Shown in pieces: positions 1 to 64,000 of a stretch of DNA of 64,000 nt. The notes beneath the pieces are model-generated. The model did not search any database. It was given only the letters and a program-made list of their open reading frames with translations, and was not told the origin of the DNA. Location: positions 21,781 to 85,780 of the forward strand of contig JAGCXM010000028.1 in NCBI GenBank assembly GCA_017961325.1, given 5' to 3'. A program made the position numbers and the translations under genes. Positions within the stretch are counted from its first letter, which is position 1, and the number at the start of each line of letters is the position of its first letter. The stretch is from a bacterium (GTDB lineage Bacteria; UBP6; UBA1177).

Positions 1-765
1 GTATTGAAAGTGCTTTCCCATCATCTCCTTTTTCTCTTCCGGAGTCACTTTTTCACCTTTGAGTTCGCGGAAGATCCACGGCTTTCCCAGTGCACCGCGG
101 CCGACCATTATTCCGGCGATTTTCGTTCCCTTGAATTTTTCCAGATCTTCAATCTGCCTGATATCGCCCGAATGAATGACGGGAACAGGCAGTTTTTCGG
201 CAAGTTCTATCGATACGTTGAAATCGCAACTTCCTGAAAACATTTCTGTTCTCAGACGAGGATGTACTGTGAGCATGTCCGCTCCGTTGTCAACAGCTTC
301 CATTGCGCAGCGCTCGTAATTCGGAGTTTTGAATCCTTTCCGTATCTTGACCGAAAGCGGCAGATCAGTGACGCCACGCAGGGTTTTCACGATTTTGCCG
401 AGTCTTTCGGGATCATCCATGAGAGCAGACCCTGCCCGTGCGGCGACGACTTTTCTCACGGGACATCCTGCATTGATGTCGATTCCGGCCGGAGTCACCC
501 GTTCCAGAATTTTTTCGGCTGCCTCTTTTATGACATCGGGGTCGCCGCCGAAAAACTGGAGAACGGTGCGCGGTTCCTTTTCGTCAATTTCCGAAAGCGA
601 AATCGTTTTTCTGTTGCGCAGGGTCACCGCTTTTGCCGAAATCATTTCGCTGAAGCAGCTGTCGGCACCGCCTTCATAGCAGAGAAGCCTGAATTCTTTC
701 GAAGTTATTTCTGCAAGCGGGGCGAGATAGAAATCCAAAACGGCACCTTTGGTAAGGTTAAACAA
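1..765 (-). CDS. tRNA-dihydrouridine synthase (Dus family), 3'-partial. The C-terminus runs off the window at position 1. Probable TTG start at 763-765; start uncertain.
   Basis: Reverse-strand translation reads ...LAPLAEITSKEFR...GIDINAGCPVRKV...IAGIMVGRGALGKPWIF..., matching the Dus motifs LAPMAGVTD / NxGCP / GRGALGNPWIF. Not in the ORF track because there is no in-window stop. The plus-strand ORFs 262..819 and 329..679 are its antisense. Confidence 0.75.
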   Translation of the reverse strand, partial: MFNLTKGAVLDFYLAPLAEITSKEFRLLCYEGGADSCFSEMISAKAVTLRNRKTISLSEIDEKEPRTVLQFFGGDPDVIKEAAEKILERVTPAGIDINAGCPVRKVVAARAGSALMDDPERLGKIVKTLRGVTDLPLSVKIRKGFKTPNYERCAMEAVDNGADMLTVHPRLRTEMFSGSCDFNVSIELAEKLPVPVIHSGDIRQIEDLEKFKGTKIAGIMVGRGALGKPWIFRELKGEKVTPEEKKEMMGKHFQY

Positions 766-875
766 AAACGGCTGAATATAGCAGAAAATCCGAAAAAAGA
801 CAGAACAATTTTAAGTTGACAAAACAGGTAAAATTTTTAAAGTTTTGGCGGATTTATTGTTTTTAGGAGGATATC

Positions 876-3005
876 ATGAAAAAATTTCTTTGGTTTTCCG
901 CGCTTGTTCTGGTGCTTTTGTTTGCGGTTTCATGCAGCAACGGCAACTCTTCAAAAAAAGATGATGTTACGCCTGATGAAGATTCTGATGACGAATCCGT
1001 TTCAGACGATGATTCAGATGATTCAGACGAAGATGAAGTGAAGGATGATTCTGAAAAAACCAACGATGACGAAACACAGGTCCCGCCGCTTGAATGCGCA
1101 AATCTGGTTGACGGACTCAACAAAAATCTGATTGTCGGCGAAGGTGCGAATAAACTCGAGAGAAGTTTCATTCTCCGTCTGCCGAAAGAAATTGACTCTG
1201 ACAAAAAATTCCCGGTCGTTTTCCTTTATCACGGCTACGGCGATACTGCCGAAGGTATCGAACCGCTTTTGAAACCTCATGTCGACAACGAAACGATGCC
1301 GTTCATCCTCGTTGTTCCGGAATCAAGATCCGATAAATTCGGATTCGACAATATTCCGCCGTCTGGTCTTGACTGGGATATGATGAATCTCACGGACGGA
1401 AACGCTGAAGCCGACATGTTCGACGCCGTTCTTGAATGTCTTGGCAAAAAATGGAAAATCGATGAAAAACATATTCACGTTTCGGGATTTTCGGCGGGTG
1501 CGATCACGGCGAACAGCATCGCTCTAATGAGACCTGAAAAAGTTGCAAGCATTCTTTCATACTCGGGCGCATACTTCTCCGATGAAAAGAGCCGCGACGC
1601 TTTGGGCGACTTTATGGGAATGGCAAAAATCGGTGATTTCTTCAGCTGGCCTGATTTTGCGGAAGGACACAACAAATATCCGCAGGTTTTCGTGTTCGGC
1701 GACAAAGAAGAGGACGCATGGAGCATATCTGGAATATTTACGATCTATTTCAACCAGATGGGCCGTCTGGGAGCAAACTATCTCACTGAAAACGGTCACG
1801 AGGCGATTCTCTGCGAACACGATCAGGATCATACTGTCGCAGGAATAAGTCAGGAAGGAATGATAAAATTCTTCAAAGATCATCCTTTCGGCACTGAAAA
1901 ATCATCGTACCGCGAAGAAATGCCCGAAGATTTCGCCGGAATCTGTCATTTCTTTACCGGGAAGGATCTCGAAGATATTGACGATGGTGAAGATGAGGAC
2001 AGTGACGATGAAGATGACGATACTGATTCAGAGGATGAAGAAAACGATGATACCGATAACGAACCGGAAAATCCTGAAACTCTGCTCGGATGCTCTTTTA
2101 AGGAAGGTCTCAACAAGAATCTGATTGTCGGCGAAGGTGAAAACAAACTTGAAAGAGAATTTATTCTCCATCTGCCTGACGGCATCGGTTCCGAAAAAAA
2201 ATTCCCTGTCATTTTCCTTTATCACGGTTCCAACGATACGGCGGAAAATTTTGATTCCTATTTTTCAAGCTATGTAAACAACGGGGAGATGCCGTTCATT
2301 CTTGTTGTTCCCGAATCGAGAAAGGATAAATTCAACCTTGACGACGCCCTTTCACCGACTGGACCGACCGGCTTGGAATGGGATATGGTAAATCTTGAAG
2401 ACGGAAATGCCGAAGCCGATATGTTCGACAAAATTCTTGCGTGCCTTGAAGATAATATTGATGAAAAGCACATTCACCTCCTCGGATATTCCGCAGGTGC
2501 GGTAGCGGCAGACGGCATCGCTCTGCAGAGAAACGACAGAATCGCAAGTGTCGTTTCAATTTCCGGAGCATACTTCTCGAATGATAAAAACCGCGAAGCA
2601 CTCGGAACAATATCATATCAGGGATATCCGATAGTGATAGGAGACTACTTCAAATGGCCCGATTTTAAAGAAAATCATACAAAATACCCGCAGCTCTTCA
2701 TTTTCGGCAAAGCAGGGGAAGATTCATGGAAGACTGAAGGAGATTTTTTAAATATCGAAATTGATTTCAATCAGATGGCTAACAATGACGGAACTTATTT
2801 CCATGAAAACGGTCACGATGCAATTCTTTGCAACCACGGCGGCAGCCACAACATATTATCGACCCAGGCTTTCAATAGCGGTGCGATGCCGAAGGCTGTT
2901 TTAAAATTCCTCAGGGATCATCCTTCAGGAACTAACCCTTCACCGTATCAGGAAAATCTTCCGACTGAATTTTCTTCATCAATGGATTGCTCATTTGTCC
3001 ATTAA
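876..3005 (+). CDS. Secreted lipoprotein with two tandem alpha/beta-hydrolase (esterase / PHB-depolymerase-like) domains separated by acidic D/E/S-rich linkers
   Basis: Signal peptide plus lipobox (LLFAVSC). Two diverged copies of a ~300-aa module: LNKNLIVGEG.NKLER.FIL.LP...FPV(V/I)FLYHG...MPFILVVPESR...GxSAGA (GFSAG / GYSAG nucleophile elbows)...ENGHEAILC. RBS AGGAGG upstream. Confidence 0.7.
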   Translation: MKKFLWFSALVLVLLFAVSCSNGNSSKKDDVTPDEDSDDESVSDDDSDDSDEDEVKDDSEKTNDDETQVPPLECANLVDGLNKNLIVGEGANKLERSFILRLPKEIDSDKKFPVVFLYHGYGDTAEGIEPLLKPHVDNETMPFILVVPESRSDKFGFDNIPPSGLDWDMMNLTDGNAEADMFDAVLECLGKKWKIDEKHIHVSGFSAGAITANSIALMRPEKVASILSYSGAYFSDEKSRDALGDFMGMAKIGDFFSWPDFAEGHNKYPQVFVFGDKEEDAWSISGIFTIYFNQMGRLGANYLTENGHEAILCEHDQDHTVAGISQEGMIKFFKDHPFGTEKSSYREEMPEDFAGICHFFTGKDLEDIDDGEDEDSDDEDDDTDSEDEENDDTDNEPENPETLLGCSFKEGLNKNLIVGEGENKLEREFILHLPDGIGSEKKFPVIFLYHGSNDTAENFDSYFSSYVNNGEMPFILVVPESRKDKFNLDDALSPTGPTGLEWDMVNLEDGNAEADMFDKILACLEDNIDEKHIHLLGYSAGAVAADGIALQRNDRIASVVSISGAYFSNDKNREALGTISYQGYPIVIGDYFKWPDFKENHTKYPQLFIFGKAGEDSWKTEGDFLNIEIDFNQMANNDGTYFHENGHDAILCNHGGSHNILSTQAFNSGAMPKAVLKFLRDHPSGTNPSPYQENLPTEFSSSMDCSFVH

Positions 3006-3066
3006 GCGGAATCAGAACTTCGAATCCCGGCAGATTGAATCTTAAAAATTTCGGAAAAATCAAAAA

Positions 3067-3153
3067 TGGTGCCGGAGACCGGAATCGAACCGGTATGGGG
3101 TCGCCCCCGCTGGATTTTGAGTCCAGTGCGTCTACCTATTTCACCACTCCGGC
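3067..3153 (-). tRNA. tRNA-Leu (anticodon CAA), long variable arm, CCA encoded
   Basis: Reverse complement reads GCCGGAGTGGTGAAATAGGTAGACGCACTGGACTCAAAATCCAGCGGGGGCGACCCCATACCGGTTCGATTCCGGTCTCCGGCACCA; anticodon loop CTCAAAA; 7-bp acceptor stem. Confidence 0.85.
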
Positions 3154-3275
3154 AAAATTGACGCAGCATGGTAGTCTAAAAAAATAAAAAGTCAATTTAT
3201 GCGAATGATTTTTTGAATGCAAATTGACTTTTTTCTTTTGAAATTTAAAATCCGGCAGACGTTTTTTGACAGGAG

Positions 3276-3695
3276 TTGAAAATGAACGCTTATCAGAAAT
3301 CGGAAATTATTGGCAGACTGTTGAATCTGTTGATGTTTCTTGCCGTATTGTTCCCTTTTTCAATTTTCGGGGAGGCTAAGCTGTCGCCCACGGTTGACGT
3401 CTCTTTCGCAAAATCCGGAAAAGGCGTCGTCTACACGATCGTTTACGGAAAAAACACTAAATTCAATGACAACGAAAACGCTCCCTACAAATTTATTTTT
3501 CTTGACGCCGGTAAAAAGGAACTCGGCAGGATAGAGAAGGATTTTTTTGTCAAAAACAATGAAAAAAAGGCGGTTTACACATCAAATTTCGGAGAATCTT
3601 CGGCAAAAATCACCCTTGCGGTGTGCCTTTACAGCGAAAAAACGGGACTTGCCGAAAAATGCACGGTAAAAAGCTTTAAATTGGAAATAAAATAA
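3276..3695 (+). CDS. Small secreted hypothetical protein (139 aa)
   Basis: N-terminal hydrophobic signal (LLNLLMFLAVLFPFSIFGEA); RBS GGAG; upstream -35/-10-like hexamers. Confidence 0.5.
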   Translation: MKMNAYQKSEIIGRLLNLLMFLAVLFPFSIFGEAKLSPTVDVSFAKSGKGVVYTIVYGKNTKFNDNENAPYKFIFLDAGKKELGRIEKDFFVKNNEKKAVYTSNFGESSAKITLAVCLYSEKTGLAEKCTVKSFKLEIK

Positions 3696-3706
3696 CGGAG
3701 GAAAAG

Positions 3707-4699
3707 ATGGGTTTAATCAAAAACATCGGAAATGCGGTAAAAAATGAAGTCAGGGATTACCTCTTGAAAATAGTCGAAGCCGAGAAGGAAGCTCCGAAAC
3801 GCCCTGAAGCCGAAAACGTGCAGAAACCTGCAGAAACAGAGACCGAGCAGCCGAAGCCTAAAGCAGAGGAAATGCCGGTTGTAAAAGAAGAGAAGGTTCA
3901 GCCCGAGCATACTGAAGAAATTGAAGAAGTTGCCGAAAAACCGCGCAGAAAAGAGATTTATCCGATAGCGAACGACCTTGAATTCGTCAGGTGTTCGTAC
4001 AAGAAAAATCAGGATCTTATCACGATTCCTAAAGAACTTGCCGAACTTATAAAAATGCTGCCGCTTGAAGAGTATGCTTGCTTCGTTAAGCTTTACTGCT
4101 TTGTGCTCGACCAGAAGAAGAATTACGGATACTGGGGCAGCACTCTGAAGCGCAGGATCGGGCTTGACTATCTTACGACTTCAGAATTCGAGGAACTCGG
4201 TAACAACCTTATGGCTTACGGTCTTCTCTTGATCGAAAAACTGACAGAAAATCAGAAGACTTTTGTCCTTTACGTTCCTTTTGATGAAGAAATAATGGTG
4301 AAACTCAGCACGGCCAAACAACCCGCAAAACAGCCGGAAAAGCCGAAGAAAAAATCTGAAAAACCTGTTCAGGGCATCAGAAAAGAGGTTAAAAAAGAGG
4401 CGGAATCGACGCCTCAGCACGAAGAAGACATTCCGGGAAAACATGTCGAAGGAATGGAAGACGATGAAATGTACAAATCATACAAAACTTTCGTAAGTCT
4501 GGAGATCGACAAGGCGAAAATGCGCGTCGGAAGGGCGAATTTCGACAAAATTTACATGGAAGCGGTAAAGTATATCGATAAAAAATACGGCTTCAAAGTT
4601 CTGTCAGATTCCGATAAGTTTAAGGAATATCTGACGAATTACTACATTTCGGCATTCGATATCCCGACTTTTGAAAACTGGAAGAAATCAAAAGGCTAA
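3707..4699 (+). CDS. Hypothetical protein with a K/E/P-rich low-complexity N-terminal half
   Basis: Clean ORF; RBS GGAGGA 8 nt upstream; no recognisable motif. Confidence 0.5.
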   Translation: MGLIKNIGNAVKNEVRDYLLKIVEAEKEAPKRPEAENVQKPAETETEQPKPKAEEMPVVKEEKVQPEHTEEIEEVAEKPRRKEIYPIANDLEFVRCSYKKNQDLITIPKELAELIKMLPLEEYACFVKLYCFVLDQKKNYGYWGSTLKRRIGLDYLTTSEFEELGNNLMAYGLLLIEKLTENQKTFVLYVPFDEEIMVKLSTAKQPAKQPEKPKKKSEKPVQGIRKEVKKEAESTPQHEEDIPGKHVEGMEDDEMYKSYKTFVSLEIDKAKMRVGRANFDKIYMEAVKYIDKKYGFKVLSDSDKFKEYLTNYYISAFDIPTFENWKKSKG

Positions 4700-4711
4700 T
4701 CGGAGTGAAAG

Positions 4712-4960
4712 ATGCTTAACGATATAAAAATCCTTATGAAATCGCTCAGCGACATCGACGTCAGGATAATGCTGTGCAAATCGGCGTTCGAGTGGGAGCT
4801 GCTGGCGAAAAAATACAACGCCCTGCGCGACGAGATCGAGGCTTTCTGCGCTTCGGGGCTTCCTGCAGACGTCCAAGAGGCTCTTGAAAAGACGCGAGCT
4901 TATTTGGTCGAAAAGAAAGGAGAACTTCCTCCGCTTGATTTGTCAGATTTTTTTAAATAA
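4712..4960 (+). CDS. Small hypothetical protein (82 aa), likely co-transcribed with 3707..4699
   Basis: ORF 12 nt after the previous stop, with GGAG RBS. Confidence 0.4.
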   Translation: MLNDIKILMKSLSDIDVRIMLCKSAFEWELLAKKYNALRDEIEAFCASGLPADVQEALEKTRAYLVEKKGELPPLDLSDFFK

Positions 4961-5004
4961 ATTCAAACAATTATCTTCTTGTCTCAAAAAAAACCGTTTT
5001 TTAT

Positions 5005-5032
5005 TTGACTTTTAAAAAAAAATTACTATAAA
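5005..5032 (+). promoter_or_regulatory. Sigma70-type promoter for the tRNA-Val/tRNA-Asp pair (-35 TTGACT 5005-5010, 16-nt spacer, -10 TATAAA 5027-5032)
   Basis: Near-consensus hexamers 14 nt upstream of the tRNA-Val 5' end. Confidence 0.55.
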
Positions 5033-5045
5033 TCTTGCCGCTGAT

Positions 5046-5121
5046 GGGCGCTTAGCTCAGCTGGGAGAGCATCGGCCTTACAAGCCGGTGGTCGCAGGTT
5101 CGATCCCTGCAGCGCCTACCA
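5046..5121 (+). tRNA. tRNA-Val (anticodon TAC)
   Basis: GGGCGCTTAGCTCAGCTGGGAGAGCATCGGCCTTACAAGCCGGTGGTCGCAGGTTCGATCCCTGCAGCGCCTACCA; cloverleaf with anticodon loop CTTACAA. Confidence 0.9.
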
Positions 5122-5138
5122 TCTTTGAAAATTGAGGC

Positions 5139-5215
<77 letters not shown>

Positions 5216-5249
5216 TTTTCAATTTTTTTCCGTAAAATTTTTTTGATTT

Positions 5250-7106
5250 TCAATGATTCGGGGTTTCTGGATTCGAATTTTGCAAAGATTCTTCCTTTTC
5301 CCGGAAAACCAGCGTCTGACCGAGAGCCCTGATACACTCTTCTGCTGAAAGATGTCCGGTTTCATTCATTATGGTGAGTATTCTGACCAGGTTTTTATAC
5401 CAGTTTTCACTGATGTTTTTTGTCAGGAACTGATAATGGTATTTGCTCGGACCGGGAATTACCGAAGCTAAATAGGCCGATTCCATCGGGGTGAGCTCAG
5501 GCGGCTCTTTGCCGAAATAGTACCGTGCCGCCTGCGAAATTCCGAAAATGCCCGGTGCCCATTCGATGATGTTGAGATAAATTTCAAGAAGACGCTCCTT
5601 TGACAGCGTCGCATCGAGCTCTATCGCGAGGAGAACCTCCCTGAATTTGCGCAGAAGCGTCTTGTCGCGGTTCAGAAACAGATTTTTTGCAAGCTGCTGC
5701 GTAATCGTCGAACCGCCGCGCATTTTGTGATTTTTTATGTTGTCCTTGACGGCGGCGTCAAGCTCCTGAAAATCGACTCCTTTATGAACGAAAAAACCGG
5801 CGTCTTCCGACACCACGACTGCCCAGATAAGATGCTCGGGAATAAGAGTTATCGGCGTAAAGTCCGGATTGGATTCCCCGACTACGATACTCCTTTTCGT
5901 TCCGTCGTTATTGGTAAAAGTGTATTCAAAAGTTCCTTTCAGATAGTCCAAACGGTCGGAAAGCTGCTTCGGATCGACAAGGTTGCCGCTCACCGAAAAG
6001 AGAGGTTCTTCTTCGTCCTTTTTAGAATATGCGACAAAAAGCTCCAGATTGCCGCCGAATAGATAATTGGCGAAAGTTTCGTCGTGAATCAGCGTTTCAA
6101 GTTTGTTCAGTGTTGCGGATTTGGTCTCAATTGAAAACTCTTTTGATTTCTTGCTGTAACTGCCTGAAAACACTGCGTCTATTCCGCCGAGTGAAACCTC
6201 TGAATCTTGTATCGAAACCGTTTTTTCATCCATATTTGCTATAATTTCACCAGAAAAACGGAACATGGGAATCGTGAACGGGTTCGAATCTATTACCGGA
6301 TGGAAAAAAGAGAGGTTCTTGATGCTTATATCGTTTTCAAAAGTAATAGTTCTGTTTTCTTTATTTGCTATGATGACGGCGTTTGCACTCCCTTCCGGAA
6401 TATCGAGCGTCGTTTTGTTTTTTATGATTTCGCGATAGCGGTTCAAATCCATTCCGTCAAGCCGCACTAAGGCTTTTTTCAGCGCCGGATAAAAATTGAT
6501 TTCAATAATTCCTTCGTCTTCGCTTTCCTGCAGAAATATTCTGCCGCTTTCGTGCGAAATCTCGGATTCCACCTCATATTTAAAGCTGTTTCCTTTGAAA
6601 AGCACCTCGGCATCTGTCGAAAACGAAAACGATTTTCCGGTTTTTCCGTTCTTTTCCGCGTCTTTGTTTCCCGAAGCCTCTTCACTTTTGATTTTATTGA
6701 AAAAATTCAATATCTTACGGTAATTATCCGCATAAAAAACAGTATTTCCGCACTTTAAACTGATTTTTTTCGTATCTGAAAAGAGAATCGAACCGAAACC
6801 GCTTGCGGCACAGTCATTAATTTCAGCAAATTTTTCACCAGAATGAGAAATTTCTCCTTTCTTCAAATGTATTTCAGAATTCGTAATAAGCGGCGAAAAT
6901 CGTATCCGAATGTTCTCGAGTTTGACGTCGATGCCGTATTTTTCTTTAATGGAATCAGTAATTTGCTGTGAGATTTCACTGATTTTCGAGTTGGAAAACT
7001 TCATAAAGGAAGAGTATAGGGCGAAGAGCGCGATGAGAAAAAACAGCAAGATCGAAACGATGCGCGATATTTTTTTTGTTTTCTGCCTCAACTCTAACAA
7101 TTTCAT
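5250..7106 (-). CDS. Membrane-anchored protein with a C-terminal peptidoglycan glycosyltransferase (GT51, MtgA/PBP1 transglycosylase-like) domain and a ~400-aa N-terminal region of unknown function
   Basis: N-terminal TM helix; C-terminal EDAGFFVHKGVD...GGSTITQQLAKNLFL...RK..E..LA..L, the GT51 signature motifs. Confidence 0.7.
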   Translation of the reverse strand: MKLLELRQKTKKISRIVSILLFFLIALFALYSSFMKFSNSKISEISQQITDSIKEKYGIDVKLENIRIRFSPLITNSEIHLKKGEISHSGEKFAEINDCAASGFGSILFSDTKKISLKCGNTVFYADNYRKILNFFNKIKSEEASGNKDAEKNGKTGKSFSFSTDAEVLFKGNSFKYEVESEISHESGRIFLQESEDEGIIEINFYPALKKALVRLDGMDLNRYREIIKNKTTLDIPEGSANAVIIANKENRTITFENDISIKNLSFFHPVIDSNPFTIPMFRFSGEIIANMDEKTVSIQDSEVSLGGIDAVFSGSYSKKSKEFSIETKSATLNKLETLIHDETFANYLFGGNLELFVAYSKKDEEEPLFSVSGNLVDPKQLSDRLDYLKGTFEYTFTNNDGTKRSIVVGESNPDFTPITLIPEHLIWAVVVSEDAGFFVHKGVDFQELDAAVKDNIKNHKMRGGSTITQQLAKNLFLNRDKTLLRKFREVLLAIELDATLSKERLLEIYLNIIEWAPGIFGISQAARYYFGKEPPELTPMESAYLASVIPGPSKYHYQFLTKNISENWYKNLVRILTIMNETGHLSAEECIRALGQTLVFREKEESLQNSNPETPNH

Positions 7107-7125
7107 GCTTTCAAATAAAAAGAAA

Positions 7126-7201
7126 TGGAGCTACCGAGGTGACTCGAACACCCGACCTGCTGATTACGAATCAGCTGCTCTACCGACTGAGCCACGGTAG
7201 C
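7126..7201 (-). tRNA. tRNA-Thr (anticodon CGT)
   Basis: Reverse complement GCTACCGTGGCTCAGTCGGTAGAGCAGCTGATTCGTAATCAGCAGGTCGGGTGTTCGAGTCACCTCGGTAGCTCCA; anticodon loop TTCGTAA. Confidence 0.85.
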
Positions 7202-7272
7202 ACCATAGCGGCGGGATTGTAGGAAAAAAAAATTACAAGTCAAATTTTTTCTTTTGGCGCGCAAAGTTTTAC

Positions 7273-7345
7273 CGGAATCTCGGGATTTCGGAATCACGGG
7301 ATTCTGGTTGCGCTGCTTCGGGATCACGGTATCTCGGAATCACGG
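7273..7345. repeat. Array of four CGGRATCWCGG 11-mers, two pairs with 16-nt spacing, between tRNA-Thr and psd
   Basis: cggaatctcgg 7273-7283, cggaatcacgg 7289-7299, cgggatcacgg 7319-7329, cggaatcacgg 7335-7345. Confidence 0.5.
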
Positions 7346-7418
7346 AATCCCGACACAAGATTTGCGGCGCAGGAAAAAATCGTTATAATCACCAGGTTTT
7401 TGGTTTTAGGAGTTTTTT

Positions 7419-8234
7419 ATGAAGTTTTTGAAAAAATTGTTTCTTTTCATCATTTCGTTTCCTTTTCTAAGCAGGATCTGGGGAAAAATCACTAAACTTG
7501 AGTTCCCGGCAGTTCTGATTCGGAAGGCGATCCGGATTTATGCCTCGCACTACGAAATCGATATGAAGAATTTTGAAGGAAATCTTGTCGATTACGATTC
7601 TCTGTGTGCGTTTTTTACAAGAAAAATCGACACTTACGTGCGTCCGCTGAAAAACGACGAAAATGCGTTTCTTTCGCCTTGCGACGGTGTCGTCAGCGTT
7701 CTCGAAAACATCCATGCCGATGTTGCGACGCAGGTCAAAGGGAAGACTTACCTCGTTTCGGAACTTGTCAAAAAGGAGCTTCCATTCGAGAAAGGTTTCT
7801 GGCTAGCGACCATCTATCTTTCGCCGCGCGACTACCACAGATTCCACGTTCCGGTCGATTCGACTCTTTCGGCCCACATTCACACGGGCTGGCGGCTTTT
7901 TCCGGTAAATTCGTTCGGCTTAAACAATATCGACAGGCTTTTCATAAGAAACGAGCGCGTCGTCACGAAATTCAAAGCTGAAAATTTTACCTACTTCTAC
8001 ATTGCGGTCGGAGCAACTTTCGTAGGCTCGATAAAAATGAATTTTACCGAAAAATTTTCTGACGAGTGGGTCAGAAACGACAAAGAATATTCACAGAACG
8101 ACGAATTCGGAATGTTCGAAATGGGCTCGACTATAGTTCTTCTCATTCCCGAAGAAGCGGTAGAAAAACCGGCTGTTGCAGAAGGTGAAAAAGTCCGCGC
8201 CGGAGAGCCTCTTTTCGTGCTCAGAAAATCGTAA
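7419..8234 (+). CDS. psd: Phosphatidylserine decarboxylase proenzyme
   Basis: LSPRDYHRFHVP motif and the FEMGSTIVLL self-cleavage site (G-S-T); size 271 aa. Confidence 0.8.
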   Translation: MKFLKKLFLFIISFPFLSRIWGKITKLEFPAVLIRKAIRIYASHYEIDMKNFEGNLVDYDSLCAFFTRKIDTYVRPLKNDENAFLSPCDGVVSVLENIHADVATQVKGKTYLVSELVKKELPFEKGFWLATIYLSPRDYHRFHVPVDSTLSAHIHTGWRLFPVNSFGLNNIDRLFIRNERVVTKFKAENFTYFYIAVGATFVGSIKMNFTEKFSDEWVRNDKEYSQNDEFGMFEMGSTIVLLIPEEAVEKPAVAEGEKVRAGEPLFVLRKS

Positions 8235-8451
8235 ATTTTCGCCATAAAAAATCACAAATTTCTGCCTTAGAAAATTGCATTTCTGCTCAAAAAACGGACG
8301 TTTTTTGACCACTCAAGAACCGTTCTTGAAAAACCCAATAAAATCAACAACTTAAAAACGTGTTTTTTGAGGCCGAAAAATCATATATGTCCTAAAAATC
8401 ATTGATTTTTTTCTTCGATAAAAATTGCTTTTTGCGATTCGATAAATATAA

Positions 8452-10941
<2,490 letters not shown>

Positions 10942-10952
10942 CGGAGGGAAAA

Positions 10953-13481
10953 ATGGACGAATTGATACACGGCAAAATAAAGGATATCGCGATAGAGCAC
11001 TCCATGAAAACGGCGTTCATCGACTATGCGATGAGCGTCATCACCGACAGGTCGCTTCCCGATGTCAGAGACGGTCTGAAACCGGTTCACCGCAGAGTGC
11101 TCTTCGCAATGAAGGAACTCGGAAACACCTACAACGCGGCTTACAAAAAGTCTGCGAGGATCGTCGGCGACGTCATCGGTAAATACCATCCGCACGGCGA
11201 CCAGGCTGTCTACCAGACTTTGGTCAGAATGGCTCAGGATTTCTCGATGCGTTACACGCTCGTTGACGGTCAGGGCAACTTCGGCTCGGTCGACGGTGAC
11301 GGCGCGGCTGCAATGAGGTACACCGAGGCGAGAATGGCGAAGATCGCAGGCGAGATCATGGCCGACCTCGACAAGGACACCGTCAATATGCGCGACAACT
11401 ACGACGGCAGTCTGCAGGAACCGGAAGTAATGCCGACGAAAATCCCCGAACTTCTCGTCAACGGAACGAGCGGTATCGCAGTCGGTATGGCGAGCAACAT
11501 CCCGCCGCACAACATCACCGAAGCTGTAAACGCAACTATCCACCTTATCGACAACCCCGACGCCGACATTCCCGAGCTTATGGAATTCATCACGGGCCCC
11601 GACTTCCCGACCGGCGGCTCGATCCTCGGCAAAGCGGGCATCAGAGCAGCTTACGAAACGGGCAAAGGCATCATCAAGATCCGCTCGAAAGCTACTATCG
11701 AGCTCGGTCAGAACGGTGCACGTGACCGCATAATCATCCACGAAATTCCTTATCAGGTAAATAAGGCGAACATGATAATCCAGATCGCCGAACTCGTTAA
11801 GGAAAAGAAACTCGAAGGGATCCACGACATCCGCGACGAGTCGGGCAGACGCGAAAAGATCAGAGTCGTCATCGAACTCAAGAAGGACGCAGACCCGAAC
11901 ATCCTGCTCAACCAGCTCTTCAAAATGACGCAGCTTCAGGTTTCCTTCGGCATCAACATGCTCGCAATCTGCAACGGAATCCCGAAGACGATCAACCTCA
12001 AGGACGCGCTTCACTACTTCATCCTTCACAGAAAGGACGTCGTCACGAGAAGGACCCGTTACGAACTTGCCGAAGCGGAAAAACGCGCACACATCTTGGA
12101 AGGACTCAAGATCGCGATCGACAACATCGACGAAGTCGTTCACATCATCAGATCGTCCGCATCGACTGACGATGCAAGGATCAATTTGATGGACAGATTC
12201 GGCCTTTCGAAGCTTCAGGCGAACGCCATCCTCGATATGAAACTGAGCAGACTCACCGGTTTGGAAAGAGACAAAATCATTGCCGAACTCGAAGAGCTCT
12301 ACAAAAAGATCGAATGGTACAAGGAGATCCTTGCAAACGAGCACGTTCTTTTCGGCGTAATCAAGGACGAACTCAAGGAAATCAAGGAGAAATACGGCGA
12401 CGAGAGAAAGACCGACATCGTCAACTACGACGGCGACATCGACATTGAAGACCTCATTGCCGACGACGACATGGTCGTAACGCTCACGACTGAAAACTAC
12501 ATCAAACGCACTCCGCTTGACCTCTACCGCAAGCAGAAACGCGGCGGAAAGGGCATCAACGCGATAAATCCGAAGGAAAACGACTACGTCAAGAACATTT
12601 TCGTCGCAAGCAGCCATACTCTCCTTCTTCTCTTCACATCGTTCGGCAAAGTTTACTGGACAAAAGTCCATCAGCTTCCCGAAGCGACGAGAAACAGCCG
12701 CGGCAAACCGATAATCAACCTCGTAAACATTGAAAAGGACGAGAAAATCGCGGCAGTTCTTCCGATAAAGGATTTCGTTGAAGGCGAATTCATAATGATG
12801 GGAACCAGAAACGGAACCGTCAAGAAGACCGACATCATGGAATACAAGACCCAGAGAACGAACGGCAAGAAGGCGATCAAACTCAACGAAGGCGACGAGC
12901 TTATCGAAGTCAAGATCACGAAAGGAAACGACGATGTCGTTCTTGCAACGAAAAAAGGTCTCAGCATCCGTTTCAACGAAAACGACGTCAGACCGATGGG
13001 CCGTGTTGCGGCAGGTGTCCGCGGTATCAGAATCAACAGCGATGACGAAGTCGTCACGATGGACGTTATCGAAGAGGGAACGACGCTTCTTTCGATCACC
13101 GACAAAGGTATCGGAAAACGCACTCCGGTCGAAGATTACAGGCTTCAGTCGAGAGGCGGCAAAGGCATCATCACGATCAAGACTTCCGAAGAAAACGGAT
13201 ACGTCGTCGGCGTTCTCAAAGTCAGCCAGAACGACGAGGCTATGCTCATCACTTCAAACGGTCAGGCGATCAGAATTCCGGTCAGCGGCATCAGCGTGAT
13301 CGGCAGGAACACGAAGGGCGTCAGACTCTTCAAAGTCGAAAACGGCGAACTTGTCGTTTCCGTCACGAAGATCATCGATCCGGAAGACCTGCAGCCGGAA
13401 TCGGGCAATACCACCGGTGTTCTTGATTCCGGAAACGTCGCTGAACCGCAGTTCGACGAACCGGAAGAAAACGAAGAATAA
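10953..13481 (+). CDS. gyrA: DNA gyrase subunit A
   Basis: [25 protein letters not shown]...[10 protein letters not shown] active-site region; C-terminal beta-pinwheel repeats; 842 aa. Confidence 0.95.
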
Positions 13482-13497
13482 CCTCACCCCTTTTATT

Positions 13498-13527
13498 CCC
13501 CTCTCCAGCGTGGAGAGGGGATTTTCT
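13498..13527 (+). terminator. Rho-independent terminator after gyrA: 10-bp perfect stem cccctctcca/tggagagggg, 3-nt loop, then ATTTTCT
   Basis: Perfect GC-rich hairpin plus T-tract 17 nt after the gyrA stop. A second imperfect, related hairpin lies at 13573-13597. Confidence 0.7.
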
Positions 13528-13615
13528 GAAATTTATTTCTCCATGTTTTTTCTGTCTCTTGCCTGAATTTTTCTCCCTTCGCCACAATGGAGAAGGGTGG
13601 GAATGAAGGCTTGTT

Positions 13616-14788
13616 TTAATGCCGGAATTTTTTCAACAAAGGTTTTAAAACGAGTTCCTTAACGAGAAGAATCACAAAAACGACGCTTGACGCTATTTCC
13701 CACCATGATGCACCTTCTCCGTGGTGATGCGCGCTCATTGCATCCGGCAGATATGCCGTAAACCACTCTCTCGGAAGGGCGTAATCGACGACAAAACCGA
13801 AAGCGACGGCTCCGGCAACTATCGAAATCAGGTAAATCAGCAGAGTCTTTCTGCCCATTGCCTTGCCGACGACGAGAATCGAAGCGGCATTCACGGCAGG
13901 TCCCGCCATCAGCATGACGAGCGCGGCTCCCGGCGTCATCCCCTTTATCATCAACGCAACGGCAATCGGAATAGAACCTGTTGCGCAGATATACATCGGA
14001 ACTGCGACGACAAGTACGGCAAGCATATTTATGACAGGGATGTTTGCAAACTGCGTGAAAAAGGTGTCCGGAACGAAAACAGTGATCAGACCTGCCGCGA
14101 CAAGGCCGAAAACGAGCCGTTTGCCGACATCGCCTATCATGTTGGAAAAACCGTATTCGAAAACGCGGCGGATTCTGCTTTTTTCCTTATTCCCGCGGCC
14201 GTGTTCATGCTCATGACCGCAGCAGTCGTGGTCATTCCCGCCATGATGATGGCAGCAGCACTCATCATCGTCGCAGTCGTGATCATGACAGCAGCATTCA
14301 TCACTGTCTGGTTCAAGTATTTGATTTTTTTCATCTTTTGTCTGAAATGCATTGGTCAGGAAACCGCCGAAAATAGCCGTTACGAATGCTGCGAGCGGAC
14401 GGATAACGGCAAAAGGCAGACCCATGAGAGAATATGTCGCGATTATCGAATCGACGCCCGTCTGAGGAGTCGAAATCAGAAACGAAACGGTCGCACCTTT
14501 GGAAGCTCCTTCCTTCTGCAGTGAAACGGCCGTCGGAATGACACCGCACGAGCAGAGGGGAAGAGGAACGCCGAAAAGAGCCGACAGAATCACCGATTTC
14601 GCGTTGTTCCCGCCGAGATATTTGTGGTAGAAATCCTTCGGAACATAGACGTGAAGAAGTCCTGCGACAAAAAATCCGAACAGAAGATAAGGTGACATCT
14701 GATGAAGAATGTAGGTAAATGCCGAAAAATCCATTTTTCTCTCCAAGTATTTAAGAATATTAAATAAATATTCAAATCTAAAGAACAT
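13616..14788 (-). CDS. Permease of the DUF318/ArsP-like family with a Cys/His-rich (CCCHDHDCDDDECCCHHHGGNDHDCCGHEHEHG) loop, likely a metal (Cu/Zn-type) transporter
   Basis: N-terminal LFGVPLPLCSCGVIPTAVSL...GASKGATVSFLISTPQTGVDSI, typical of this permease family; two-repeat TM topology. Confidence 0.65.
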   Translation of the reverse strand: MFFRFEYLFNILKYLERKMDFSAFTYILHQMSPYLLFGFFVAGLLHVYVPKDFYHKYLGGNNAKSVILSALFGVPLPLCSCGVIPTAVSLQKEGASKGATVSFLISTPQTGVDSIIATYSLMGLPFAVIRPLAAFVTAIFGGFLTNAFQTKDEKNQILEPDSDECCCHDHDCDDDECCCHHHGGNDHDCCGHEHEHGRGNKEKSRIRRVFEYGFSNMIGDVGKRLVFGLVAAGLITVFVPDTFFTQFANIPVINMLAVLVVAVPMYICATGSIPIAVALMIKGMTPGAALVMLMAGPAVNAASILVVGKAMGRKTLLIYLISIVAGAVAFGFVVDYALPREWFTAYLPDAMSAHHHGEGASWWEIASSVVFVILLVKELVLKPLLKKFRH

Positions 14789-14881
14789 CCCGAGAAAACT
14801 CAGCCATATTATCTAACAAAATTAGCTATAGTCAACCAGTAAGATGAAAATTTTTTCTCTTTTGTTGTTATGAAGAATTTT

Positions 14882-16168
14882 TTAACGGAACAGATGGCAG
14901 AAGGCGACAGCTGCCATAATTCCCGCAAAGTCGGCGCAAAGTGCCGCGGGAAGAGCATGACGGCTGTTTTTTATGTTTACCGCACCGAAGTAAAGTGCCA
15001 GAACGTAAAAGGTCGTTTCTGTAGATCCCTGCATTACCGAAACCAGGAAAGAAAGGAACGAATCGGGCTCGTTTCCTACGATCTGGCTCATTATTCCGAA
15101 TGCCCCGCTTCCGGAAAGAGGTCTCATCAGCGCCATCGGAAGAGCTTCCGCCGGCATTCCTACCAGACTGGTGACGGGATTTAAAAATCGGATCATTATA
15201 TCCATCGCGCCGCTCGCCTTGAACATTCCGACAGCTGCGAAGATCGCGACCATGAAAGGGATTATCCTCACTGCGGTGTTGAAGCCTTCTTTAGCGCCGC
15301 TGCACAGGGTTTCGTAGATTTTCACGTTTTTCAGATATCCGAAAATAAGTATTGCGGCAACGATTACAGGAATGAGCCAGTCGGAAACTGCTTTTGTCGC
15401 TTTCGTGAAACTGAGAGTGCTTAGGTCAGACGTGGCAATCCGGCAGATCATTCCGGCAAGAATGACGAGGACAAATAGCAGAACAACGATTTTTTTCCTG
15501 TTCAATGCTTTGTTTTCTTCAACTTCAGGCTCCTTTTCTTCGATCTCAGCCGGAGTTTCGCTCATTGTGCAGTCGGGAGTTCCTCTCTGCATGAGTTTTG
15601 TAGCTATTATTGCAACCGTTGTCGAAACTATCGTCGCTAAAAGCGTCGGGATCAGTATAGAAGCGGGGTCTTTTGCACCTGCCGCCGCGCGGATCGTGAT
15701 GACGCCGAGCGGAAGGAGGGTTACGCTTGAAGTGTTTATCGCCAGAAAAAGGCACATCGCATTCGTCGCGCGCCCTTTTTCACCGTTGAGTTTGTCGAGT
15801 TCCTGCATAGCGTTGATGCCGAAAGGAGTAGCAGCGTTTCCCATTCCGAGCATGTTCGCCGACATGTTCATAACCATCGCGCCGACTGCGGGATGATCTT
15901 TCGGGATTTCGGGAAAAAGTTTCGACATCACCGGCCGGACTATTTTTGCAATGATCTTAAGTGCTCCTGCCGCTTCGAGAACTTTCATCATTCCGAGCCA
16001 GAAAGCCATCGAGCCGATAAGTCCTATCGCCAGCATGACCGCTGCCTTCGATTCTTCAAAAAGGGCGAGAGTGATTTCACTCATTTTGCCGAGCCATGCG
16101 GCCGAGGCGATCGAAATAAGGATTATGGAAAACCAGATGATGTTGATTGCGGAAGCTTTTTCTTTCAT
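14882..16168 (-). CDS. Nucleoside-recognition (Gate) domain membrane protein, SpmA/SpmB-like fusion. The ORF extends to 16204 but the start is probably the ATG at 16166-16168, which avoids overlap with the upstream gene.
   Basis: Two Gate-domain halves; C-terminal GSTETTFYVLALYFGAVNIKNSRHAL, typical of SpmB. Confidence 0.65.
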   Translation of the reverse strand: MKEKASAINIIWFSIILISIASAAWLGKMSEITLALFEESKAAVMLAIGLIGSMAFWLGMMKVLEAAGALKIIAKIVRPVMSKLFPEIPKDHPAVGAMVMNMSANMLGMGNAATPFGINAMQELDKLNGEKGRATNAMCLFLAINTSSVTLLPLGVITIRAAAGAKDPASILIPTLLATIVSTTVAIIATKLMQRGTPDCTMSETPAEIEEKEPEVEENKALNRKKIVVLLFVLVILAGMICRIATSDLSTLSFTKATKAVSDWLIPVIVAAILIFGYLKNVKIYETLCSGAKEGFNTAVRIIPFMVAIFAAVGMFKASGAMDIMIRFLNPVTSLVGMPAEALPMALMRPLSGSGAFGIMSQIVGNEPDSFLSFLVSVMQGSTETTFYVLALYFGAVNIKNSRHALPAALCADFAGIMAAVAFCHLFR

Positions 16169-18510
16169 TAATTGATCATTAAAATGCGTTTGCCGCGTCC
16201 GCATTCATCGGGTTTTGTCTGATTCTGCGAGAATGAGACCGGATTGATCTCTCCGATTTTGTCAAAGAAATCTACTACGGCGTCACGAAGGGAAACCGAG
16301 GTGTCGAGACGCGTCGTATTTGCTTCAAGCATGTAGAATCCGCTGCCGCCGCGACCCATGTAGTCGTTTGTAGCCATTTTGAAAAGCAGATTCGGAAGGA
16401 GAACTTCATAGTTGTCGATGACGAGCGTGTCGCCGATCTGCAGACACTTCGTCAGAGCGTATGAATTGTGCTTTTTCTGAAGTTCTTCGCTCGGGTTGCA
16501 GTCCAGTTCAACGCCGATTCCTGCAACCTGAACCTGTGTTTTGCATCCGCGCGTCGCAGATTTTCTCGCAACGAAGTCAAAAAGCGTTTTCAGCTCGTTG
16601 CCGCTCAGATACATCGTCGTTATCGAGTTCTCGAACGGGAAAACTTCGTAGAGTTTTTCAAGGGTTATATCGCCTGTCGGAATGTCGGCTCTGATACCCA
16701 TCGAGTTCGTTACGCAGAGTTGTGCTCTTGCCAGTTCATGGTTCATCATCGCGTCGGTAACGATATTTCCGAGAGGACTGTCACCGTTGGCCGGATCGTT
16801 TCTGACGATCGTCGATGTCGCATATCCCACTTTTTTCTGGAGATACTGCGAATAGTCGAGCCCCTGAACATAAGGTCTAAGCATATTCACGAAATCGCCG
16901 TTTTCGGCAACTTTTTCAGTGATTGCGTGGGTTGCATATTTGTGCCATACGATTCTCTTGTTCTGCACTGCAATCTCAAGTTCTCCGACGACTTTGAGGT
17001 TTACTCCGCTGTGGACGACGATAACGTCTCTTCCGTCCGGACCTTTGAGGACTTTCGGCGGATCGAGAACGACATGGTGGTGACCGCCGAGAATAAGGTC
17101 GACGCCCTTGACGTTTTCCGCGATTTTGTAGTCACCGTCAAGTCCCTGATGCGAAAGGACGACTACTATGTCAACAAGCGGACGAAGACTGTTGACGTAG
17201 GTTTGTGTAGTTTCTATCGGGTCCATGAAGTTGAATCCTATACTGCCGCCTACCTGATATCCCGAATTTATCGAACTGTCGTTTGCAACGCCGACTATAC
17301 CGACGGTAAGTCCGCCGGCCATCACGATCAGATAAGGTGATGAGATGTCCATAAGCCCCTTGTGACCGTCGTTGTCAAAGAGATAATTCGAAGCGAGAAG
17401 AGGAAATCCTCCCGACTTTTTGTAAGCCGAAACGAGTCCGCCGGTGCCGTTGTCGAATTCATGGTTTCCGATAACCATCGCGTCAACTCCGAGTTTCTGC
17501 ATCGAAAGCATCTCGACTTCGCCTTTGTAGAGGTTGAATTCCGGTGCGCCCTGAAAAGTGTCGCCGCTGTCGAGGAAGAGAACCGGAACGCCGTCGCGCT
17601 CGTGTTTTGCCCTGATTCCGTCGATCAGAGTCTTTGCTCTTGCAATGCCGCCGGTATTGATGAGTCCAGGGCGGTAGTCGCTGTAATCGCATTTCCCGTC
17701 GAGATTGATGTCTTCGCTCTCTTTTTCGGCTTTGATCATCGCCTGCTCATATGAAAGATCATCATCAAAATTCTTGCGGAGAATCAGGCTGCCTTTTTCA
17801 TCACGCCAGGTTCTTCTCAGCGAATCGTAGGGATAATCGCACTTTCCGTTGTGGTTGCGGTCATAGACAAGCGCACAGTCGTCAGTGTCGCAGCGGTTGT
17901 CGAAGTTTATATCTTCTGATTTGTCGCATTCGCCGTTTTTGTTCGTATCCCAGCAGGTGAGATATGCGGTCGAATAGGGATCCCAGCAGTCACCCGAACC
18001 GCATCCCAGACCTGTCTGTGCGACGGGGTCGAAATCCAGATTTTCTTCCGGGTCGCAGATGTTGTTGCGGTTTTTGTCCCAGCATCTCTGGCAGTCGAGC
18101 ACATCGCATCTGCCGTCCTCGTTGATGTCTTCGATTACTTTTGTCGGGTCATCAGAGTAGTAGCCTTTTGATAACAATTCTTCTTTCGTGTAGTATGCAT
18201 ACTTGCCGTTTTCGTAGACCTGATACTTGCCGGTGTCAGCATTGTATGCGCCGTTGCAGTAGGAGCCTCCGCCGCTGTAATCAAGATCCCAGCAAGGCGG
18301 ATTGCTTGACTGGAGTCCCATGTTTCTGTCGAACATATTGGGTTCCATCCAGAACGGAAGATACTTTCCGTGAGTGTCTGTGGTGTGGATAAACACCAGC
18401 TTCTGCGGAAGACCTTCGTCAACGGGTGCACCGCCGTAACTGTTGTCAAAACATGAAGTTAAGAAGAAGCACGAAAAAAAAAATGAAACTAAAATTTTGA
18501 AAGATTTCAT
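16168..18510 (-). CDS. Secreted bifunctional metallophosphatase / 5'-nucleotidase (UshA family) with an N-terminal extension of thrombospondin-type-3-like Ca-binding aspartate repeats
   Basis: LDSGDTFQG, GNHEFDNG, GGHHHV metallophosphatase motifs; N-terminal signal peptide; DxDxDGxCD-type repeats in aa ~40-260. Confidence 0.8.
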   Translation of the reverse strand: MKSFKILVSFFFSCFFLTSCFDNSYGGAPVDEGLPQKLVFIHTTDTHGKYLPFWMEPNMFDRNMGLQSSNPPCWDLDYSGGGSYCNGAYNADTGKYQVYENGKYAYYTKEELLSKGYYSDDPTKVIEDINEDGRCDVLDCQRCWDKNRNNICDPEENLDFDPVAQTGLGCGSGDCWDPYSTAYLTCWDTNKNGECDKSEDINFDNRCDTDDCALVYDRNHNGKCDYPYDSLRRTWRDEKGSLILRKNFDDDLSYEQAMIKAEKESEDINLDGKCDYSDYRPGLINTGGIARAKTLIDGIRAKHERDGVPVLFLDSGDTFQGAPEFNLYKGEVEMLSMQKLGVDAMVIGNHEFDNGTGGLVSAYKKSGGFPLLASNYLFDNDGHKGLMDISSPYLIVMAGGLTVGIVGVANDSSINSGYQVGGSIGFNFMDPIETTQTYVNSLRPLVDIVVVLSHQGLDGDYKIAENVKGVDLILGGHHHVVLDPPKVLKGPDGRDVIVVHSGVNLKVVGELEIAVQNKRIVWHKYATHAITEKVAENGDFVNMLRPYVQGLDYSQYLQKKVGYATSTIVRNDPANGDSPLGNIVTDAMMNHELARAQLCVTNSMGIRADIPTGDITLEKLYEVFPFENSITTMYLSGNELKTLFDFVARKSATRGCKTQVQVAGIGVELDCNPSEELQKKHNSYALTKCLQIGDTLVIDNYEVLLPNLLFKMATNDYMGRGGSGFYMLEANTTRLDTSVSLRDAVVDFFDKIGEINPVSFSQNQTKPDECGRGKRILMIN

Positions 18511-18530
18511 GGAATCTCCGAAAAATTATT

Positions 18531-20846
18531 TTATTTTACATCATTTGCATCAACAATAACAAGACCAGGAACGCCGTAAGTTACGTCATAAACACCGCTT
18601 ATTTTGCTGACTTTGTCACCTGCTTTGAGAGAGAGATTGATTGAGAAAGTCTTGGGTTTGATTACCACGCCGTTTGTGAAAGTAACATTTTTATTTCCAT
18701 CAACTGATTCAACTTCTAAATTTGTGTCGGTCAGTTCAATGAAAGTTCCCTTGTCTTTTTCTGCAAGGTCTGCATAAGCTTTTTTTACAGCTGCAGGAAC
18801 CGTTCCAGTTCCGGTCTTTGTGATTGAACCTACGTTTTTCGCGTTTTTGATTTCCCACTGTTTGCCGTAGAAATCAATTTGACCTTCGATTGTTACTTTG
18901 TCACCTTTTGCAGGAGCTTTGTCTGATGTGACTCTGTAAATGTAAAGTCCGCTGTAATCTCCTGTTGTTCCGTCGGAAACATAGAATGTGTAACCGGTTG
19001 TGTCGTCATCAAAAGTCTGTGAAACGACAGGAGTGATAACTATCGCGTTTTCGATTTTAACAAGATCTTCTTTTGCTTTCGTTCCGCTCTGAATTTCTTT
19101 GATTGTTGCGGGTTCGCAAGTGTCAGTATCGTCATCATTCGTGTCGCCGGTATCAGTGTCATTGTCGTTGCCGGTGTCGCCGGTGTCAGTGTTGTCGTCG
19201 TTGGTTGTGTCGCCGGTGTCTCCGGTGTCTTCAACCAGGTCTTCTTCTGTTGTCGGCGCAAGTTCGTAAGCGTCGTAGGTATACATCAAAACGCCTTGAA
19301 TGGATTCGAATTTTTTGCCGGCCGTTCTTTTCCCGGAGTAGTAGTACAGATTCTTGTAGATTGCGAGATCGTCGGTAACGGTGAATGCGCCGTGACAGAT
19401 GTTTTCTTCAACGATTGCAACATCGTTTACCTTTACAAGAACGCCTTCGTATTCTTTTGCCTTTTCGCCGTGCTGTTTGCTTGAGGTCCAGCCTGCTTTG
19501 CAGGAATCCGTAACTTTTTCAGGATCGGTTATGAAAGGAGTTGCAATGTCTTTTGATGCAACTTCAGCTGGTTCGGGAAGAGCGACGTTTTCTCCAAGTT
19601 TTGTGATATTGCCTTCCTGTGTTTCAATTTGCGGAGCGCCGTAGTATTTTTTGTAAGTTCCAGTTATTTCGAGCTTGTCCCCGATTTTGCAAAAATCAAC
19701 GGCAGCGTTTTTGACAAAAACATAAATTCCGGAATAAGGTTCTGCTTTAGGAATGATTTCTGAAACATAGAATGCTTTGATTCCGGTGTTTTCATGGGTC
19801 TGGCTGTCCTGGATATATTCAATACCCGTAACAACACATTCACTGATTTTAACCTCTTTGCCCTCCTTATCCTCGCTTTTGATTTCCCGAATCTTGCTTT
19901 CTTCGTAAATGATGGGGGCTTCAACCAGGTCTTCTTCTGTTGTCGGCGCAAGTTCGTAAGCGTCGTAGGTATACATCAAAACGCCTTGAATGGATTCGAA
20001 TTTTTTGCCGGTCGTTCTTTTCCCGGAGTAGTAGTACAGATTCTTGTAGATTGCGAGATCGTCGGTAACGGTGAATGCACCGTGACAGATGTTTTCTTCA
20101 ACGATTGCAACATTATTTACTTTTACAAGAACGCCTTCGTATTCTTTTGCCTTTTCGCCGTGCTGTTTGCTTGAAGTCCAGCCTGCTTTGCAGGAATCCG
20201 TAACTTTTTCAGGATCGGTTATGAAAGGAGTTGCAATGTCTTTTGCTGCAACTTCAATAGGTTCGGGAAGAGCGACGCTTTCTTCAAGTTTTTTGATATT
20301 GTCTTCTGTTGTTTCAATTTGCGGACCGCCGTAGTATTTTTTATAAGTTCCAGTTATTTCGAGCTTGTTGCCGATTTTGCAAAAATCAACGGCAGCGTTT
20401 TTGACGAAAACATAAATTCCTGAATAAGGCTTTGCTTCAGGAATGATTTCGGAAACATAGAATGCTTTGATTCCGGTGTTTTCATGGGTCTGGCTGTCCT
20501 GAATATATTCAATACCCGTAACAACACATTCACTGATTTTAACCTCTGAACCTTCGTCATCCTTGATTTTGATTATTTGAATTTCACCGCTGTAGGTTTC
20601 ATCGCAGTCATCATCACAGTCAGTAACGGTATCACCTTCAGGTCTACCGCAGTCATCATCATCACAGTCAGTATCGGTATCACCTTCAGGTCTACCGCAG
20701 TCATCATCACAGTCATTGACAGTGTCGCCGGTGTCGTCGGTGTCGCCACACTTATCGCCTTTGCATGTTGTGCCGCATGCAATCGTAAACAGGCACAAAG
20801 CCAAAACGATCAGTGGAACCAGAAACTTTTTCATTTTTTTCTCCAT
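18531..20846 (-). CDS. Lipoprotein of unknown function built from three copies of a ~230-aa module; two copies are ~95% identical at the DNA level
   Basis: Signal peptide plus lipobox (LFTIAC); Asp/Thr/Cys-rich linkers; 690-bp tandem duplication 19231-19920 / 19921-20610. Confidence 0.6.
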   Translation of the reverse strand: MEKKMKKFLVPLIVLALCLFTIACGTTCKGDKCGDTDDTGDTVNDCDDDCGRPEGDTDTDCDDDDCGRPEGDTVTDCDDDCDETYSGEIQIIKIKDDEGSEVKISECVVTGIEYIQDSQTHENTGIKAFYVSEIIPEAKPYSGIYVFVKNAAVDFCKIGNKLEITGTYKKYYGGPQIETTEDNIKKLEESVALPEPIEVAAKDIATPFITDPEKVTDSCKAGWTSSKQHGEKAKEYEGVLVKVNNVAIVEENICHGAFTVTDDLAIYKNLYYYSGKRTTGKKFESIQGVLMYTYDAYELAPTTEEDLVEAPIIYEESKIREIKSEDKEGKEVKISECVVTGIEYIQDSQTHENTGIKAFYVSEIIPKAEPYSGIYVFVKNAAVDFCKIGDKLEITGTYKKYYGAPQIETQEGNITKLGENVALPEPAEVASKDIATPFITDPEKVTDSCKAGWTSSKQHGEKAKEYEGVLVKVNDVAIVEENICHGAFTVTDDLAIYKNLYYYSGKRTAGKKFESIQGVLMYTYDAYELAPTTEEDLVEDTGDTGDTTNDDNTDTGDTGNDNDTDTGDTNDDDTDTCEPATIKEIQSGTKAKEDLVKIENAIVITPVVSQTFDDDTTGYTFYVSDGTTGDYSGLYIYRVTSDKAPAKGDKVTIEGQIDFYGKQWEIKNAKNVGSITKTGTGTVPAAVKKAYADLAEKDKGTFIELTDTNLEVESVDGNKNVTFTNGVVIKPKTFSINLSLKAGDKVSKISGVYDVTYGVPGLVIVDANDVK
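19231..20610. repeat. Two tandem ~690-bp units, ~95% identical, inside CDS 18531..20846
   Basis: Direct comparison of the 19231... and 19921... segments shows only scattered substitutions until the copies diverge near 19865/20555. Confidence 0.85.
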
Positions 20847-20950
20847 AAAAAATTATTAAAGTATTTTCAAAGCTTCAAAGAACAAACAGTGGATTATACA
20901 CGGAACTAAATTTTTTGAAAGGAAAAATTTGCTCCGCTAACTACGCGAAT

Positions 20951-21274
20951 TTATAAATATCTTTTGACTAAATCGTCAAGAACCTCTTTCGGGACAAGAC
21001 CGATCTGACCGTCGATCTCTTCGCCGTTTTTGAAGACTTTGACGCACGGGATGCCGCGGATTTTGTATTTGAACGAAAGTTCCATGTTCTCGTCGGTATT
21101 GACCTTTACGAACTTGACATTCGTATTCCCTTCGTAGTTGTTTGAAAGCTCTTCGAAAATCGGTCCAAGCATTTTGCACGGTCCGCACCACGGAGCCCAG
21201 AAGTCAACGACTGCGATACCTTTGAAATCGACGACTTCCGCCTGAAAAGTTTCTTCGTTTGCATGAATAAGCAT
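20951..21274 (-). CDS. trxA: Thioredoxin
   Basis: WAPWCGPCK active site; 107 aa. Confidence 0.9.
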   Translation of the reverse strand: MLIHANEETFQAEVVDFKGIAVVDFWAPWCGPCKMLGPIFEELSNNYEGNTNVKFVKVNTDENMELSFKYKIRGIPCVKVFKNGEEIDGQIGLVPKEVLDDLVKRYL

Positions 21275-21283
21275 TGTTCCCTC

Positions 21284-21829
21284 CTAATTGAAAACTATTT
21301 TTTTGATTCCGTTTCTGCTGAGTGAAAGAACCTCCCTTTCAAGATCGGGATAGTCCTTTTTTGTTTCGTTTCCTTCGTTGCTGACCTGAATTTTGTAGAA
21401 AAATGCGGCAACGGGCGTTTTTTCACCTTCGATGTGGAAGAAGAAAACCTTGTCGTCTTCGATTTCGACCGGGTCTTTGCTTTCGCCCTTGACTTTCGGT
21501 ACGATGTGGTAGAGCGATTTCATCGAGCAGAATTTTCTGACTGGAACGAATCTGCCGTCCTCGAAACACGAAACGTCATCGCTGCTTTTGAATTCGATCT
21601 CTTTGATGTCGGCGAATTTAAGCATAAGTTCGTTTACGCCCTGAGCCGCCGAAATCGTTTTTGTTTCGATCATGGACCTGCTGTTAAGCGGTGCCGCCTC
21701 GATTTTTACGATTTTTCCCGAAATTTTCTTGCCGTTTTTCAGCGTAATCGTCGCATTTTCGGCAAAAAGCAAGGATGAAACGAGCAGAACCGTCAAAAAC
21801 AAAAAGATTTTTTTCATGGGTTTCTCCAA
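21284..21829 (-). CDS. Secreted hypothetical protein (181 aa)
   Basis: Signal peptide MKKIFLFLTVLLVSSLLFAENA; sits 10 nt upstream of trxA, possibly co-transcribed. Confidence 0.5.
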   Translation of the reverse strand: MEKPMKKIFLFLTVLLVSSLLFAENATITLKNGKKISGKIVKIEAAPLNSRSMIETKTISAAQGVNELMLKFADIKEIEFKSSDDVSCFEDGRFVPVRKFCSMKSLYHIVPKVKGESKDPVEIEDDKVFFFHIEGEKTPVAAFFYKIQVSNEGNETKKDYPDLEREVLSLSRNGIKKIVFN

Positions 21830-21949
21830 AAACAGTTATCAAAAAACAACTGTAAAATTTTAAGAAAAAAATGGAAAAATGCAAAAAATGTTTTGCATCG
21901 GCCTATCTTTTTTTGTATGTTTCTCCGGTTTTGTTGATGGGGGTGAACC

Positions 21950-22639
21950 ATGAAAAAAGTTATTCTTTTAAGTGCTGCCTTTATGTTTTTGATTTCCTGC
22001 AGCGGGACGAAAAACAGTGTTCCGGCTGCGGAAAAGGCTGCAAAACCTGCTGAAACGGCAAAAACCGAGGCAATGGAAGCTGCGGAAAAGGCTGCAAAAC
22101 CTGCTGAAACGGCAAAAAACGAGGAGATGGAAGCGGCGGAAAAGGCTGCAAAACCTGCTGAAACGGCGGAAACCGAGGAAATGGAAGTCGAAGGGCTTGA
22201 AGACGAGATCCTGGGCGAAGATTTTGAAAAAGAGAAAAACATACACGCCTTTGAAATGGTTTCGATAAAGAGCGGAGAGAATGTGAAATTCGGGGATTTC
22301 AAAGGAAAACGGATACTTATAGATTTCTGGGCGAGCTGGTGCGAGCCTTGTATCGCGATGTTCCCGGAGATAAACAAGCTGAAAAAAGAGTATGAAGACG
22401 AGAGAAAAACGCTGAAAATACTTTCAATCAGCGTCGATCCGATGCCGGGGAAGATAAAGAAGATAATCGCCGAAAAAAATGTGCAGTTCGATGTCCTGCA
22501 GGCGCCGGAATCTTTGGCGGAATCGGGCGTGATCATGCCTTACATGGTTCTTGCGGACGAAAACGGCAGCATTATTCTGACAAGTTCCGGCAAGCACAGC
22601 TACGAAGAACTTGAAAAAATGATTAACGGAGGGAAATAA
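21950..22639 (+). CDS. Lipoprotein thiol-disulfide oxidoreductase (TlpA/ResA-like redoxin) with three 18-aa AAEKAAKPAETAKTEAME repeats
   Basis: Lipobox LISC; WASWCEPC redox motif; three 54-bp tandem repeats at 22025-22186. Confidence 0.7.
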   Translation: MKKVILLSAAFMFLISCSGTKNSVPAAEKAAKPAETAKTEAMEAAEKAAKPAETAKNEEMEAAEKAAKPAETAETEEMEVEGLEDEILGEDFEKEKNIHAFEMVSIKSGENVKFGDFKGKRILIDFWASWCEPCIAMFPEINKLKKEYEDERKTLKILSISVDPMPGKIKKIIAEKNVQFDVLQAPESLAESGVIMPYMVLADENGSIILTSSGKHSYEELEKMINGGK

Positions 22640-22723
22640 ACTTTTTACTTGTTTTATGTTCGATTTTGTGCGATTTATACGGGTGATTTTTGGTTGTTTT
22701 AACAATTTCGATAGGAGAGTGAC

Positions 22724-23845
22724 ATGGTAAAAGTCGGTGAGAACATCAAAGCTATTTCCCCTTACAAACCCGGAAAACCGATTTCAGAAGTCGAAAGGGA
22801 ACTGGGGCTTACTTCTGCAATCAAGCTTGCGAGCAACGAAAACCCGACGGGGATCAGCCCGAAAGTCCGAGAAGCCCTGATCAATGCGCTTTCAGAGCTT
22901 AATTACTATCCGGACGGCAATGCATATTACCTCAAAAACGCGATTGTCGGCTATCACAAAAGCAGGGGTGAAGAGATAAAATTCGAAGAGGTTTTCGTCG
23001 GCAACGGTTCGAACGAAGTCATTGACATCGCAATCAGAACCTTGATCAAAGGCGATGAGGAAGTCGTTCTTTCCGAGCAGGGTTTCGTTGCTTACGAACT
23101 CATTCTCAAGGCGGCGGACATCAAGATGAAACTCGTTCCGCAGACGAAGGAACACGTCGTCGATATCGACGGACTCATCGCAGCCGTCACGCCGAAGACG
23201 AAAATGATCTGCCTCATCAACCCGAACAACCCGACCGGAACTTACTATCCGAAGGCTCAGTTTGAAAAACTTCTCAAGGCAGTGCCGCAGGAAGTCATCC
23301 TCGTCGTTGACGAAGCTTACTTCGACTTCGCCGACGCTCCGGACTATCCGAACGGTTTCGACTACAGAAACATGCACCCGAACATGATAATCTGCAGAAC
23401 GCTTTCAAAGGCTTTCGGACTCAGCGGAATCAGGCTCGGTTATGCCGTTTCAACTCCCGAAATCGTTGACTACATGAACCGCGTCAGAGAGCCTTTCAAC
23501 ACGAATTCGCTCGCTCAGATCGCGGGAATCGCCGCTCTCAATGATATGGACTACCTTAAAAACGCGATAAAAGTCAACAAAGAGGGAAGGGAATACCTCT
23601 ACAAAGAATTTGACAGGCTCGGGGTCGAATATCTGCCGACTCAGGGCAACTTCATGCTTTTCAAAATCGGCGAAGCGGCAAATTCAGGGCGCGACTGCTA
23701 CGACTACCTTCTTCACAAAGGCGTCATCGTAAGACCTGTAGCAAACTACGGCTTTCCGAACTGGCTCAGACTCTCGATCGGTCTCAAAGAGCAGAACGAG
23801 ACTTTCATAAAATATTTCGAAGAATTCCTTAAAACAGTCCGTTAA
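22724..23845 (+). CDS. hisC: Histidinol-phosphate aminotransferase (class II aminotransferase)
   Basis: LASNENPTG motif, pyridoxal-lysine region (SKAFGLSGIRLGY), 373 aa. Confidence 0.7.
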   Translation: MVKVGENIKAISPYKPGKPISEVERELGLTSAIKLASNENPTGISPKVREALINALSELNYYPDGNAYYLKNAIVGYHKSRGEEIKFEEVFVGNGSNEVIDIAIRTLIKGDEEVVLSEQGFVAYELILKAADIKMKLVPQTKEHVVDIDGLIAAVTPKTKMICLINPNNPTGTYYPKAQFEKLLKAVPQEVILVVDEAYFDFADAPDYPNGFDYRNMHPNMIICRTLSKAFGLSGIRLGYAVSTPEIVDYMNRVREPFNTNSLAQIAGIAALNDMDYLKNAIKVNKEGREYLYKEFDRLGVEYLPTQGNFMLFKIGEAANSGRDCYDYLLHKGVIVRPVANYGFPNWLRLSIGLKEQNETFIKYFEEFLKTVR

Positions 23846-23881
23846 TTCCGGCTGAAAAGTCAGTTCTCTAAAACAGTCAGA

Positions 23882-24787
23882 TTATTTTTTCTGCGCCTCT
23901 TCGGATGCCGAAAGCGTTTTGATGAATTCCATGCATACAAGCAGGATCAGCGCGCTGTAGTAGATCCAGAGGATGCTTGTTATGATCCAGGCTGCCGAAC
24001 CGTAGAGAAACGAGAAGTTCGATATTTCGTTGATGTAAAAATTGTATAATAATTTAGCTGCGTTCCACAAAATACTGCAAAGAAGCGCCCCGAAAAGGAC
24101 GGCATTTTTCCGCAGTTTTATTCCGTAGACGAAATATGAGATCAGAATGCGGAAAAGGAGGATTATTATGAGTGTAGAAAGAGCAAAACTGTAGGCCTGA
24201 CCTGTTGAAATCACGTCGATTATTCTTTGCAAAACAGGGATTCTCTGCGCGATGTTCCCTGCAAACGAAAGAAAAATTCCCGAAAAGTACTGGACGAAAA
24301 AGAGGATTATCGTGATCGTCAGCAGAAAAACGACTCCCATCAGCCTTGAAAGGATGAAATTTATCGATTTGCCGCCGAAAATCCTGAAAAAAGAGTAGTG
24401 AAGGGTCGAAAAAAGGAGCGTCGCCGAAACAAGGAGCGAAATGACGCCGACCGTTGTCAGACCCGCCTTGTAGTTTGCGATGTCGACAACGCCGGAAACA
24501 TATTTTTCACTTAAGAACGGGATCGCGATATGGAGCGAATTCATTATGTATGACGTAAGTTCTTCCGAAGTAAAATTCTGAATATCCTTAATGTAATCAA
24601 CGGCATATCCGACTGATGCGCCGAGCAGGATGAGGAACGGGATGAAACTTAGAAGAAAGTAGAAACTGATTGCGGCAGTGAAGGTAAAACAGTCGTCGGT
24701 ATAAAAATTGTGACCGGTTTTCCAGACTATTTTCAGAAACCGGCTTTTTTCAATTATGTCAAAAAATTTCTTTTTCAGGTTGTCCAA
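23882..24787 (-). CDS. YihY/BrkB family inner-membrane protein
   Basis: N-terminus ...DDCFTFTAAISFYFLLSFIPFLILL... plus multiple TM helices, typical of the YihY family. Confidence 0.65.
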   Translation of the reverse strand: MDNLKKKFFDIIEKSRFLKIVWKTGHNFYTDDCFTFTAAISFYFLLSFIPFLILLGASVGYAVDYIKDIQNFTSEELTSYIMNSLHIAIPFLSEKYVSGVVDIANYKAGLTTVGVISLLVSATLLFSTLHYSFFRIFGGKSINFILSRLMGVVFLLTITIILFFVQYFSGIFLSFAGNIAQRIPVLQRIIDVISTGQAYSFALSTLIIILLFRILISYFVYGIKLRKNAVLFGALLCSILWNAAKLLYNFYINEISNFSFLYGSAAWIITSILWIYYSALILLVCMEFIKTLSASEEAQKK

Positions 24788-24811
24788 GTTGCTCTCTCCC
24801 AGATGCGGCAG

Positions 24812-25471
24812 TTACTCCGGTATTCCGTCGACTAAAATCTCGACAGAAAGATTTGTCGTAGAATCCGGTGACTTGAAAGAGGCGGTTTTATGGTAGATGT
24901 CGACATAAAAATAAAGATTTTTCTCTGTATTTTTAGAATAGAAGTGAGCTTCGTTTGATGAAGCATAGTGATCGTACTTTTGATACTCCACGAATTTAAA
25001 AATTTCATTGTCAGTCGAGAAATAGTATTGCGGACAGTCGACAAGACAATTGCTAGTGTCATCCGGTGTGTCGTAGCTACGGTAAATATTACAGCCTGTA
25101 AGCTGGGAAAGATTTATTGCATTCGGTATAAAATCAGGATGTTCGCCGGATTTTTTGAAAACTATTGTCGTTTTCTGCAGCTTGGACAAAAGCTCAGTTG
25201 CGTTAAAAATACAATAGCCGTGTATTGATTCTCTGACACAGTCATCAAAAACAGAGCCGTTGTCTCTAATTAATGAAGTCGAGCCGTAGGAAATTCGAAC
25301 ATTACAATCTCCACCTCCGTAAGTTTCGGAATTGCTGTCAGAGTCGGAATCGTCAGTTGCTTCCGTATCAGCAAGGTAATCGTCATCATCTACTTTATTT
25401 TTGTGTGAGTCACCGCATCCGAAAAATAGAAACGTAGCCGAAATAACGCAGACAGCAAGGAATTTTCTCAT
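24812..25471 (-). CDS. Hypothetical lipoprotein (219 aa)
   Basis: Signal peptide plus lipobox (LFFGCG); acidic low-complexity stretch. Confidence 0.5.
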   Translation of the reverse strand: MRKFLAVCVISATFLFFGCGDSHKNKVDDDDYLADTEATDDSDSDSNSETYGGGDCNVRISYGSTSLIRDNGSVFDDCVRESIHGYCIFNATELLSKLQKTTIVFKKSGEHPDFIPNAINLSQLTGCNIYRSYDTPDDTSNCLVDCPQYYFSTDNEIFKFVEYQKYDHYASSNEAHFYSKNTEKNLYFYVDIYHKTASFKSPDSTTNLSVEILVDGIPE

Positions 25472-25642
25472 TTCTCACCTCAAAAAACCGTTAAAAATCA
25501 AACAATTGATTATTTTATTCGTTTTCGGATTAAAAACAAGTCGCTGCTTTCTGCACAAAAAAGCAGGCTTAATAATTTTTATAGCTTGCAAAAGGTTTCC
25601 CGAAAATTATAATCGCGCGGATTTTGATTTTGCGGGGCTAAA

Positions 25643-27139
25643 ATGAGCGCGAACGGTTCAAGAATGAAAAAACTTTTGGGAGAAACGGCGGTTTACGGGC
25701 TTTCAAGCATCGTCGGGCGGTTTCTCAACTGGATGCTGGTGCCGGTCTACACACGTGTTCTGGTGCGGACGAGCGACTACGGAATAGTTACTAATCTTTA
25801 CGGCTGGACGGCACTGATGCTCGTCATTCTGACTTACGGAATGGAGACGGGTTTTTTCCGTTTCATCAACAGGGAGCCTGATCCGAAGCAGGTCTACGGT
25901 ACGATCCTCACTTCGCTTGCATCGACTTCAACGCTGTTCGTTCTTGCTGTTGCCCTTTTTCTGAAGCCGGTTTCAGCCGCAATGGGTTATGCGCAGTACA
26001 GCGAATTCGTGATGATGCTTGCCGTGATAGTCGCGATGGATGCTTTCTGCGCCGTTCCTTTCGCAAACCTGAGGCACAAACAGAAGGCGTTCCGTTTTGC
26101 CGGCATAAAACTGGCTTCGATTGCGATAAATATCGGGCTTAACCTATTTTTCCTCATTGCCGCTCCGTGGCTTTCGAAAAACGGTTTTACTGCAGTCGAT
26201 CTGATCTGGTCGCCGGGTTTGGAGATCCGCTATGTCTTCGTTTCAAACCTGGTTTCATCGGCGTTCATCCTGCTCGCGCTTTCGCCGGATTTCCTTTTCA
26301 GATGGTCTTTCGATGCAAAACTCATGAAGAGGATTTTCACGTATTCGTTCCCGATTCTTCTTTTCGGAGTTGCCGGAATTTTCAACCAGACTGCCGACAA
26401 AATCCTTTTTCCGTATCTTTTTTCCGATCCTGCCGAGGCAAATTCGCAGCTCGGGATTTACGGCGCGTGCTTTAAAATCAGCGTGATAATGGTAATGTCG
26501 CTTCAGGCGTTCAGATACGCCTACGAACCTTTCGTTTTCCGCTACAAAAAAGGGGATGACACTTCGATTTACGTTGACGTAATGCACTTTTTCCTCCTTT
26601 TTTCGCTGCTGGTCTTTCTGGGTATCACCTTCTATCTCGATATTTTCAAACATCTGATCGGAAGCGCATACTTCTCAGGGCTTGCAGTTGTTCCGATAGT
26701 CATGCTGGGTGAACTTTTCTTCGGAGTATATTCCAACCTTTCCATCTGGTACAAACTTACCGACAGAACGAAATGGGGAAGCTATTTTTCACTTGCCGCA
26801 TGCATCATAACGGTCCTTATCATAGTGATTTTCGTGCCGAAATTCGGCTTCATGGCATGTGCATGGGCTTCGTTTACATCGAATTTCGTCGTCATGGCAG
26901 CTTCATATTTCATCGGACAGAAATATTTCCCGATTTCATACCGTGTAAAAAGCGGCGTTTTTTATTTTGTTTTTGCCATGATTCTCTGGGCTGTAGCAGC
27001 ATTCGTTCCGATCGAGGGAAAAATCCTTTCTCTTGCTTTCAAAACCGTGCTTATAATGGCTTTTGCAGTCGTTGTTGTAATCAAGGAACCGATTCTCCGC
27101 TCGTCTCTGCGCTCTTTTGTTGCAAAAATCAGACATTAA
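25643..27139 (+). CDS. Oligosaccharide flippase family (Wzx/MOP superfamily) membrane protein
   Basis: About 14 predicted TM helices; N-terminus LLGETAVYGLSSIVGRFLNWMLVPVYTRVL typical of polysaccharide biosynthesis flippases. Confidence 0.65.
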   Translation: MSANGSRMKKLLGETAVYGLSSIVGRFLNWMLVPVYTRVLVRTSDYGIVTNLYGWTALMLVILTYGMETGFFRFINREPDPKQVYGTILTSLASTSTLFVLAVALFLKPVSAAMGYAQYSEFVMMLAVIVAMDAFCAVPFANLRHKQKAFRFAGIKLASIAINIGLNLFFLIAAPWLSKNGFTAVDLIWSPGLEIRYVFVSNLVSSAFILLALSPDFLFRWSFDAKLMKRIFTYSFPILLFGVAGIFNQTADKILFPYLFSDPAEANSQLGIYGACFKISVIMVMSLQAFRYAYEPFVFRYKKGDDTSIYVDVMHFFLLFSLLVFLGITFYLDIFKHLIGSAYFSGLAVVPIVMLGELFFGVYSNLSIWYKLTDRTKWGSYFSLAACIITVLIIVIFVPKFGFMACAWASFTSNFVVMAASYFIGQKYFPISYRVKSGVFYFVFAMILWAVAAFVPIEGKILSLAFKTVLIMAFAVVVVIKEPILRSSLRSFVAKIRH

Positions 27140-27215
27140 ATAATTGATTTCTGATATTTTCGCAGAGACGTTTTAGGAAACGTCTCTGCGTTAACATTGT
27201 GATTTTATTGGATTT

Positions 27216-29285
27216 TTATTCGTCTTTATTGTCTTTGTTTGCTTCGTATTCGTCGATGATCTTCTTCTGGATGTCAGCCGGAACCTGCTCGTAATGGTCA
27301 TATTTGATGGTGTAGGTTCCGCGGCCGTTTGTCATCGAACGGAGCTGAGTCGAATATCCGTGAACTTCTTTGAGAGGAACGAGCGCTTTGATGACGGTGA
27401 GTCTGCCTTCGCTTTCCATGCCCTGCGGTTTGCCGCGGCGGCTGGAGATATCGCCCATTACGGAACCTGCGAACTCTTCCGGAACGGTGATCTTGATCTC
27501 GTAGATGGGTTCAAGGATTATCGGGTTGGCTCTCTTGACGGCATCTTTGAAAGCCATCTGAGCAGCTTTTTTGAACGCGACTTCCTTACTGTCGACCGGA
27601 TGTTCCTTACCGTCGTTGAGTGTTACTTTGCAGTTGATGAATTTGCAGCCCGAAAGAACGCCTTCAGCGAGAACTTCACGGATACCTTTTTCAACTGCCG
27701 GAATGAATCTGCCTGAGATTACGCCGCCGACGATAGCATCAACGAATTCGAATTCGCTTTCGCTGTTCGGCTCGAGAACGATGTTGACTTCTGCGAACTC
27801 GCCCGATCCGCCCGACTGTTTTTTGTGGCGGTAACGTGCTTCCGCTTTTCCTTTGATCGTTTCTCTGTAGGGGATTCTCGGTTCAAGTATTTTGACGTCA
27901 AGTCCGAACTGGTTCTTGATCTTCTTTGCCAGAACTTCAAGGTGGAGTTCGCCGAGACCGTCAACAAAAAGCTGTTTGAGTTCGGGATCGTTGACCATTT
28001 TGAAGGATGCGTCTTCGATCTGCATCTTTTTGATTGCAGCAGCGACCTTGTCGGTATCTTCTTTCGAAGCACCTGCGAATGCGCCGCGGACGATTGCTTC
28101 AGGCCATTCAATGAGCGGGAACGGATAAACTTCGGCAGCTTTGTTGTCGGAGAACTGGTCGCCGGTCTTGCTGTTTTTGAGTTTAACGGTTACGGCGATC
28201 TGACCTGCAACGACGTTTTTCAGCGGGAATCTGTCTTTGCCTCTCGTGTAGAAGAGCTGACCGAATTTTTCAGCCGATGCGGAAGACATGTTGTAAACGT
28301 CTGCGCCTTCAGCAAGACTACCCTGGAGAAGTTTGAACGCATAAACTTCGCCGAACTGCGGGATCGAGTTTACTTTGAAGATGATGCCTTTCGTTACGGA
28401 ATCGTCGTTCGTATCGATCTCGCCTTCGCCGAACTGCATGATCTTGCCTTCCGGGGAGGGGAAGAAGTCAACGACAGAGTCAAGAACGATATCAACGCCG
28501 ATGCCTTTGTTCGGGGCACCGAAGAATACCGGATAAACTGTTCCATTCGAGAAAGCTTTGTGGAGACCGGTGTTGATCTCTTCTTCCGAAAGCGAACCTT
28601 CGTCGAAGTATTTGGTCATAAGCTCTTCATCGCTCTCTGCGACTGCTTCCATGAGCTTTTCCTTGAGTTCCTGGACTTTGTCAGCAAACTGAGCAGGAAT
28701 CTCGCTTTCCGAAGCTCTTTTGCCGTTTGCATATTTTACGAGTTTGCCTTTGAAAATGTCAATGATCGAATCAGCGTTCTGACCAGTTGCAGCCGGATAG
28801 GTGATCGGAGCAAGCGAAATTTCGAGCTCTTTTGCGATGCTGTCGAAAGCCGATTCAAGGTTTATGTTGTCGCGGTCTACTTCGTTGATGAAGAAAGCTA
28901 TCGATTTTCCGAGTCTTTTCGCGAGCTTGAAAGCCTTTTCTGTTCCGGCGTCGATGCCGGTCGAACCTTCAACTGTGAGAAGAGCCGCTTCACAGAAAGG
29001 CATTGAAGCTGCAAGCTCGCCGCCGAAATCGAAGTATCCGGGAGTATCAATGAAAGTAATCAGATTCTGCTTGTACTCAACAGAATTGATTGATGCGGAA
29101 ATTGAAATTCCTCTGTTTTTTTCCTCTTCGGTGAAGTCAGAAACGGTGTTTCCGTCAGTAACGGAACCCTGTCTGTTGATTGCGCCTGCGTTGAAAAGCA
29201 GCGATTCGACAAGAGTTGTTTTTCCCGATGTGCCGTGTCCTGCGACACAAACGTTGCGTAAAGAGCTTTTGTTGAAATCAGCCAT
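27216..29285 (-). CDS. Elongation factor G-like translational GTPase (EF-G paralogue)
   Basis: G1 AGHGTSGKTTL, G3 DTPG, EF-G domains II-V; 689 aa; N-terminus differs from canonical fusA. Confidence 0.8.
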   Translation of the reverse strand: MADFNKSSLRNVCVAGHGTSGKTTLVESLLFNAGAINRQGSVTDGNTVSDFTEEEKNRGISISASINSVEYKQNLITFIDTPGYFDFGGELAASMPFCEAALLTVEGSTGIDAGTEKAFKLAKRLGKSIAFFINEVDRDNINLESAFDSIAKELEISLAPITYPAATGQNADSIIDIFKGKLVKYANGKRASESEIPAQFADKVQELKEKLMEAVAESDEELMTKYFDEGSLSEEEINTGLHKAFSNGTVYPVFFGAPNKGIGVDIVLDSVVDFFPSPEGKIMQFGEGEIDTNDDSVTKGIIFKVNSIPQFGEVYAFKLLQGSLAEGADVYNMSSASAEKFGQLFYTRGKDRFPLKNVVAGQIAVTVKLKNSKTGDQFSDNKAAEVYPFPLIEWPEAIVRGAFAGASKEDTDKVAAAIKKMQIEDASFKMVNDPELKQLFVDGLGELHLEVLAKKIKNQFGLDVKILEPRIPYRETIKGKAEARYRHKKQSGGSGEFAEVNIVLEPNSESEFEFVDAIVGGVISGRFIPAVEKGIREVLAEGVLSGCKFINCKVTLNDGKEHPVDSKEVAFKKAAQMAFKDAVKRANPIILEPIYEIKITVPEEFAGSVMGDISSRRGKPQGMESEGRLTVIKALVPLKEVHGYSTQLRSMTNGRGTYTIKYDHYEQVPADIQKKIIDEYEANKDNKDE

Positions 29286-29490
29286 TTGTTCCTCCTATTT
29301 ATTGGCTCAAAAATAACTTCAATAAGCGGTTTGCGGGTTTGCGAACCCGAAAAGCGGAATAGCATACTACTTTTTGAATTTTTTGCAATTTTTTTGAGTT
29401 ACAGGGTTAGGTTCGCCTTTTTGTGAAAAAGTTTTTCCGGAACTGTCGTACCGGTAAACGCAAAGCGAAGCCGTGAGCGGCAGACTTTGA

Positions 29491-31764
29491 TTATTTGCAG
29501 TCTGTGGAATAAGTTATTTCTGTAGCCGTGCCGTTAAGGCCGTTCGGAGACGAATCGTCTGCATTGCCGCTGAAATTCCAGAAAGCGATCGTATCATTGT
29601 CTGCACTGAGCAGACCCGGAGTAAAATCAGCCGTATATTTCGCGGTATTCGAAATCTTTATTGCATCGATAAGACCTTTGAAATAAAGATCAGTGCCGCT
29701 AATAAGGGGTTGGTCATAATAATAACCGATTTTAAGTGCGCTGGAGACTGTTCTCGGAGTGCGCTCACTGCTGCTGGTCTTTTCGCCTGCCAGTTTTCCG
29801 TTTATATAAAGACGAAGCAGGGATGTTCCGTTATCTACATGATAAGAAAGTGCAATATGATTCCAGTCTTCTTTGATCGGTGAATCAGCATCTGTATTCT
29901 GGTATTTGATTTCAGCACTAAGATCTGCGGAGCTGCTGTAATAAAAACCGCCGTACATATTGTAATAAGTATTTGAATCAGACGTTGTCTTGTAGAAACC
30001 GGTCAGAAAATATCCGTCACCCTTCCTTAGAATCGGAGTTTTTTTGTAAGTTGATGTCGGGAGATTACTCATATCCTGCTTTACCCAGGCTTCAATCGTC
30101 CAAGCCTGTCCGAGATTCAGCAGATCGTTGTCTGCAATTTCGATTTTGGATTTCTCTCCGTTAAAAACTGCGGAACAGAGAGGTTTGCACTCGTCACCTT
30201 CCGATCCGTCAGGACGGGCGTTTGAAACACATTTGTACTGGCACGGCTCAGGTTCTCCGTCTCCGTAATGTGTCGTATATGCAGGTCCCGGCATCCATGC
30301 TCCTGCTTCAACATCGTAATATACGTCGTAGCTCGAATCACCGTTCCATTCGGAATGTGCAGGCTTAGTATCGCATTTCTTTGTTTTGTAGCAGTTCTGC
30401 GCTGAAGAATCCCACGTTCCGCCTGCGCTGGCACATTTTTCTTCGTCGGACAGCAGTGTCTGATCATCGTTATTCGTCTGGTTTTCAGAATCTGAATCAT
30501 CGTCATTCGTCTGGTTTTCAGAATCTGAATCGTCATCAAGATCCGTGTCTGCTGCATCTTCATCGGGAATCGTATCGGTATGATCATCGGACGGATCTGT
30601 CTGGTTCGTCGAGCCGTTGACAAGCGTTGTTACGAAATCCTTGCCTGCCTGCTGCATTCTTGCGAAATCGCTGCCGAGAGATGTCGTGCAGTCAAGAACG
30701 AGCATTATCAGCGCGCTGTTCTTATCTTCTGTAACGGTGCTCGAACTTTCAGGATTGAACTCCGATTCTTTGTCCCAGCCGCCGGTGCTGGTCTCTTTCC
30801 ACAACATTATTCTGCTGATGTCGGCATCCGATACCGGAGTGCTGCCGTCATCGTATTTAAGGTCTTCAAACACAAAATGGTAGTATGCTCCGTCCGGAGA
30901 ACCGGTCGATACCGTAGTCCGGCTTGTTAAACCGTGGCATGTGATCTCCTCAAGAATTCTTCCGTCAGAGCGGCGGAAAGTGGCTTCAATGTAGAGTTTT
31001 GAATCTGTAGCCGTATCTGAATTGTCGAATGTGAAGCGCAGATGCTGGCCGTCATCGTAACCGCCGGGCACTTTAATATCCAGATTTACCGTTTTGGAAA
31101 CTGAATAGAGTGCTTCGGCAATTGCCTTGAAATGTTCCATAGCTTCTTCCATATCGGAAACCTGAAAGACATTATCGTCGCTGCTTGCCAGCTTTTTCAG
31201 TGTTTCGCCGAATGCGGTTTCATCGGTGACATCCTTGCCTTTAAGGCCGATGGTGTAGGCTGCTACGTTCAGTTCATGTATTTTATCGTTAACGATCATT
31301 TCATGAAGTGCGTCTCTGTATGCGGCTGTGCTGCCGTAGTTCCCGGGGTTGTAATCGTCGTTGGCAAGCGAAATGTTGTCGAGTCCGTCTGTAAATGTGA
31401 CCAGAGCTACATTTTTCAGCTTTGCGGGAACAGGATAGCTGCGCATCATTTCAAGCGCGGTGTAGTCGGCAAAGTAGAGAGCGGTGCCGTCGCCGGATGT
31501 GAGGTCGTCGATAAAACTTTTGTAAGTATTTTCAGTCGAATTGTCCAGCAGACCGATTTCCTTGGTGTATTGAGCTTCGTTGAATCCGATGATCCCGAAG
31601 TAGATTCCTTCCGCTGATGTATCAACGGTGTCTGTAGGTTCGGTGTCTTCGTCATTTACTGTCTCGCCGGATTCAGTGCCGTTGTCAGCTTTTTTCGAAC
31701 CTCCGCAGCTGACGATGAAGATCAGTGCTGCGAAAATTGCGCAAACCTCAAAAAATCTTTTCAT
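29491..31764 (-). CDS. Lipoprotein with an N-terminal vWA-like region and a C-terminal concanavalin-A-like/LamG domain. The ORF extends to 31779 but the probable start is ATG 31762-31764 (MKRFF), since the upstream ATG lies inside the GGAGGAGG RBS.
   Basis: Lipobox IVSCGG; ...ALVTFTDGLDN... (vWA-like); C-terminal WTIEAWVK...LRLYINGKL..., typical of LamG. Confidence 0.55.
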   Translation of the reverse strand: MKRFFEVCAIFAALIFIVSCGGSKKADNGTESGETVNDEDTEPTDTVDTSAEGIYFGIIGFNEAQYTKEIGLLDNSTENTYKSFIDDLTSGDGTALYFADYTALEMMRSYPVPAKLKNVALVTFTDGLDNISLANDDYNPGNYGSTAAYRDALHEMIVNDKIHELNVAAYTIGLKGKDVTDETAFGETLKKLASSDDNVFQVSDMEEAMEHFKAIAEALYSVSKTVNLDIKVPGGYDDGQHLRFTFDNSDTATDSKLYIEATFRRSDGRILEEITCHGLTSRTTVSTGSPDGAYYHFVFEDLKYDDGSTPVSDADISRIMLWKETSTGGWDKESEFNPESSSTVTEDKNSALIMLVLDCTTSLGSDFARMQQAGKDFVTTLVNGSTNQTDPSDDHTDTIPDEDAADTDLDDDSDSENQTNDDDSDSENQTNNDDQTLLSDEEKCASAGGTWDSSAQNCYKTKKCDTKPAHSEWNGDSSYDVYYDVEAGAWMPGPAYTTHYGDGEPEPCQYKCVSNARPDGSEGDECKPLCSAVFNGEKSKIEIADNDLLNLGQAWTIEAWVKQDMSNLPTSTYKKTPILRKGDGYFLTGFYKTTSDSNTYYNMYGGFYYSSSADLSAEIKYQNTDADSPIKEDWNHIALSYHVDNGTSLLRLYINGKLAGEKTSSSERTPRTVSSALKIGYYYDQPLISGTDLYFKGLIDAIKISNTAKYTADFTPGLLSADNDTIAFWNFSGNADDSSPNGLNGTATEITYSTDCK

Positions 31765-31881
31765 TTTTGCCTCCTCCAAAAAAACGTAGCATTTTAGGTA
31801 TTGTCGTCAAAAGTGCAAGTTTTTGCTTACATCCAATATTGTGGAATTTGCACGCGGGCCGATCTCTCTCCGGCAATCAGT

Positions 31882-32751
31882 TTATTTCCAGATTTTTTCA
31901 GAAACTATCGCGCCGGTTCCGAGAAGGAGCATGACGAATCCGGCGATGAAATAAGCCGAAAGTTTTTCACCGAGAAAAATGACGGCGAAAACAGTCGCGA
32001 CTGCCGGTTTCAGCATGAAAATAAGCGACGAACTGACGGGTGAATATTTCTTGATTGTCGCGAGAAATGTGACATAGCCCAGGCCAGTGACAATGAAACC
32101 GAGATAAACAAAAGCGGCTAACTTTGCGTAATCTTTAAAGAAAACAGGATTGAGCGCAAAACTTTTATTCGTTGCAAGCATAAAGACCGCAAGCGAGACG
32201 ATACCGAAGAAAAAGGAGACCAGATTGACCGAAAAAGGCTTGATCTTGGAGACGGTTTTCTTGCTGAGTACGGTGAATCCCGCAAAAATGACGGCTGCAG
32301 AAACTGCATAGACCGCGCCGTAGTTCAGTTTGAAGCCCTTTTCCCACATTATCACGAATATCGCCGCTACACCGATGAGAAGCCCGGCTATCTTTCTCGC
32401 GCTGATCTTCTCAAAACCCGCAATCGAAGAAATTATCATGACGAAAAGCGGGTTCGAGCAGAAAATCGCAGCCGCTGTCGCCGGAGTGCTTTCTTTCACT
32501 GCGAACTGCAAGAGACTCATCGCAAGAAATGCATTCAGAAAACCGAGCAGAAACAGGAAAAACCAGTCGCGTTTCGAAAATTTTCCGATCTCGGCGAAGC
32601 GTTTTTTCATGCCGGGATAAAGCAGGAAAAAGACGAAACCCATGGAAAACCGCCAGAAAGTCAGGGCGAACGGGTCGATGTAGGGCATGAGCGGCTTTGA
32701 AACGACTTCCAGTGAAGCGAAAATGAGCAGAGTCAGAATGAAGTAAATCAT
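31882..32751 (-). CDS. DMT superfamily (EamA-like) transporter
   Basis: Ten TM helices in two EamA-like repeats. Confidence 0.65.
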   Translation of the reverse strand: MIYFILTLLIFASLEVVSKPLMPYIDPFALTFWRFSMGFVFFLLYPGMKKRFAEIGKFSKRDWFFLFLLGFLNAFLAMSLLQFAVKESTPATAAAIFCSNPLFVMIISSIAGFEKISARKIAGLLIGVAAIFVIMWEKGFKLNYGAVYAVSAAVIFAGFTVLSKKTVSKIKPFSVNLVSFFFGIVSLAVFMLATNKSFALNPVFFKDYAKLAAFVYLGFIVTGLGYVTFLATIKKYSPVSSSLIFMLKPAVATVFAVIFLGEKLSAYFIAGFVMLLLGTGAIVSEKIWK

Positions 32752-32788
32752 GATTTTTAAAAAGTTAAGGCATTGAAATTATTAAAAT

Positions 32789-33793
32789 TTATGAAAGTTC
32801 CGCAAGGGTTTTCATAGCGTCGGAAAGGCCTTTGTACATCTTTTCGTATTCTTCCTTTCCCCAATCTTTCGGGTTTTTGCGGATGAAGGTCGTGAGATCT
32901 TCGCGGTTGTCGAATCTTGCGACCGGAATATTCCATTTTTTGGTTGCGAAAACATCTTTTCCGTCCTTTTTGACCGTAACGGTGCGTTCGACTTTGACCG
33001 TATCATGCTTGTCGCTCGTTTCGATGAGGTAAGCCATGTCGTCGCAGCCGTATTCGCCGAGCATGACTTCAAGCGGAACGCCGTGGTTGAGGATGGAGCT
33101 TTCTCCGTTCGGTTTCGCTCGTTCGTAGTTCTTTCTTCTGCTTTCTTCCGGCGTTACCCAGACGTAAAGTATCGAAGCTCTGTTGAGGATGTGCTCGGAG
33201 AACATCTCAAATGCCGAAGCATAACCCTGCGGAGGTGTAAGAGGCATTTTCGCGCCGTTTGCTCCGCCGCGAGCGAGCTCGATGACGATTGTTTTGTTTG
33301 TTTTGTCAGCAGCCGCCGTTGCATTTTTTTCTTTAAGAAATTCAGCTACTTCCGCTTCAATGGCCTTTCCAGCTGCAACTCTTATGTCCCACGGGATTTT
33401 TCCGAATTCGCGACCGAGATCGAGTTTTTCGCGGATGTTGTCCATCCTGTCGAAAAGCCACTGTGCAGCCGACGGAACATTGATTATATTGGAATTTACA
33501 AGGTCTTCGTAATCTTCGTTGAGAAGTTCGATAAGAGTTGACCACTCCATCGGATCCTTGAAAGGACGCGTCGCACCTTTGTAGAAAATATAGTGCCAGC
33601 CGAGCTTTGCAAGCTCGTCGTCAATTCTGTGCATGAAGTGAACGTAAGGATAGTCGTCAAGCTGAAGCGTCTCGCCCATGTGCATGTCGTTTTCGCACTG
33701 CTCGCGGGTAAGATGTTCCATGAATCTGCGGACTTCAGACTTTCCGGAAGCGGGAAGAGCCAGCAGCAAAACGGTGTCAAGCAATTTTTTCAT
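32789..33793 (-). CDS. Hypothetical protein with a P-loop resembling the 6-phosphofructo-2-kinase/zeta-toxin kinase Walker A (LLALPASGKSE). Start taken at ATG 33791-33793, which is preceded by AGGAGAG; the ORF track extends to 33907.
   Basis: GLPARGKT-like motif; otherwise unassigned. Confidence 0.45.
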   Translation of the reverse strand: MKKLLDTVLLLALPASGKSEVRRFMEHLTREQCENDMHMGETLQLDDYPYVHFMHRIDDELAKLGWHYIFYKGATRPFKDPMEWSTLIELLNEDYEDLVNSNIINVPSAAQWLFDRMDNIREKLDLGREFGKIPWDIRVAAGKAIEAEVAEFLKEKNATAAADKTNKTIVIELARGGANGAKMPLTPPQGYASAFEMFSEHILNRASILYVWVTPEESRRKNYERAKPNGESSILNHGVPLEVMLGEYGCDDMAYLIETSDKHDTVKVERTVTVKKDGKDVFATKKWNIPVARFDNREDLTTFIRKNPKDWGKEEYEKMYKGLSDAMKTLAELS

Positions 33794-33931
33794 TGTTCTC
33801 TCCTCTGTCAAAAAATTAAAACACGCTTTTATAAACAATAACGGAAAAAGAGTCAAAAAATGTAAATTCAGTCTGATTATAATTTTCATTTTGCAAAAAA
33901 AATTCAATGTGTTATAAGGACGCGGTTATTT

Positions 33932-35014
33932 ATGGAGACGCCCATGCTGATTCCTTTTTCAGAAGTCAAGTTTCATTCGCCCGATTTTGACGGAAAATTT
34001 GTTCCCTCTTTTCTGAACGACATTGCCCGTGACGGCGAATTTCAAAACGGAATACTCATTTGCGAGACATCGAACAAAACCGGATATGTTCTGATTTCAG
34101 ACGGCAGAGCGGTTTTGTCGCGCGGAATAGCCTTTTCAAACGAAGGAGAGGTCTTTGCCTCCGTTCCGATAGAATCCTTTTTGGAAGAACAGCATTTGGA
34201 ACTTACGTTGGCAAGTGTAAAAAATGATAATGTTTTAAAGTACTTGTCTGATTTTTTGGCTTATCCTCATTTTATTTGTTCGCCGTATCGTTTCGTAAAT
34301 GTTCCTTTTCTGGTTTCATATCTGTCGGGGCAGAAAGAGAGTGCGCTGATAGCTTTCAAGCACGGTCAGGCGATAGATATCGTCGCTTTCGACAAAGGGA
34401 ATTTTTCTTTTCTCGCTCTTTTTGACAGCAGGAAAAACGTTTACATTTTTGAAGACAATCCGGTTAATTTCGGCGCATATTTGGGTAATTTGGACATTAC
34501 TAAACCGATTGTTCTCGGGATAAAGATTTCGGAGAATCTTTTTTCTTCTTTCGGTTTCAGCAGCGGGCTTGATTTTATTGAAAAGGATCTCGTCTCTGAG
34601 GAGGCCGGAGTTTATTTCAATGCCTTTTCCGCTGTTTTCAAGGTTTTTGCGGAAATTCTGCCGCCGGAGAACGTGGCAGCCCTTGCCGGAAAAATCCTTT
34701 CTTACCTAAAAGGCAAGTATCCGCAGGTTTATTCTTTGCTTGAATATTCGCCCGAAAGAGGCACCGTAAACTGGGAATCTCTTCTCGAAACCAGAAAATT
34801 CGTTGCGGAAGAATACCGTTTTGCCGCCTATCACGGCTATCTTGACGAAATTCTTCTCCTTTTGCTGAGAAGTGCGAATTCTTTGCTGAAGCCGAGGGAA
34901 ATGAAGGCGCTTGAACTTGATGTCAGGGTTTTGTTTCAGGGCGCGGAGGATAAGAACAAAGATTTTTCAGGAATGTTTGACAGATTCGATAAATTGTTGA
35001 AAATCCTGCAGTAG
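33932..35014 (+). CDS. Hypothetical protein (360 aa), possibly carrying a DUF4388/PATAN-like N-terminal domain
   Basis: Weak resemblance only (..GILICETSNKTGYVLISDGRAV..); first gene of a co-directional cluster with the FHA, ankyrin and ParA-like genes. Confidence 0.4.
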   Translation: METPMLIPFSEVKFHSPDFDGKFVPSFLNDIARDGEFQNGILICETSNKTGYVLISDGRAVLSRGIAFSNEGEVFASVPIESFLEEQHLELTLASVKNDNVLKYLSDFLAYPHFICSPYRFVNVPFLVSYLSGQKESALIAFKHGQAIDIVAFDKGNFSFLALFDSRKNVYIFEDNPVNFGAYLGNLDITKPIVLGIKISENLFSSFGFSSGLDFIEKDLVSEEAGVYFNAFSAVFKVFAEILPPENVAALAGKILSYLKGKYPQVYSLLEYSPERGTVNWESLLETRKFVAEEYRFAAYHGYLDEILLLLLRSANSLLKPREMKALELDVRVLFQGAEDKNKDFSGMFDRFDKLLKILQ

Positions 35015-35028
35015 TGTTTTTTTAGAGG

Positions 35029-35916
35029 GTGAGTCCGGTGCTGAAGCTTATAGTCGAAAACGACAGGAACGAGTTGAATGTTTTTGAGTTTAACGGAAAT
35101 CTGATAACTGTCGGCCGGAGTGAAAAAAACGATCTCGTTCTGAACGAAAGAAACGTTTCGCGCTATCATTTCCAGCTTGAAATAATTGACGACAGGATAA
35201 TTATCAGCGACTGCAGAAGTTTCAACCACACTTTTGTCGACGAGCGCGAACTTTTCGGCGAAAAGCTCGAAATTTTTGTGGGAAATGTCATAACTGTCGG
35301 AGATTACAACATATATCTTGAAGAGGACGATGAGTCTCTGCTCAAAACTGTTCAGATGGCAGTCGAAACCGAGGGGCATAAGATAGCTTCCGAAAATCTT
35401 CTTCTCGCAAAGAACGGCTATTTGGGCGGAAAGGTTTTTCCGATCACCGGACGTGAAACCGTAATCGGAAGCCATGCGAGTGCCGATGTCTACATTTCGT
35501 CAAACGATATTCCTCCGATCCATTCGAAAATCGTGTTCGACGGCAACATTTATCTTCTCGTAAAAGGCGACTACAATGCCGATTATCCGCTTGTCGTCAA
35601 CGATACCAGAGTCGATTCGGTCGATATGAGGAACGGTGACGAAATCAGAATCGGCGACTATATTTTCGAGTTTGTCGAAAAGGGGGAGGAGTACGATCCG
35701 CTCCCCTATCAGCATGTCGCTGAAGAGACGAGAAAAGAAAAGCTGAGAAAAGACATAAAAGGCAAAAAAATAAAAAGTATCAACGATGAAGAACGAGATG
35801 AAAAAACCGAAATCACCCGCATCGAAAAGGGTTCGGGCGGCGGAAAAACAGTTTTGATTCTTGCCGCGCTTGCCGTTTTGGCTGCGGTTTTCGTAATTTT
35901 CTTTTTTGTTCTCTGA
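35029..35916 (+). CDS. Protein with two FHA domains and a C-terminal transmembrane anchor (GTG start)
   Basis: NLITVGRSEKNDLVLNERNVSRYHFQL and RETVIGSHASADVYISSNDIPPIHSKIVFDG FHA signatures; C-terminal hydrophobic segment. Confidence 0.7.
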   Translation: MSPVLKLIVENDRNELNVFEFNGNLITVGRSEKNDLVLNERNVSRYHFQLEIIDDRIIISDCRSFNHTFVDERELFGEKLEIFVGNVITVGDYNIYLEEDDESLLKTVQMAVETEGHKIASENLLLAKNGYLGGKVFPITGRETVIGSHASADVYISSNDIPPIHSKIVFDGNIYLLVKGDYNADYPLVVNDTRVDSVDMRNGDEIRIGDYIFEFVEKGEEYDPLPYQHVAEETRKEKLRKDIKGKKIKSINDEERDEKTEITRIEKGSGGGKTVLILAALAVLAAVFVIFFFVL

Positions 35917-35931
35917 TTTTTAGTTTCCGAA

Positions 35932-36639
35932 ATGCGTTTGCCGATAATCTTTTTTATTCTTTTTTTCTTTATCGCATGCACACAGAGCAATGCCGGCATT
36001 CTCAACAGAATGGGTTATGAAGCCGACGGAATCGGTTTTCTGGAAGCTGTTGAAAACGACGACTCTGCGGCGGTCGGAATTTTTTTGAAAATGCCCCATC
36101 TTATTAATTTTGCTGATAAATCAGGGAGAACTGCCGTGATGCTGGCTTCCCGGAAAAAGGATTCAAAAATGCTTGAAAAGCTGATAAATTCTGGTGCAAA
36201 CCTTAAAATCATGGATAATGCCGAAAAAACTCCGCTGCATTACGCCGTCGCCGCAAACTCTTTGGAAAATGCGAAGATTCTCATTGAAAATGGTGCCGAC
36301 GTGAACTGGCGTGATAACTACGGACGTGATGCGCTAAACACTTTCCTTAATTTCGCAAAAGAAGAAAATGTTGAATTGTTTCAAATGCTTGTCGCCGAAT
36401 CAGACGATCTGGAAAGGCGCGATAACGACAAAAAAACGCTTTTGATAGTTGCCGCCGAAAAGGGTTTCGGCAGGTGTGTCAGAATTCTTATGTCGCGCAG
36501 CGTTTCGCCGCTTGCCAAGGATTTTAAGGGAAAAATCGCTCTTGAGTATGCGGCCGAATCGCTTGAAGCCGGCAGAATCGATGCCGGAACATTCAATGAA
36601 CTTGAAATTTATACTCAGAAAATAAAAGAAAAACTGTGA
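35932..36639 (+). CDS. Ankyrin-repeat lipoprotein
   Basis: Lipobox FIACTQ; about five ANK repeats (TPLHYAVAANSLENAKILIENGADVN...). Confidence 0.7.
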   Translation: MRLPIIFFILFFFIACTQSNAGILNRMGYEADGIGFLEAVENDDSAAVGIFLKMPHLINFADKSGRTAVMLASRKKDSKMLEKLINSGANLKIMDNAEKTPLHYAVAANSLENAKILIENGADVNWRDNYGRDALNTFLNFAKEENVELFQMLVAESDDLERRDNDKKTLLIVAAEKGFGRCVRILMSRSVSPLAKDFKGKIALEYAAESLEAGRIDAGTFNELEIYTQKIKEKL

Positions 36640-36645
36640 CGGAGG

Positions 36646-38259
36646 TTGACAATGGTAAAACTGATTGCCGCGTTTTCGCCTAAGGGCGGAGCAGGAACTT
36701 CGCTCATAATCGCGAATCTTTCGATTTATCTTGCGCAGAAGGGGAAAAAGGTTCTTCTGATTGATGCCGCGCCTAACGGGGGAACGCTCCACTCCTATCT
36801 CAATCTTCCGACAATCGCCGTTTCCGATGAAGTCGCGGAACATTTTTCGGTTCTGCCGCTTATTTCTACTGATTATCAAAATCTTAGTTTTTTCAGTAAC
36901 TTACTGCATCAGGGCACGAAAGTCAGCGAACTTTTGGTGCGCTGGCAGATGGAAATCCGGCAGGGACAGTTCGACTTCGTTTTCATCGATATGGGTTCCG
37001 TGATAAATTCAGATCTGATGGAGGTCATCGGAATCGCCGACTATTCGCTGATGTTCATTTCGCCCGATTTCGTTTCGTTTGAAAAGAGCAACTATTTTTT
37101 CAGGGAGCTTGTCAACTACCGTCTGAGAAACGTCGAACTAAAGTACGACATTCTTCTTGAGACGCAGAACATAAGGCGTGCCAAGAAGGATTATCTTTTC
37201 ACATTCAGAAACCTGCTCGTTCTCCTTTCCCAGGCGATTCCAAAAAATTCAAACCAGATCGCCAATATTGAAGATCTCAAGATCGGAATAGTCTACAACG
37301 GAATGAAAAACTCGGCCGACAAGGAGCTGGCATCGCTTTACCAGTTCATAATCAGCAGCAGTTTCGGAGTCGAGAGCGACTGTATTGCCGAAATAGCATA
37401 TTCAGACCTTGTTCCGACTTCTATTGCCGCGATGAAACCTGTCGTTACTCTTGAAAAAAATGCCGAATTTATTGATGTTCTTGATAATCTGGCAAGTACT
37501 CTTTCGGGTTATCTGTTCCAGAAGAGCCCGCTTAAAAAGAAGTTGAAAATCACGCCGTTCAACTATTATGAATGGTTCGGTCTTGACCGCGGATGTACCT
37601 CTTTAGACATCAAAACGCAGTATGAAAAACTGAAAAAGCTTTATGTCGTCGAAAATCCGATCCTGCGCGACATTTACAGTGACAGCGACCTTTTCATCAT
37701 CAATGCGCTGCTCGACACTGTTTTCAGTGAGTTGAACGACCCGGAAATCAGGCGTGAATACGACATGGACATCGACAGTCACCTCGTTTCGCTTGAAACA
37801 TCGTTTCCCGACATTTTCATAATCGGCGAGGTCATTAAAAAGTATAACCGCGGAAAGAAAAGGGAAACTCTTGTGAAAAAGGACGTTTTCGGTCGCAGTG
37901 CGGAGAAAAATGTTCCGTCTCAGACAGAGTCCGATTTTGTTGATGTGAATGAAATATTTAACAAATACAAAGAGTTGCCTGTAACCGGCGATTTGCTGCG
38001 CAAGATCCGTGAGGAGGCCGGCATTTCTTACGAACTTATAATTTCCCGGACGAAAATATCGAACGGAGTCCTCTACGCGATTGAAAACGATATGTATTCG
38101 CAGCTTCCTGCCGATCTTTACGTCAAAAATTTCGTTCAGCAGTATTGCAGGACTCTCAAACTCAGCGCCGAAAACACCGAACTCATAGCCTGGGGTTACC
38201 TCAAATCGAAAAATAAGCCTGCAACAGTGGAAAATACCGCTGTTTCTGAGACAAATTAG
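36646..38259 (+). CDS. Multidomain protein: ParA/MinD-like domain with a degenerate deviant Walker A (KGGAGTS, P-loop lysine missing), a J-domain-like segment lacking HPD, and a RodZ-type HTH (HTH_25)
   Basis: MVKLIAAFSPKGGAGTSLIIANLSIYLAQKGKKVLLIDAAPNGG...; YYEWFGLDRGCTSLDIKTQYEKLKKLY...; C-terminal LLRKIREEAGISYELIISRTKISNGVLYAIENDMYSQLPADLYVKNFVQQYCRTLKL. Confidence 0.6.
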   Translation: MTMVKLIAAFSPKGGAGTSLIIANLSIYLAQKGKKVLLIDAAPNGGTLHSYLNLPTIAVSDEVAEHFSVLPLISTDYQNLSFFSNLLHQGTKVSELLVRWQMEIRQGQFDFVFIDMGSVINSDLMEVIGIADYSLMFISPDFVSFEKSNYFFRELVNYRLRNVELKYDILLETQNIRRAKKDYLFTFRNLLVLLSQAIPKNSNQIANIEDLKIGIVYNGMKNSADKELASLYQFIISSSFGVESDCIAEIAYSDLVPTSIAAMKPVVTLEKNAEFIDVLDNLASTLSGYLFQKSPLKKKLKITPFNYYEWFGLDRGCTSLDIKTQYEKLKKLYVVENPILRDIYSDSDLFIINALLDTVFSELNDPEIRREYDMDIDSHLVSLETSFPDIFIIGEVIKKYNRGKKRETLVKKDVFGRSAEKNVPSQTESDFVDVNEIFNKYKELPVTGDLLRKIREEAGISYELIISRTKISNGVLYAIENDMYSQLPADLYVKNFVQQYCRTLKLSAENTELIAWGYLKSKNKPATVENTAVSETN

Positions 38260-38271
38260 CGGGAGAGAAGC

Positions 38272-39129
38272 ATGAAATCAGATCTTTTCAAACCGATTTT
38301 CGATTATTTCGGTTTCAGATATCCGGGCGCATACATGACGATTCTCTTTTTTTCGTTTTTCATGACGCTGCCGATAATGGTTTTTTCCTCAAAGCGGTTC
38401 GATCTGAGCTTCAGGAAAATGGTCGGCATGCCGCTTGTCATCGTGCCGTGCGCTCTTGTTTTTTCAAAGATTTTCCATGTTTTTTTTGACGGAATGATTA
38501 CGACCTATATAAACGGTTTGGAAGAGAACGGAATTTCATATCTTTTTAAAGTAATGCTCAACCCTTTCAAGCCCGGACATGTTTTTTACGGCGGACTTTT
38601 CGGCGGATTTCTGGCCGGCGCGCTTTTCACTCTGGCGGCATATCCGCACGATGAAAAATCTTTTCTAAAAACAGCAGACGCCGCTTCGATTTGTGTCGCA
38701 AACGGACTCTGGCTGACAAGAATCGGCTGTTTTCTTGAAGGATGCTGTTTCGGAATCCCGTCGAGAATTTTCGGAATCAGTTTCCCCCGAGGCTCGAAGA
38801 CGATGTTTATGCTTTACACGCTTGATCCCGAGCATACTAGTCTTGTCAGTGACACTCAGCCGATAATTCCTACACAGCTTATTCATTCATTCAGCAATTT
38901 CGTAATATTTGTCGTCCTTTTAAAACTTGCTTTGTCGAAAAAACCTAAAAATCCCGGATATATTTCGGCGGTTTTCCTGATTTCCTATTCGGTAACGCGC
39001 TTTTTGATAGAATTCCTGCGCTTTGATTCTCGCGGCAGTTTTTTGATGTTTTCAACAAGTCAGTGGATTTCGGTTTTTCTTTTTATCGGCGGTTGGAAGC
39101 TTTTTCAGAAAACGGAACCTGAAAAATAG
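38272..39129 (+). CDS. lgt: Prolipoprotein diacylglyceryl transferase
   Basis: Lgt signature TRIGCFLEGCCFGIPS (G-R-I-G-C-F-L-x-G-C-C-x-G) plus polytopic membrane topology. Confidence 0.75.
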   Translation: MKSDLFKPIFDYFGFRYPGAYMTILFFSFFMTLPIMVFSSKRFDLSFRKMVGMPLVIVPCALVFSKIFHVFFDGMITTYINGLEENGISYLFKVMLNPFKPGHVFYGGLFGGFLAGALFTLAAYPHDEKSFLKTADAASICVANGLWLTRIGCFLEGCCFGIPSRIFGISFPRGSKTMFMLYTLDPEHTSLVSDTQPIIPTQLIHSFSNFVIFVVLLKLALSKKPKNPGYISAVFLISYSVTRFLIEFLRFDSRGSFLMFSTSQWISVFLFIGGWKLFQKTEPEK

Positions 39130-39133
39130 CTGT

Positions 39134-40501
39134 TTAAAAACGCTGTCTTACGCAGATGACTTTAAAAGAGTTTTCTTTTGAAAGTTCCATTGTTGATCCG
39201 TATGCCATACGTATTGCCCATACTTTTTCCCCATTGTTGGTATAGGAAGTCGAACTCCAGAAAGTTTCAGTATCCATTCCTTCAAAATCGGATGCCGGAT
39301 GGAATTTATAATAATTGATCATAGTTTTAAGTTCGTTTATATTAGGAAGTCTCCAATCGTAAAATCCTGCGTATCCGCCGATTTTTCTGCAGTATTTAAG
39401 AGCGCTTTCCCAATCCTGATTGCCGCCGAACGATTTCGTCCAGACAAGGTTGTTGACGGAATCGGTAACTATTTCCTCTCCTTCTGTTCCGGATACTTTA
39501 AACGAAGGAGTTTTTAATGTTCCTTCTCCCCTTACACAACGGACGTAAAGGTAGGAAAGAGAACCGGTTGTTTTGTTTCCATCGATTTTACCCTGCAAAA
39601 AATCTAAAGCCCAGTTCTTGTCGGTATCATAAAGGTAAACATCTGAAGTCCAGAAAGGCCTTCCCGGAGTGTTCGGGAATATTTCACTGTCAATTGACGG
39701 ATTCGTTTTGCCGTAATCCACAATGGTTCCCAATTCAGCCGGAGTCGGAAGACGCCAGTCGCTGTAGCCTGCATAGTTGAGATTGTTGCAGTAGCTGACT
39801 GCTTCTGAAGGTGCACAGAGCGTTCCTGAAGAGCCGGAGCAGCCGGAGTATGTCTCCGGAAGGTTACGCTGCCAGACCAAACCCGTGATATTGTCCGTTA
39901 CCAAATCTTCCGTCGTGGTGAAACTTCTTTTTACGCAGTAACCTTTCTCTGCATACTGGGTATCCTGTCCGAAAAATGGTTCTGACGGTGCAGGACATTC
40001 TATTTCGTCATATTTGTCGAAACATTTGCTCTGACCCGTACAGAGAACTTCTGCGGAGTTGGTTTCCTGAATTTCTTGATTTGCAACATCGTCGTCAGAT
40101 CCTGAATCGGCATCATCATTCGTGTCCGAATCGGTATCATTGTCGGAAACTGAATCCGCATCGTTATTAGCGGAATCGGAATCGTCAGGGCGTTCTTCTT
40201 CCGAGTCTGCATCGCCGGAAGGTTCGCCTGAATCGGCATCATCCTCTGAAACGGTGTCGGATTCATCGCTATCCGTATCGGTGTCGTTGCCGGAATCGGT
40301 GTCTGTCTCCGTGTCGTCACCGGTGTCTGCCTCCGTGTTGTCATCGGCAGTATCCGCATCGTCGTTTTCGTTTACGGAATCGGTGTCGCTGACCGCTTCA
40401 TCATCATTTTCCGGGTAATCGGTTTTGTTTCCGTCGCTGCATCCGGTAAAAAAGATAGCCGCGCAAAGAATCAAAAAGGAAATTGTTGCTTTAAGTTTCA
40501 T
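39134..40501 (-). CDS. Lipoprotein with an acidic D/S/T-rich low-complexity region and two C-terminal Fib_succ_major/DUF1566-type domains
   Basis: Lipobox FFTGCS; WRLPTPAELGTIVDY and WRLPNINELKTMINY motifs. Confidence 0.65.
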   Translation of the reverse strand: MKLKATISFLILCAAIFFTGCSDGNKTDYPENDDEAVSDTDSVNENDDADTADDNTEADTGDDTETDTDSGNDTDTDSDESDTVSEDDADSGEPSGDADSEEERPDDSDSANNDADSVSDNDTDSDTNDDADSGSDDDVANQEIQETNSAEVLCTGQSKCFDKYDEIECPAPSEPFFGQDTQYAEKGYCVKRSFTTTEDLVTDNITGLVWQRNLPETYSGCSGSSGTLCAPSEAVSYCNNLNYAGYSDWRLPTPAELGTIVDYGKTNPSIDSEIFPNTPGRPFWTSDVYLYDTDKNWALDFLQGKIDGNKTTGSLSYLYVRCVRGEGTLKTPSFKVSGTEGEEIVTDSVNNLVWTKSFGGNQDWESALKYCRKIGGYAGFYDWRLPNINELKTMINYYKFHPASDFEGMDTETFWSSTSYTNNGEKVWAIRMAYGSTMELSKENSFKVICVRQRF

Positions 40502-40513
40502 GTTTTCTCTCCG

Positions 40514-43500
40514 TTATTCAACGCAAATTACAATATTATCGCTGGTGTTTGTTTTTGTAGCAGTCGAGAGGTCGCCTCTTAGGAAATCGAAGGCATAAGC
40601 CTTTGTAGCATCGCTGTTTAAAGTCGTTGAAGTCCAGGCTTTTCCTGTAAATTCAGGAATCAGAGATTTGCCGGTTGTCGGATCGATGAGGTAAATAAGT
40701 TCGTTGGCGGTCGGCAGTCTCATCTTGTTGACACCGTTGATATCGACTCCCTTGCATGCAGCAAGTGCCTGCTGCCATGAAACGGTGTGTGTCAGATCTT
40801 CAAAATACCAGAACGAGAAAGCCGTTTCGCCGAAAATTATTACAAGTACATTCGGGTAATCCAAGACATTGGGTTTATTGTTTCCGCAGGTTAAGCATGA
40901 AGTGTTTTTATTGTCTGAAATGACGCATTTTACCTGAGCCGTGCCGGAGTATCCCTGAGTAAGAGTTCCGTCGGAAGTTGCGAAAATACCTCCCTCTGCT
41001 GTCCAGTAATTGCCGTTCGTATTTGTAAATCCTGAATAAATATGGCTGGCTGTAGTAAAATCGGCGATTTGCGGCAGTTCAAACGCGCTCGGCAGTCTCC
41101 AGCCTGTTTGTCCGCCTAAGTTGAGATTTTTACAGTAATTTTGTGCTTCTTCAAAGTTGCATGAAGATTCATTTTCGCAGTTTTCGTAGGAAGCCGGTGT
41201 TGCTTTCTGCCAAACGGAATTGGAGAATGTTTCAGTGATAACGTCGTTTCCGACATCATAATTTTGTGTCTCATAGGAAAAGTTATTACCCTGACCGTAG
41301 AAATCGCCGCTCTCGTCTTGACAAGGTATGATCGAATTATTGTTATAGCAAAGCGTCTGTTTCGTATCAAGGAACGGACTGGTAAATGAAGTATTATTGC
41401 TGCAATCCGTAAAAATCGGCATGCATTCGTCGTTGCATGATCTGATCGGGCTGTATCCTGTAAACTGGGAGATCATAAAACAGTATAAAGTGAAATCAAT
41501 GGATCCGTTCTGTTCGCATACTTCATCTTTTCCTACAACTCCGTCGCCGCAGTAAGAAATGCCGTCGCACGTTTCGTTGCAATGACCGTGATATCCGTTG
41601 TCTTTACCGCCTTCATCGCAGATTTCAGGTGAATAACCTTCTGCAAACTCAGCAACTTCGCAACAGTTTTGGATCGTATTCCCATCGCAGCGTGGAATGG
41701 AACCGCATTCTGTTTCGCTTGCTTTCTGTATTTTTCCGTCGCCGCAGTGTTCGCCAAGACCCGAGCAGTCGGTTTTGCATTTTCCGTATTTACCGTTGTC
41801 TTCGCCGTTGTCACATGCTTCTGCACCTTCAATAATTCCGTTACCGCATAGAGGAGTCTGGCCGTTGCATATTTCGTTGCAGAAGCCTGGAGTATTGTTG
41901 TCTGCTCCGTCATCGCATGATTCTTCCGGCTGCTGTATTCCGTCACCGCAGTAACCACCTTTGCCTCTTCCCAAACAGTCGGAATCGCAACTGCCCGGAG
42001 CAGACATCTGATATGTTCCGTTGACGTCTTCTCCTTCGTCACATACTTCTCCGTGGCTGAAATCAATGTTGCCGTCCCCGCATTTCCATGTTATCGTTTC
42101 TTTGCATTTTTCATCGCATTTGCCGAATTGACCGTTTTCTGCACCGTCGTCGCAGTTTTCGAAAGCTCCCGGAACTACCTGACAGTTCGTGTAATTGTCA
42201 CAGTTTTCGCGCTGGATGATTCCGTCGCCGCATCTTTCCGTTCTGTAAGCTGAGCATTCGTCGTTGCAGTGGCCGTATGTTCCGTTGTATAAGACGTTGT
42301 CGTCGCACTCTTCGTCAGCATATAAAGTAACGATGCAGTTGTCATAGCCTGTGCAGTCGGTGCGCTGGATGATTCCGTCATTGCAGTAGCCGGTATAGCC
42401 GTTACATGTTTCATTGCAATAGTTTCCGTATCTGCCGTTGTCAAAACCGTCATCGCATGATTCTCCAGGCTGCTGTATTCCGTCGCCGCAGTGAGAGGTG
42501 CCGCTGCAAGTAGAGTTGCAGTGGTCGTATTGGCCGTTATACTGGCCTTCGTCGCATGTTTCGTTTGCTCCTTCAGCTACGACGCAGTTTTCACCGTAAC
42601 CGGTGCAGTCTTCGCGCTGGATTGTTCCGTCGTTGCATGTTCCGCCTTCGGCAAAACCGTCACAGTTCGTGTTGCAGTAGCCGGGAGCTTCTGCGGAATA
42701 CTTGCCGTTGTTTGTGCCGCTGTCGCACATTTCATTTGCACCTTCGACCACTACGCAGTTGTCATAACCGGTGCAGTCGGCGCGCTGAAGGATTCCGTCA
42801 CCGCAGTAAGCGCCTTCATTGTGGCCAGAGCAGGTATTGTTGCATTTTTCATAGCCGCCGTTGTCACTTCCGTCGTCACATGCTTCGTTTGCACCTTCAG
42901 TGACGACGCAGTTTTCACCGTAACCGTCGCAGTTTTCACGCTGAAGAATTCCGTCACCGCATGTAAGTTGTGCCGAGCAGTCGCTGTTGCAGTGATTGTA
43001 TTCGCTGTTGTATGAACCTTCGTCGCAAGCTTCGTTTGTACCTGCAACTTCAACGCAGTTTTCGTCGTAACCGGTGCAGTCTTCGCGCTGAATGATTCCG
43101 TCACCGCATTTCGGCGAATTGCCGGAGCATGTCGAATCGCAGAAACCGTACTTGCCGTTGTTGCCACCGTCGTCGCACTCTTCGCCGTCCTGTTTGGTTC
43201 CGTCACCGCAGTAGCCGGCTTCTCCGCGGCCGTTGCAGCCGTAGTTGCAGAATCCTGGAGCGTTTTGTGAATACTGACCGTTGTTTCCGCCGTCGTCGCA
43301 TGTTTCGTTCGCCCCCTCGACTACAACGCAGTTCGCGTAACCCGTGCAGTCGGCACGCTGGATTATTCCGTCGTTGCAGTGAGGAGCGGAGCCGCTGCAG
43401 CTGGAATTGCAGTATCCGCCGTATTTACCGTTGTTTGCGCCGTCGTCGCATGTTTCGTTCGCTCCTTCGACGACAACGCAGTTAGCATAACCCGTGCAGT

Positions 43501-46087
43501 CTTCGCGCTGGATTATTCCGTCGTTGCAGTATGATTTTATTCCGTCTTCCAAAGTACAGTCGGAAGTGCAGATTTTGCAGTTCGTTTGACCGTAAGGACA
43601 GTAGGGCTGGGTGTTTCCGCCGTTGTCGCATTCTTCTTCCGGCTGCTTCGTTTCGTCGCCGCAGTAACCGCCTTCGCCTTTGCCACGGCAGTCGCCGTTG
43701 CAGAAACCGGGAGCATCGTGTTTGTAATGTCCGTTGTTTGCGCCGTCGTCACAATCTTCAATGTTTTCCATGGTGATTCCGTCGCCACATTCGCCGAGTT
43801 TCGTCTTGCAGTTGTCCGAACAGTAAGCGCCGATACCTTGTTTGTTTCCGACATTCGGTTCGGCCTTGTCGCAAATTTCGAAATCCTGTTTGGTTCCGTC
43901 TCCGCAGGATCCGAACGATTCCTGACAGTTTGCGGAACAGTAGTCGCCGTCTGCCGTGTTTCCGTCGTCACAGACTTCGTTTGCATTTTTAACTACGACA
44001 CAGTCCGTGAAGCCGGTGCAGTCTTCGCGCTGAAGGATTCCGTCGCCGCAGTAAGCGACGTTTGAACCTGCCGTTTTTTCGCAGCCGGAAGTGCAGACTT
44101 CGCAGCTTGTTTCGTTGTAAGGACAGTATTCGTTGCCGTTGTTTGCTCCTTCATCGCAGCTTTCGTTGGCCCCTTCTGCCGTTGTGCAGTCGCCGAATCC
44201 TGAGCAGTTCGCACGCTGAAGCTTTCCGTCACCGCAGAAACCGCCTTCGCCTCTGCCTTTGCAGTTGCTGTCGCAGTATGCCGCTTCTGCAGATGTAGCG
44301 TATGGAGAATATTTTCCGTTGTTCTGGCGGTCGTCGCATTTTTCGCCGTTTGCTTCGTCAACACCGCCGTTGCCGCAGTATGAAGTGATTCCTGCCGTTT
44401 TTTTGCACTCGGTCGTGCAGACTTCGCAGGACGTTTCCCCATAAGCGCATTTCGTGCTGCCGTTCGGGTTCGTACCGGTTTCTCCGTTGTCGCATTCCTC
44501 GTTGCCGTTCAGTATTTTATCGCCGCAGCGTCCTTCGATTTTGCATTTATCCGAGCAGTATGGAGTGTTCGGGTCATCCGTCTTGTTCGGATCGCATTCT
44601 TCGTTCTGCTGCTTTATTCCGTCACCGCAGTAGCCTGTAATTTTTTTGCAGTCGTCGGAACAGTAGAAAGGTCCGATTCCTTCGCCGGTCGTTGCCTTGT
44701 CGCATTCTTCGTTCGGCTGCTTTATTCCGTCACCGCAGAATCTGATTTTTCCCTCTACTTTTTTACAGTCCAAAGTACAGCGTTCGCATGGAACATATGA
44801 GCCGTATTCGCAGTCCAGATTTCCGTTCCGTATGGTACCTGTTTGGCCGTTGTCGCACTGCTCAATGCCTTCCTGAATTATTCCGTCGCCGCACTCGCCG
44901 AGCAGCGTCTGGCAGTTGTCTACGCAGTATGCGCCCGTTCCTTCGCCGTTGCCGACTCCCGGTTTTGCACTGTCGCATACTTCGAGACCTTCCTGAATTA
45001 TTCCGTCTCCGCATGCTCCGAACGATGTCTTGCAGTCCGAAGAGCAGTAGTCGCCGTCTTCGTTGTTTCCGTCATCACATGCTTCGTTTGCTCCGGCAAA
45101 GACAACGCAGTCCGAGCCGTAACCGTTGCAGTTTGACCTGTGAAGAATTCCGTCTCCGCAGTCCGGAGCGTAGTCGTCGCATTTATTATTGCATTTTCCG
45201 TATTTTCCGTTGTCTGCGCCGTCGTCGCATACTTCCATATCCAGCTGGGTGATTCCGTCACCGCAGGCGTGTTCTTTCTTCTTGCAGTCTTCACTGCAGT
45301 AAGTTCCGATTCCTTCGTGTTTTCCGACACTCGGATCGGCGTTGTCGCAGACTTCAAACGACTGTTTCGTTCCGTCGCCGCATTCCCCGAGTTTTGTCTG
45401 GCAGTCTTCAGAACAGTAGGGGTTGTTTCTGGTGTCGCACTGTTCGTTCCACTGTTCTATACCGTCTCCGCAGTAGCCTGTAATTCCCTGGCAGTCGTTT
45501 CTGCAGTAGTCGCCGTCCGTACGGTTTCCGTCATCGCAGAGTTCACCGCTGTCTGCGGTTCCGTCGCCGCATGTCGCAAAAGTGCAGTTCGTACGGCAGG
45601 TCTGCCCGAGTATGCCTGGTTCGTTGCTGTTGTCGAGAGCATTGTCGCACTCTTCGCCCTCGTCTTTTATGCCGTTGCCGCATTCGGGAACATACTGATC
45701 CTCATCCGGTTCGGAGTCTGCATCGTCTTTCGGTCCGTCTCCGTCGTTCGTTCCGGAATCGGTGCTGTCCGGAATATCCGTGTCGGTACCGGTATCAGTA
45801 TCATTTTTGCCGGAATCGGTATCGTCCGCCGGTTCCTCCCCGTCCGGTATCGTGTCGGAATCTTCGGTCAGGTCTTCGTCGGATACCGGTTTGCTGCACA
45901 CTTTATTGATGCAGACAAGGCCGCTTTTACAGTCTTTGTCTTTTCTGCATTTATCACCGATGTCGCCTGATGAAGTGTTGTCTCCTCCATCGCCGCCGGA
46001 ATACTGGTCATAGAAATCCTTTTTGTCACCGCATGCGGAAAAGACAAAAATGAAAGAGAGACAGAGCAAAATTTTGAAAAACTTCAT
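40514..46087 (-). CDS. Giant (1857 aa) lipoprotein composed of ~30 Myxococcus-type cysteine-rich repeats (CGDGI.Q..E.CD.G..NG) with two C-terminal Fib_succ_major/DUF1566 domains
   Basis: Lipobox VFSACG; periodic ~45-55-aa Cys-rich units; C-terminal WRLPSAFELPQIADF and MRLPTANELIYLIDP. The many internal antisense ORFs are taken as spurious. Confidence 0.75.
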   Translation of the reverse strand: MKFFKILLCLSFIFVFSACGDKKDFYDQYSGGDGGDNTSSGDIGDKCRKDKDCKSGLVCINKVCSKPVSDEDLTEDSDTIPDGEEPADDTDSGKNDTDTGTDTDIPDSTDSGTNDGDGPKDDADSEPDEDQYVPECGNGIKDEGEECDNALDNSNEPGILGQTCRTNCTFATCGDGTADSGELCDDGNRTDGDYCRNDCQGITGYCGDGIEQWNEQCDTRNNPYCSEDCQTKLGECGDGTKQSFEVCDNADPSVGKHEGIGTYCSEDCKKKEHACGDGITQLDMEVCDDGADNGKYGKCNNKCDDYAPDCGDGILHRSNCNGYGSDCVVFAGANEACDDGNNEDGDYCSSDCKTSFGACGDGIIQEGLEVCDSAKPGVGNGEGTGAYCVDNCQTLLGECGDGIIQEGIEQCDNGQTGTIRNGNLDCEYGSYVPCERCTLDCKKVEGKIRFCGDGIKQPNEECDKATTGEGIGPFYCSDDCKKITGYCGDGIKQQNEECDPNKTDDPNTPYCSDKCKIEGRCGDKILNGNEECDNGETGTNPNGSTKCAYGETSCEVCTTECKKTAGITSYCGNGGVDEANGEKCDDRQNNGKYSPYATSAEAAYCDSNCKGRGEGGFCGDGKLQRANCSGFGDCTTAEGANESCDEGANNGNEYCPYNETSCEVCTSGCEKTAGSNVAYCGDGILQREDCTGFTDCVVVKNANEVCDDGNTADGDYCSANCQESFGSCGDGTKQDFEICDKAEPNVGNKQGIGAYCSDNCKTKLGECGDGITMENIEDCDDGANNGHYKHDAPGFCNGDCRGKGEGGYCGDETKQPEEECDNGGNTQPYCPYGQTNCKICTSDCTLEDGIKSYCNDGIIQREDCTGYANCVVVEGANETCDDGANNGKYGGYCNSSCSGSAPHCNDGIIQRADCTGYANCVVVEGANETCDDGGNNGQYSQNAPGFCNYGCNGRGEAGYCGDGTKQDGEECDDGGNNGKYGFCDSTCSGNSPKCGDGIIQREDCTGYDENCVEVAGTNEACDEGSYNSEYNHCNSDCSAQLTCGDGILQRENCDGYGENCVVTEGANEACDDGSDNGGYEKCNNTCSGHNEGAYCGDGILQRADCTGYDNCVVVEGANEMCDSGTNNGKYSAEAPGYCNTNCDGFAEGGTCNDGTIQREDCTGYGENCVVAEGANETCDEGQYNGQYDHCNSTCSGTSHCGDGIQQPGESCDDGFDNGRYGNYCNETCNGYTGYCNDGIIQRTDCTGYDNCIVTLYADEECDDNVLYNGTYGHCNDECSAYRTERCGDGIIQRENCDNYTNCQVVPGAFENCDDGAENGQFGKCDEKCKETITWKCGDGNIDFSHGEVCDEGEDVNGTYQMSAPGSCDSDCLGRGKGGYCGDGIQQPEESCDDGADNNTPGFCNEICNGQTPLCGNGIIEGAEACDNGEDNGKYGKCKTDCSGLGEHCGDGKIQKASETECGSIPRCDGNTIQNCCEVAEFAEGYSPEICDEGGKDNGYHGHCNETCDGISYCGDGVVGKDEVCEQNGSIDFTLYCFMISQFTGYSPIRSCNDECMPIFTDCSNNTSFTSPFLDTKQTLCYNNNSIIPCQDESGDFYGQGNNFSYETQNYDVGNDVITETFSNSVWQKATPASYENCENESSCNFEEAQNYCKNLNLGGQTGWRLPSAFELPQIADFTTASHIYSGFTNTNGNYWTAEGGIFATSDGTLTQGYSGTAQVKCVISDNKNTSCLTCGNNKPNVLDYPNVLVIIFGETAFSFWYFEDLTHTVSWQQALAACKGVDINGVNKMRLPTANELIYLIDPTTGKSLIPEFTGKAWTSTTLNSDATKAYAFDFLRGDLSTATKTNTSDNIVICVE

Positions 46088-46287
46088 TGTAAAACTCCTA
46101 TTCTAAAACCAAATAAATTTTTAAAAAACCAGTGTATTTTACCCGTGAAAAGAAAAAAATCCACTTTTTACTGCCGCTTTTTTGCCGCAGTCGATATAGT
46201 GAAATGCTGACAATCGGCATACCGGTCGAAAATGAGGCGGAAACATTTAAAACTTGCCAAAAAAAATCAGATTTTTAAAATGCCGGC

Positions 46288-49077
46288 ATGTTTGGTCGTT
46301 TTTTATTTGTTGCAATCTTATTTTTGTTTCCGTTCGGGATTTTCAGCGGAGATATAACTTTTTCCGATTTTTACCACTTTTCTTCGCGTTCATGGAATGC
46401 CGTTTCTGGGCTTCCCCACAACAATGTCTCATCTTTTTACCGTGATGAAAAAGGTCTGCTCTGGGTAGGAACGGTCGAAGGGCTAGTCAGAATCGATTCT
46501 AAATCGTCCAAAATTTTCAATACAAGCACGACTCGTGCTATTTTGAGCAATAAAATCAACGACTTGTCAGGATGCTACGGCAAAATTTTCGTTGCGACTC
46601 CGATGGGGGTTTCAGAAATCAGTGATTCAGGCTTGAAGATTTCTAAGCTCGCCGAAACGCACGCCATTTTTGATATCGAAACACTCACCGACTGTACTCT
46701 CTTTGCGACGAACGGCAAAGAAATAATGATGATAAAATCAAATAAAATCAGTAAGTTGAGCGAAATAACGGCATTCCCTGAAAGTCCCGTTTCGGTTCTT
46801 TTTTCAGACGGTTTCGCACTTTATGCCGGTTTTGAAAACGGCGAAATCAGAATTTTCGGCGAGGACGGTTTCTCAGGAAACCTCTGCGGCGCAAATTCGT
46901 CGCCGGTTACTGCCGGAAGAGCAAAAGATGGAAGAATTTTTGCCGGAAACGCCGACGGAACCGTTTTTGAACTGAAAAACGGAAAGTGCTTGAAAATTGC
47001 AAGAACCGAATCGCACAAGGCGGTAACTTCACTCGATTTTCAGGAAAAAACAGTTGCTTTTGTCTCCGACGGGGCACTTTTCTTTGCCGAAGGCGGTGCT
47101 CTGAAGCCGTGCGGCAGTTTCTGCGCAGACAACGGTTCCATTTCAAAAGTTATGCTTGACGACGATTTCCTGTGGCTTTCCGGAAGCCGCGGCGTAACTT
47201 TGTTTTATCCTGGAAAATTCATAACTTTGGGACGTGAATCGGGGCTTTTTTCCGAAAAGGTCTATGCCGTTCTCGAAGATGATTCCGGCAGAATCTGGGC
47301 CGGCACACGCGGCGGCGGACTTTTTGTCTACGAAAACGGAAAATTCAGATACCTGAAGGACAGAAAGGGTGATATCGGGCGTTTGGTAGGAGGATTGTTT
47401 CAGAACGACGACGGCAGCATACTAGTCGGAACGACTTCCGGAGTGATTTCGTTTTTGCCGGAAAAGCCCAGTGTTTTCAAGAAGATGAAAGTTTCTCGCA
47501 ATGGAAGTATGAATGCCGTCAGTGTTATTTTCCGTGACAGAAAATCGCGTCTCTGGGCAGGCGGCAGCGGCGGTGCTATTTATCTTGATACCAAAGACGG
47601 CTGGCATCTTCTCCGTAAATTCGGCGACGAATCCGATTTGGTTTCGGCAATCGCTCAGGATAGTCGCGGAAACCTTTGGTTCGCCGCCTCGAAGGGTTTG
47701 TGGCAGCTTGACAGAAATGATGAATTTCATGAGATAAATCAAGGTGTTGACGGAAATATGCCTGTGAGTCTCTTTGTCGATGAAAACGATGTCGTTTTCG
47801 TCGGTTCGATGCACCGCGGCCTCACTTTGATTTTTCCCGATCTTAAATCCGCACAGCTTGATTCACGGAAAGGGCTCTGCAGCGACACGATTCTGGGAAT
47901 GACGGCAGATGAAAGCGGAAATCTCTGGTTTTCAAGCACAAACGGCATTTTTTCCCTTTCAAAACAAGAGGTTGTCGAAGCGGCAAAAAGCGAGAACGGT
48001 TCGCTTTCATGCACTCCTTTCGATTCTACTGACGGAATCCGCCGGCCTGAATCGACGGGAGGAGTCCAGCCTTCTGTTTTGAAGCGCAGAAACGGCGATC
48101 TGTGGTTCCCGACCCTTGAAGGAATCGCGGTTCTCAGACAAAACGGGAGAAAACCTGTTAAATTTGATTCGCTGGTACCTGAAGAAAATCCAACTATTAT
48201 TGTGAAAAGTGAAGAAAAATCAAATTTTTCCGGAATTTTCGTGATTTTGGCGGTTTTTGCTTCGGTAATTTTGGTTTTTGCGGTGAAAAAAGCTTTCAGA
48301 CCTCGCCTCCGGACCCTCTCAAGTGTGGGAGACCTCACCCCTGAACCACTCTCCGGTGTGGCGAGGGGAGAAGACCTCACCCCTGAATCCATCTCTGAAG
48401 CGGTTAGGGGAGAAAAAAATGAGGTCGCCGAGCCTGTGGAACAGAGTCAAGATAATTCTGAAAATATTGAACCAGAAACTGAATTTCTTGAAATTATTGA
48501 AGAAATTGATGATGAACCTCACCCCCGGCCCCTCTCCAGTGTGGCGAGGGGAGACGAGCTTGTTTCCGAACCTGTTTCTGAAGCGGCGAAGGATGAAGAC
48601 CTTATTTCTGAGCCTGTTTCTGAAACGGCAAGGGGAGATGATGAAGAACTTTTCGATCCTGCGGCCGACGAGGTTGAAGAAAAGCGGAAATATGAAGGCT
48701 ATCAGCTGGATGAAGAGATCGCAGCAGCTTATGCCGCCGAGGCGAGAGAGTTGATGGAAAAAGAAAAACTCTATAGAAATCCATATCTTACGATGCCGGA
48801 GGTTGCAAAGAAACTGAAGCTTTCGACAAATACGCTTTCTCAGGTTCTGAACGGCTACTGCGGTCAGACTTTTTACAATTTCATAAATACATACCGGCTT
48901 GAGGAAGTTATTGCGATGATGCATGATCCGAAATGTGACGGCAAAAGCATTCTGAAACTTTCGATCGAAGCCGGCTTCAATACGAAATCGACTTTCAACA
49001 ACATTTTCAAAAAGCGTACGGGACTCACTCCGGCGGAATTCCGCAGAAACATCGGAAATCAAGAAAAAAAGCAATAA
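46288..49077 (+). CDS. One-component transmembrane regulator: two-component-regulator beta-propeller (Reg_prop/Y_Y_Y-like) sensor domain, one TM helix, an acidic repeat-containing linker, and a C-terminal AraC-family HTH
   Basis: N-terminal propeller repeats (LWVGT..GL, LWFAASKGL, LWFSSTNGI); TM IFVILAVFASVILVFAV; C-terminal AraC HTH (...LSIEAGFNTKSTFNNIFKKRTGLTPAEFRR). Confidence 0.7.
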   Translation: MFGRFLFVAILFLFPFGIFSGDITFSDFYHFSSRSWNAVSGLPHNNVSSFYRDEKGLLWVGTVEGLVRIDSKSSKIFNTSTTRAILSNKINDLSGCYGKIFVATPMGVSEISDSGLKISKLAETHAIFDIETLTDCTLFATNGKEIMMIKSNKISKLSEITAFPESPVSVLFSDGFALYAGFENGEIRIFGEDGFSGNLCGANSSPVTAGRAKDGRIFAGNADGTVFELKNGKCLKIARTESHKAVTSLDFQEKTVAFVSDGALFFAEGGALKPCGSFCADNGSISKVMLDDDFLWLSGSRGVTLFYPGKFITLGRESGLFSEKVYAVLEDDSGRIWAGTRGGGLFVYENGKFRYLKDRKGDIGRLVGGLFQNDDGSILVGTTSGVISFLPEKPSVFKKMKVSRNGSMNAVSVIFRDRKSRLWAGGSGGAIYLDTKDGWHLLRKFGDESDLVSAIAQDSRGNLWFAASKGLWQLDRNDEFHEINQGVDGNMPVSLFVDENDVVFVGSMHRGLTLIFPDLKSAQLDSRKGLCSDTILGMTADESGNLWFSSTNGIFSLSKQEVVEAAKSENGSLSCTPFDSTDGIRRPESTGGVQPSVLKRRNGDLWFPTLEGIAVLRQNGRKPVKFDSLVPEENPTIIVKSEEKSNFSGIFVILAVFASVILVFAVKKAFRPRLRTLSSVGDLTPEPLSGVARGEDLTPESISEAVRGEKNEVAEPVEQSQDNSENIEPETEFLEIIEEIDDEPHPRPLSSVARGDELVSEPVSEAAKDEDLISEPVSETARGDDEELFDPAADEVEEKRKYEGYQLDEEIAAAYAAEARELMEKEKLYRNPYLTMPEVAKKLKLSTNTLSQVLNGYCGQTFYNFINTYRLEEVIAMMHDPKCDGKSILKLSIEAGFNTKSTFNNIFKKRTGLTPAEFRRNIGNQEKKQ
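48301..48660 (+). repeat. Degenerate ~39-42-bp tandem units inside the regulator CDS, encoding (S/T)EP(L/V)S.(V/A)ARG(E/D)(D/E)L. Best units at 48333-48370, 48375-48412 and 48517-48553.
   Basis: Units of the form cctcacccc-N-ctctcc-N-gtgtggcgaggggaga, closely related to the gyrA terminator hairpin at 13485-13527. Confidence 0.7.
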
Positions 49078-49257
49078 ATTACAACAAAAAAATATCTGTT
49101 TTTAAGAAAAAAATAAAAAATAAACAATTACTTGATTTTATTTGCGAAACATGGTATTCCTCTACACAGACGGACGTTTTTTGCCAAAGTCCGGTGTTCT
49201 TTTCTACACAGGCGGACGAAATTTATTTGTATATTAAGTAAAAAGTTGCGTTGATGT

Positions 49258-49995
49258 TTGACGGAGGTGGACGTGAGACAGACAAAAGGCTTTTCATTGA
49301 TCGAATTGATGATTGCTTTGGGAATAGTTACGATTCTGGCGACTATTGCCGTTCCCAGAGTTCAAGTCTGGAATGCCAGAAACCGCGGTTTGCAGTTGAT
49401 TATGGAGATCGTCTCGGATTTTTCAAAGGCAAAGTTGATAGCCGTATCTACGGTTGTTAAAAACGATGGCGGGTCCGAAGGAAAAATCGAGGTTCCATCC
49501 GGTAACGGTTCCAATACCGTCAACCTTGGCACGCGGCCTCAGGTTGCAATGGTTTTCTGGTCAGATGGATATAAGATTCTGCAAAAGGCATCACTGAACA
49601 GTAATTGGGAAAACGCTGAAAGTCTTAGAACACAGAAACTGCTTGACTATGTCCATATCGCAACCTTTGCTGACAGCAACATTAACGAGAATATCGTAAT
49701 GAGCAAGGGTTTTTCAAATGCGAAATCCATCGTTTTTACTTCAACCGGATTTGTCAAAAATCAGGACGGTGGCATGATAGAACCGAAACCGAGCAGTGAT
49801 TATGAGTGCGGCGATGTAGATACTAAATTGGCGTCGATTTTTTCAGCTGTTGTGAAAGCCAAGATCAGCGGCACGACAGATGCGATTTGTTACAGGGGTA
49901 TTGTAGATCAGGCCGGGAGATACAACATTTGCATGACTTTTGCACAGGGAGGCGCTGATTGTGATTTCTCAAAAGGATCCGTTGTTGAAATGTAG
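49258..49995 (+). CDS. Type IV minor pilin, FimU/GspH-like (prepilin-type N-terminal cleavage/methylation domain). Probable true start is GTG 49273, giving leader MRQTKG|FSLIEL.
   Basis: KGFSLIELMIALGIVTILATIAVP class-III signal peptide; RBS GGAGG at 49263-49267. Confidence 0.75.
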   Translation: MTEVDVRQTKGFSLIELMIALGIVTILATIAVPRVQVWNARNRGLQLIMEIVSDFSKAKLIAVSTVVKNDGGSEGKIEVPSGNGSNTVNLGTRPQVAMVFWSDGYKILQKASLNSNWENAESLRTQKLLDYVHIATFADSNINENIVMSKGFSNAKSIVFTSTGFVKNQDGGMIEPKPSSDYECGDVDTKLASIFSAVVKAKISGTTDAICYRGIVDQAGRYNICMTFAQGGADCDFSKGSVVEM

Positions 49996-50004
49996 GAGAA
50001 AAAT

Positions 50005-50586
50005 ATGAAAAAGATTAAAGCTTTTACTTTGATAGAGGTTATGGTTTCTATTTTTGTTTTTTCTTCTGCCATGATCGGATTTATGGCGTTTCATGTTTAT
50101 ACCAAGTCGGTTCTGTTCGAGCAGGAAATGTTCCAGGTGGCAAATGCGCTCGCTTCAAACATGCTTGAGGAAATAAACGCCATGTCTTACAGCGGTTTCC
50201 GCGAACATTTTATAACAAACGCACCTCTAAAAGAATGGAGAGAGGACAAAGAGTTTGTTGATTCAAATGGTGAGTCTTCCGGTACATCTTCCGGTGCATT
50301 TGGCAAGGGTTTTGTAGCAAGTCCTTTTAATTCTTTCGGAAAGCCGTCGCCTGATGCCAATGATAACTACCGTTTTTACAGAGCTGTAAAAGTTACGGCG
50401 TACGCAGAACGAACACAGAGGTTTGTTCAAAAAGGTACATATCTTTCCACGCTTTATGAAGTTGAAGTGCGTGTAGCGTGGCCGAAAAGTGATTATCCTG
50501 CGCACAGTTGCGATAAATCCGGTTTTAATGACAAATGTGAGTCTATAACTATTCCTTTGATAAGATCGGCCGAAAACTATAGATGA
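50005..50586 (+). CDS. Type IV minor pilin, PilV-like
   Basis: MKKIKAFTLIEVMVSIFVFSSAMIGFMAF prepilin N-terminus (G|FTLIE with Glu5). Confidence 0.75.
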   Translation: MKKIKAFTLIEVMVSIFVFSSAMIGFMAFHVYTKSVLFEQEMFQVANALASNMLEEINAMSYSGFREHFITNAPLKEWREDKEFVDSNGESSGTSSGAFGKGFVASPFNSFGKPSPDANDNYRFYRAVKVTAYAERTQRFVQKGTYLSTLYEVEVRVAWPKSDYPAHSCDKSGFNDKCESITIPLIRSAENYR

Positions 50587-50599
50587 GAAGGAGTGATAT

Positions 50600-51706
50600 A
50601 TGGGTAAAAACGGTAATATGAAAGCTTTCACCATTATCGAACTTATGGTGAGCATATTTCTTACGATATTAGTAGTAGCCTCATTTTACAAACTCTACAA
50701 TATAGCATCAAGGGAAGAACGTTCTTCCGCAATCAGAATCTCAATCAATGTTGCCGGTGAGCAGATGCTTGATGCGATTTCAAATGCAATCAGATTTATA
50801 GGCTTGAACGGCAAACTCTCCGATTTGGACTTTTATAATAGCGGGACAATTAGTTCTGCCAGGCCGTTAATAAGGATTGCGGAGCAAGATCAGTTCGAGT
50901 TTCTCTCACCTTACGGCGGACCTGTAACCAAGCTGGCCAAGGATGCTGAAGGAACGTATCCGAACTGCACTTTCACCTTGGTCAGCAGTACCGCCCTCAG
51001 TAATAAAACAAAATCCTTTTTCTTTCACAATCAGGATGGAATTTTTGAAACAGAAGAAGACGAGGACTTAACTGTAAGCATAAGCAGCAGCGGTGAACTC
51101 GTTTTTACAAACGGATCAGGTTTTAAAAATGCTCCGAGAAACGATTTGGACGGTACGGAGTGCAGTGCTGTTTTTCCGTACGGGACGTTAGTTTCAGGAC
51201 AGGATAATTTTTTTATGCTGAAGTACAACGATGCTACCGGGCAGCTTAAACTCTGCTTTACTGATAAAGAAAGTATGATGACCTCGGCAGACTGTATTAA
51301 TGGATTTAATGAAGAAAAGGACACATCGGTTGTAAATTTTATGCCAGATGCAGATAAGACTTACGATATGCCCACATTCTTCATTCAGTATCTCACTGAA
51401 ACCAAATCCGGAAATGATCTCGTTGTAAAATGGCAGAACGGTACCTTGGGTACCTCGGAGGGCGAAGATCTCAGAAAAGATATTGTCGCAGTCAGGTTCG
51501 GATTTGTTCTTATTTCGGAAAGAACAAGAAATGAGGGAAACTATCCTGTAAATTTAAATTTTAGCGAGGAATACTGCATTTTCGGTGACGAGAGATACAA
51601 AACAAAAGATTGTTATACTCTTAGAGACCCGAACAAAACTGCTTATGTTTTTCGGCGTGTAGTATACCTTGCAAATCATCGTTTGCTGAAAGATTTCAAT
51701 AATTGA
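50600..51706 (+). CDS. Type IV minor pilin, PilW-like
   Basis: MKAFTIIELMVSIFLTILVVASFYKLY...; 368 aa, typical PilW size. Confidence 0.7.
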   Translation: MGKNGNMKAFTIIELMVSIFLTILVVASFYKLYNIASREERSSAIRISINVAGEQMLDAISNAIRFIGLNGKLSDLDFYNSGTISSARPLIRIAEQDQFEFLSPYGGPVTKLAKDAEGTYPNCTFTLVSSTALSNKTKSFFFHNQDGIFETEEDEDLTVSISSSGELVFTNGSGFKNAPRNDLDGTECSAVFPYGTLVSGQDNFFMLKYNDATGQLKLCFTDKESMMTSADCINGFNEEKDTSVVNFMPDADKTYDMPTFFIQYLTETKSGNDLVVKWQNGTLGTSEGEDLRKDIVAVRFGFVLISERTRNEGNYPVNLNFSEEYCIFGDERYKTKDCYTLRDPNKTAYVFRRVVYLANHRLLKDFNN

Positions 51707-51714
51707 GGTGAAAA

Positions 51715-52323
51715 ATGCTGAAAATCACGTTTCATTCAAGAGGTGCAGCGCTTTTTGTAAGCGTTCTGATGACATTGAGCCTTTCGATTATAGCTTTAGC
51801 AACCATGTCGAAACTTTCCGAGCTTTCCCACACGGGAGTCGGTGATTCGGAGGAGAGGCGGCTTCAGATATATGCTTTTTCTGCGATGAATATCGTAAAC
51901 GGTGAGCTCAGACAGCTTCTTGATTCTACTCTGGATTTTGCAGACTTTTATTCGATCGGAGCCGGTGAAACCGTATCTATAAATGTTACCAACAGGGATT
52001 TCAAATACTATCCGTTAGACACCGGTAAAGGCGGCAAGGAAACGAAATTTGCATATCGTGCGATTGCGAGAAAGCTCACGACTAACAGCGATGCATTGCT
52101 TTACGGCATAGTAGGTAAATTTAAATTTAATTTAAACAAAGATGCCTGCTACGATATCATGGTGGATGTAATACCAGTTACATTTATCGGAACTAGCACC
52201 AATAATGTAATAGAAGTGGAAGAATCCGGAGACAATCCGGATCAATATGTTTTAGGTAAAATGAAGACTGTCGGGCAGATAAGCTGCTTTACAAAAGGAG
52301 AAATTGATCATACAGGTAATTAA
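51715..52323 (+). CDS. PilX/GspK-like minor pilin (PilX N-terminal-type hydrophobic segment, no Glu5)
   Basis: MLKITFHSRGAALFVSVLMTLSLSIIALATMSKLSEL. Confidence 0.65.
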   Translation: MLKITFHSRGAALFVSVLMTLSLSIIALATMSKLSELSHTGVGDSEERRLQIYAFSAMNIVNGELRQLLDSTLDFADFYSIGAGETVSINVTNRDFKYYPLDTGKGGKETKFAYRAIARKLTTNSDALLYGIVGKFKFNLNKDACYDIMVDVIPVTFIGTSTNNVIEVEESGDNPDQYVLGKMKTVGQISCFTKGEIDHTGN

Positions 52324-52337
52324 ATAAGAGGTGTGAT

Positions 52338-55300
52338 ATGAAACGGTTTGTAACACAAAACAGAATTTTAGCAGTTTTCGTTTCGGCGCTGTTGCTTCCG
52401 GTTTTGCTGGTGGCGGTGACGGAATCGGAGTTGGATGATGTTGCGGCTATGATTACGGTTGCCAAAAAAGCTGCCAATACCATTTTTATTCTCGACACCT
52501 CCGAAAATATGAACAGTTTTGCGTACAGCGACTATATCGAAACTTGTGCAGACGCTTATGCTAACGCTGAACATGCACATGAAATCTGTCTTAATTCTTT
52601 GGAACAGTGCCTGGAAGTAAAGGACGCAACTGATGGTTTCTGCGGCAGTGTCGACTGTACGCAGCTTGCGAACGGTTGCGATGAGATTAAGACGACGCAG
52701 AAAAGAGTTGAAAATTACTGCAATGATTTGAAGGCTGTTTACGCTTTCATGGATGATCCTGATCATCAGCCGGAAAACAGACAGCTGACCAGATCAGGAA
52801 CCGACCCGAAGAGAGAGAGGTTTGTCGGTCCTTGGAATCCTGACAGTTTCTATACGCAAGATCTCTGTTTTTACGACTGGACGAACGATACCAACGGTGA
52901 CGTACTGAACGGAACTACTTCCGAGCACTGGTCTAATCCGTCCTGCGACTATGATCCGGAACATTGCCATAATGTCGGAACATCCAAAGAAAAAGACCCG
53001 AAAGGTGCAACGTTGTCTGAAACCGCTTATTACGGCAGTGACCGCAGGGACTGGGACTGCATAACCGACGGTAACGACAATATGGACAACGGTCAGAGTT
53101 TTTCATCTTTGAAGGGCGGCGTCAGCGGGCACTGGCTCAACTGGAGATACGCGACATCCCTTGATGCCGTTAAAATTCTTCTTGCGAATGTCCACCAGTT
53201 TTCATATCCTCCGAGGTGGAGAGGCGAAAACAAGTGTATCCAATACAATTACAAGCCGGTCAAACCTGACATAACTCAGTGTGAAGAAGGCTACACTAAA
53301 GAGGTCGTTAATGATGCAACGGGCGAGGTCCGCTGTAAGGATTCAGACGGTAACACGGACAAATCTTATTACAAGAAGATATGTTTCATAAGCCCTGAAC
53401 CAACTAACGGCGGATCCTATTTTGATACGGCGTATCTGGACAAAGAGGATGAAGAGCGGTCTAAAATCCTTAATGCTATGCGTACGCTTGTTTCGGGTTC
53501 ATGGTCGGCTGACGATAAAGGCGAACACGAAAATGAGGTTTGTGCAAACTATGACTTGTTAGCCGATTTTTCGTTCTATGACAAAAAAGACGGTCCGGGT
53601 TTGCATTTTGATAAAGGAACATCCGCACATCCGGCACCAGTCAGTGCGGAAACGGCCGGTTGTCACAAGTGTATGAAGTTTAACGGTGATACCGAGGATC
53701 CGGCTTTTGAAGAAATGGATTGCGAGGAGTTTGAAGTCGATGCAGAATTCGATAATAACATACCGAGAGAACAAAATTTCGACGGTGAATATACTGCCAC
53801 ATATAGTCAGAAATGCTGCAAAACTTCTAAGTGTACAAATCCAAAGTGCAGGGACAACGATCTTTGCTGCAAGAATAATAGTACAGCTTATCCGGACGAA
53901 ACTTCCGAAGGATACAAAACCTGTCTTAAAGACGGCGAATATCAGTGCAACCTCGGTTTTTACAGCGAATTCGACCAGGATAAGACCCACTGCTGCGGAT
54001 CGGTGGAATGTGTAAACGGTGAAACAATCGAAGAGTATCTGACCGATACCACGACCGGATGCCAGATCTGCTCGATCGGTTCAGTAATGACGGAAAAAAA
54101 CGAAACCTCTACTTTTGTCAGCGAACCTGTTCTTCCTAATCCAGGGGCATATATGTATGATGAGAACATAGAGTTTAAAGTTAAAATCGCATCCATGGAT
54201 GGTGGGGATAACATTGAAGATATGACGGTAACGCTTTATTACGCCTGCAATAACGATACCGACTCGTGGCATGAGATGGCAAGTTTTACCTGTTACAGAG
54301 ACAGTGATCCTGACTGCGAAGACTATTATGAGAATGATAAGGAGATAATGACTCCCAAACTTTCCGGTTGTGAAACTGAAGGTTATAAGGTCAAGCTCGA
54401 AGTTTCTACTACGGGAAGATACTGCAAGATAGAAAGCAGCGAAAGTTTTTCAGTCTCATTCAAATACGAACTTCCGGAAGGTAACTTCTCCGGTAAAAAA
54501 GAGTGGCAGAAAGTATTAGATCCCACACAAGATTACTACATGATTCTAAAAAATCAGGCCGGCGGTGATCAGAGTGTGGTAGTTCATGAATATGAGTGCA
54601 AACAGGCTTTCTATCATACTCAGGCGTATACCGATTCCAGTTCCTGTCCTAGGGACGCGAACAAAATCGTTCAAAAATTTCACGAGAAGGGATATACGGA
54701 TGTCAAATACTGCGATCCGGATTACAGGAGAGAGGAAGTCATCATGAAGCAAAGCGGCTGCGGTTTTGAAATATCATATTTCTGTTCATACCTTTGCCGT
54801 GACGAAGTCACTTACAACGAACCCTGGGCGTGCATGGCTACATTCTTTCAGATGGACGAATACGAGAGAGGCGGTATTGAGAAATGTTCACAAGAGTGTC
54901 AGAGGGAATCGTATATAAGTCCGAATCCTTCAGGAGGAAAAACTAACAATGTCGAAGAATGCTGCCGTTGTATAGATCGTGCTTATTATTATGAGGCAGG
55001 CTGGTATCAGGATGAACCGTTTTTCGAGCCGGTGCAGGGTGTTTCCATGCCGGATGCTCCCGGTAGCAGTACAAAAAAGACTTACCATTGCGCCGTCAGT
55101 GCCATCAAGGGAAGTGACACTCAGGTCGGATTCCATGCCGAAATTATAAACGGACATACCAATGAAGTTATGAACAGTGTGACCGGCCAATATGACGGAA
55201 CATACCTCCTCAGTCCGTATGTCCTTGATGATGAAACCCTGTTCTCGCCGTATGATGAGTGGATTTCCGCTAGAACTTTCATTGAAACGAAATCAAAAGA

Positions 55301-58300
55301 CTTAGGTATCAGAGATACGACCATCAGCGGTTTCAAAACATCGAGCTCGGCGGAGAGAAGGAATGTCTGCATATACGATCTTTTGGATGACTGGGGCGGC
55401 GATCTCTGCAGCATATGCAGCACGGTTTCTTGCGGCAACTGCCTAGATCCTAGTATAAGTGTTCCTGATGACAAGTGTACCGATCCGAATTTCTGGATGA
55501 AAGTTCCGCGAAGCGAAGGCGGCGAGCTGATTTTCTCGAAGGAACAGATTGTCGATCCGGATTCAAGAGCCCGTTTCCAGAAGGCTATAAAAGAATTGAA
55601 AGCCGTGGGCGGTCCGACACTGGGTGAAACACTTTACGATGCATGGAGATTCCTCGGCGGAATGTATGCCCTGCACGATCCCAAACATGTTGTCGGTAGT
55701 GAAGAAGGACCTTATGAATCTCCGTTTGCTAACCAGGAACCGGAGTGTTTCTCAAACGAGGTCGTTGTTCTTTCGGGCGGTCAGGCACAGTTCGACCACA
55801 ACAACAGAATCGAAAAAGTGGAGGGCATTAACGTAACCTGTCCTTCAATGTCGCAGGTTAGCGAGATACCATGCGTCGCGCCTACCGAAGATGACTATTA
55901 TGACAACAGCGCGGATGGAGGCAGAGGTGGTTATGTGAATAGAAACAAACCTTATTACGAAACTGACTGGTATCAGTCATCCATTATGAATGTGGCAAGA
56001 TTTGTAAAGACCCATTCTTTCTATAATACTAATGAGAATTGTGTCAAAACCGACCAGCTGAAGAGAAATATTTTGGGTTATGAGGGAGATCCTGATGATA
56101 CAAAGTGTATGGAAACAATTGCTGGTGAAGGAAACAACAAGGCTGTTATAAACAGGATCCACTCCGGAGCTATCGGAGAATGGACTCTTTCGGCTCTCTA
56201 TAACAAACCAGACTTTGAATATCTGGAAAAAATCACGAAGAAGTATCCGACTGATGATGAAACGGCGACAGATGGCAAATACTGTTCGCTTACACTCGGC
56301 AAAGACAGTGTAAACGACTGTTCGTTCAGAAATATTACGGATCTTCTCTCCGATTTGTTGACGTTGCCTCAGCCTACCGATGTCGAGTCCGGTCGTCCGC
56401 ACTGGACATCTTCCCTTGTCCAGCCTTTCGATGTCGAGGAAAAATACCGCGGTCCGGAAGCTTATGTAGCCGGAGCTGTTCCCATAGCATCGGCAACGAG
56501 CAGATTCTGGTTCGGAAACCTCAAAAAATATATGGTCGACGAAGGAAATAGCGATTGCAACAAAACTATTTCGTGTGAGGGTTATGCGGAAAATAATGGC
56601 CAGTGCGGTACTGGCTGCGGAGGTTGGCAGAAACAGACATTCGCATCTTCGGCAGACTGTTTTGTCGATAATGACAATGGGGTTGGTGATATGCCTGGCG
56701 ATGACAGCGAGGATTTCAGAAGACTGCTTGCCGGCGGAGCCGCAAGAAAACTTTCAGATAAACTGAGAACCGAGACGTGCAGCAATCCTCCCTGCTTTAA
56801 GAAAGTAAGCACAAGGACGATATACTACGATGCGGACAATGCTCCGAATACTGACCTTAAGCTACTTAAAGATATCAGCGACGGCGACATGAGCATACTT
56901 CTCGACGAATTCGGATTGACCGGAGGAGCCGCTACAGCTGAAAAGATTTTCGATTATATGTACGGTTATGATTCGTTTGCCGATAATGTCGATCAGCAGA
57001 GGAAACTAAGATTCGGTTACGATAATAGTCCTACCGGCACGTCCATAACAGTAAGGGATCCGTTGAACATCGATTTCAACAACAAAAAGTATGTAACAAT
57101 CCGTCCGGTTCTTCTCGGCGCAATCGTTCACTCAAAACCGGTTGCGGTTTATTACGGCAATAATACCAAGACAAGAATTTTCGCAGGAGCCAACGACGGT
57201 ATGCTGCATGCTTTTGACGAAAGCGGAAATGAACAATGGGCTTATATCCCGAGCAATGTCCTTCCGTCCGTCCGCAAGATTGCCAACAATTCGAATTCCA
57301 TGAATTTCAAGGCTATGGTTGACGGTCCGATCACATTCTTCCACATTGATCAGAGCCATGACGGAATTGTTGATGAAGGCGAGAAGGCTTTCCTTATTTT
57401 CGGTTACAGGCGTGGAGCGAAAGGCTATACCGTAATTGATGTCTCCGAACCGGATAGCCCGAAATTCGTTCAGAATATCAACACGAACGGCGGTTACAGT
57501 TTCGGAAAGGCTCTCATATTCAGGAAGTGTCCCGGTGTTTGCAATTATGCGGAAGAACTTGACTATTATCTTGCCGTTCCCGGCGGTTACGACGATTGTG
57601 AAGACGGTGACGATCCTGACTGCAAAATGCCAGAGGACAGCTCAAATGAGGGCGGTAACGTTATGAAAGGCAACAAATTCGCTATTTATCCTTTCAATAA
57701 GGAACAAAACAAATTTTCAACGAGTGCAGGGTCATTTTTCAATTATGAGCGTGATTCCGAAGGTGAAACAAACAATCAGAAGAAATGGCTTGTCGCTTCG
57801 TTTGCCGCTGAACCTTTTGCAATAAACACCAAAGGCAAAAGATCAATCAATACCGAATTCGTCTACTTTACCGATCTTACCGGAACTGTATTCAGAGTCG
57901 ATGTCAGAGACGGAAATATACATGACTGGAAAGATAAAACAAAAGTCGTTTTTGCTAAGAGAAATTCCGCCGGCGATACGGGAGGCGTAAAACTCTTTGA
58001 ACAGGGCAAGAGTTATGCCGGCAACAATTTATTCCCGCCTTTGGAAATATACAACCCCGGAGGCGACAATAAGGAGGGACTGGTTCCGATCCCCGTCGTA
58101 TTCGGAGACGCTTCGTGGCCGAAAATTGATACTGAAAAAGCTTCAATGACCATTTTCTACGACAAGCAGCCTAAGGAGGATGAAGATTATCAGGCAAGTT
58201 ACAGCGGTTACAACTCGAATGATTATGAAACCGCAGATCTTAACAACAACAACCAGTTCCATTCCGGCAAGAGCGGTTGGAGAATAGATTTCGGCGGCTC

Positions 58301-58715
58301 AGAAGATTCGAAAGGTGAAAAAGGCATCACGGAGCCGATGATACTTTACGATCTTTACGGCAGCAACGGAAGTTCAGACACGTATGATTACTCGCTTGCA
58401 TGGAACACATATGTTCCGAAAAAGAGTACTGATTGCATGAATTTCGGAACGAGTTTCAACTACGACAGACATGTCGTGGACGGTTCGAATATTTTGAAAC
58501 TGACAGAAATGTCCAGTACTGTCGGCGAATGGGATCCTTCGAAGTGCAAAGACTCTTCGACGCAGGGCATAAGTGTTGCGACTGCGGTAGGAGTGGTTGC
58601 AACGAGTGAGGGATACGATCTTGCTTTCGGAGCGGGAGCAGACATATACAGAAAGCCGGGAATTACTGTCGTTATCAGTACGACCCGTGTTCTTAAATGG
58701 TATGAGCTTTACTAA
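52338..58715 (+). CDS. pilY1: Giant (2125 aa) PilY1-like pilus tip adhesin: N-terminal vWA domain apparently interrupted by a ~1000-aa Cys-rich insertion, plus a C-terminal PilY1/PilC beta-propeller domain
   Basis: Signal peptide; vWA start TIFILDTSENM (MIDAS DxSxN); later vWA elements AVGGPTLGETLYDAW and EVVVLSGGQA about 3.1 kb downstream; C-terminal RIFAGANDGMLHAFDESGNEQWAYIPSNVLP (PilY1 hallmark) and DQSHDGIVDEGE Ca-loop-like motif. Confidence 0.8.
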   Translation: MKRFVTQNRILAVFVSALLLPVLLVAVTESELDDVAAMITVAKKAANTIFILDTSENMNSFAYSDYIETCADAYANAEHAHEICLNSLEQCLEVKDATDGFCGSVDCTQLANGCDEIKTTQKRVENYCNDLKAVYAFMDDPDHQPENRQLTRSGTDPKRERFVGPWNPDSFYTQDLCFYDWTNDTNGDVLNGTTSEHWSNPSCDYDPEHCHNVGTSKEKDPKGATLSETAYYGSDRRDWDCITDGNDNMDNGQSFSSLKGGVSGHWLNWRYATSLDAVKILLANVHQFSYPPRWRGENKCIQYNYKPVKPDITQCEEGYTKEVVNDATGEVRCKDSDGNTDKSYYKKICFISPEPTNGGSYFDTAYLDKEDEERSKILNAMRTLVSGSWSADDKGEHENEVCANYDLLADFSFYDKKDGPGLHFDKGTSAHPAPVSAETAGCHKCMKFNGDTEDPAFEEMDCEEFEVDAEFDNNIPREQNFDGEYTATYSQKCCKTSKCTNPKCRDNDLCCKNNSTAYPDETSEGYKTCLKDGEYQCNLGFYSEFDQDKTHCCGSVECVNGETIEEYLTDTTTGCQICSIGSVMTEKNETSTFVSEPVLPNPGAYMYDENIEFKVKIASMDGGDNIEDMTVTLYYACNNDTDSWHEMASFTCYRDSDPDCEDYYENDKEIMTPKLSGCETEGYKVKLEVSTTGRYCKIESSESFSVSFKYELPEGNFSGKKEWQKVLDPTQDYYMILKNQAGGDQSVVVHEYECKQAFYHTQAYTDSSSCPRDANKIVQKFHEKGYTDVKYCDPDYRREEVIMKQSGCGFEISYFCSYLCRDEVTYNEPWACMATFFQMDEYERGGIEKCSQECQRESYISPNPSGGKTNNVEECCRCIDRAYYYEAGWYQDEPFFEPVQGVSMPDAPGSSTKKTYHCAVSAIKGSDTQVGFHAEIINGHTNEVMNSVTGQYDGTYLLSPYVLDDETLFSPYDEWISARTFIETKSKDLGIRDTTISGFKTSSSAERRNVCIYDLLDDWGGDLCSICSTVSCGNCLDPSISVPDDKCTDPNFWMKVPRSEGGELIFSKEQIVDPDSRARFQKAIKELKAVGGPTLGETLYDAWRFLGGMYALHDPKHVVGSEEGPYESPFANQEPECFSNEVVVLSGGQAQFDHNNRIEKVEGINVTCPSMSQVSEIPCVAPTEDDYYDNSADGGRGGYVNRNKPYYETDWYQSSIMNVARFVKTHSFYNTNENCVKTDQLKRNILGYEGDPDDTKCMETIAGEGNNKAVINRIHSGAIGEWTLSALYNKPDFEYLEKITKKYPTDDETATDGKYCSLTLGKDSVNDCSFRNITDLLSDLLTLPQPTDVESGRPHWTSSLVQPFDVEEKYRGPEAYVAGAVPIASATSRFWFGNLKKYMVDEGNSDCNKTISCEGYAENNGQCGTGCGGWQKQTFASSADCFVDNDNGVGDMPGDDSEDFRRLLAGGAARKLSDKLRTETCSNPPCFKKVSTRTIYYDADNAPNTDLKLLKDISDGDMSILLDEFGLTGGAATAEKIFDYMYGYDSFADNVDQQRKLRFGYDNSPTGTSITVRDPLNIDFNNKKYVTIRPVLLGAIVHSKPVAVYYGNNTKTRIFAGANDGMLHAFDESGNEQWAYIPSNVLPSVRKIANNSNSMNFKAMVDGPITFFHIDQSHDGIVDEGEKAFLIFGYRRGAKGYTVIDVSEPDSPKFVQNINTNGGYSFGKALIFRKCPGVCNYAEELDYYLAVPGGYDDCEDGDDPDCKMPEDSSNEGGNVMKGNKFAIYPFNKEQNKFSTSAGSFFNYERDSEGETNNQKKWLVASFAAEPFAINTKGKRSINTEFVYFTDLTGTVFRVDVRDGNIHDWKDKTKVVFAKRNSAGDTGGVKLFEQGKSYAGNNLFPPLEIYNPGGDNKEGLVPIPVVFGDASWPKIDTEKASMTIFYDKQPKEDEDYQASYSGYNSNDYETADLNNNNQFHSGKSGWRIDFGGSEDSKGEKGITEPMILYDLYGSNGSSDTYDYSLAWNTYVPKKSTDCMNFGTSFNYDRHVVDGSNILKLTEMSSTVGEWDPSKCKDSSTQGISVATAVGVVATSEGYDLAFGAGADIYRKPGITVVISTTRVLKWYELY

Positions 58716-58725
58716 GGAGGACAAT

Positions 58726-59508
58726 ATGAGAAAAATTTTAGTACTTATTTTTGTCGTTGCTCTGAATTTCACACTTTTTGCTGACAGAACGGCCGGAAAA
58801 GGCAACTCATATTCGGAATTCCCGTTTATTGTTCTTGTCGGACAACTTGTTGAAATCAATCCGTTTTCTGTTGTTTTTGAAAACACTTTGTATGAAGCGA
58901 ATACCGACACTGAAAAAATAGGCAGACTAATAGAAGTCTTTGAAAAGGATACCGATTTCAGATCCCACGGGATGGCCAATGCTCTTCGTGCGGCTAGCGT
59001 GAAAAACGGAAAAATGAGGCTTTCCTTCTATGTGGACAATATTTTCAGAATTTTCAGCAACGATGCTTCAACTTATGTACGTTATCTTCCCCTTTTACAC
59101 CTTTTCGAAAACAATATCAAAGAAGTAATGCTTACGCCGGAGCAGGTAGAGAGAATCAAAAAGATTTCGGCTGAATATGTCCTCAATCTTCCGGCAGCTA
59201 AGGAACTTATCAAAAATTCCTGGCTTGCAGGAGTTTTCCAGATCAGTCCGACTGACGGTAAACTTGTTTATAAAAGTGCGAGATTCTTTAAAGATTTTGA
59301 TGAACTCAACCAGAGTGAGTGGGCGAGGAACTACAGAATTCCCGATATTGTCAGGAGAGGGATGACCGTTTCAATGACGAAGGCGATTTTTATAGGTCAT
59401 GAATCCGAAAACGTTAAGAGCGAAGAGAAGGAAAAAGGTGAAAAATCTGGACAAAATAAAAAACAGTTCGATAATAGAAGCGGTGCTCCTGCCGGAAGGG
59501 AGAAATAA
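58726..59508 (+). CDS. Secreted hypothetical protein in the PilY2 position of the minor-pilin operon. Start taken at ATG 58726, preceded by AAGGAGG; the ORF track begins at 58597, overlapping pilY1.
   Basis: Signal peptide MRKILVLIFVVALNFTLFA; operon context. Confidence 0.55.
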   Translation: MRKILVLIFVVALNFTLFADRTAGKGNSYSEFPFIVLVGQLVEINPFSVVFENTLYEANTDTEKIGRLIEVFEKDTDFRSHGMANALRAASVKNGKMRLSFYVDNIFRIFSNDASTYVRYLPLLHLFENNIKEVMLTPEQVERIKKISAEYVLNLPAAKELIKNSWLAGVFQISPTDGKLVYKSARFFKDFDELNQSEWARNYRIPDIVRRGMTVSMTKAIFIGHESENVKSEEKEKGEKSGQNKKQFDNRSGAPAGREK

Positions 59509-59509
59509 A

Positions 59510-59980
59510 ATGACTGCATCATCCAAAAGTTTCAAAGGATTTACAATGATAGAACTTTTGATGGTTCTTGCCATAATCGGTGTCATTGTGGCCTTTGCGG
59601 TTCCTATTTTTAGCTATTTTTCAGACAGTTCGAAAGTTGACGAGTTGAAGTCCAAGATGTTTTTATTGGCAGGAGCACAGGAAAAATATTTTATAAAAAA
59701 CGCTACATACGCTCCTTCATTACAGTCACTTGGAGGCGCAAATACGTTCGGAATCAGTGCTGATGACGGAATGGATTTCGCAACAGGCGTTTATATTAAA
59801 AAAGGCGGCGAAATGTTCTACTGGATTTACGGCAAACGCTGTATAAACAACACTCCGCACTGCTGGCTTTATATTCCGTCTTTGGTGTCCAAACAAACGA
59901 CGGATGTTACTAATTTCATAGAATTGAAATCCGGTGTGAAGGTAGCTTACGACATACCGAATAATTGCGTGTGTGAATGA
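59510..59980 (+). CDS. Type IV pilin (PilE/PilA-like). Start ATG 59510, immediately after the previous stop.
   Basis: Leader MTASSKSFKG|FTMIELLMVLAIIGVIVAFAVPIF; C-terminal Cys pair (disulfide loop). Confidence 0.75.
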   Translation: MTASSKSFKGFTMIELLMVLAIIGVIVAFAVPIFSYFSDSSKVDELKSKMFLLAGAQEKYFIKNATYAPSLQSLGGANTFGISADDGMDFATGVYIKKGGEMFYWIYGKRCINNTPHCWLYIPSLVSKQTTDVTNFIELKSGVKVAYDIPNNCVCE

Positions 59981-59991
59981 GGGAGAAATTT

Positions 59992-60390
59992 ATGAAAAGA
60001 AAAGGTTTTACGCTTATAGAAGTAATGATTGTGCTTGCCATTGTTGCTGTTCTCTCAGCTGTTGCGATTCCTCTTTATACGGGTTACACCAACAGAGCTA
60101 AACAGGTAGAGGCTGAAGAACAGCTGATGAATATAGCTGCGATCGAAGCAGATTATTTCAACAGTTTCAGAAAATATTTGATAGGTTCTTGGAAAACTAC
60201 TGATGAGGATACGACAATTCTTACCGATTATTACGGTGCCAAGCTTAAGGGAGATTATTACACAATAGACATAACGAACCTCAACGGCTTTACAGCAAAG
60301 GCCTGCGTATGTTACACTGGTCAAACATGCTGTGATTTAAGTTGCACTGTTGATAAAAGCAATTCTAAACCAGACTGTAAAAAAGAATAA
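59992..60390 (+). CDS. Type IV major-pilin-like protein (PilA-like). Start taken at ATG 59992 (MKRKG|FTLIEV); the ORF track begins at 59977, overlapping the upstream stop.
   Basis: FTLIEVMIVLAIVAVLSAVAIPLYTGYTNRAKQ canonical pilin N-terminus; C-terminal Cys residues. Confidence 0.8.
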   Translation: MKRKGFTLIEVMIVLAIVAVLSAVAIPLYTGYTNRAKQVEAEEQLMNIAAIEADYFNSFRKYLIGSWKTTDEDTTILTDYYGAKLKGDYYTIDITNLNGFTAKACVCYTGQTCCDLSCTVDKSNSKPDCKKE

Positions 60391-60404
60391 TTAGGGAGGG
60401 TTAG

Positions 60405-61133
60405 ATGAGAGAAAAAATGTTACTCAGCTTTTTTATGATTACAGCCCTTTTCTTTTTTGTTTCCTGCGGTGAAGAGACTGACTCGGACAGTCTCAGCATC
60501 AGCAGCAACGGAACTGAACTTAACAGGGAGGAACTGAGAAAAGCGAGATTCAAACCTGCTCCGACTATTTTGAAGAAGAGTCCGCTCCGCAAGATGAATA
60601 CGCAGACTTGGGGTCCGGTTTCAACGGGGCAGACACAGTGTTTCGATCATGAGAAACAGATCGAGTGTCCGGCATCCCGCCAAAATCGTTTTTTCTTTCA
60701 GGACAGAAGCAGAATCGGAACGCGTTCTCTGACTGCAACGGACAGCCAGACGATAACGGATGACGTTACGCACCGCATTTGGAGCAGACACATAAAAGAA
60801 AATGTAACGTGGTATGAAGCCAAATATTATTGTGAATCTTTGAGAATGGCGGGCAAAAGATGGCGTCTTCCGACTACTGCCGAGCTTCGTTCGATAGTGA
60901 ACTACGGACAGATAGATCCTGCGACAGACGCTATTTTTTACCAAGGTATCGATAAAACCTCTCTTTCCAAACAGTTCTGGGCATCGGATCATTCCCGTTT
61001 AAATTCGGAAACATCGGACGGCGATGAAAAACAGTATGCTGCGGCATGGATAATCAATTTTTTTGACGGATTTGTCGAGTATACATCCCGTTACAATGTT
61101 TATAACGTACGTTGTGTAACAGAAGCTGATTAG
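60405..61133 (+). CDS. Lipoprotein with a Fib_succ_major/DUF1566-type domain
   Basis: Lipobox FFVSCG; WRLPTTAELRSIVNYG motif. Confidence 0.6.
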   Translation: MREKMLLSFFMITALFFFVSCGEETDSDSLSISSNGTELNREELRKARFKPAPTILKKSPLRKMNTQTWGPVSTGQTQCFDHEKQIECPASRQNRFFFQDRSRIGTRSLTATDSQTITDDVTHRIWSRHIKENVTWYEAKYYCESLRMAGKRWRLPTTAELRSIVNYGQIDPATDAIFYQGIDKTSLSKQFWASDHSRLNSETSDGDEKQYAAAWIINFFDGFVEYTSRYNVYNVRCVTEAD

Positions 61134-61144
61134 CGGAGGAAACA

Positions 61145-64000
61145 ATGAGATACAATAAATTTTTCAATGCGAATTTCAAATCCTTTGTGATTTTTTCTGC
61201 ACTTTGTTTCTTCGTTCAGTTTTCTTTTGCCGACGATTTGTGCAAACAGTGCACATTAAAAGAAAACGGCAATGTTTCAGGAACGACAACAGTATGCAGC
61301 TGCCAGTCTTACTGTGAAACGTCCAGCGACGGCAATACCGTCAGAGCTCAAAACGGCTGCAAAGGGGGAAACTACTATGCCAATGACAAATATTTGACAG
61401 AGCCGGAATTTGAGCCGGATTGGACAGAGGCTGTCAACCACACTGCAGGTATGTTCGGCGGTCAGTATATAAAGTTCAAACTCGAAGCCGGAATGACCTA
61501 CAGATGGACGACATATGACCCCGGTGAGGACTTCGAGGGCGGTGTTCTGTACGGTTCATCTTGTAATGTCAACGGTGTCGACGATGACACTCTGTGCGGA
61601 ACGCAGATGAAATGCCAGAACGGTCACTGTGCATGGCCTTTCGACACGGAGCTCACTCTTATCGACATAGAGCAGGGGAGCAAGGACTGCGATAACGGAA
61701 CAGTCTTAGCTTTCAGCAGATCAGGCGGTACAAGAAACCAGTCGACACTTGAATACAAAGCACCGAAAAGCATGTCCGTTGCTCTTCTTGTCACGAACAA
61801 CAAATACAACAGTTCAACACAGAGCTATGCTTCATGTCATGATTCTCAAATCGCTGAAAATACCAAGCTGCTTACGACGTTGAAGTGGCAGCGTTACGTT
61901 CCTGAACACTGTGCGGAATGCGGCAACAGCGTTGATTATGCTTTTAACACGAATCCGATAGTCAATGCGGTGAAGGCTCCCGACTGGACGCCCGTTTCGG
62001 CTTATGAATACATAGATTTGCCGAATTATGCTTCGTCAGCAGCTACCGAAAACTGGTTAAAACCGGGAAGTTATGTCGATTTTGATGTCGAAGAGGGTAA
62101 AATTTACCGTTGGTCGACATGCAAATCGGTTTTATTCGATACACAGCTCACGCTTTTCAAACCGGATGGAGGCGAAGGCTGCGGATATTTCCTCGCTTTC
62201 GATGATGACAGCGAAACTTCTTATCTGCCGAAGAACCCTTGGGATCAGAGCGGTACGAACGATTACTGTCCTGCCGGAACGAAACAGTCGCTTCTTGAAT
62301 GGCACGCCAATTTTACCGGCACTGTCCGGCTTCTTTTCAACGAATACAACTGTTCGCAGTGTGCAAGAGATGACAATTCACCTAATAATTTGCACTGGAC
62401 ACACTGTTTCAGGGTTCAGGATGAATATGTTGTCGGAGGTGCCGGTATTGCAACAGACTCTAAAGGATTCCCGCTTGCGGCGACTGAAAGCACTCCTTCG
62501 GCCGAAAGAGTCTCTCTTACATATCTCTATTCCTTCCCGCTTGACTGGCAGCGCTACGACTGTAACCAGTGCCGTGAGACTGCTGTTAAAAAAGTTGCCG
62601 ATTTCTGCGGTTACGGAAAGCAGAATGATTCATGCGTCAGCGATGTTTGCAGTTCGTGGGGAAGTTACACTGATTTCTGCACCGAAGACAGTGAGGGCAA
62701 GACGGTCTGCGGCGAAAAGAATGTTCTTCTTAAATCGGGTCAGTATATAACATTTGCTTTGAGAAGGGGTTCGAAATATGTCTTCAGAACCGACAGAACT
62801 GATGTCCTCATCACCGTCAAAGAGGGTGACAGCTGTACAGAAGGCAAGACTCTTGCGCAGGGCAGGGGACAGGTTGCATATTTTGCTGAAATTTCTGAGA
62901 AATGTTTTACCGAGAACGGCAAGCAAAACCCGAACGAATATTCGGATGTAGTCACCGTTCTTGTTTCAGAGCCGGAGTGTGACAACAAAGACGGCAGCAT
63001 CAAAGATATATATCTCACCTATTCTTTCTATACCGACGGATTTATCAATATTGAAAAAGCGGATAAGGCGGCAGATGCAAAAAGCAGATTCAAAATGTAC
63101 GACATCCCCACAGGTGATTATAGTGAATATTATGAAGATACCGCTACAGGTCTCAGATTCATCGAAGTTGAAGAACTGGCCGGAACATGGGAGAAAGCAT
63201 TCGAAATCTGCAGCAAGGATGTCGTTTTAGGCGGTACAACCGGAACGCTTGACTGCCCCGAACCTGATTGTCCGGCAGTTCCTGCGGGTGCTTCCTATAG
63301 TTTGGTGTCAAACGGTACAAATACATGTGAGGCTAAGAACGACAGGTGTGCATCTCCGAATTGCAACGCAAACTTTACTCCTTATTACGATTATCAGCAG
63401 ACCGTAGGAAGTGAAACTTACGATATATGTTATCCTGAGTCCGCTTCCGGCGATGACCCGTTGTGCGGAAAGTGCATTTCCTCTTATTCAAGGACATGTT
63501 CCGGCTATAAAGATTCAAACTGCTGCGACAAACCGACCCGCCAAGGTGAATGCGACACTTCCAACACATGCGTATCGAAAGCTCAGCTCTGTGCGAATAA
63601 GGTCGGTGTCGACTGGTCCTGTCCGAGCGGATATACCGAGAGTTCAAGCGGAACCTGCTATGATAAAAATGCCGGAACCAGCGTTTATTCGGATGTTGAA
63701 TACGGTACCAGATATATTGATACAGGATATTCTGTAAATTCGGAAGATCCCAACGGCGAATCATGCCCTTCCGGAACGACTAATAATAATGGATGCTGTG
63801 AGCCGAGCCCCTGCGGAAAATATGCTCTTAAGAGTAATGCAAACTGTAACGGAAACGGCAATATTATAGACGAAAACAAATGCTATGACAAAATATCGAC
63901 ACTTTCTGGCTTGGGTAATCAGGTTCCATGCTGTAACGGTCAGATAGATGTTTGGGATGCAAATACTGGATTTGGAATCACTTCTTATGCTATTAACAAA
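61145..64000 (+). CDS. Large secreted Cys-rich protein, 5'-complete and 3'-partial (no stop in window), with repeated modules resembling pre-peptidase C-terminal (PPC)-type beta-sandwich domains
   Basis: RBS GGAGGA plus ATG 61145; signal peptide; the same frame stays open to the window end and no listed plus-strand ORF uses it; recurring G.(T/I/K)YRW.T...D..L.L motifs. Confidence 0.5.
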   Translation, partial: MRYNKFFNANFKSFVIFSALCFFVQFSFADDLCKQCTLKENGNVSGTTTVCSCQSYCETSSDGNTVRAQNGCKGGNYYANDKYLTEPEFEPDWTEAVNHTAGMFGGQYIKFKLEAGMTYRWTTYDPGEDFEGGVLYGSSCNVNGVDDDTLCGTQMKCQNGHCAWPFDTELTLIDIEQGSKDCDNGTVLAFSRSGGTRNQSTLEYKAPKSMSVALLVTNNKYNSSTQSYASCHDSQIAENTKLLTTLKWQRYVPEHCAECGNSVDYAFNTNPIVNAVKAPDWTPVSAYEYIDLPNYASSAATENWLKPGSYVDFDVEEGKIYRWSTCKSVLFDTQLTLFKPDGGEGCGYFLAFDDDSETSYLPKNPWDQSGTNDYCPAGTKQSLLEWHANFTGTVRLLFNEYNCSQCARDDNSPNNLHWTHCFRVQDEYVVGGAGIATDSKGFPLAATESTPSAERVSLTYLYSFPLDWQRYDCNQCRETAVKKVADFCGYGKQNDSCVSDVCSSWGSYTDFCTEDSEGKTVCGEKNVLLKSGQYITFALRRGSKYVFRTDRTDVLITVKEGDSCTEGKTLAQGRGQVAYFAEISEKCFTENGKQNPNEYSDVVTVLVSEPECDNKDGSIKDIYLTYSFYTDGFINIEKADKAADAKSRFKMYDIPTGDYSEYYEDTATGLRFIEVEELAGTWEKAFEICSKDVVLGGTTGTLDCPEPDCPAVPAGASYSLVSNGTNTCEAKNDRCASPNCNANFTPYYDYQQTVGSETYDICYPESASGDDPLCGKCISSYSRTCSGYKDSNCCDKPTRQGECDTSNTCVSKAQLCANKVGVDWSCPSGYTESSSGTCYDKNAGTSVYSDVEYGTRYIDTGYSVNSEDPNGESCPSGTTNNNGCCEPSPCGKYALKSNANCNGNGNIIDENKCYDKISTLSGLGNQVPCCNGQIDVWDANTGFGITSYAINK

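Follow-up and report, generated by a model that had tools for sequence, protein, structure and literature searches.

A type IV pilus-type minor-pilin, PilY1 and pilin operon centred on an unusually large predicted adhesin in an uncultured UBP6-lineage bacterium from the rumen

The stretch of DNA analysed here (the window, 64 kb) carries eight open reading frames, g1 to g8, all on the + strand, which lie between a regulator gene and two genes for further secreted proteins:

46288..49077, + strand: membrane-anchored one-component regulator, 929 aa (Pfam Reg_prop 1e-23, HTH_18 1.5e-16, HTH_AraC 7e-7)
49162..49218, + strand: conserved promoter/operator region, direct repeat CTACACAG[A/G]CGGACG
49273..49995, + strand: g1, prepilin-type minor pilin, FimU/GspH position (leader MRQTKG/FSLIE; N_methyl 2.2e-7)
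50005..50586, + strand: g2, prepilin-type minor pilin, PilV/GspI position (leader MKKIKA/FTLIE; N_methyl 7e-6)
50600..51706, + strand: g3, prepilin-type minor pilin, PilW/GspJ position (leader ...NMKA/FTIIE; N_methyl 0.0044, sub-threshold)
51715..52323, + strand: g4, PilX/GspK-type minor pilin, 202 aa (leader ...HSRG/AALFVSVLM; PilX_N trace, E=0.075)
52338..58715, + strand: g5, giant PilY1-family protein and predicted tip adhesin, 2125 aa, 76 Cys, Sec signal peptide (PilY1 homology)
52479..52508, + strand: g5 aa 48-57, first vWA strand and MIDAS motif (D53 and S55 invariant in 51 sequences)
52515..55457, + strand: g5 aa ~60-1040, Cys-rich insert within the vWA domain, mostly beta (55 Cys)
55458..56372, + strand: g5 aa ~1041-1345, rest of the vWA domain (GGxTLGETLYDAWR, ISGGQPQFD)
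57015..58712, + strand: g5 aa ~1560-2125, PilY1 C-terminal beta-propeller (profile against 3HX6; alignment to canonical PilY1)
57348..57383, + strand: g5 aa 1671-1682, EF-hand-like 12-residue loop DQSHDGIVDEGE
58726..59508, + strand: g6, secreted/periplasmic orphan, 260 aa (Sec signal, no Cys, Lys-rich tail)
59510..59980, + strand: g7, type IV pilin, 156 aa (leader ...SFKG/FTMIE; N_methyl 1.3e-6)
59992..60390, + strand: g8, T4a-type pilin, PilE/ComP-like, 132 aa (leader MKRKG/FTLIEVMIVLAIV...AIPLYTGYTNRAK; N_methyl 2.2e-9)
60405..61133, + strand: Lcl_C (DUF1566) lipoprotein, 242 aa, lipobox FVSC (Lcl_C 2.2e-21)
61145..64000, + strand: giant secreted Cys-rich protein, 5' part (frame open to the window end)

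The gaps between the operon genes measure 1-14 bp and a GGAGG or GAGG Shine-Dalgarno sequence stands ahead of every start, in agreement with a preliminary description of eight co-directional genes with short junctions. For g1, the most likely start is the GTG at 49273 (240 aa) instead of the TTG at 49258 (245 aa), because the ribosome-binding site is conserved there. The same description had called the operon complete at 60390, which has to be revised, since conservation extends beyond the eight genes in both directions. The tight co-directional array runs on with the Lcl_C lipoprotein gene, 14 bp after g8 and with its own Shine-Dalgarno sequence, and then with the giant gene, whose product is 4265 aa long according to gene calls on longer contigs and shows weak Lcl_C/DUF4215 matches. 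Of the 17 related loci that reach past g8, 16 have the Lcl_C gene next (L008 ends ~100 bp after g8), and the giant ORF comes after it in 14 of the 16 loci having the Lcl_C gene (L021 ends ~1 kb after the Lcl_C gene and L025 holds just the first 1.5 kb of the giant ORF); both genes are conserved operon members. On the other flank, the regulator gene is directly 5' of g1 in 15/16 related loci covering that side, the exception being L012. The eight-gene set thus belongs to a larger conserved block of presumed adhesion genes (sensor/AraC regulator, promoter with two CTACACAGNCGGACG repeats, g1 to g8, Lcl_C lipoprotein, giant ~4265-aa protein), kept in ~20 species and probably co-transcribed. Gene order is identical in ~20 GTDB species loci at g5 identities of 27-57%, a recurrence far beyond chance, and the 2125-aa g5 product recurs identically, with unchanged neighbours, in several independent metagenome assemblies (six contigs read).

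The regulator has a signal/TM segment at its N-terminus and then Reg_prop beta-propeller repeats, which are extracytoplasmic. It crosses the membrane again with a TM helix near aa 655-680 and continues in the cytoplasm with a linker that contains repeats, ending in an AraC-type HTH. The two copies of the promoter repeat lie at 49162-49176 and 49204-49218, with a spacing of 42 bp, and they are the only two matches in the whole 64-kb window, against 0.41 expected by chance (at least two matches in 3/100 shuffles). Among the nine aligned related loci, the second copy is kept in all nine and the first in seven, being degenerate in L013 and L015. We regard these repeats as a putative binding site of the Reg_prop/AraC regulator.

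We place the host, an uncultured bacterium from the rumen, in the UBP6 (UBA1177-like) lineage, and not, as initially proposed, in a Fibrobacter-like, Fibrobacterota-type context. Among species that have this operon, the nearest are UBP6_UBA1177/UBA1209 and unclassified rumen MAGs. Among its best 120 matches, the GyrB encoded in the window has relatives at 60-77% identity solely in unclassified "bacterium" MAGs and, beyond those, Proteobacteria/Bradymonadales/Myxococcales-type sequences at no more than 56% (~54%); Fibrobacter is named nowhere among these 120, although for most of them no source is named. UBP6 and Fibrobacterota are listed as separate GTDB phyla (PMC7820578).

Of the four prepilin signal peptides first read in g1 to g4, those of g1 and g2 score above the Pfam N_methyl cut-off (as do those of g7 and g8), and that of g3, below it, is backed by F+1 and E+5, invariant in 18 orthologues. 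The leader of g4 has just the PilX_N trace and lacks Glu at +5, with G10, A12, F14 and L18 invariant in 20 orthologues. F+1 and E+5 are also invariant in g1 (17 orthologues) and across the orthologues of g2. An Ala at -1 in g2 and g3, in place of Gly, counts against the reading proposed below. Of the four, g3 (368 aa) is the largest and g2 (193 aa) the smallest. A Pfam scan of 73 orthologues returned N_methyl and nothing else, g2 stayed under the TIGR02523 PilV cut-off (5.8e-5), and in PDB profile searches any match was confined to the N-terminal helix (g1, ~1e-8 to solved type IV pilins; g4, no match). The order of positions agrees with the names FimU, PilV, PilW and PilX given earlier; we keep them as positional names only, because family-specific HMM matches, like family-specific PDB matches, are lacking.

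By sequence comparison, g5 is a PilY1 homologue, as had been suggested. Alone, it scores 22.6 bits against PF05567, under the 28.1 cut-off, and a precomputed PF05567 match exists for 12 of its 51 full-length homologues (1794-2182 aa). A 14-sequence family profile nevertheless matches the P. aeruginosa PilY1 structure 3HX6 (E=5e-16), and the C-terminus aligns with the canonical 1183-aa PilY1 P0052 (BLASTP E=5e-20). The vWA fold of the family is seen in a model of a homologue 33% identical to g5, where strand E53-60, equivalent to the first vWA strand of g5, has a pLDDT of ~80-85. Two details count against the reading proposed below: the MIDAS motif of g5 is DTSEN (DxSxN) where the family has DxSxS, and the Asp-rich loop of canonical PilY1 ahead of YxGD is degenerate. 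An EF-hand-like loop, D-x-[SN]-x-D-G-[IMV]-[IL]-x-x-x-E, is conserved in most of ~50 homologues, lines up with DANGDGIVD of P0052 and may bind Ca2+. The Cys-rich insert keeps more than 40 invariant Cys across homologues and is beta-rich in the homologue model (pLDDT 75-90); it has no Pfam match, and Foldseek gave no significant match, the weak ones being jelly-roll/lectin-like (E>0.02).

Of the operon genes, g6 is the best conserved. Its position and the small secreted product agree with the "PilY2 slot" assigned to it, and PilY2 homology is rejected: without a match in Pfam, NCBIfam or PDB, g6 is, as judged by these searches, a lineage-restricted orphan. The two pilin genes reported after it are confirmed by their N_methyl matches. 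In g7, G-1, E+5, C118 and C153 are invariant, the last two forming a conserved C-terminal Cys pair; in g8, G-1, F1, T2, E5 and P22 are. Since g8 exceeds the ComP_DUS cut-off (29.1 vs 27.3 bits) and an ExeM/NucH-like extracellular nuclease is encoded at 18531-20846, the region could be imagined as a competence (DNA-uptake) pilus module with g8 as a ComP-like DNA-binding minor pilin. We consider this very improbable: the score is marginal and the family takes in PilE-like pilin folds in general, the nuclease gene lies 30 kb off and outside the conserved block, and what dominates the region is a giant vWA adhesin with lectin-like proteins.

The window and the 10 kb upstream contain no detectable pilB/C/D/M-Q or gspD/E/F, that is, no assembly ATPase, platform, prepilin peptidase, alignment complex or secretin, which extends the earlier observation for the window. 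The pilus genes could accordingly be orphaned or decaying, in a genome without functional machinery. Such a state is hard to credit, however, as the operon genes present are matched over the full query length in most of ~20 related loci (L022 has g5 broken into two ORFs, and several contigs are truncated), their motifs are kept at 27-57% g5 identity, and the conserved promoter is present upstream of g1; these features therefore point to purifying selection. Type IV pilus machinery often lies at separate loci, as in Pseudomonas, Neisseria and Myxococcus, and the PilB/C/D/M-Q genes are presumably elsewhere in the host genome.

The four minor pilins could also be GspH-I-J-K equivalents in a T2SS-like pseudopilus, a secretion piston for which the giant Cys-rich and Lcl_C proteins would be cargo instead of co-adhesins. 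GspH-K likewise form a set of four whose sizes follow the same pattern and whose last member lacks Glu5, and T2SS minor pseudopilins are in general homologues of the core minor pilins of T4P. NCBIfam returns weak matches to GspH, GspG, GspI and GspJ by way of the N-terminal helix, the operon is invariably linked to secreted giant proteins, and Legionella Lcl, the founding protein of the Lcl_C domain, is itself secreted by a T2SS. We nevertheless judge this unlikely: every Gsp match is far under cut-off and confined to that shared helix, the PilY1 homologue is a T4aP and not a T2SS trait, two T4a-type pilins come next, and gspC/D/E/F/L/M were not found in 74 kb, no T2SS cluster being adjacent.

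Gene order, prepilin motifs and PilY1 homology thus support a type IV pilus minor-pilin, PilY1 and pilin operon, with the Pseudomonas/Neisseria-type layout originally recognised and also that of Myxococcus. We propose, with a probability of roughly three in four, that the region specifies a tip (priming) module for a type IVa-like pilus, with g5 as tip adhesin, within a larger conserved unit. Minor pilins and PilY1 make such a priming/tip complex (PMC7541494). By analogy with Pseudomonas and Myxococcus, g1 to g4 would assemble in the inner membrane in FimU/PilV/PilW/PilX positions, capped by the Glu5-less g4. The g5 propeller would dock on top, and the vWA/MIDAS domain with its ~980-aa disulfide-rich beta insert would therefore form an adhesive surface at the distal tip. 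g7 and g8 may connect the tip complex to the fibre or make up the fibre themselves, and g6 could be a secreted accessory peculiar to this lineage that probably acts as partner or chaperone of PilY1. One putative transcription unit would also produce the Lcl_C lectin-like lipoprotein and the giant Cys-rich protein, the membrane sensor/AraC regulator probably activating the CTACACAGNCGGACG-repeat promoter upon an extracytoplasmic cue.

The P. aeruginosa fimU-pilVWXY1Y2E and Neisseria pilHIJK plus pilC genes share the order of four minor pilins, a PilY1/PilC-family gene, one small gene and pilin(s). They likewise have a fourth minor pilin without Glu5, a PilY1 with N-terminal vWA and C-terminal beta-propeller, and assembly machinery elsewhere (here presumed). 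P. aeruginosa-type PilY1 is ~1160 aa long; g5 is about twice that size because of the ~980-aa Cys-rich insert inside its vWA domain. Further differences are the lineage-restricted 260-aa g6 in place of a PilY2 homologue, two pilins where Pseudomonas has a single PilE, globular parts of g1 to g4 without detectable sequence similarity to FimU/PilV/PilW/PilX, a Reg_prop/AraC one-component sensor as regulator, and the appended Lcl_C and giant-protein genes.

Myxococcus xanthus has self-contained clusters of four minor pilins and PilY1 away from the main pil locus (PMC7541494, PMC13190605), and its cluster 3 (PilY1.3, vWA type) shares the vWA and propeller architecture of g5. PilY1 N-termini diversify, long Cys-rich vWA variants being known (PMC13190605); in the myxobacterial clades 1.5-1.7 they trend longer and richer in cysteine, as in g5 (PMC7541494, PMC13190605), the highest reported clade median being 41 Cys against 76 in g5 (PMC13190605). 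The host GyrB is also nearest (~54% identity), outside its MAG relatives, to Bradymonadales/Myxococcales/Proteobacteria-type sequences. Unlike the myxobacterial systems, the g5 insert is located within the vWA domain, the orphan g6, Lcl_C and sensor/AraC genes are extras, and the host is an anaerobic gut dweller of another, candidate phylum (UBP6). Finally, a vWA domain and inserted arms also occur in the pilus tip adhesins RrgA, GBS104, SpaC, PitA, Mfa5 and S. sanguinis PilB; they belong to sortase, type V or Gram-positive T4P pili and are not PilY1-propeller fusions, and their inserts are far smaller than that of g5.

The eight genes g1 to g8 most probably constitute a tip/priming module of the type IVa pilus (T4aP) type, a reading to which we give roughly a three-in-four chance. 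They form eight consecutive ORFs on the + strand at 49.2-60.4 kb, in agreement with the preliminary description:

g1: 49273 (GTG; alternative TTG 49258)-49995, + strand, minor pilin, 240/245 aa
g2: 50005-50586, + strand, minor pilin, 193 aa
g3: 50600-51706, + strand, minor pilin, 368 aa
g4: 51715-52323, + strand, minor pilin, 202 aa
g5: 52338-58715, + strand, PilY1-family protein, 2125 aa
g6: 58726-59508, + strand, orphan protein, 260 aa
g7: 59510-59980, + strand, pilin, 156 aa
g8: 59992-60390, + strand, pilin, 132 aa

The intergenic gaps measure 1-14 bp, and GGAGG or GAGG lies ahead of each start. These ORFs are not assembly artefacts, since several independent metagenome assemblies (six contigs read) contain g5 in identical form and in the same gene neighbourhood. 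The operon type that had been proposed (minor pilins, PilY1 and pilins) is upheld; the Fibrobacter context is not, the boundaries were drawn too narrowly and the names given to single genes reflect position only.

Prepilin features were found in g1-g4, g7 and g8, with differences in how well the models recognized them. Pfam N_methyl scored above its cut-off in g1 (2.2e-7), g2 (7e-6), g7 (1.3e-6) and g8 (2.2e-9; this protein also exceeds the ComP_DUS cut-off, 29.1 vs 27.3 bits), whereas g3 stayed below threshold (E=0.0044, 17 bits vs the 21.2-bit cut-off) and g4 matched Pfam PilX_N at just E=0.075. Class III prepilin leaders with the G/A↓F-x-x-x-E motif stand in consecutive genes, as in a T4aP priming operon, and the alignments of g1, g2 and g3 orthologues have an invariant F+1 and E+5. 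The g4 leader reads RG↓AALF..., with G↓A-x-L-F invariant and Glu5 absent from 20 of 20 orthologues; lack of Glu5 is the hallmark of PilX/GspK, and g4 is by this feature a predicted member of that type. Judging from their sequences, g7 and g8 resemble ordinary T4a pilins, and their C-terminal cysteines are conserved. For the window proteins, none of the family-specific models for PilV, PilW, PilX and GspH-K in Pfam and NCBIfam rose above its cut-off (PilV TIGR02523 in NCBIfam, 23.6 bits vs 52.2). A Pfam scan of 73 g1-g4 orthologues returned N_methyl alone, in 51 of them, and PDB profile searches with g1-g4 matched the N-terminal helix or nothing. Because no match extended beyond this helix, the FimU/PilV/PilW/PilX names used in the preliminary description are best taken to reflect only gene order, relative size and the E5 pattern.

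The PilY1 homologue that had been proposed for this operon is borne out by profile comparisons. Window g5 alone scores 22.6 bits with PF05567 over aa 1611-1706 (cut-off 28.1); a 14-sequence profile of its family matches 3HX6, the structure of the P. aeruginosa PilY1 C-terminal domain, at E=5e-16, and its C-terminus matches P0052, a canonical 1183-aa PilY1 carrying PF05567, at E=5e-20 (BLASTP). PF05567 itself is detected in 12 of the 51 full-length family members, which span 1794-2182 aa. These matches identify g5 as a PilY1-family protein with the C-terminal PilY1 beta-propeller. Together with the presence of T4a-type pilins in a strongly conserved locus, this homology speaks against each of three other readings. 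That the genes encode a T2SS-like pseudopilus secreting the giant proteins appears unlikely; that they encode a competence pilus is highly improbable, and we regard an orphan, decaying remnant as just as implausible. All three were rejected. As to g1-g4 being T2SS GspH-K, GspH/G/I/J models gave the window proteins 14-34 bits, over the N-terminal helix only, vs cut-offs of 44-89 (NCBIfam), and no gene of a gspC-M cluster lies in the window. Neither pilB/T/C/D/M-Q nor gsp genes occur in the 64-kb window or in the 10 kb upstream, which confirms the earlier remark on the lack of pilB/C/D/M-Q and extends it beyond the window. This is the weakest point of the T4aP reading, which presumes such machinery at another place in the genome.

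The N-terminal half of g5 has its own architecture. Family alignments contain three invariant or near-invariant elements, DxSxS (aa 53-57), GGxTLGETLYDAWR (~1091-1104) and ISGGQPQFD (~1145-1153), which are the predicted MIDAS elements of a vWA domain and place g5 in the subclass of proteins with an N-terminal vWA and MIDAS (DxSxS...T...D). Window g5 departs from its family in reading DTSEN, not DTSES, at aa 53-57. The first and second elements are ~1040 residues apart in g5 vs ~260 in P0052. Since Pfam detects no vWA or insert domain in g5 at E<=1, a structure model was made of aa 1-1200 of P0043, a shorter homologue 33% identical to window g5 (pLDDT 78, pTM 0.71). In this P0043 model compact vWA domains are covered near-completely and E53-60 is the sole strand before the insert; for these reasons the model indicates that the g5 vWA is probably split by an insert. 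In the window protein the insert extends over aa ~60-1040, is beta-rich and holds 55 of the 76 cysteines, with more than 40 invariant; it has no significant match by sequence (Pfam) or by fold (Foldseek of the 1200-aa model against PDB). Towards the C-terminus, an EF-hand-like 12-residue loop, D1671-x-S-x-D-G-x-V-x-x-x-E1682, is conserved in the family and common to P0052, and may bind Ca2+. The loop before the YxGD-like motif (aa ~1825-1845) has lost its Asp-rich form family-wide, with INTxGK... vs DTNGDGFAD in canonical PilY1; we take the Asp-rich loop to be the Ca2+ site of P. aeruginosa PilY1.

The gene after g5, g6, is better conserved than any other in the operon, with 75-80% identity where g5 shows 52-57%. 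It encodes a protein with a Sec signal peptide, a Lys-rich tail and no cysteine. All 71 homologues are ~260 aa long and annotated "hypothetical". Pfam and NCBIfam gave no match, and when 1.84 billion representative proteins were searched exhaustively with a g6 profile, just 10 clusters came back, each belonging to the g6 family and none beyond its own lineage. The likeness of g6 to PilY2 is one of position only, with no demonstrable kinship to anything known.

The preliminary description had considered the operon complete at 60390, and here it fell short. We found 22 GTDB species loci with a g5 relative, and in the ~20 informative ones the order is constant: regulator, g1-g8, a 242-aa Lcl_C lipoprotein and a giant ORF. 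The additional members are:

46288-49077: Reg_prop/AraC regulator (Reg_prop 1e-23, HTH_18 1.5e-16)
60405-61133: Lcl_C lipoprotein, 242 aa (Lcl_C 2.2e-21)
61145 to past 64000: + strand, giant secreted protein, 4265 aa as read on a long contig that belongs to the same organism as the window

Gaps of 14 and 11 bp with SD sequences join g8 to the Lcl_C gene and the giant gene. The regulator-g1 intergenic region (49078-49272) is strongly conserved across species and contains a 15-bp direct repeat, CTACACAG[A/G]CGGACG, at 49162-49176 and 49204-49218 (42-bp spacing), its sole two matches in the window; the CTACACAGNCGGACG repeats fall within 49150-49230. A conserved CTTGATTTTATTT box and a start of the form GGAGG-N6-GTG are further elements of this repeat-bearing region, which is plausibly an operator/promoter on which the neighbouring AraC-type sensor regulator acts. 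Scans for terminator and promoter consensus sequences gave matches no better than chance level. The cytoplasmic linker of the regulator includes a repeated acidic peptide (…LTPEPLSGVARGE…), specified by imperfect 32/42-bp tandem repeats at 48298-48414. The gene lgt has varied positions relative to the regulator. In the more distantly related loci L020-L024 the regulator ORF (~3140-6990) is ~1250 aa long with an Lgt-like N-terminus, apparently a fusion of lgt to the regulator, the alternative being two adjacent genes in the same frame. In L015 (3103-3978) lgt is immediately upstream of the regulator, and in the window two Lcl_C genes are inserted between lgt (38272-39129) and the regulator.

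The host proposed at first was a Fibrobacter-like genome, and this does not agree with our results. The nearest species-level relatives of the operon are in UBP6_UBA1177 (57% identity for g5), UBP6_UBA1209 and rumen MAGs labelled "bacterium" or "Spirochaetales", and Fibrobacter is absent among the species that carry such relatives. The window GyrB has 60-77% identity only to unclassified MAGs, followed by at most 56% to sequences of Proteobacteria/Bradymonadales/Myxococcales type; Fibrobacter is not named in the best 120 matches, most of which have no source name. UBP6 (genus UBA1177) has been reported from the rumen and is a GTDB phylum separate from Fibrobacterota (PMC7820578). On these grounds we reject the Fibrobacter-type context, and the suggested tie to Fibrobacter cellulose adhesion does not hold. 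The paralogous domains flanking the operon are Lcl_C/DUF1566 (PF07603) and DUF4215-type Cys repeats, and Pfam reported no match to Fib_succ_major, the Fibrobacter major paralogous domain, in the window. Four tRNA genes (Leu-CAA, Val-TAC, Asp-GTC, Thr-CGT) at 3067-7201 adjoin gyrB/gyrA (8482-13481), a stretch that marks the region as core chromosome and not a mobile element. Other neighbours are:

16168-20846: - strand, 5'-nucleotidase/metallophosphatase (780 aa) and adjacent ExeM/NucH-like extracellular nuclease (771 aa)
33932-38259: + strand, co-directional genes for an unknown 360-aa protein, a double-FHA protein (Yop-YscD_cpl/FHA), an ankyrin-repeat protein and a ParA/MinD-like ATPase-HTH_25 (RodZ-like) fusion
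39134-40501: - strand, Cys-rich Lcl_C lipoprotein, 455 aa
40514-46087: - strand, lipoprotein of CGDG-type Cys repeats with Lcl_C domains at its end, 1857 aa

The nucleotidase and nuclease suggest extracellular DNA scavenging, and the 33932-38259 cluster is outside the conserved pilus block. The very Cys-rich surface proteins (455, 1857 and 4265 aa) represent a striking disulfide-type extracellular investment for a strict gut anaerobe.

Minor pilins and PilY1 are known to make up a tip/priming complex whose outermost part is the PilY1 N-terminus (PMC7541494; summarised in PMC13190605). By analogy, a vWA with a MIDAS, made larger by its disulfide-rich insert, would lie exposed at the UBP6 pilus tip, and lectin-like surface proteins would be co-expressed with the tip module under an extracytoplasmic sensor. 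More speculatively, and with considerable doubt, the whole conserved block, from the sensor/AraC gene to the ~4000-aa Cys-rich protein, might be one dedicated adhesion organelle, in which the lectin-like giant proteins are carried by the tip complex or cooperate physically with it, and PilY1 has in g6 a new, obligatory partner. If true, the tip would bear a glycan-binding assembly of megadalton size, rich in disulfides and switched on in response to a signal from outside the cell (a plant or host glycan).

The targets of bacterial attachment, as well as surface sensing, depend on the tip complexes of type IV pili, and here an entire uncultured UBP6-like rumen lineage retains a tip module that is strongly conserved. 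The PilY1 of this module ranks with the largest and most cysteine-rich described, has its expansion inside the vWA/MIDAS domain, and is locked in an operon that also encodes an extracytoplasmic sensor, an orphan partner and lectin-like proteins of the cell surface. The locus provides concrete, testable candidates for the attachment of abundant uncharacterised rumen bacteria, be it to host glycans or to feed particles. It leaves the overall understanding of T4P biology as it was, and with g5 the known modular range of PilY1 N-termini gains a new extreme. Long, Cys-rich PilY1 variants of the vWA type are already on record for Myxococcota, with a highest clade median of 41 cysteines (PMC13190605) compared to 76 in g5; g5 accordingly takes a known trend to an extreme and does not amount to a new kind of system.

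Follow-up and report, generated by a model that had tools for sequence, protein, structure and literature searches.

A pilY1-like gene in a conserved minor-pilin operon

The window, by which we mean the whole 64,000-nucleotide stretch of DNA that was analysed, hosts a giant pilY1-like gene that is read without interruption over 2125 aa and has an even base composition along its length (Table 1). The gene sits in a standard, conserved minor-pilin operon of the kind expected for the PilY1/PilC family, with fimU, pilV, pilW and pilX upstream and a pilE-like gene downstream, and its neighbours show prepilin motifs and matches to PilV, PilX_N and ComP_DUS. The same gene order (fimU/pilV/pilW/pilX, pilY1, pilin) recurs in the related loci L081-L084; the 929-aa regulator is syntenic in L081, the sole related locus that extends that far upstream.

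Table 1. Features of the pilY1-like gene and its neighbourhood (positions in the window; residues of the 2125-aa protein)
Feature	Residues (aa)	Position	Strand	Remarks
Reg_prop/AraC-HTH regulator		46288..49077	+	929 aa, upstream
FimU/GspH-like minor pilin		49258-49995	+	prepilin motif
PilV-like minor pilin		50005-50586	+	
Minor pilin		50600-51706	+	PilW position
Minor pilin		51715-52323	+	PilX position
Four upstream minor-pilin genes together		49258..52323	+	
pilY1-like gene	1-2125	52338..58715	+	signal peptide aa 1 to ~29, without lipobox Cys
vWA strand beta1 and MIDAS loop	45-59	52470..52514	+	ANTIFILDTSENMNS; predicted paired strand
Insertion A	60 to ~258	52515..53111	+	
GxWLNW motif and helix	260-286	53115..53195	+	GVSGHWLNWRYATSLDAVKILLANVH; putative vWA helix alpha1
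Insertion B	~290-1047	53205..55478	+	Cys-rich, mostly beta
Rest of vWA domain	1048-1345	55479..56372	+	beta2/beta3 1053-1069; helices 1074-1106 with GGPT (1091-1094) LGETL; beta4 1138-1146, then SGG replacing TDG; low-confidence ~70-aa loop 1147-1215; beta5 1273-1279; beta6 1315-1318; last helix 1333-1341
Linker region	1346-1590	56373..57107	+	PilY1-typical RPHWTSS and SRFWFGNLKKY motifs
C-terminal PilY1 beta-propeller	~1591-2125	57108..58712	+	GANDGMLHAFD at 1617
EF-hand-like 12-residue loop	1671-1682	57348..57383	+	DQSHDGIVDEGE; family-specific
Equivalent of canonical PilY1 calcium loop	1828-1840	57819..57857	+	AINTKGKRSINTE; degenerate
Conserved secreted ORF		58726-59508	+	260 aa, PilY2 position, without family match
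Pilin		59510-59980	+	downstream of pilY1-like gene
Pilin		59977-60390	+	ComP_DUS-type fold
Downstream group (260-aa ORF and two pilins)		58726..60390	+	

To place the protein among its relatives, we relied on 68 ordinary PilY1 sequences, taken from loci returned by a scan of genome contigs dominated by the generic GANDGM pattern; no member of the giant family was among these loci. Homology to ordinary PilY1s covers the C-terminal ~780 aa (linker and beta-propeller) and the ~300-aa vWA core. Alignments by hhalign reached probability 100 (E 1e-58 to 1e-60, ~810-885 columns), and residues ~1050-2125, aligned with 12 ordinary PilY1s (probability 100, E 2.6e-60), are colinear with them through vWA core and propeller. 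The tblastn matches of ordinary PilY1s start at aa 1331-1357 of the giant protein. Searched against PDB sequences, the single protein and the family profile matched only the PilY1 C-terminal domain 3hx6 (E 3.5e-9 and 2.1e-15, respectively) and designed propellers. The C-terminal AF2 model (pLDDT 82.6) resembles beta-propellers, and Foldseek matched it to generic propellers only. The propeller of the PilY1/PilC family (Pfam PF05567), including the GANDGMLH blade motif, is thus present, and the terminal IIKWYELY is invariant in the giant family. On the whole protein, the sole Pfam match is PilY1 (aa 1611-1706), at a sub-threshold 22.6 bits (cut-off 28.1), and an NCBIfam search returned nothing meaningful. 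The operon, the hhalign and 3hx6 matches and the propeller-like model bear out the original prediction of a PilY1 homologue.

That prediction had also raised the concern that a frameshift or assembly artefact joins two genes. Many assemblies yielded another 50 protein clusters, 1794-2182 aa long and 28-60% identical to the query; coverage of the query is 100% in 44 of them and falls short of 95% in just two. The Cys-rich segment is kept in all 50, one cluster sits on a 2.8-Mb contig, and the genes surrounding the homologues keep identical order. We therefore reject the fusion, to which we give practically no chance. The gene product is a real, conserved PilY1-type pilus tip protein of an uncultured rumen bacterium. 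The affiliation with Fibrobacter that had been assumed finds no support: GyrB relatives with 60-77% identity bear, where a source is given at all, just the label 'bacterium', named taxa occur only at ~52-56% identity, with no Fibrobacter among the names listed, and the Lcl_C protein has no match to the NCBIfam model of the Fibrobacter paralogous domain.

A vWA domain probably interrupted by a cysteine-rich segment

The motifs on which the original prediction was built all lie where it had put them (DTSEN at aa 53, GGPT at 1091, VVVLSGG at 1142, GANDGMLHAFD at 1617 and DQSHDGIVD at 1671), and so does the Cys-rich segment of ~1000 aa: 56 of the 76 cysteines fall within aa 60-1047, a density of 5.7% vs 1.8% in the remainder of the protein, and the net charge of this segment is -86. 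In the family alignment, conservation reaches 95% or more in 49 Cys columns. When the profile of aa 60-1075 was searched against 1.84 billion representative proteins, all 24 matches were family members or their fragments. The ~990-aa segment is therefore found in every member of the family and nowhere else, and the earlier impression that it has no recognisable homology holds in Pfam, NCBIfam, PDB and this profile search. Against ordinary PilY1s, including the long L023 and L034, the insert profile gave nothing significant, and its sole weak signal was the GxWLNW-helix element.

The DTSEN motif and the GGPT and VVVLSGG motifs had been read as parts of one vWA domain split by a single insertion. 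The giant protein shares a hhhhhDxSxSM motif right after the signal peptide with 40 of the 68 sampled PilY1s. Two ordinary PilY1s, L003 and L015, have Pfam VWA matches above the cut-off, and PilY1 vWA cores match PF13519 and PF00092. The vWA core of the giant protein, taken alone, aligns by hhalign with these cores (probability 97, E 1e-10), so that its homology to vWA domains is only transitive. Since hmmsearch with the family vWA-core profile matched only 2 of the 68 ordinary PilY1s, hhalign and a profile from ordinary PilY1s were needed. No significant match to a vWA sequence profile was found: neither the native protein nor four spliced or C-terminal constructs had a Pfam VWA match at E up to 10, PDB profile searches returned no vWA chain, and vWA was absent among the Foldseek matches of both the N-terminal and the C-terminal model.

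These negative results in the spliced constructs and in Foldseek, together with the shortness of the beta1 alignment (15 columns only, probability 46%), would fit a different arrangement, in which the DxSxS strand lies outside the vWA domain and aa 30-1047 form independent domains followed by a vWA remnant without beta1; we consider this very improbable. In the AF2 model of aa 40-1239 (pLDDT 79, pTM 0.71), aa 50-59 have a mean pLDDT of 91 and aa 40-49 one of 66, and beta2 and beta3 appear only in the model that contains beta1. The two vWA-like sides very probably belong to one vWA domain.

The element that parts the Cys-rich segment is the GxWLNW motif with its helix (pLDDT 86-93). It weakly matches, by hmmsearch, sGNWLNY..sRIDALrKvl in five ordinary PilY1s (E 0.02-0.7 in the 68-sequence database). 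When it was added to an artificially spliced construct, the hhalign alignment grew from 87 to 124 columns and the E-value fell from 1.1e-9 to 9.4e-13. Its alignment with helix alpha1 of PilY1 makes it probable that the ~990 aa consist of two insertions, of ~200 and ~760 aa, one on either side of it. The sequence alignments and the predicted model strongly suggest a vWA domain assembled from three pieces (aa 45-59, 260-286 and 1048-1345). Insertion A would follow the MIDAS loop, where PilY1s usually carry insertions, and insertion B would lie between alpha1 and beta2. The proposed split is supported, probably in the form of two insertions instead of one.

Such a split is no peculiarity of this lineage, as had been supposed. 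The gap between beta1/DxSxS and the rest of the vWA domain spans 30-451 aa (median ~170) in the sampled PilY1s, over 40 rows of which three rest on non-significant HMM matches. L003, for instance, has a CUB domain between its DxSxS motif and the start of its Pfam VWA match (residue 386, at profile position 15). The sampled PilY1s normally have their vWA domain interrupted behind the MIDAS loop, which explains why domain databases often miss or truncate it.

Predicted disulfides, metal sites and folds of the insertions

In insertion A, two helices (aa 64-97 and 108-135) are predicted to form a hairpin with six invariant cysteines (70/84/91 and 107/114/128), whose pairwise position sums all equal 198 and hence predict three stapling disulfides. 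In insertion B, the cysteines crowd together at aa 493-578 (CCKTxxCTNPKCRDND...HCC), blocks rich in beta structure lie at aa ~582-766 and 902-938, and a loop with cysteines, predicted with low confidence, spans aa 1018-1043. Stable disulfides are not self-evident in a protein exposed to the rumen, which is a reducing environment. This habitat, strictly anaerobic, and several CxxC pairs (442/445, 575/578, 1024/1027, 1032/1035) would suit CxxC, CC and clustered cysteines that bind metals (Zn or Fe-S) instead of forming disulfides. However, the symmetric spacing on an antiparallel hairpin suits disulfide staples, variable cysteines are gained and lost as local pairs (phi = 1.0), and the protein is exported by Sec. 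Other long PilY1s are Cys-rich as well (50-51 Cys in L023 and L034), and the only Fe-S match of the PDB profile search, NUKM, is non-significant (E 0.56) and lies outside the insert. Metal binding by these cysteines thus appears improbable.

The original prediction had proposed a cellulose- or glycan-binding module. Foldseek found nothing in PDB for the N-terminal model at E 1e-3 or better; its best matches were TNF-like and jelly-roll folds with probability <0.4, which do not justify a lectin or carbohydrate-binding assignment. No such fold was detected, and the proposal is unsupported.

The metal sites of the conserved domains are also modified. Of the 51 family members, all have D53 and S55 in the MIDAS, 43 have Ser at position 57, where this protein has Asn, 44 keep T1094, and 50 carry Gly (G1147) instead of the final Asp, so that the complete DxSxS...T...D set is lacking. 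The DQSHDGIVD stretch, earlier likened to a calcium site, does form an EF-hand-like loop, with D1671, G1676 and E1682 invariant, but it is not the characterised PilY1 calcium site, because 3hx6 and ordinary PilY1s have a gap at its position. That site, D851-D859 in the P. aeruginosa propeller, corresponds to aa 1828-1840, where 43 of 51 members have Lys in place of the expected coordinating Asp; an EF-hand-like calcium loop is thus missing at the characterised position. As read from the sequence, the metal sites are remodelled: the MIDAS is incomplete, the canonical calcium loop degenerate, and a new EF-hand-like loop lies nearby.

An extreme case of the PilY1 design

The giant protein shares with P. 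aeruginosa PilY1 (3HX6) and Neisseria/Kingella PilC1/PilC2 its place in the fimU-pilVWX-pilY1-pilE operon and the succession of signal peptide, beta1/DxSxS, vWA core, WxGxLKxY linker motif and GANDGMLH propeller. Unlike them, it is ~2x longer, carries ~990 extra residues with 56 Cys inside the vWA domain, has Gly as last MIDAS residue, a degenerate calcium loop and the new loop 1671-1682, and scores below the Pfam PilY1 cut-off. The doubled size had been pointed out before; PilY1s of ~2000 aa exist, however, in betaproteobacteria (L023, 2095 aa; L034, 1979 aa). Their ~650-780 extra residues lie at the beta4-beta5 vWA loop, whereas those of the giant protein, which has 76 Cys, follow beta1 and alpha1, and the two show no detectable similarity. 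Long Cys-rich PilY1 clades also occur in Myxococcota (clade 1.7, median up to 41 Cys; PMC13190605), and the giant protein resembles these clades, L023 and L034 in its enlarged and Cys-enriched N-terminal half.

ComC, the PilY1 homologue of Acinetobacter, carries insertions specific to its lineage in the vWA scaffold, and a ~90-aa 'finger' is required there for adhesion and twitching (Iruegas et al. 2023, PMC10374093). The principle is the same, a conserved vWA scaffold altered by inserted elements, but the giant insert is ~10x larger, multi-domain, disulfide-rich, without detectable relatives and probably at two loops. S. sanguinis PilB (7B7P), PitA (7W6B), SpaC (6M48) and Mfa5 (6TNJ) are vWA tip adhesins of other pilus types, with an unrelated overall architecture, no PilY1 propeller and a vWA domain that is contiguous or has small arms only. 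The giant protein is therefore an extreme case of an already described design; its insert size, cysteine content and orphan status (24 matches in 1.84 billion proteins) are new.

We consider it likely that the protein is a type IVa pilus tip protein whose three-piece vWA domain displays two inserted modules. By analogy with other PilY1s, the propeller would attach to PilX/PilW/PilV at the tip of the pilus. The disulfide-stapled insertions, displayed by the vWA scaffold, would then make up the outermost face of the pilus, would decide which targets it adheres to and might influence how it reacts to pulling force. The insert might instead be mainly mechanical, a disulfide-stapled spacer, shield or spring and not a ligand-binding head, that would control access to the MIDAS face or set the unfolding of the tip under retraction force. 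Its very high and conserved Cys content, the rigid stapled hairpin right after the MIDAS loop, the lack of a detectable lectin or carbohydrate-binding fold and the link between P. aeruginosa PilY1 vWA cysteines and force sensing (PMC9210963) are in line with this role. However, ~990 well-ordered, multi-domain and strongly conserved residues are much for a spacer, and the Acinetobacter vWA insertion is needed for adhesion (PMC10374093). We regard a mainly mechanical insert as rather unlikely. A mechanical role is compatible with that of a tip adhesin.

Within the preferred reading of a tip protein with displayed modules, we tentatively propose, as a possibility that is still doubtful, that insertions A and B jointly make up a disulfide-knotted, multi-domain 'head' of a kind not seen before, which would give the pili of this rumen lineage a new binding specificity, and that the PilY1 vWA domain is a display scaffold. 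The head may target plant fibre, other microbes or the host surface, and modules as large as ~800 aa may fit into the scaffold, in various lineages, at the loops after MIDAS, between alpha1 and beta2 and between beta4 and beta5.

PilY1s decide what type IV pili bind and how cells sense surfaces, and their N-terminal halves are poorly understood. In the giant family, the vWA scaffold accommodates as many as ~990 inserted residues, probably in two loops, and so illustrates how much extension it tolerates. Except for the helical hairpin, these confidently predicted residues (pLDDT 79) have no significant structural or sequence neighbour, which makes them a candidate for a new kind of adhesive module in an uncultured rumen organism.

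A conserved gene of the PilY1 family

The giant pilY1-like gene has an even GC content, and its product carries 76 cysteines, of which 56 lie within aa 60-1047 (5.7%, compared with 1.8% elsewhere). This region is also highly acidic (net charge -86). The original prediction described a PilY1 homolog with a vWA domain split by a Cys-rich insertion of around 1,000 aa, and all the sequence motifs that it placed were located where it had put them (see the table). Among 5.8 billion proteins searched, one entry is identical (MBP5406737.1, 'hypothetical protein [bacterium]'), and 50 additional clusters contain similar proteins, 1,794-2,182 aa long and 28-60% identical, which together with the protein itself form the giant family. 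Query coverage is 100% in 44 of the 50 clusters and at least 95% in all but two. In every one of them a long segment likewise separates the two vWA-like parts, and conservation reaches 95% or more at 49 Cys columns of the family. These homologs derive from cow-rumen metagenomes and other assemblies, and one of them lies on a 2.8-Mb contig. The gene is therefore real, and a fusion of two genes by frameshift or misassembly is rejected. Overall, the predicted architecture is confirmed as an observation, while its interpretation is supported in part.

Pfam returned a PilY1 match at aa 1611-1706 that scores below the cut-off (22.6 bits versus 28.1) and gave no other support for PilY1 membership. 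The structure of the PilY1 C-terminal domain (3hx6) was matched with an E-value of 3.5e-9 by the single protein and of 2.1e-15 by the family profile. In local hhalign comparisons with 12 ordinary PilY1s, taken from PilY1 loci found in a scan of genome contigs, the giant family follows the ordinary proteins colinearly from aa ~1050 up to its C-terminal end (probability 100; E-value 2.6e-60 with the spliced and 1.7e-58 with the unspliced query). For aa 1050-2125, the AF2 model (pLDDT 82.6, pTM 0.82) has beta-propellers as structural matches.

Features of the window and reference positions in PilY1 proteins
Feature	Position	Strand	Description
gyrB and gyrA	8482-13481	+	adjacent
Reg_prop beta-propeller/AraC-HTH regulator	46288-49077	+	929 aa; long acidic repeat-like linker; upstream of pilin operon
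Giant PilY1-like ORF	52338-58715	+	uninterrupted; 2,125 aa
Motifs of its product	aa 53 (DTSEN), 1091 (GGPT), 1142 (VVVLSGG), 1617 (GANDGMLHAFD), 1671 (DQSHDGIVD)		
Conserved secreted ORF	58726-59508	+	260-268 aa; directly after pilY1
Lcl_C (DUF1566) protein	60405-61133	+	242 aa; immediately follows two pilin genes; syntenic in all related loci
Giant Cys-rich secreted ORF	61145-64000	+	at least 950 aa inside the window; after pilus operon, runs past window end
Start of Pfam VWA match in ordinary PilY1s	residue 386 (L003), 514 (L015), 150 (L001)		

A probably interrupted vWA domain

The reading of a split vWA domain draws support from several sides. On their own, aa ~1053-1155 align with the vWA cores found in ordinary PilY1s (hhalign probability 97, E-value 1e-10) through strands beta2 and beta3, a helix, GG-T-L-ETL and strand beta4; in two of these proteins (loci L003 and L015) the core itself scores above the Pfam cut-off for VWA/VWA_2. 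The motif hhhhhDxSxSM occurs immediately behind the signal peptide in 40 of 68 full-length ordinary PilY1s and likewise in the giant protein (TIFILDTSENM), and hhalign aligns 15 columns of it between the two groups. A paired strand at aa 45-52 is predicted in the AF2 model that spans aa 40-1239 (pLDDT 79.3, pTM 0.71), where aa 50-59 reach a mean pLDDT of 91 and beta2/beta3 (aa 1053-1069) adopt an ordered structure; without beta1, in the model beginning at aa 1050, beta2/beta3 are coil (pLDDT 50-79). Against this reading, Pfam VWA did not match the giant protein even after in silico deletion of the insertion, and Foldseek searches with the AF2 models found no vWA.

The VWA match that Pfam reports for ordinary PilY1s begins well downstream of the hhhhhDxSxSM motif and enters the profile only at positions 15-22. 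The L003 protein, from an uncultured bacterium, carries an inserted CUB domain (residues 270-373, E-value 2e-24) that separates the beta1/MIDAS motif from the remainder of the vWA. Across the 40 proteins with the motif, this gap measures 30-451 aa, with a sample median of ~170, after setting aside two spurious negative values and with three rows based on non-significant matches. An interruption behind the MIDAS loop is thus the usual state of the PilY1 vWA.

The Cys-rich segment of the giant protein is probably two insertions around a putative helix alpha1. The best-conserved stretch inside it, GVSGHWLNWRYATSLDAVKILLANVH (aa 260-286, pLDDT 86-93), shows weak similarity to sGNWLNY..sRIDALrKvl of five ordinary PilY1s (E-values 0.02-0.7, database of 68 sequences). 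Adding aa 255-290 to a spliced construct extended the hhalign match from 87 to 124 columns (E-value from 1.1e-9 to 9.4e-13), up to the GNxxNY and alpha1 element of ordinary PilY1s. The likely layout is beta1 and the MIDAS loop at aa 45-59, insertion A of ~200 aa, alpha1 within aa 260-286, insertion B of ~760 aa, and beta2 to the last helix at aa 1048-1345, including a further loop of ~70 aa after beta4.

Among the MIDAS residues, D53 and S55 are invariant in the giant family, 43 of the 51 members have S57 (Asn in the protein of the window) and 44 have T1094, and the last Asp is replaced by Gly in 50. The canonical PilY1 calcium loop, marked in the ordinary PilY1 of L001 by EF-hand and dockerin matches at 742-754, corresponds to the degenerate AINTKGKRSINTE (aa 1828-1840). 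DQSHDGIVDEGE (aa 1671-1682), an insertion relative to both 3hx6 and ordinary PilY1s, conforms to the pattern of a 12-residue EF-hand loop; its residues D1671, G1676 and E1682 are invariant.

Orphan modules rich in cysteines

A profile of aa 60-1075 searched against 1.84 billion representative proteins retrieved 24 matches, all of them members of the giant family or fragments thereof. No relatives of the inserted modules were found in Pfam, NCBIfam or PDB, and Foldseek detected no significant neighbor. A predicted helical hairpin in insertion A, just after the MIDAS loop (aa 64-97 and 108-135), holds six invariant cysteines, 70/84/91 and 107/114/128, whose paired positions always sum to 198. 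Three disulfides stapling the two helices of an antiparallel hairpin together would be expected to give this pattern. Variable cysteines are gained or lost as local pairs (205/220, 1316/1328, 1481/1486 and 1731/1735; phi = 1.0 each, a value that shared ancestry could inflate).

Genomic setting and known PilY1 variants

Four genes of prepilin or minor-pilin type, in the positions of FimU/GspH-like, PilV-like, PilW and PilX, precede the giant gene; it is followed by a secreted ORF of 260 aa, a pair of pilins, one of which has a ComP_DUS-type fold, and an Lcl_C protein. The gene order from the minor pilins through the Lcl_C protein to another giant gene behind it is identical in the related loci examined. 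The secreted ORF has no family match and occupies the place that PilY2 holds in Pseudomonas. In the Legionella collagen-like protein, the domain that binds glycosaminoglycans is Lcl_C (PMC11162425). The giant Cys-rich ORF at the window end, which may encode an adhesin co-encoded with the pilus operon, has counterparts of 3,363-4,255 aa in L081 and L082, two loci of giant-family relatives, and that of L081 has Lcl_C and Laminin_G_3 matches on record. The Reg_prop/AraC protein, a candidate regulator of the pilin operon, is syntenic in L081, the sole related locus that extends far enough upstream. A further very large ORF (1,857 aa; 40514-46087, minus strand) lies just upstream of the regulator gene on the opposite strand.

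Among the top 120 GyrB matches, relatives at 60-77% identity bear at most the label 'bacterium', named relatives (Bradymonadales, Myxococcota, Proteobacteria) appear from ~52-56% identity, and the lineage therefore has no cultured or named close relatives. Since Fibrobacter is absent from the names shown among these matches, neither the Fibrobacter setting that had been proposed for the protein nor the associated idea of cellulose binding is supported.

Lineage-specific insertions into the vWA scaffold are needed for adhesion in Acinetobacter ComC/PilY1 (PMC10374093), long Cys-rich PilY1 clades have been described in myxobacteria (PMC13190605), and in P. aeruginosa the vWA cysteines of PilY1 have been connected with force sensing (PMC9210963). 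Two of the sampled PilY1s, from Betaproteobacteria (L023, 2,095 aa; L034, 1,979 aa), carry 50-51 cysteines, and ~650-780 additional residues interrupt their vWA core at the beta4-beta5 loop, which is a second hotspot of large insertions in the PilY1 vWA domain. Given the published insertions and Cys-rich clades and these two proteins, the giant PilY1-like protein is not a new kind of system and represents an extreme, orphan variant of a known design.
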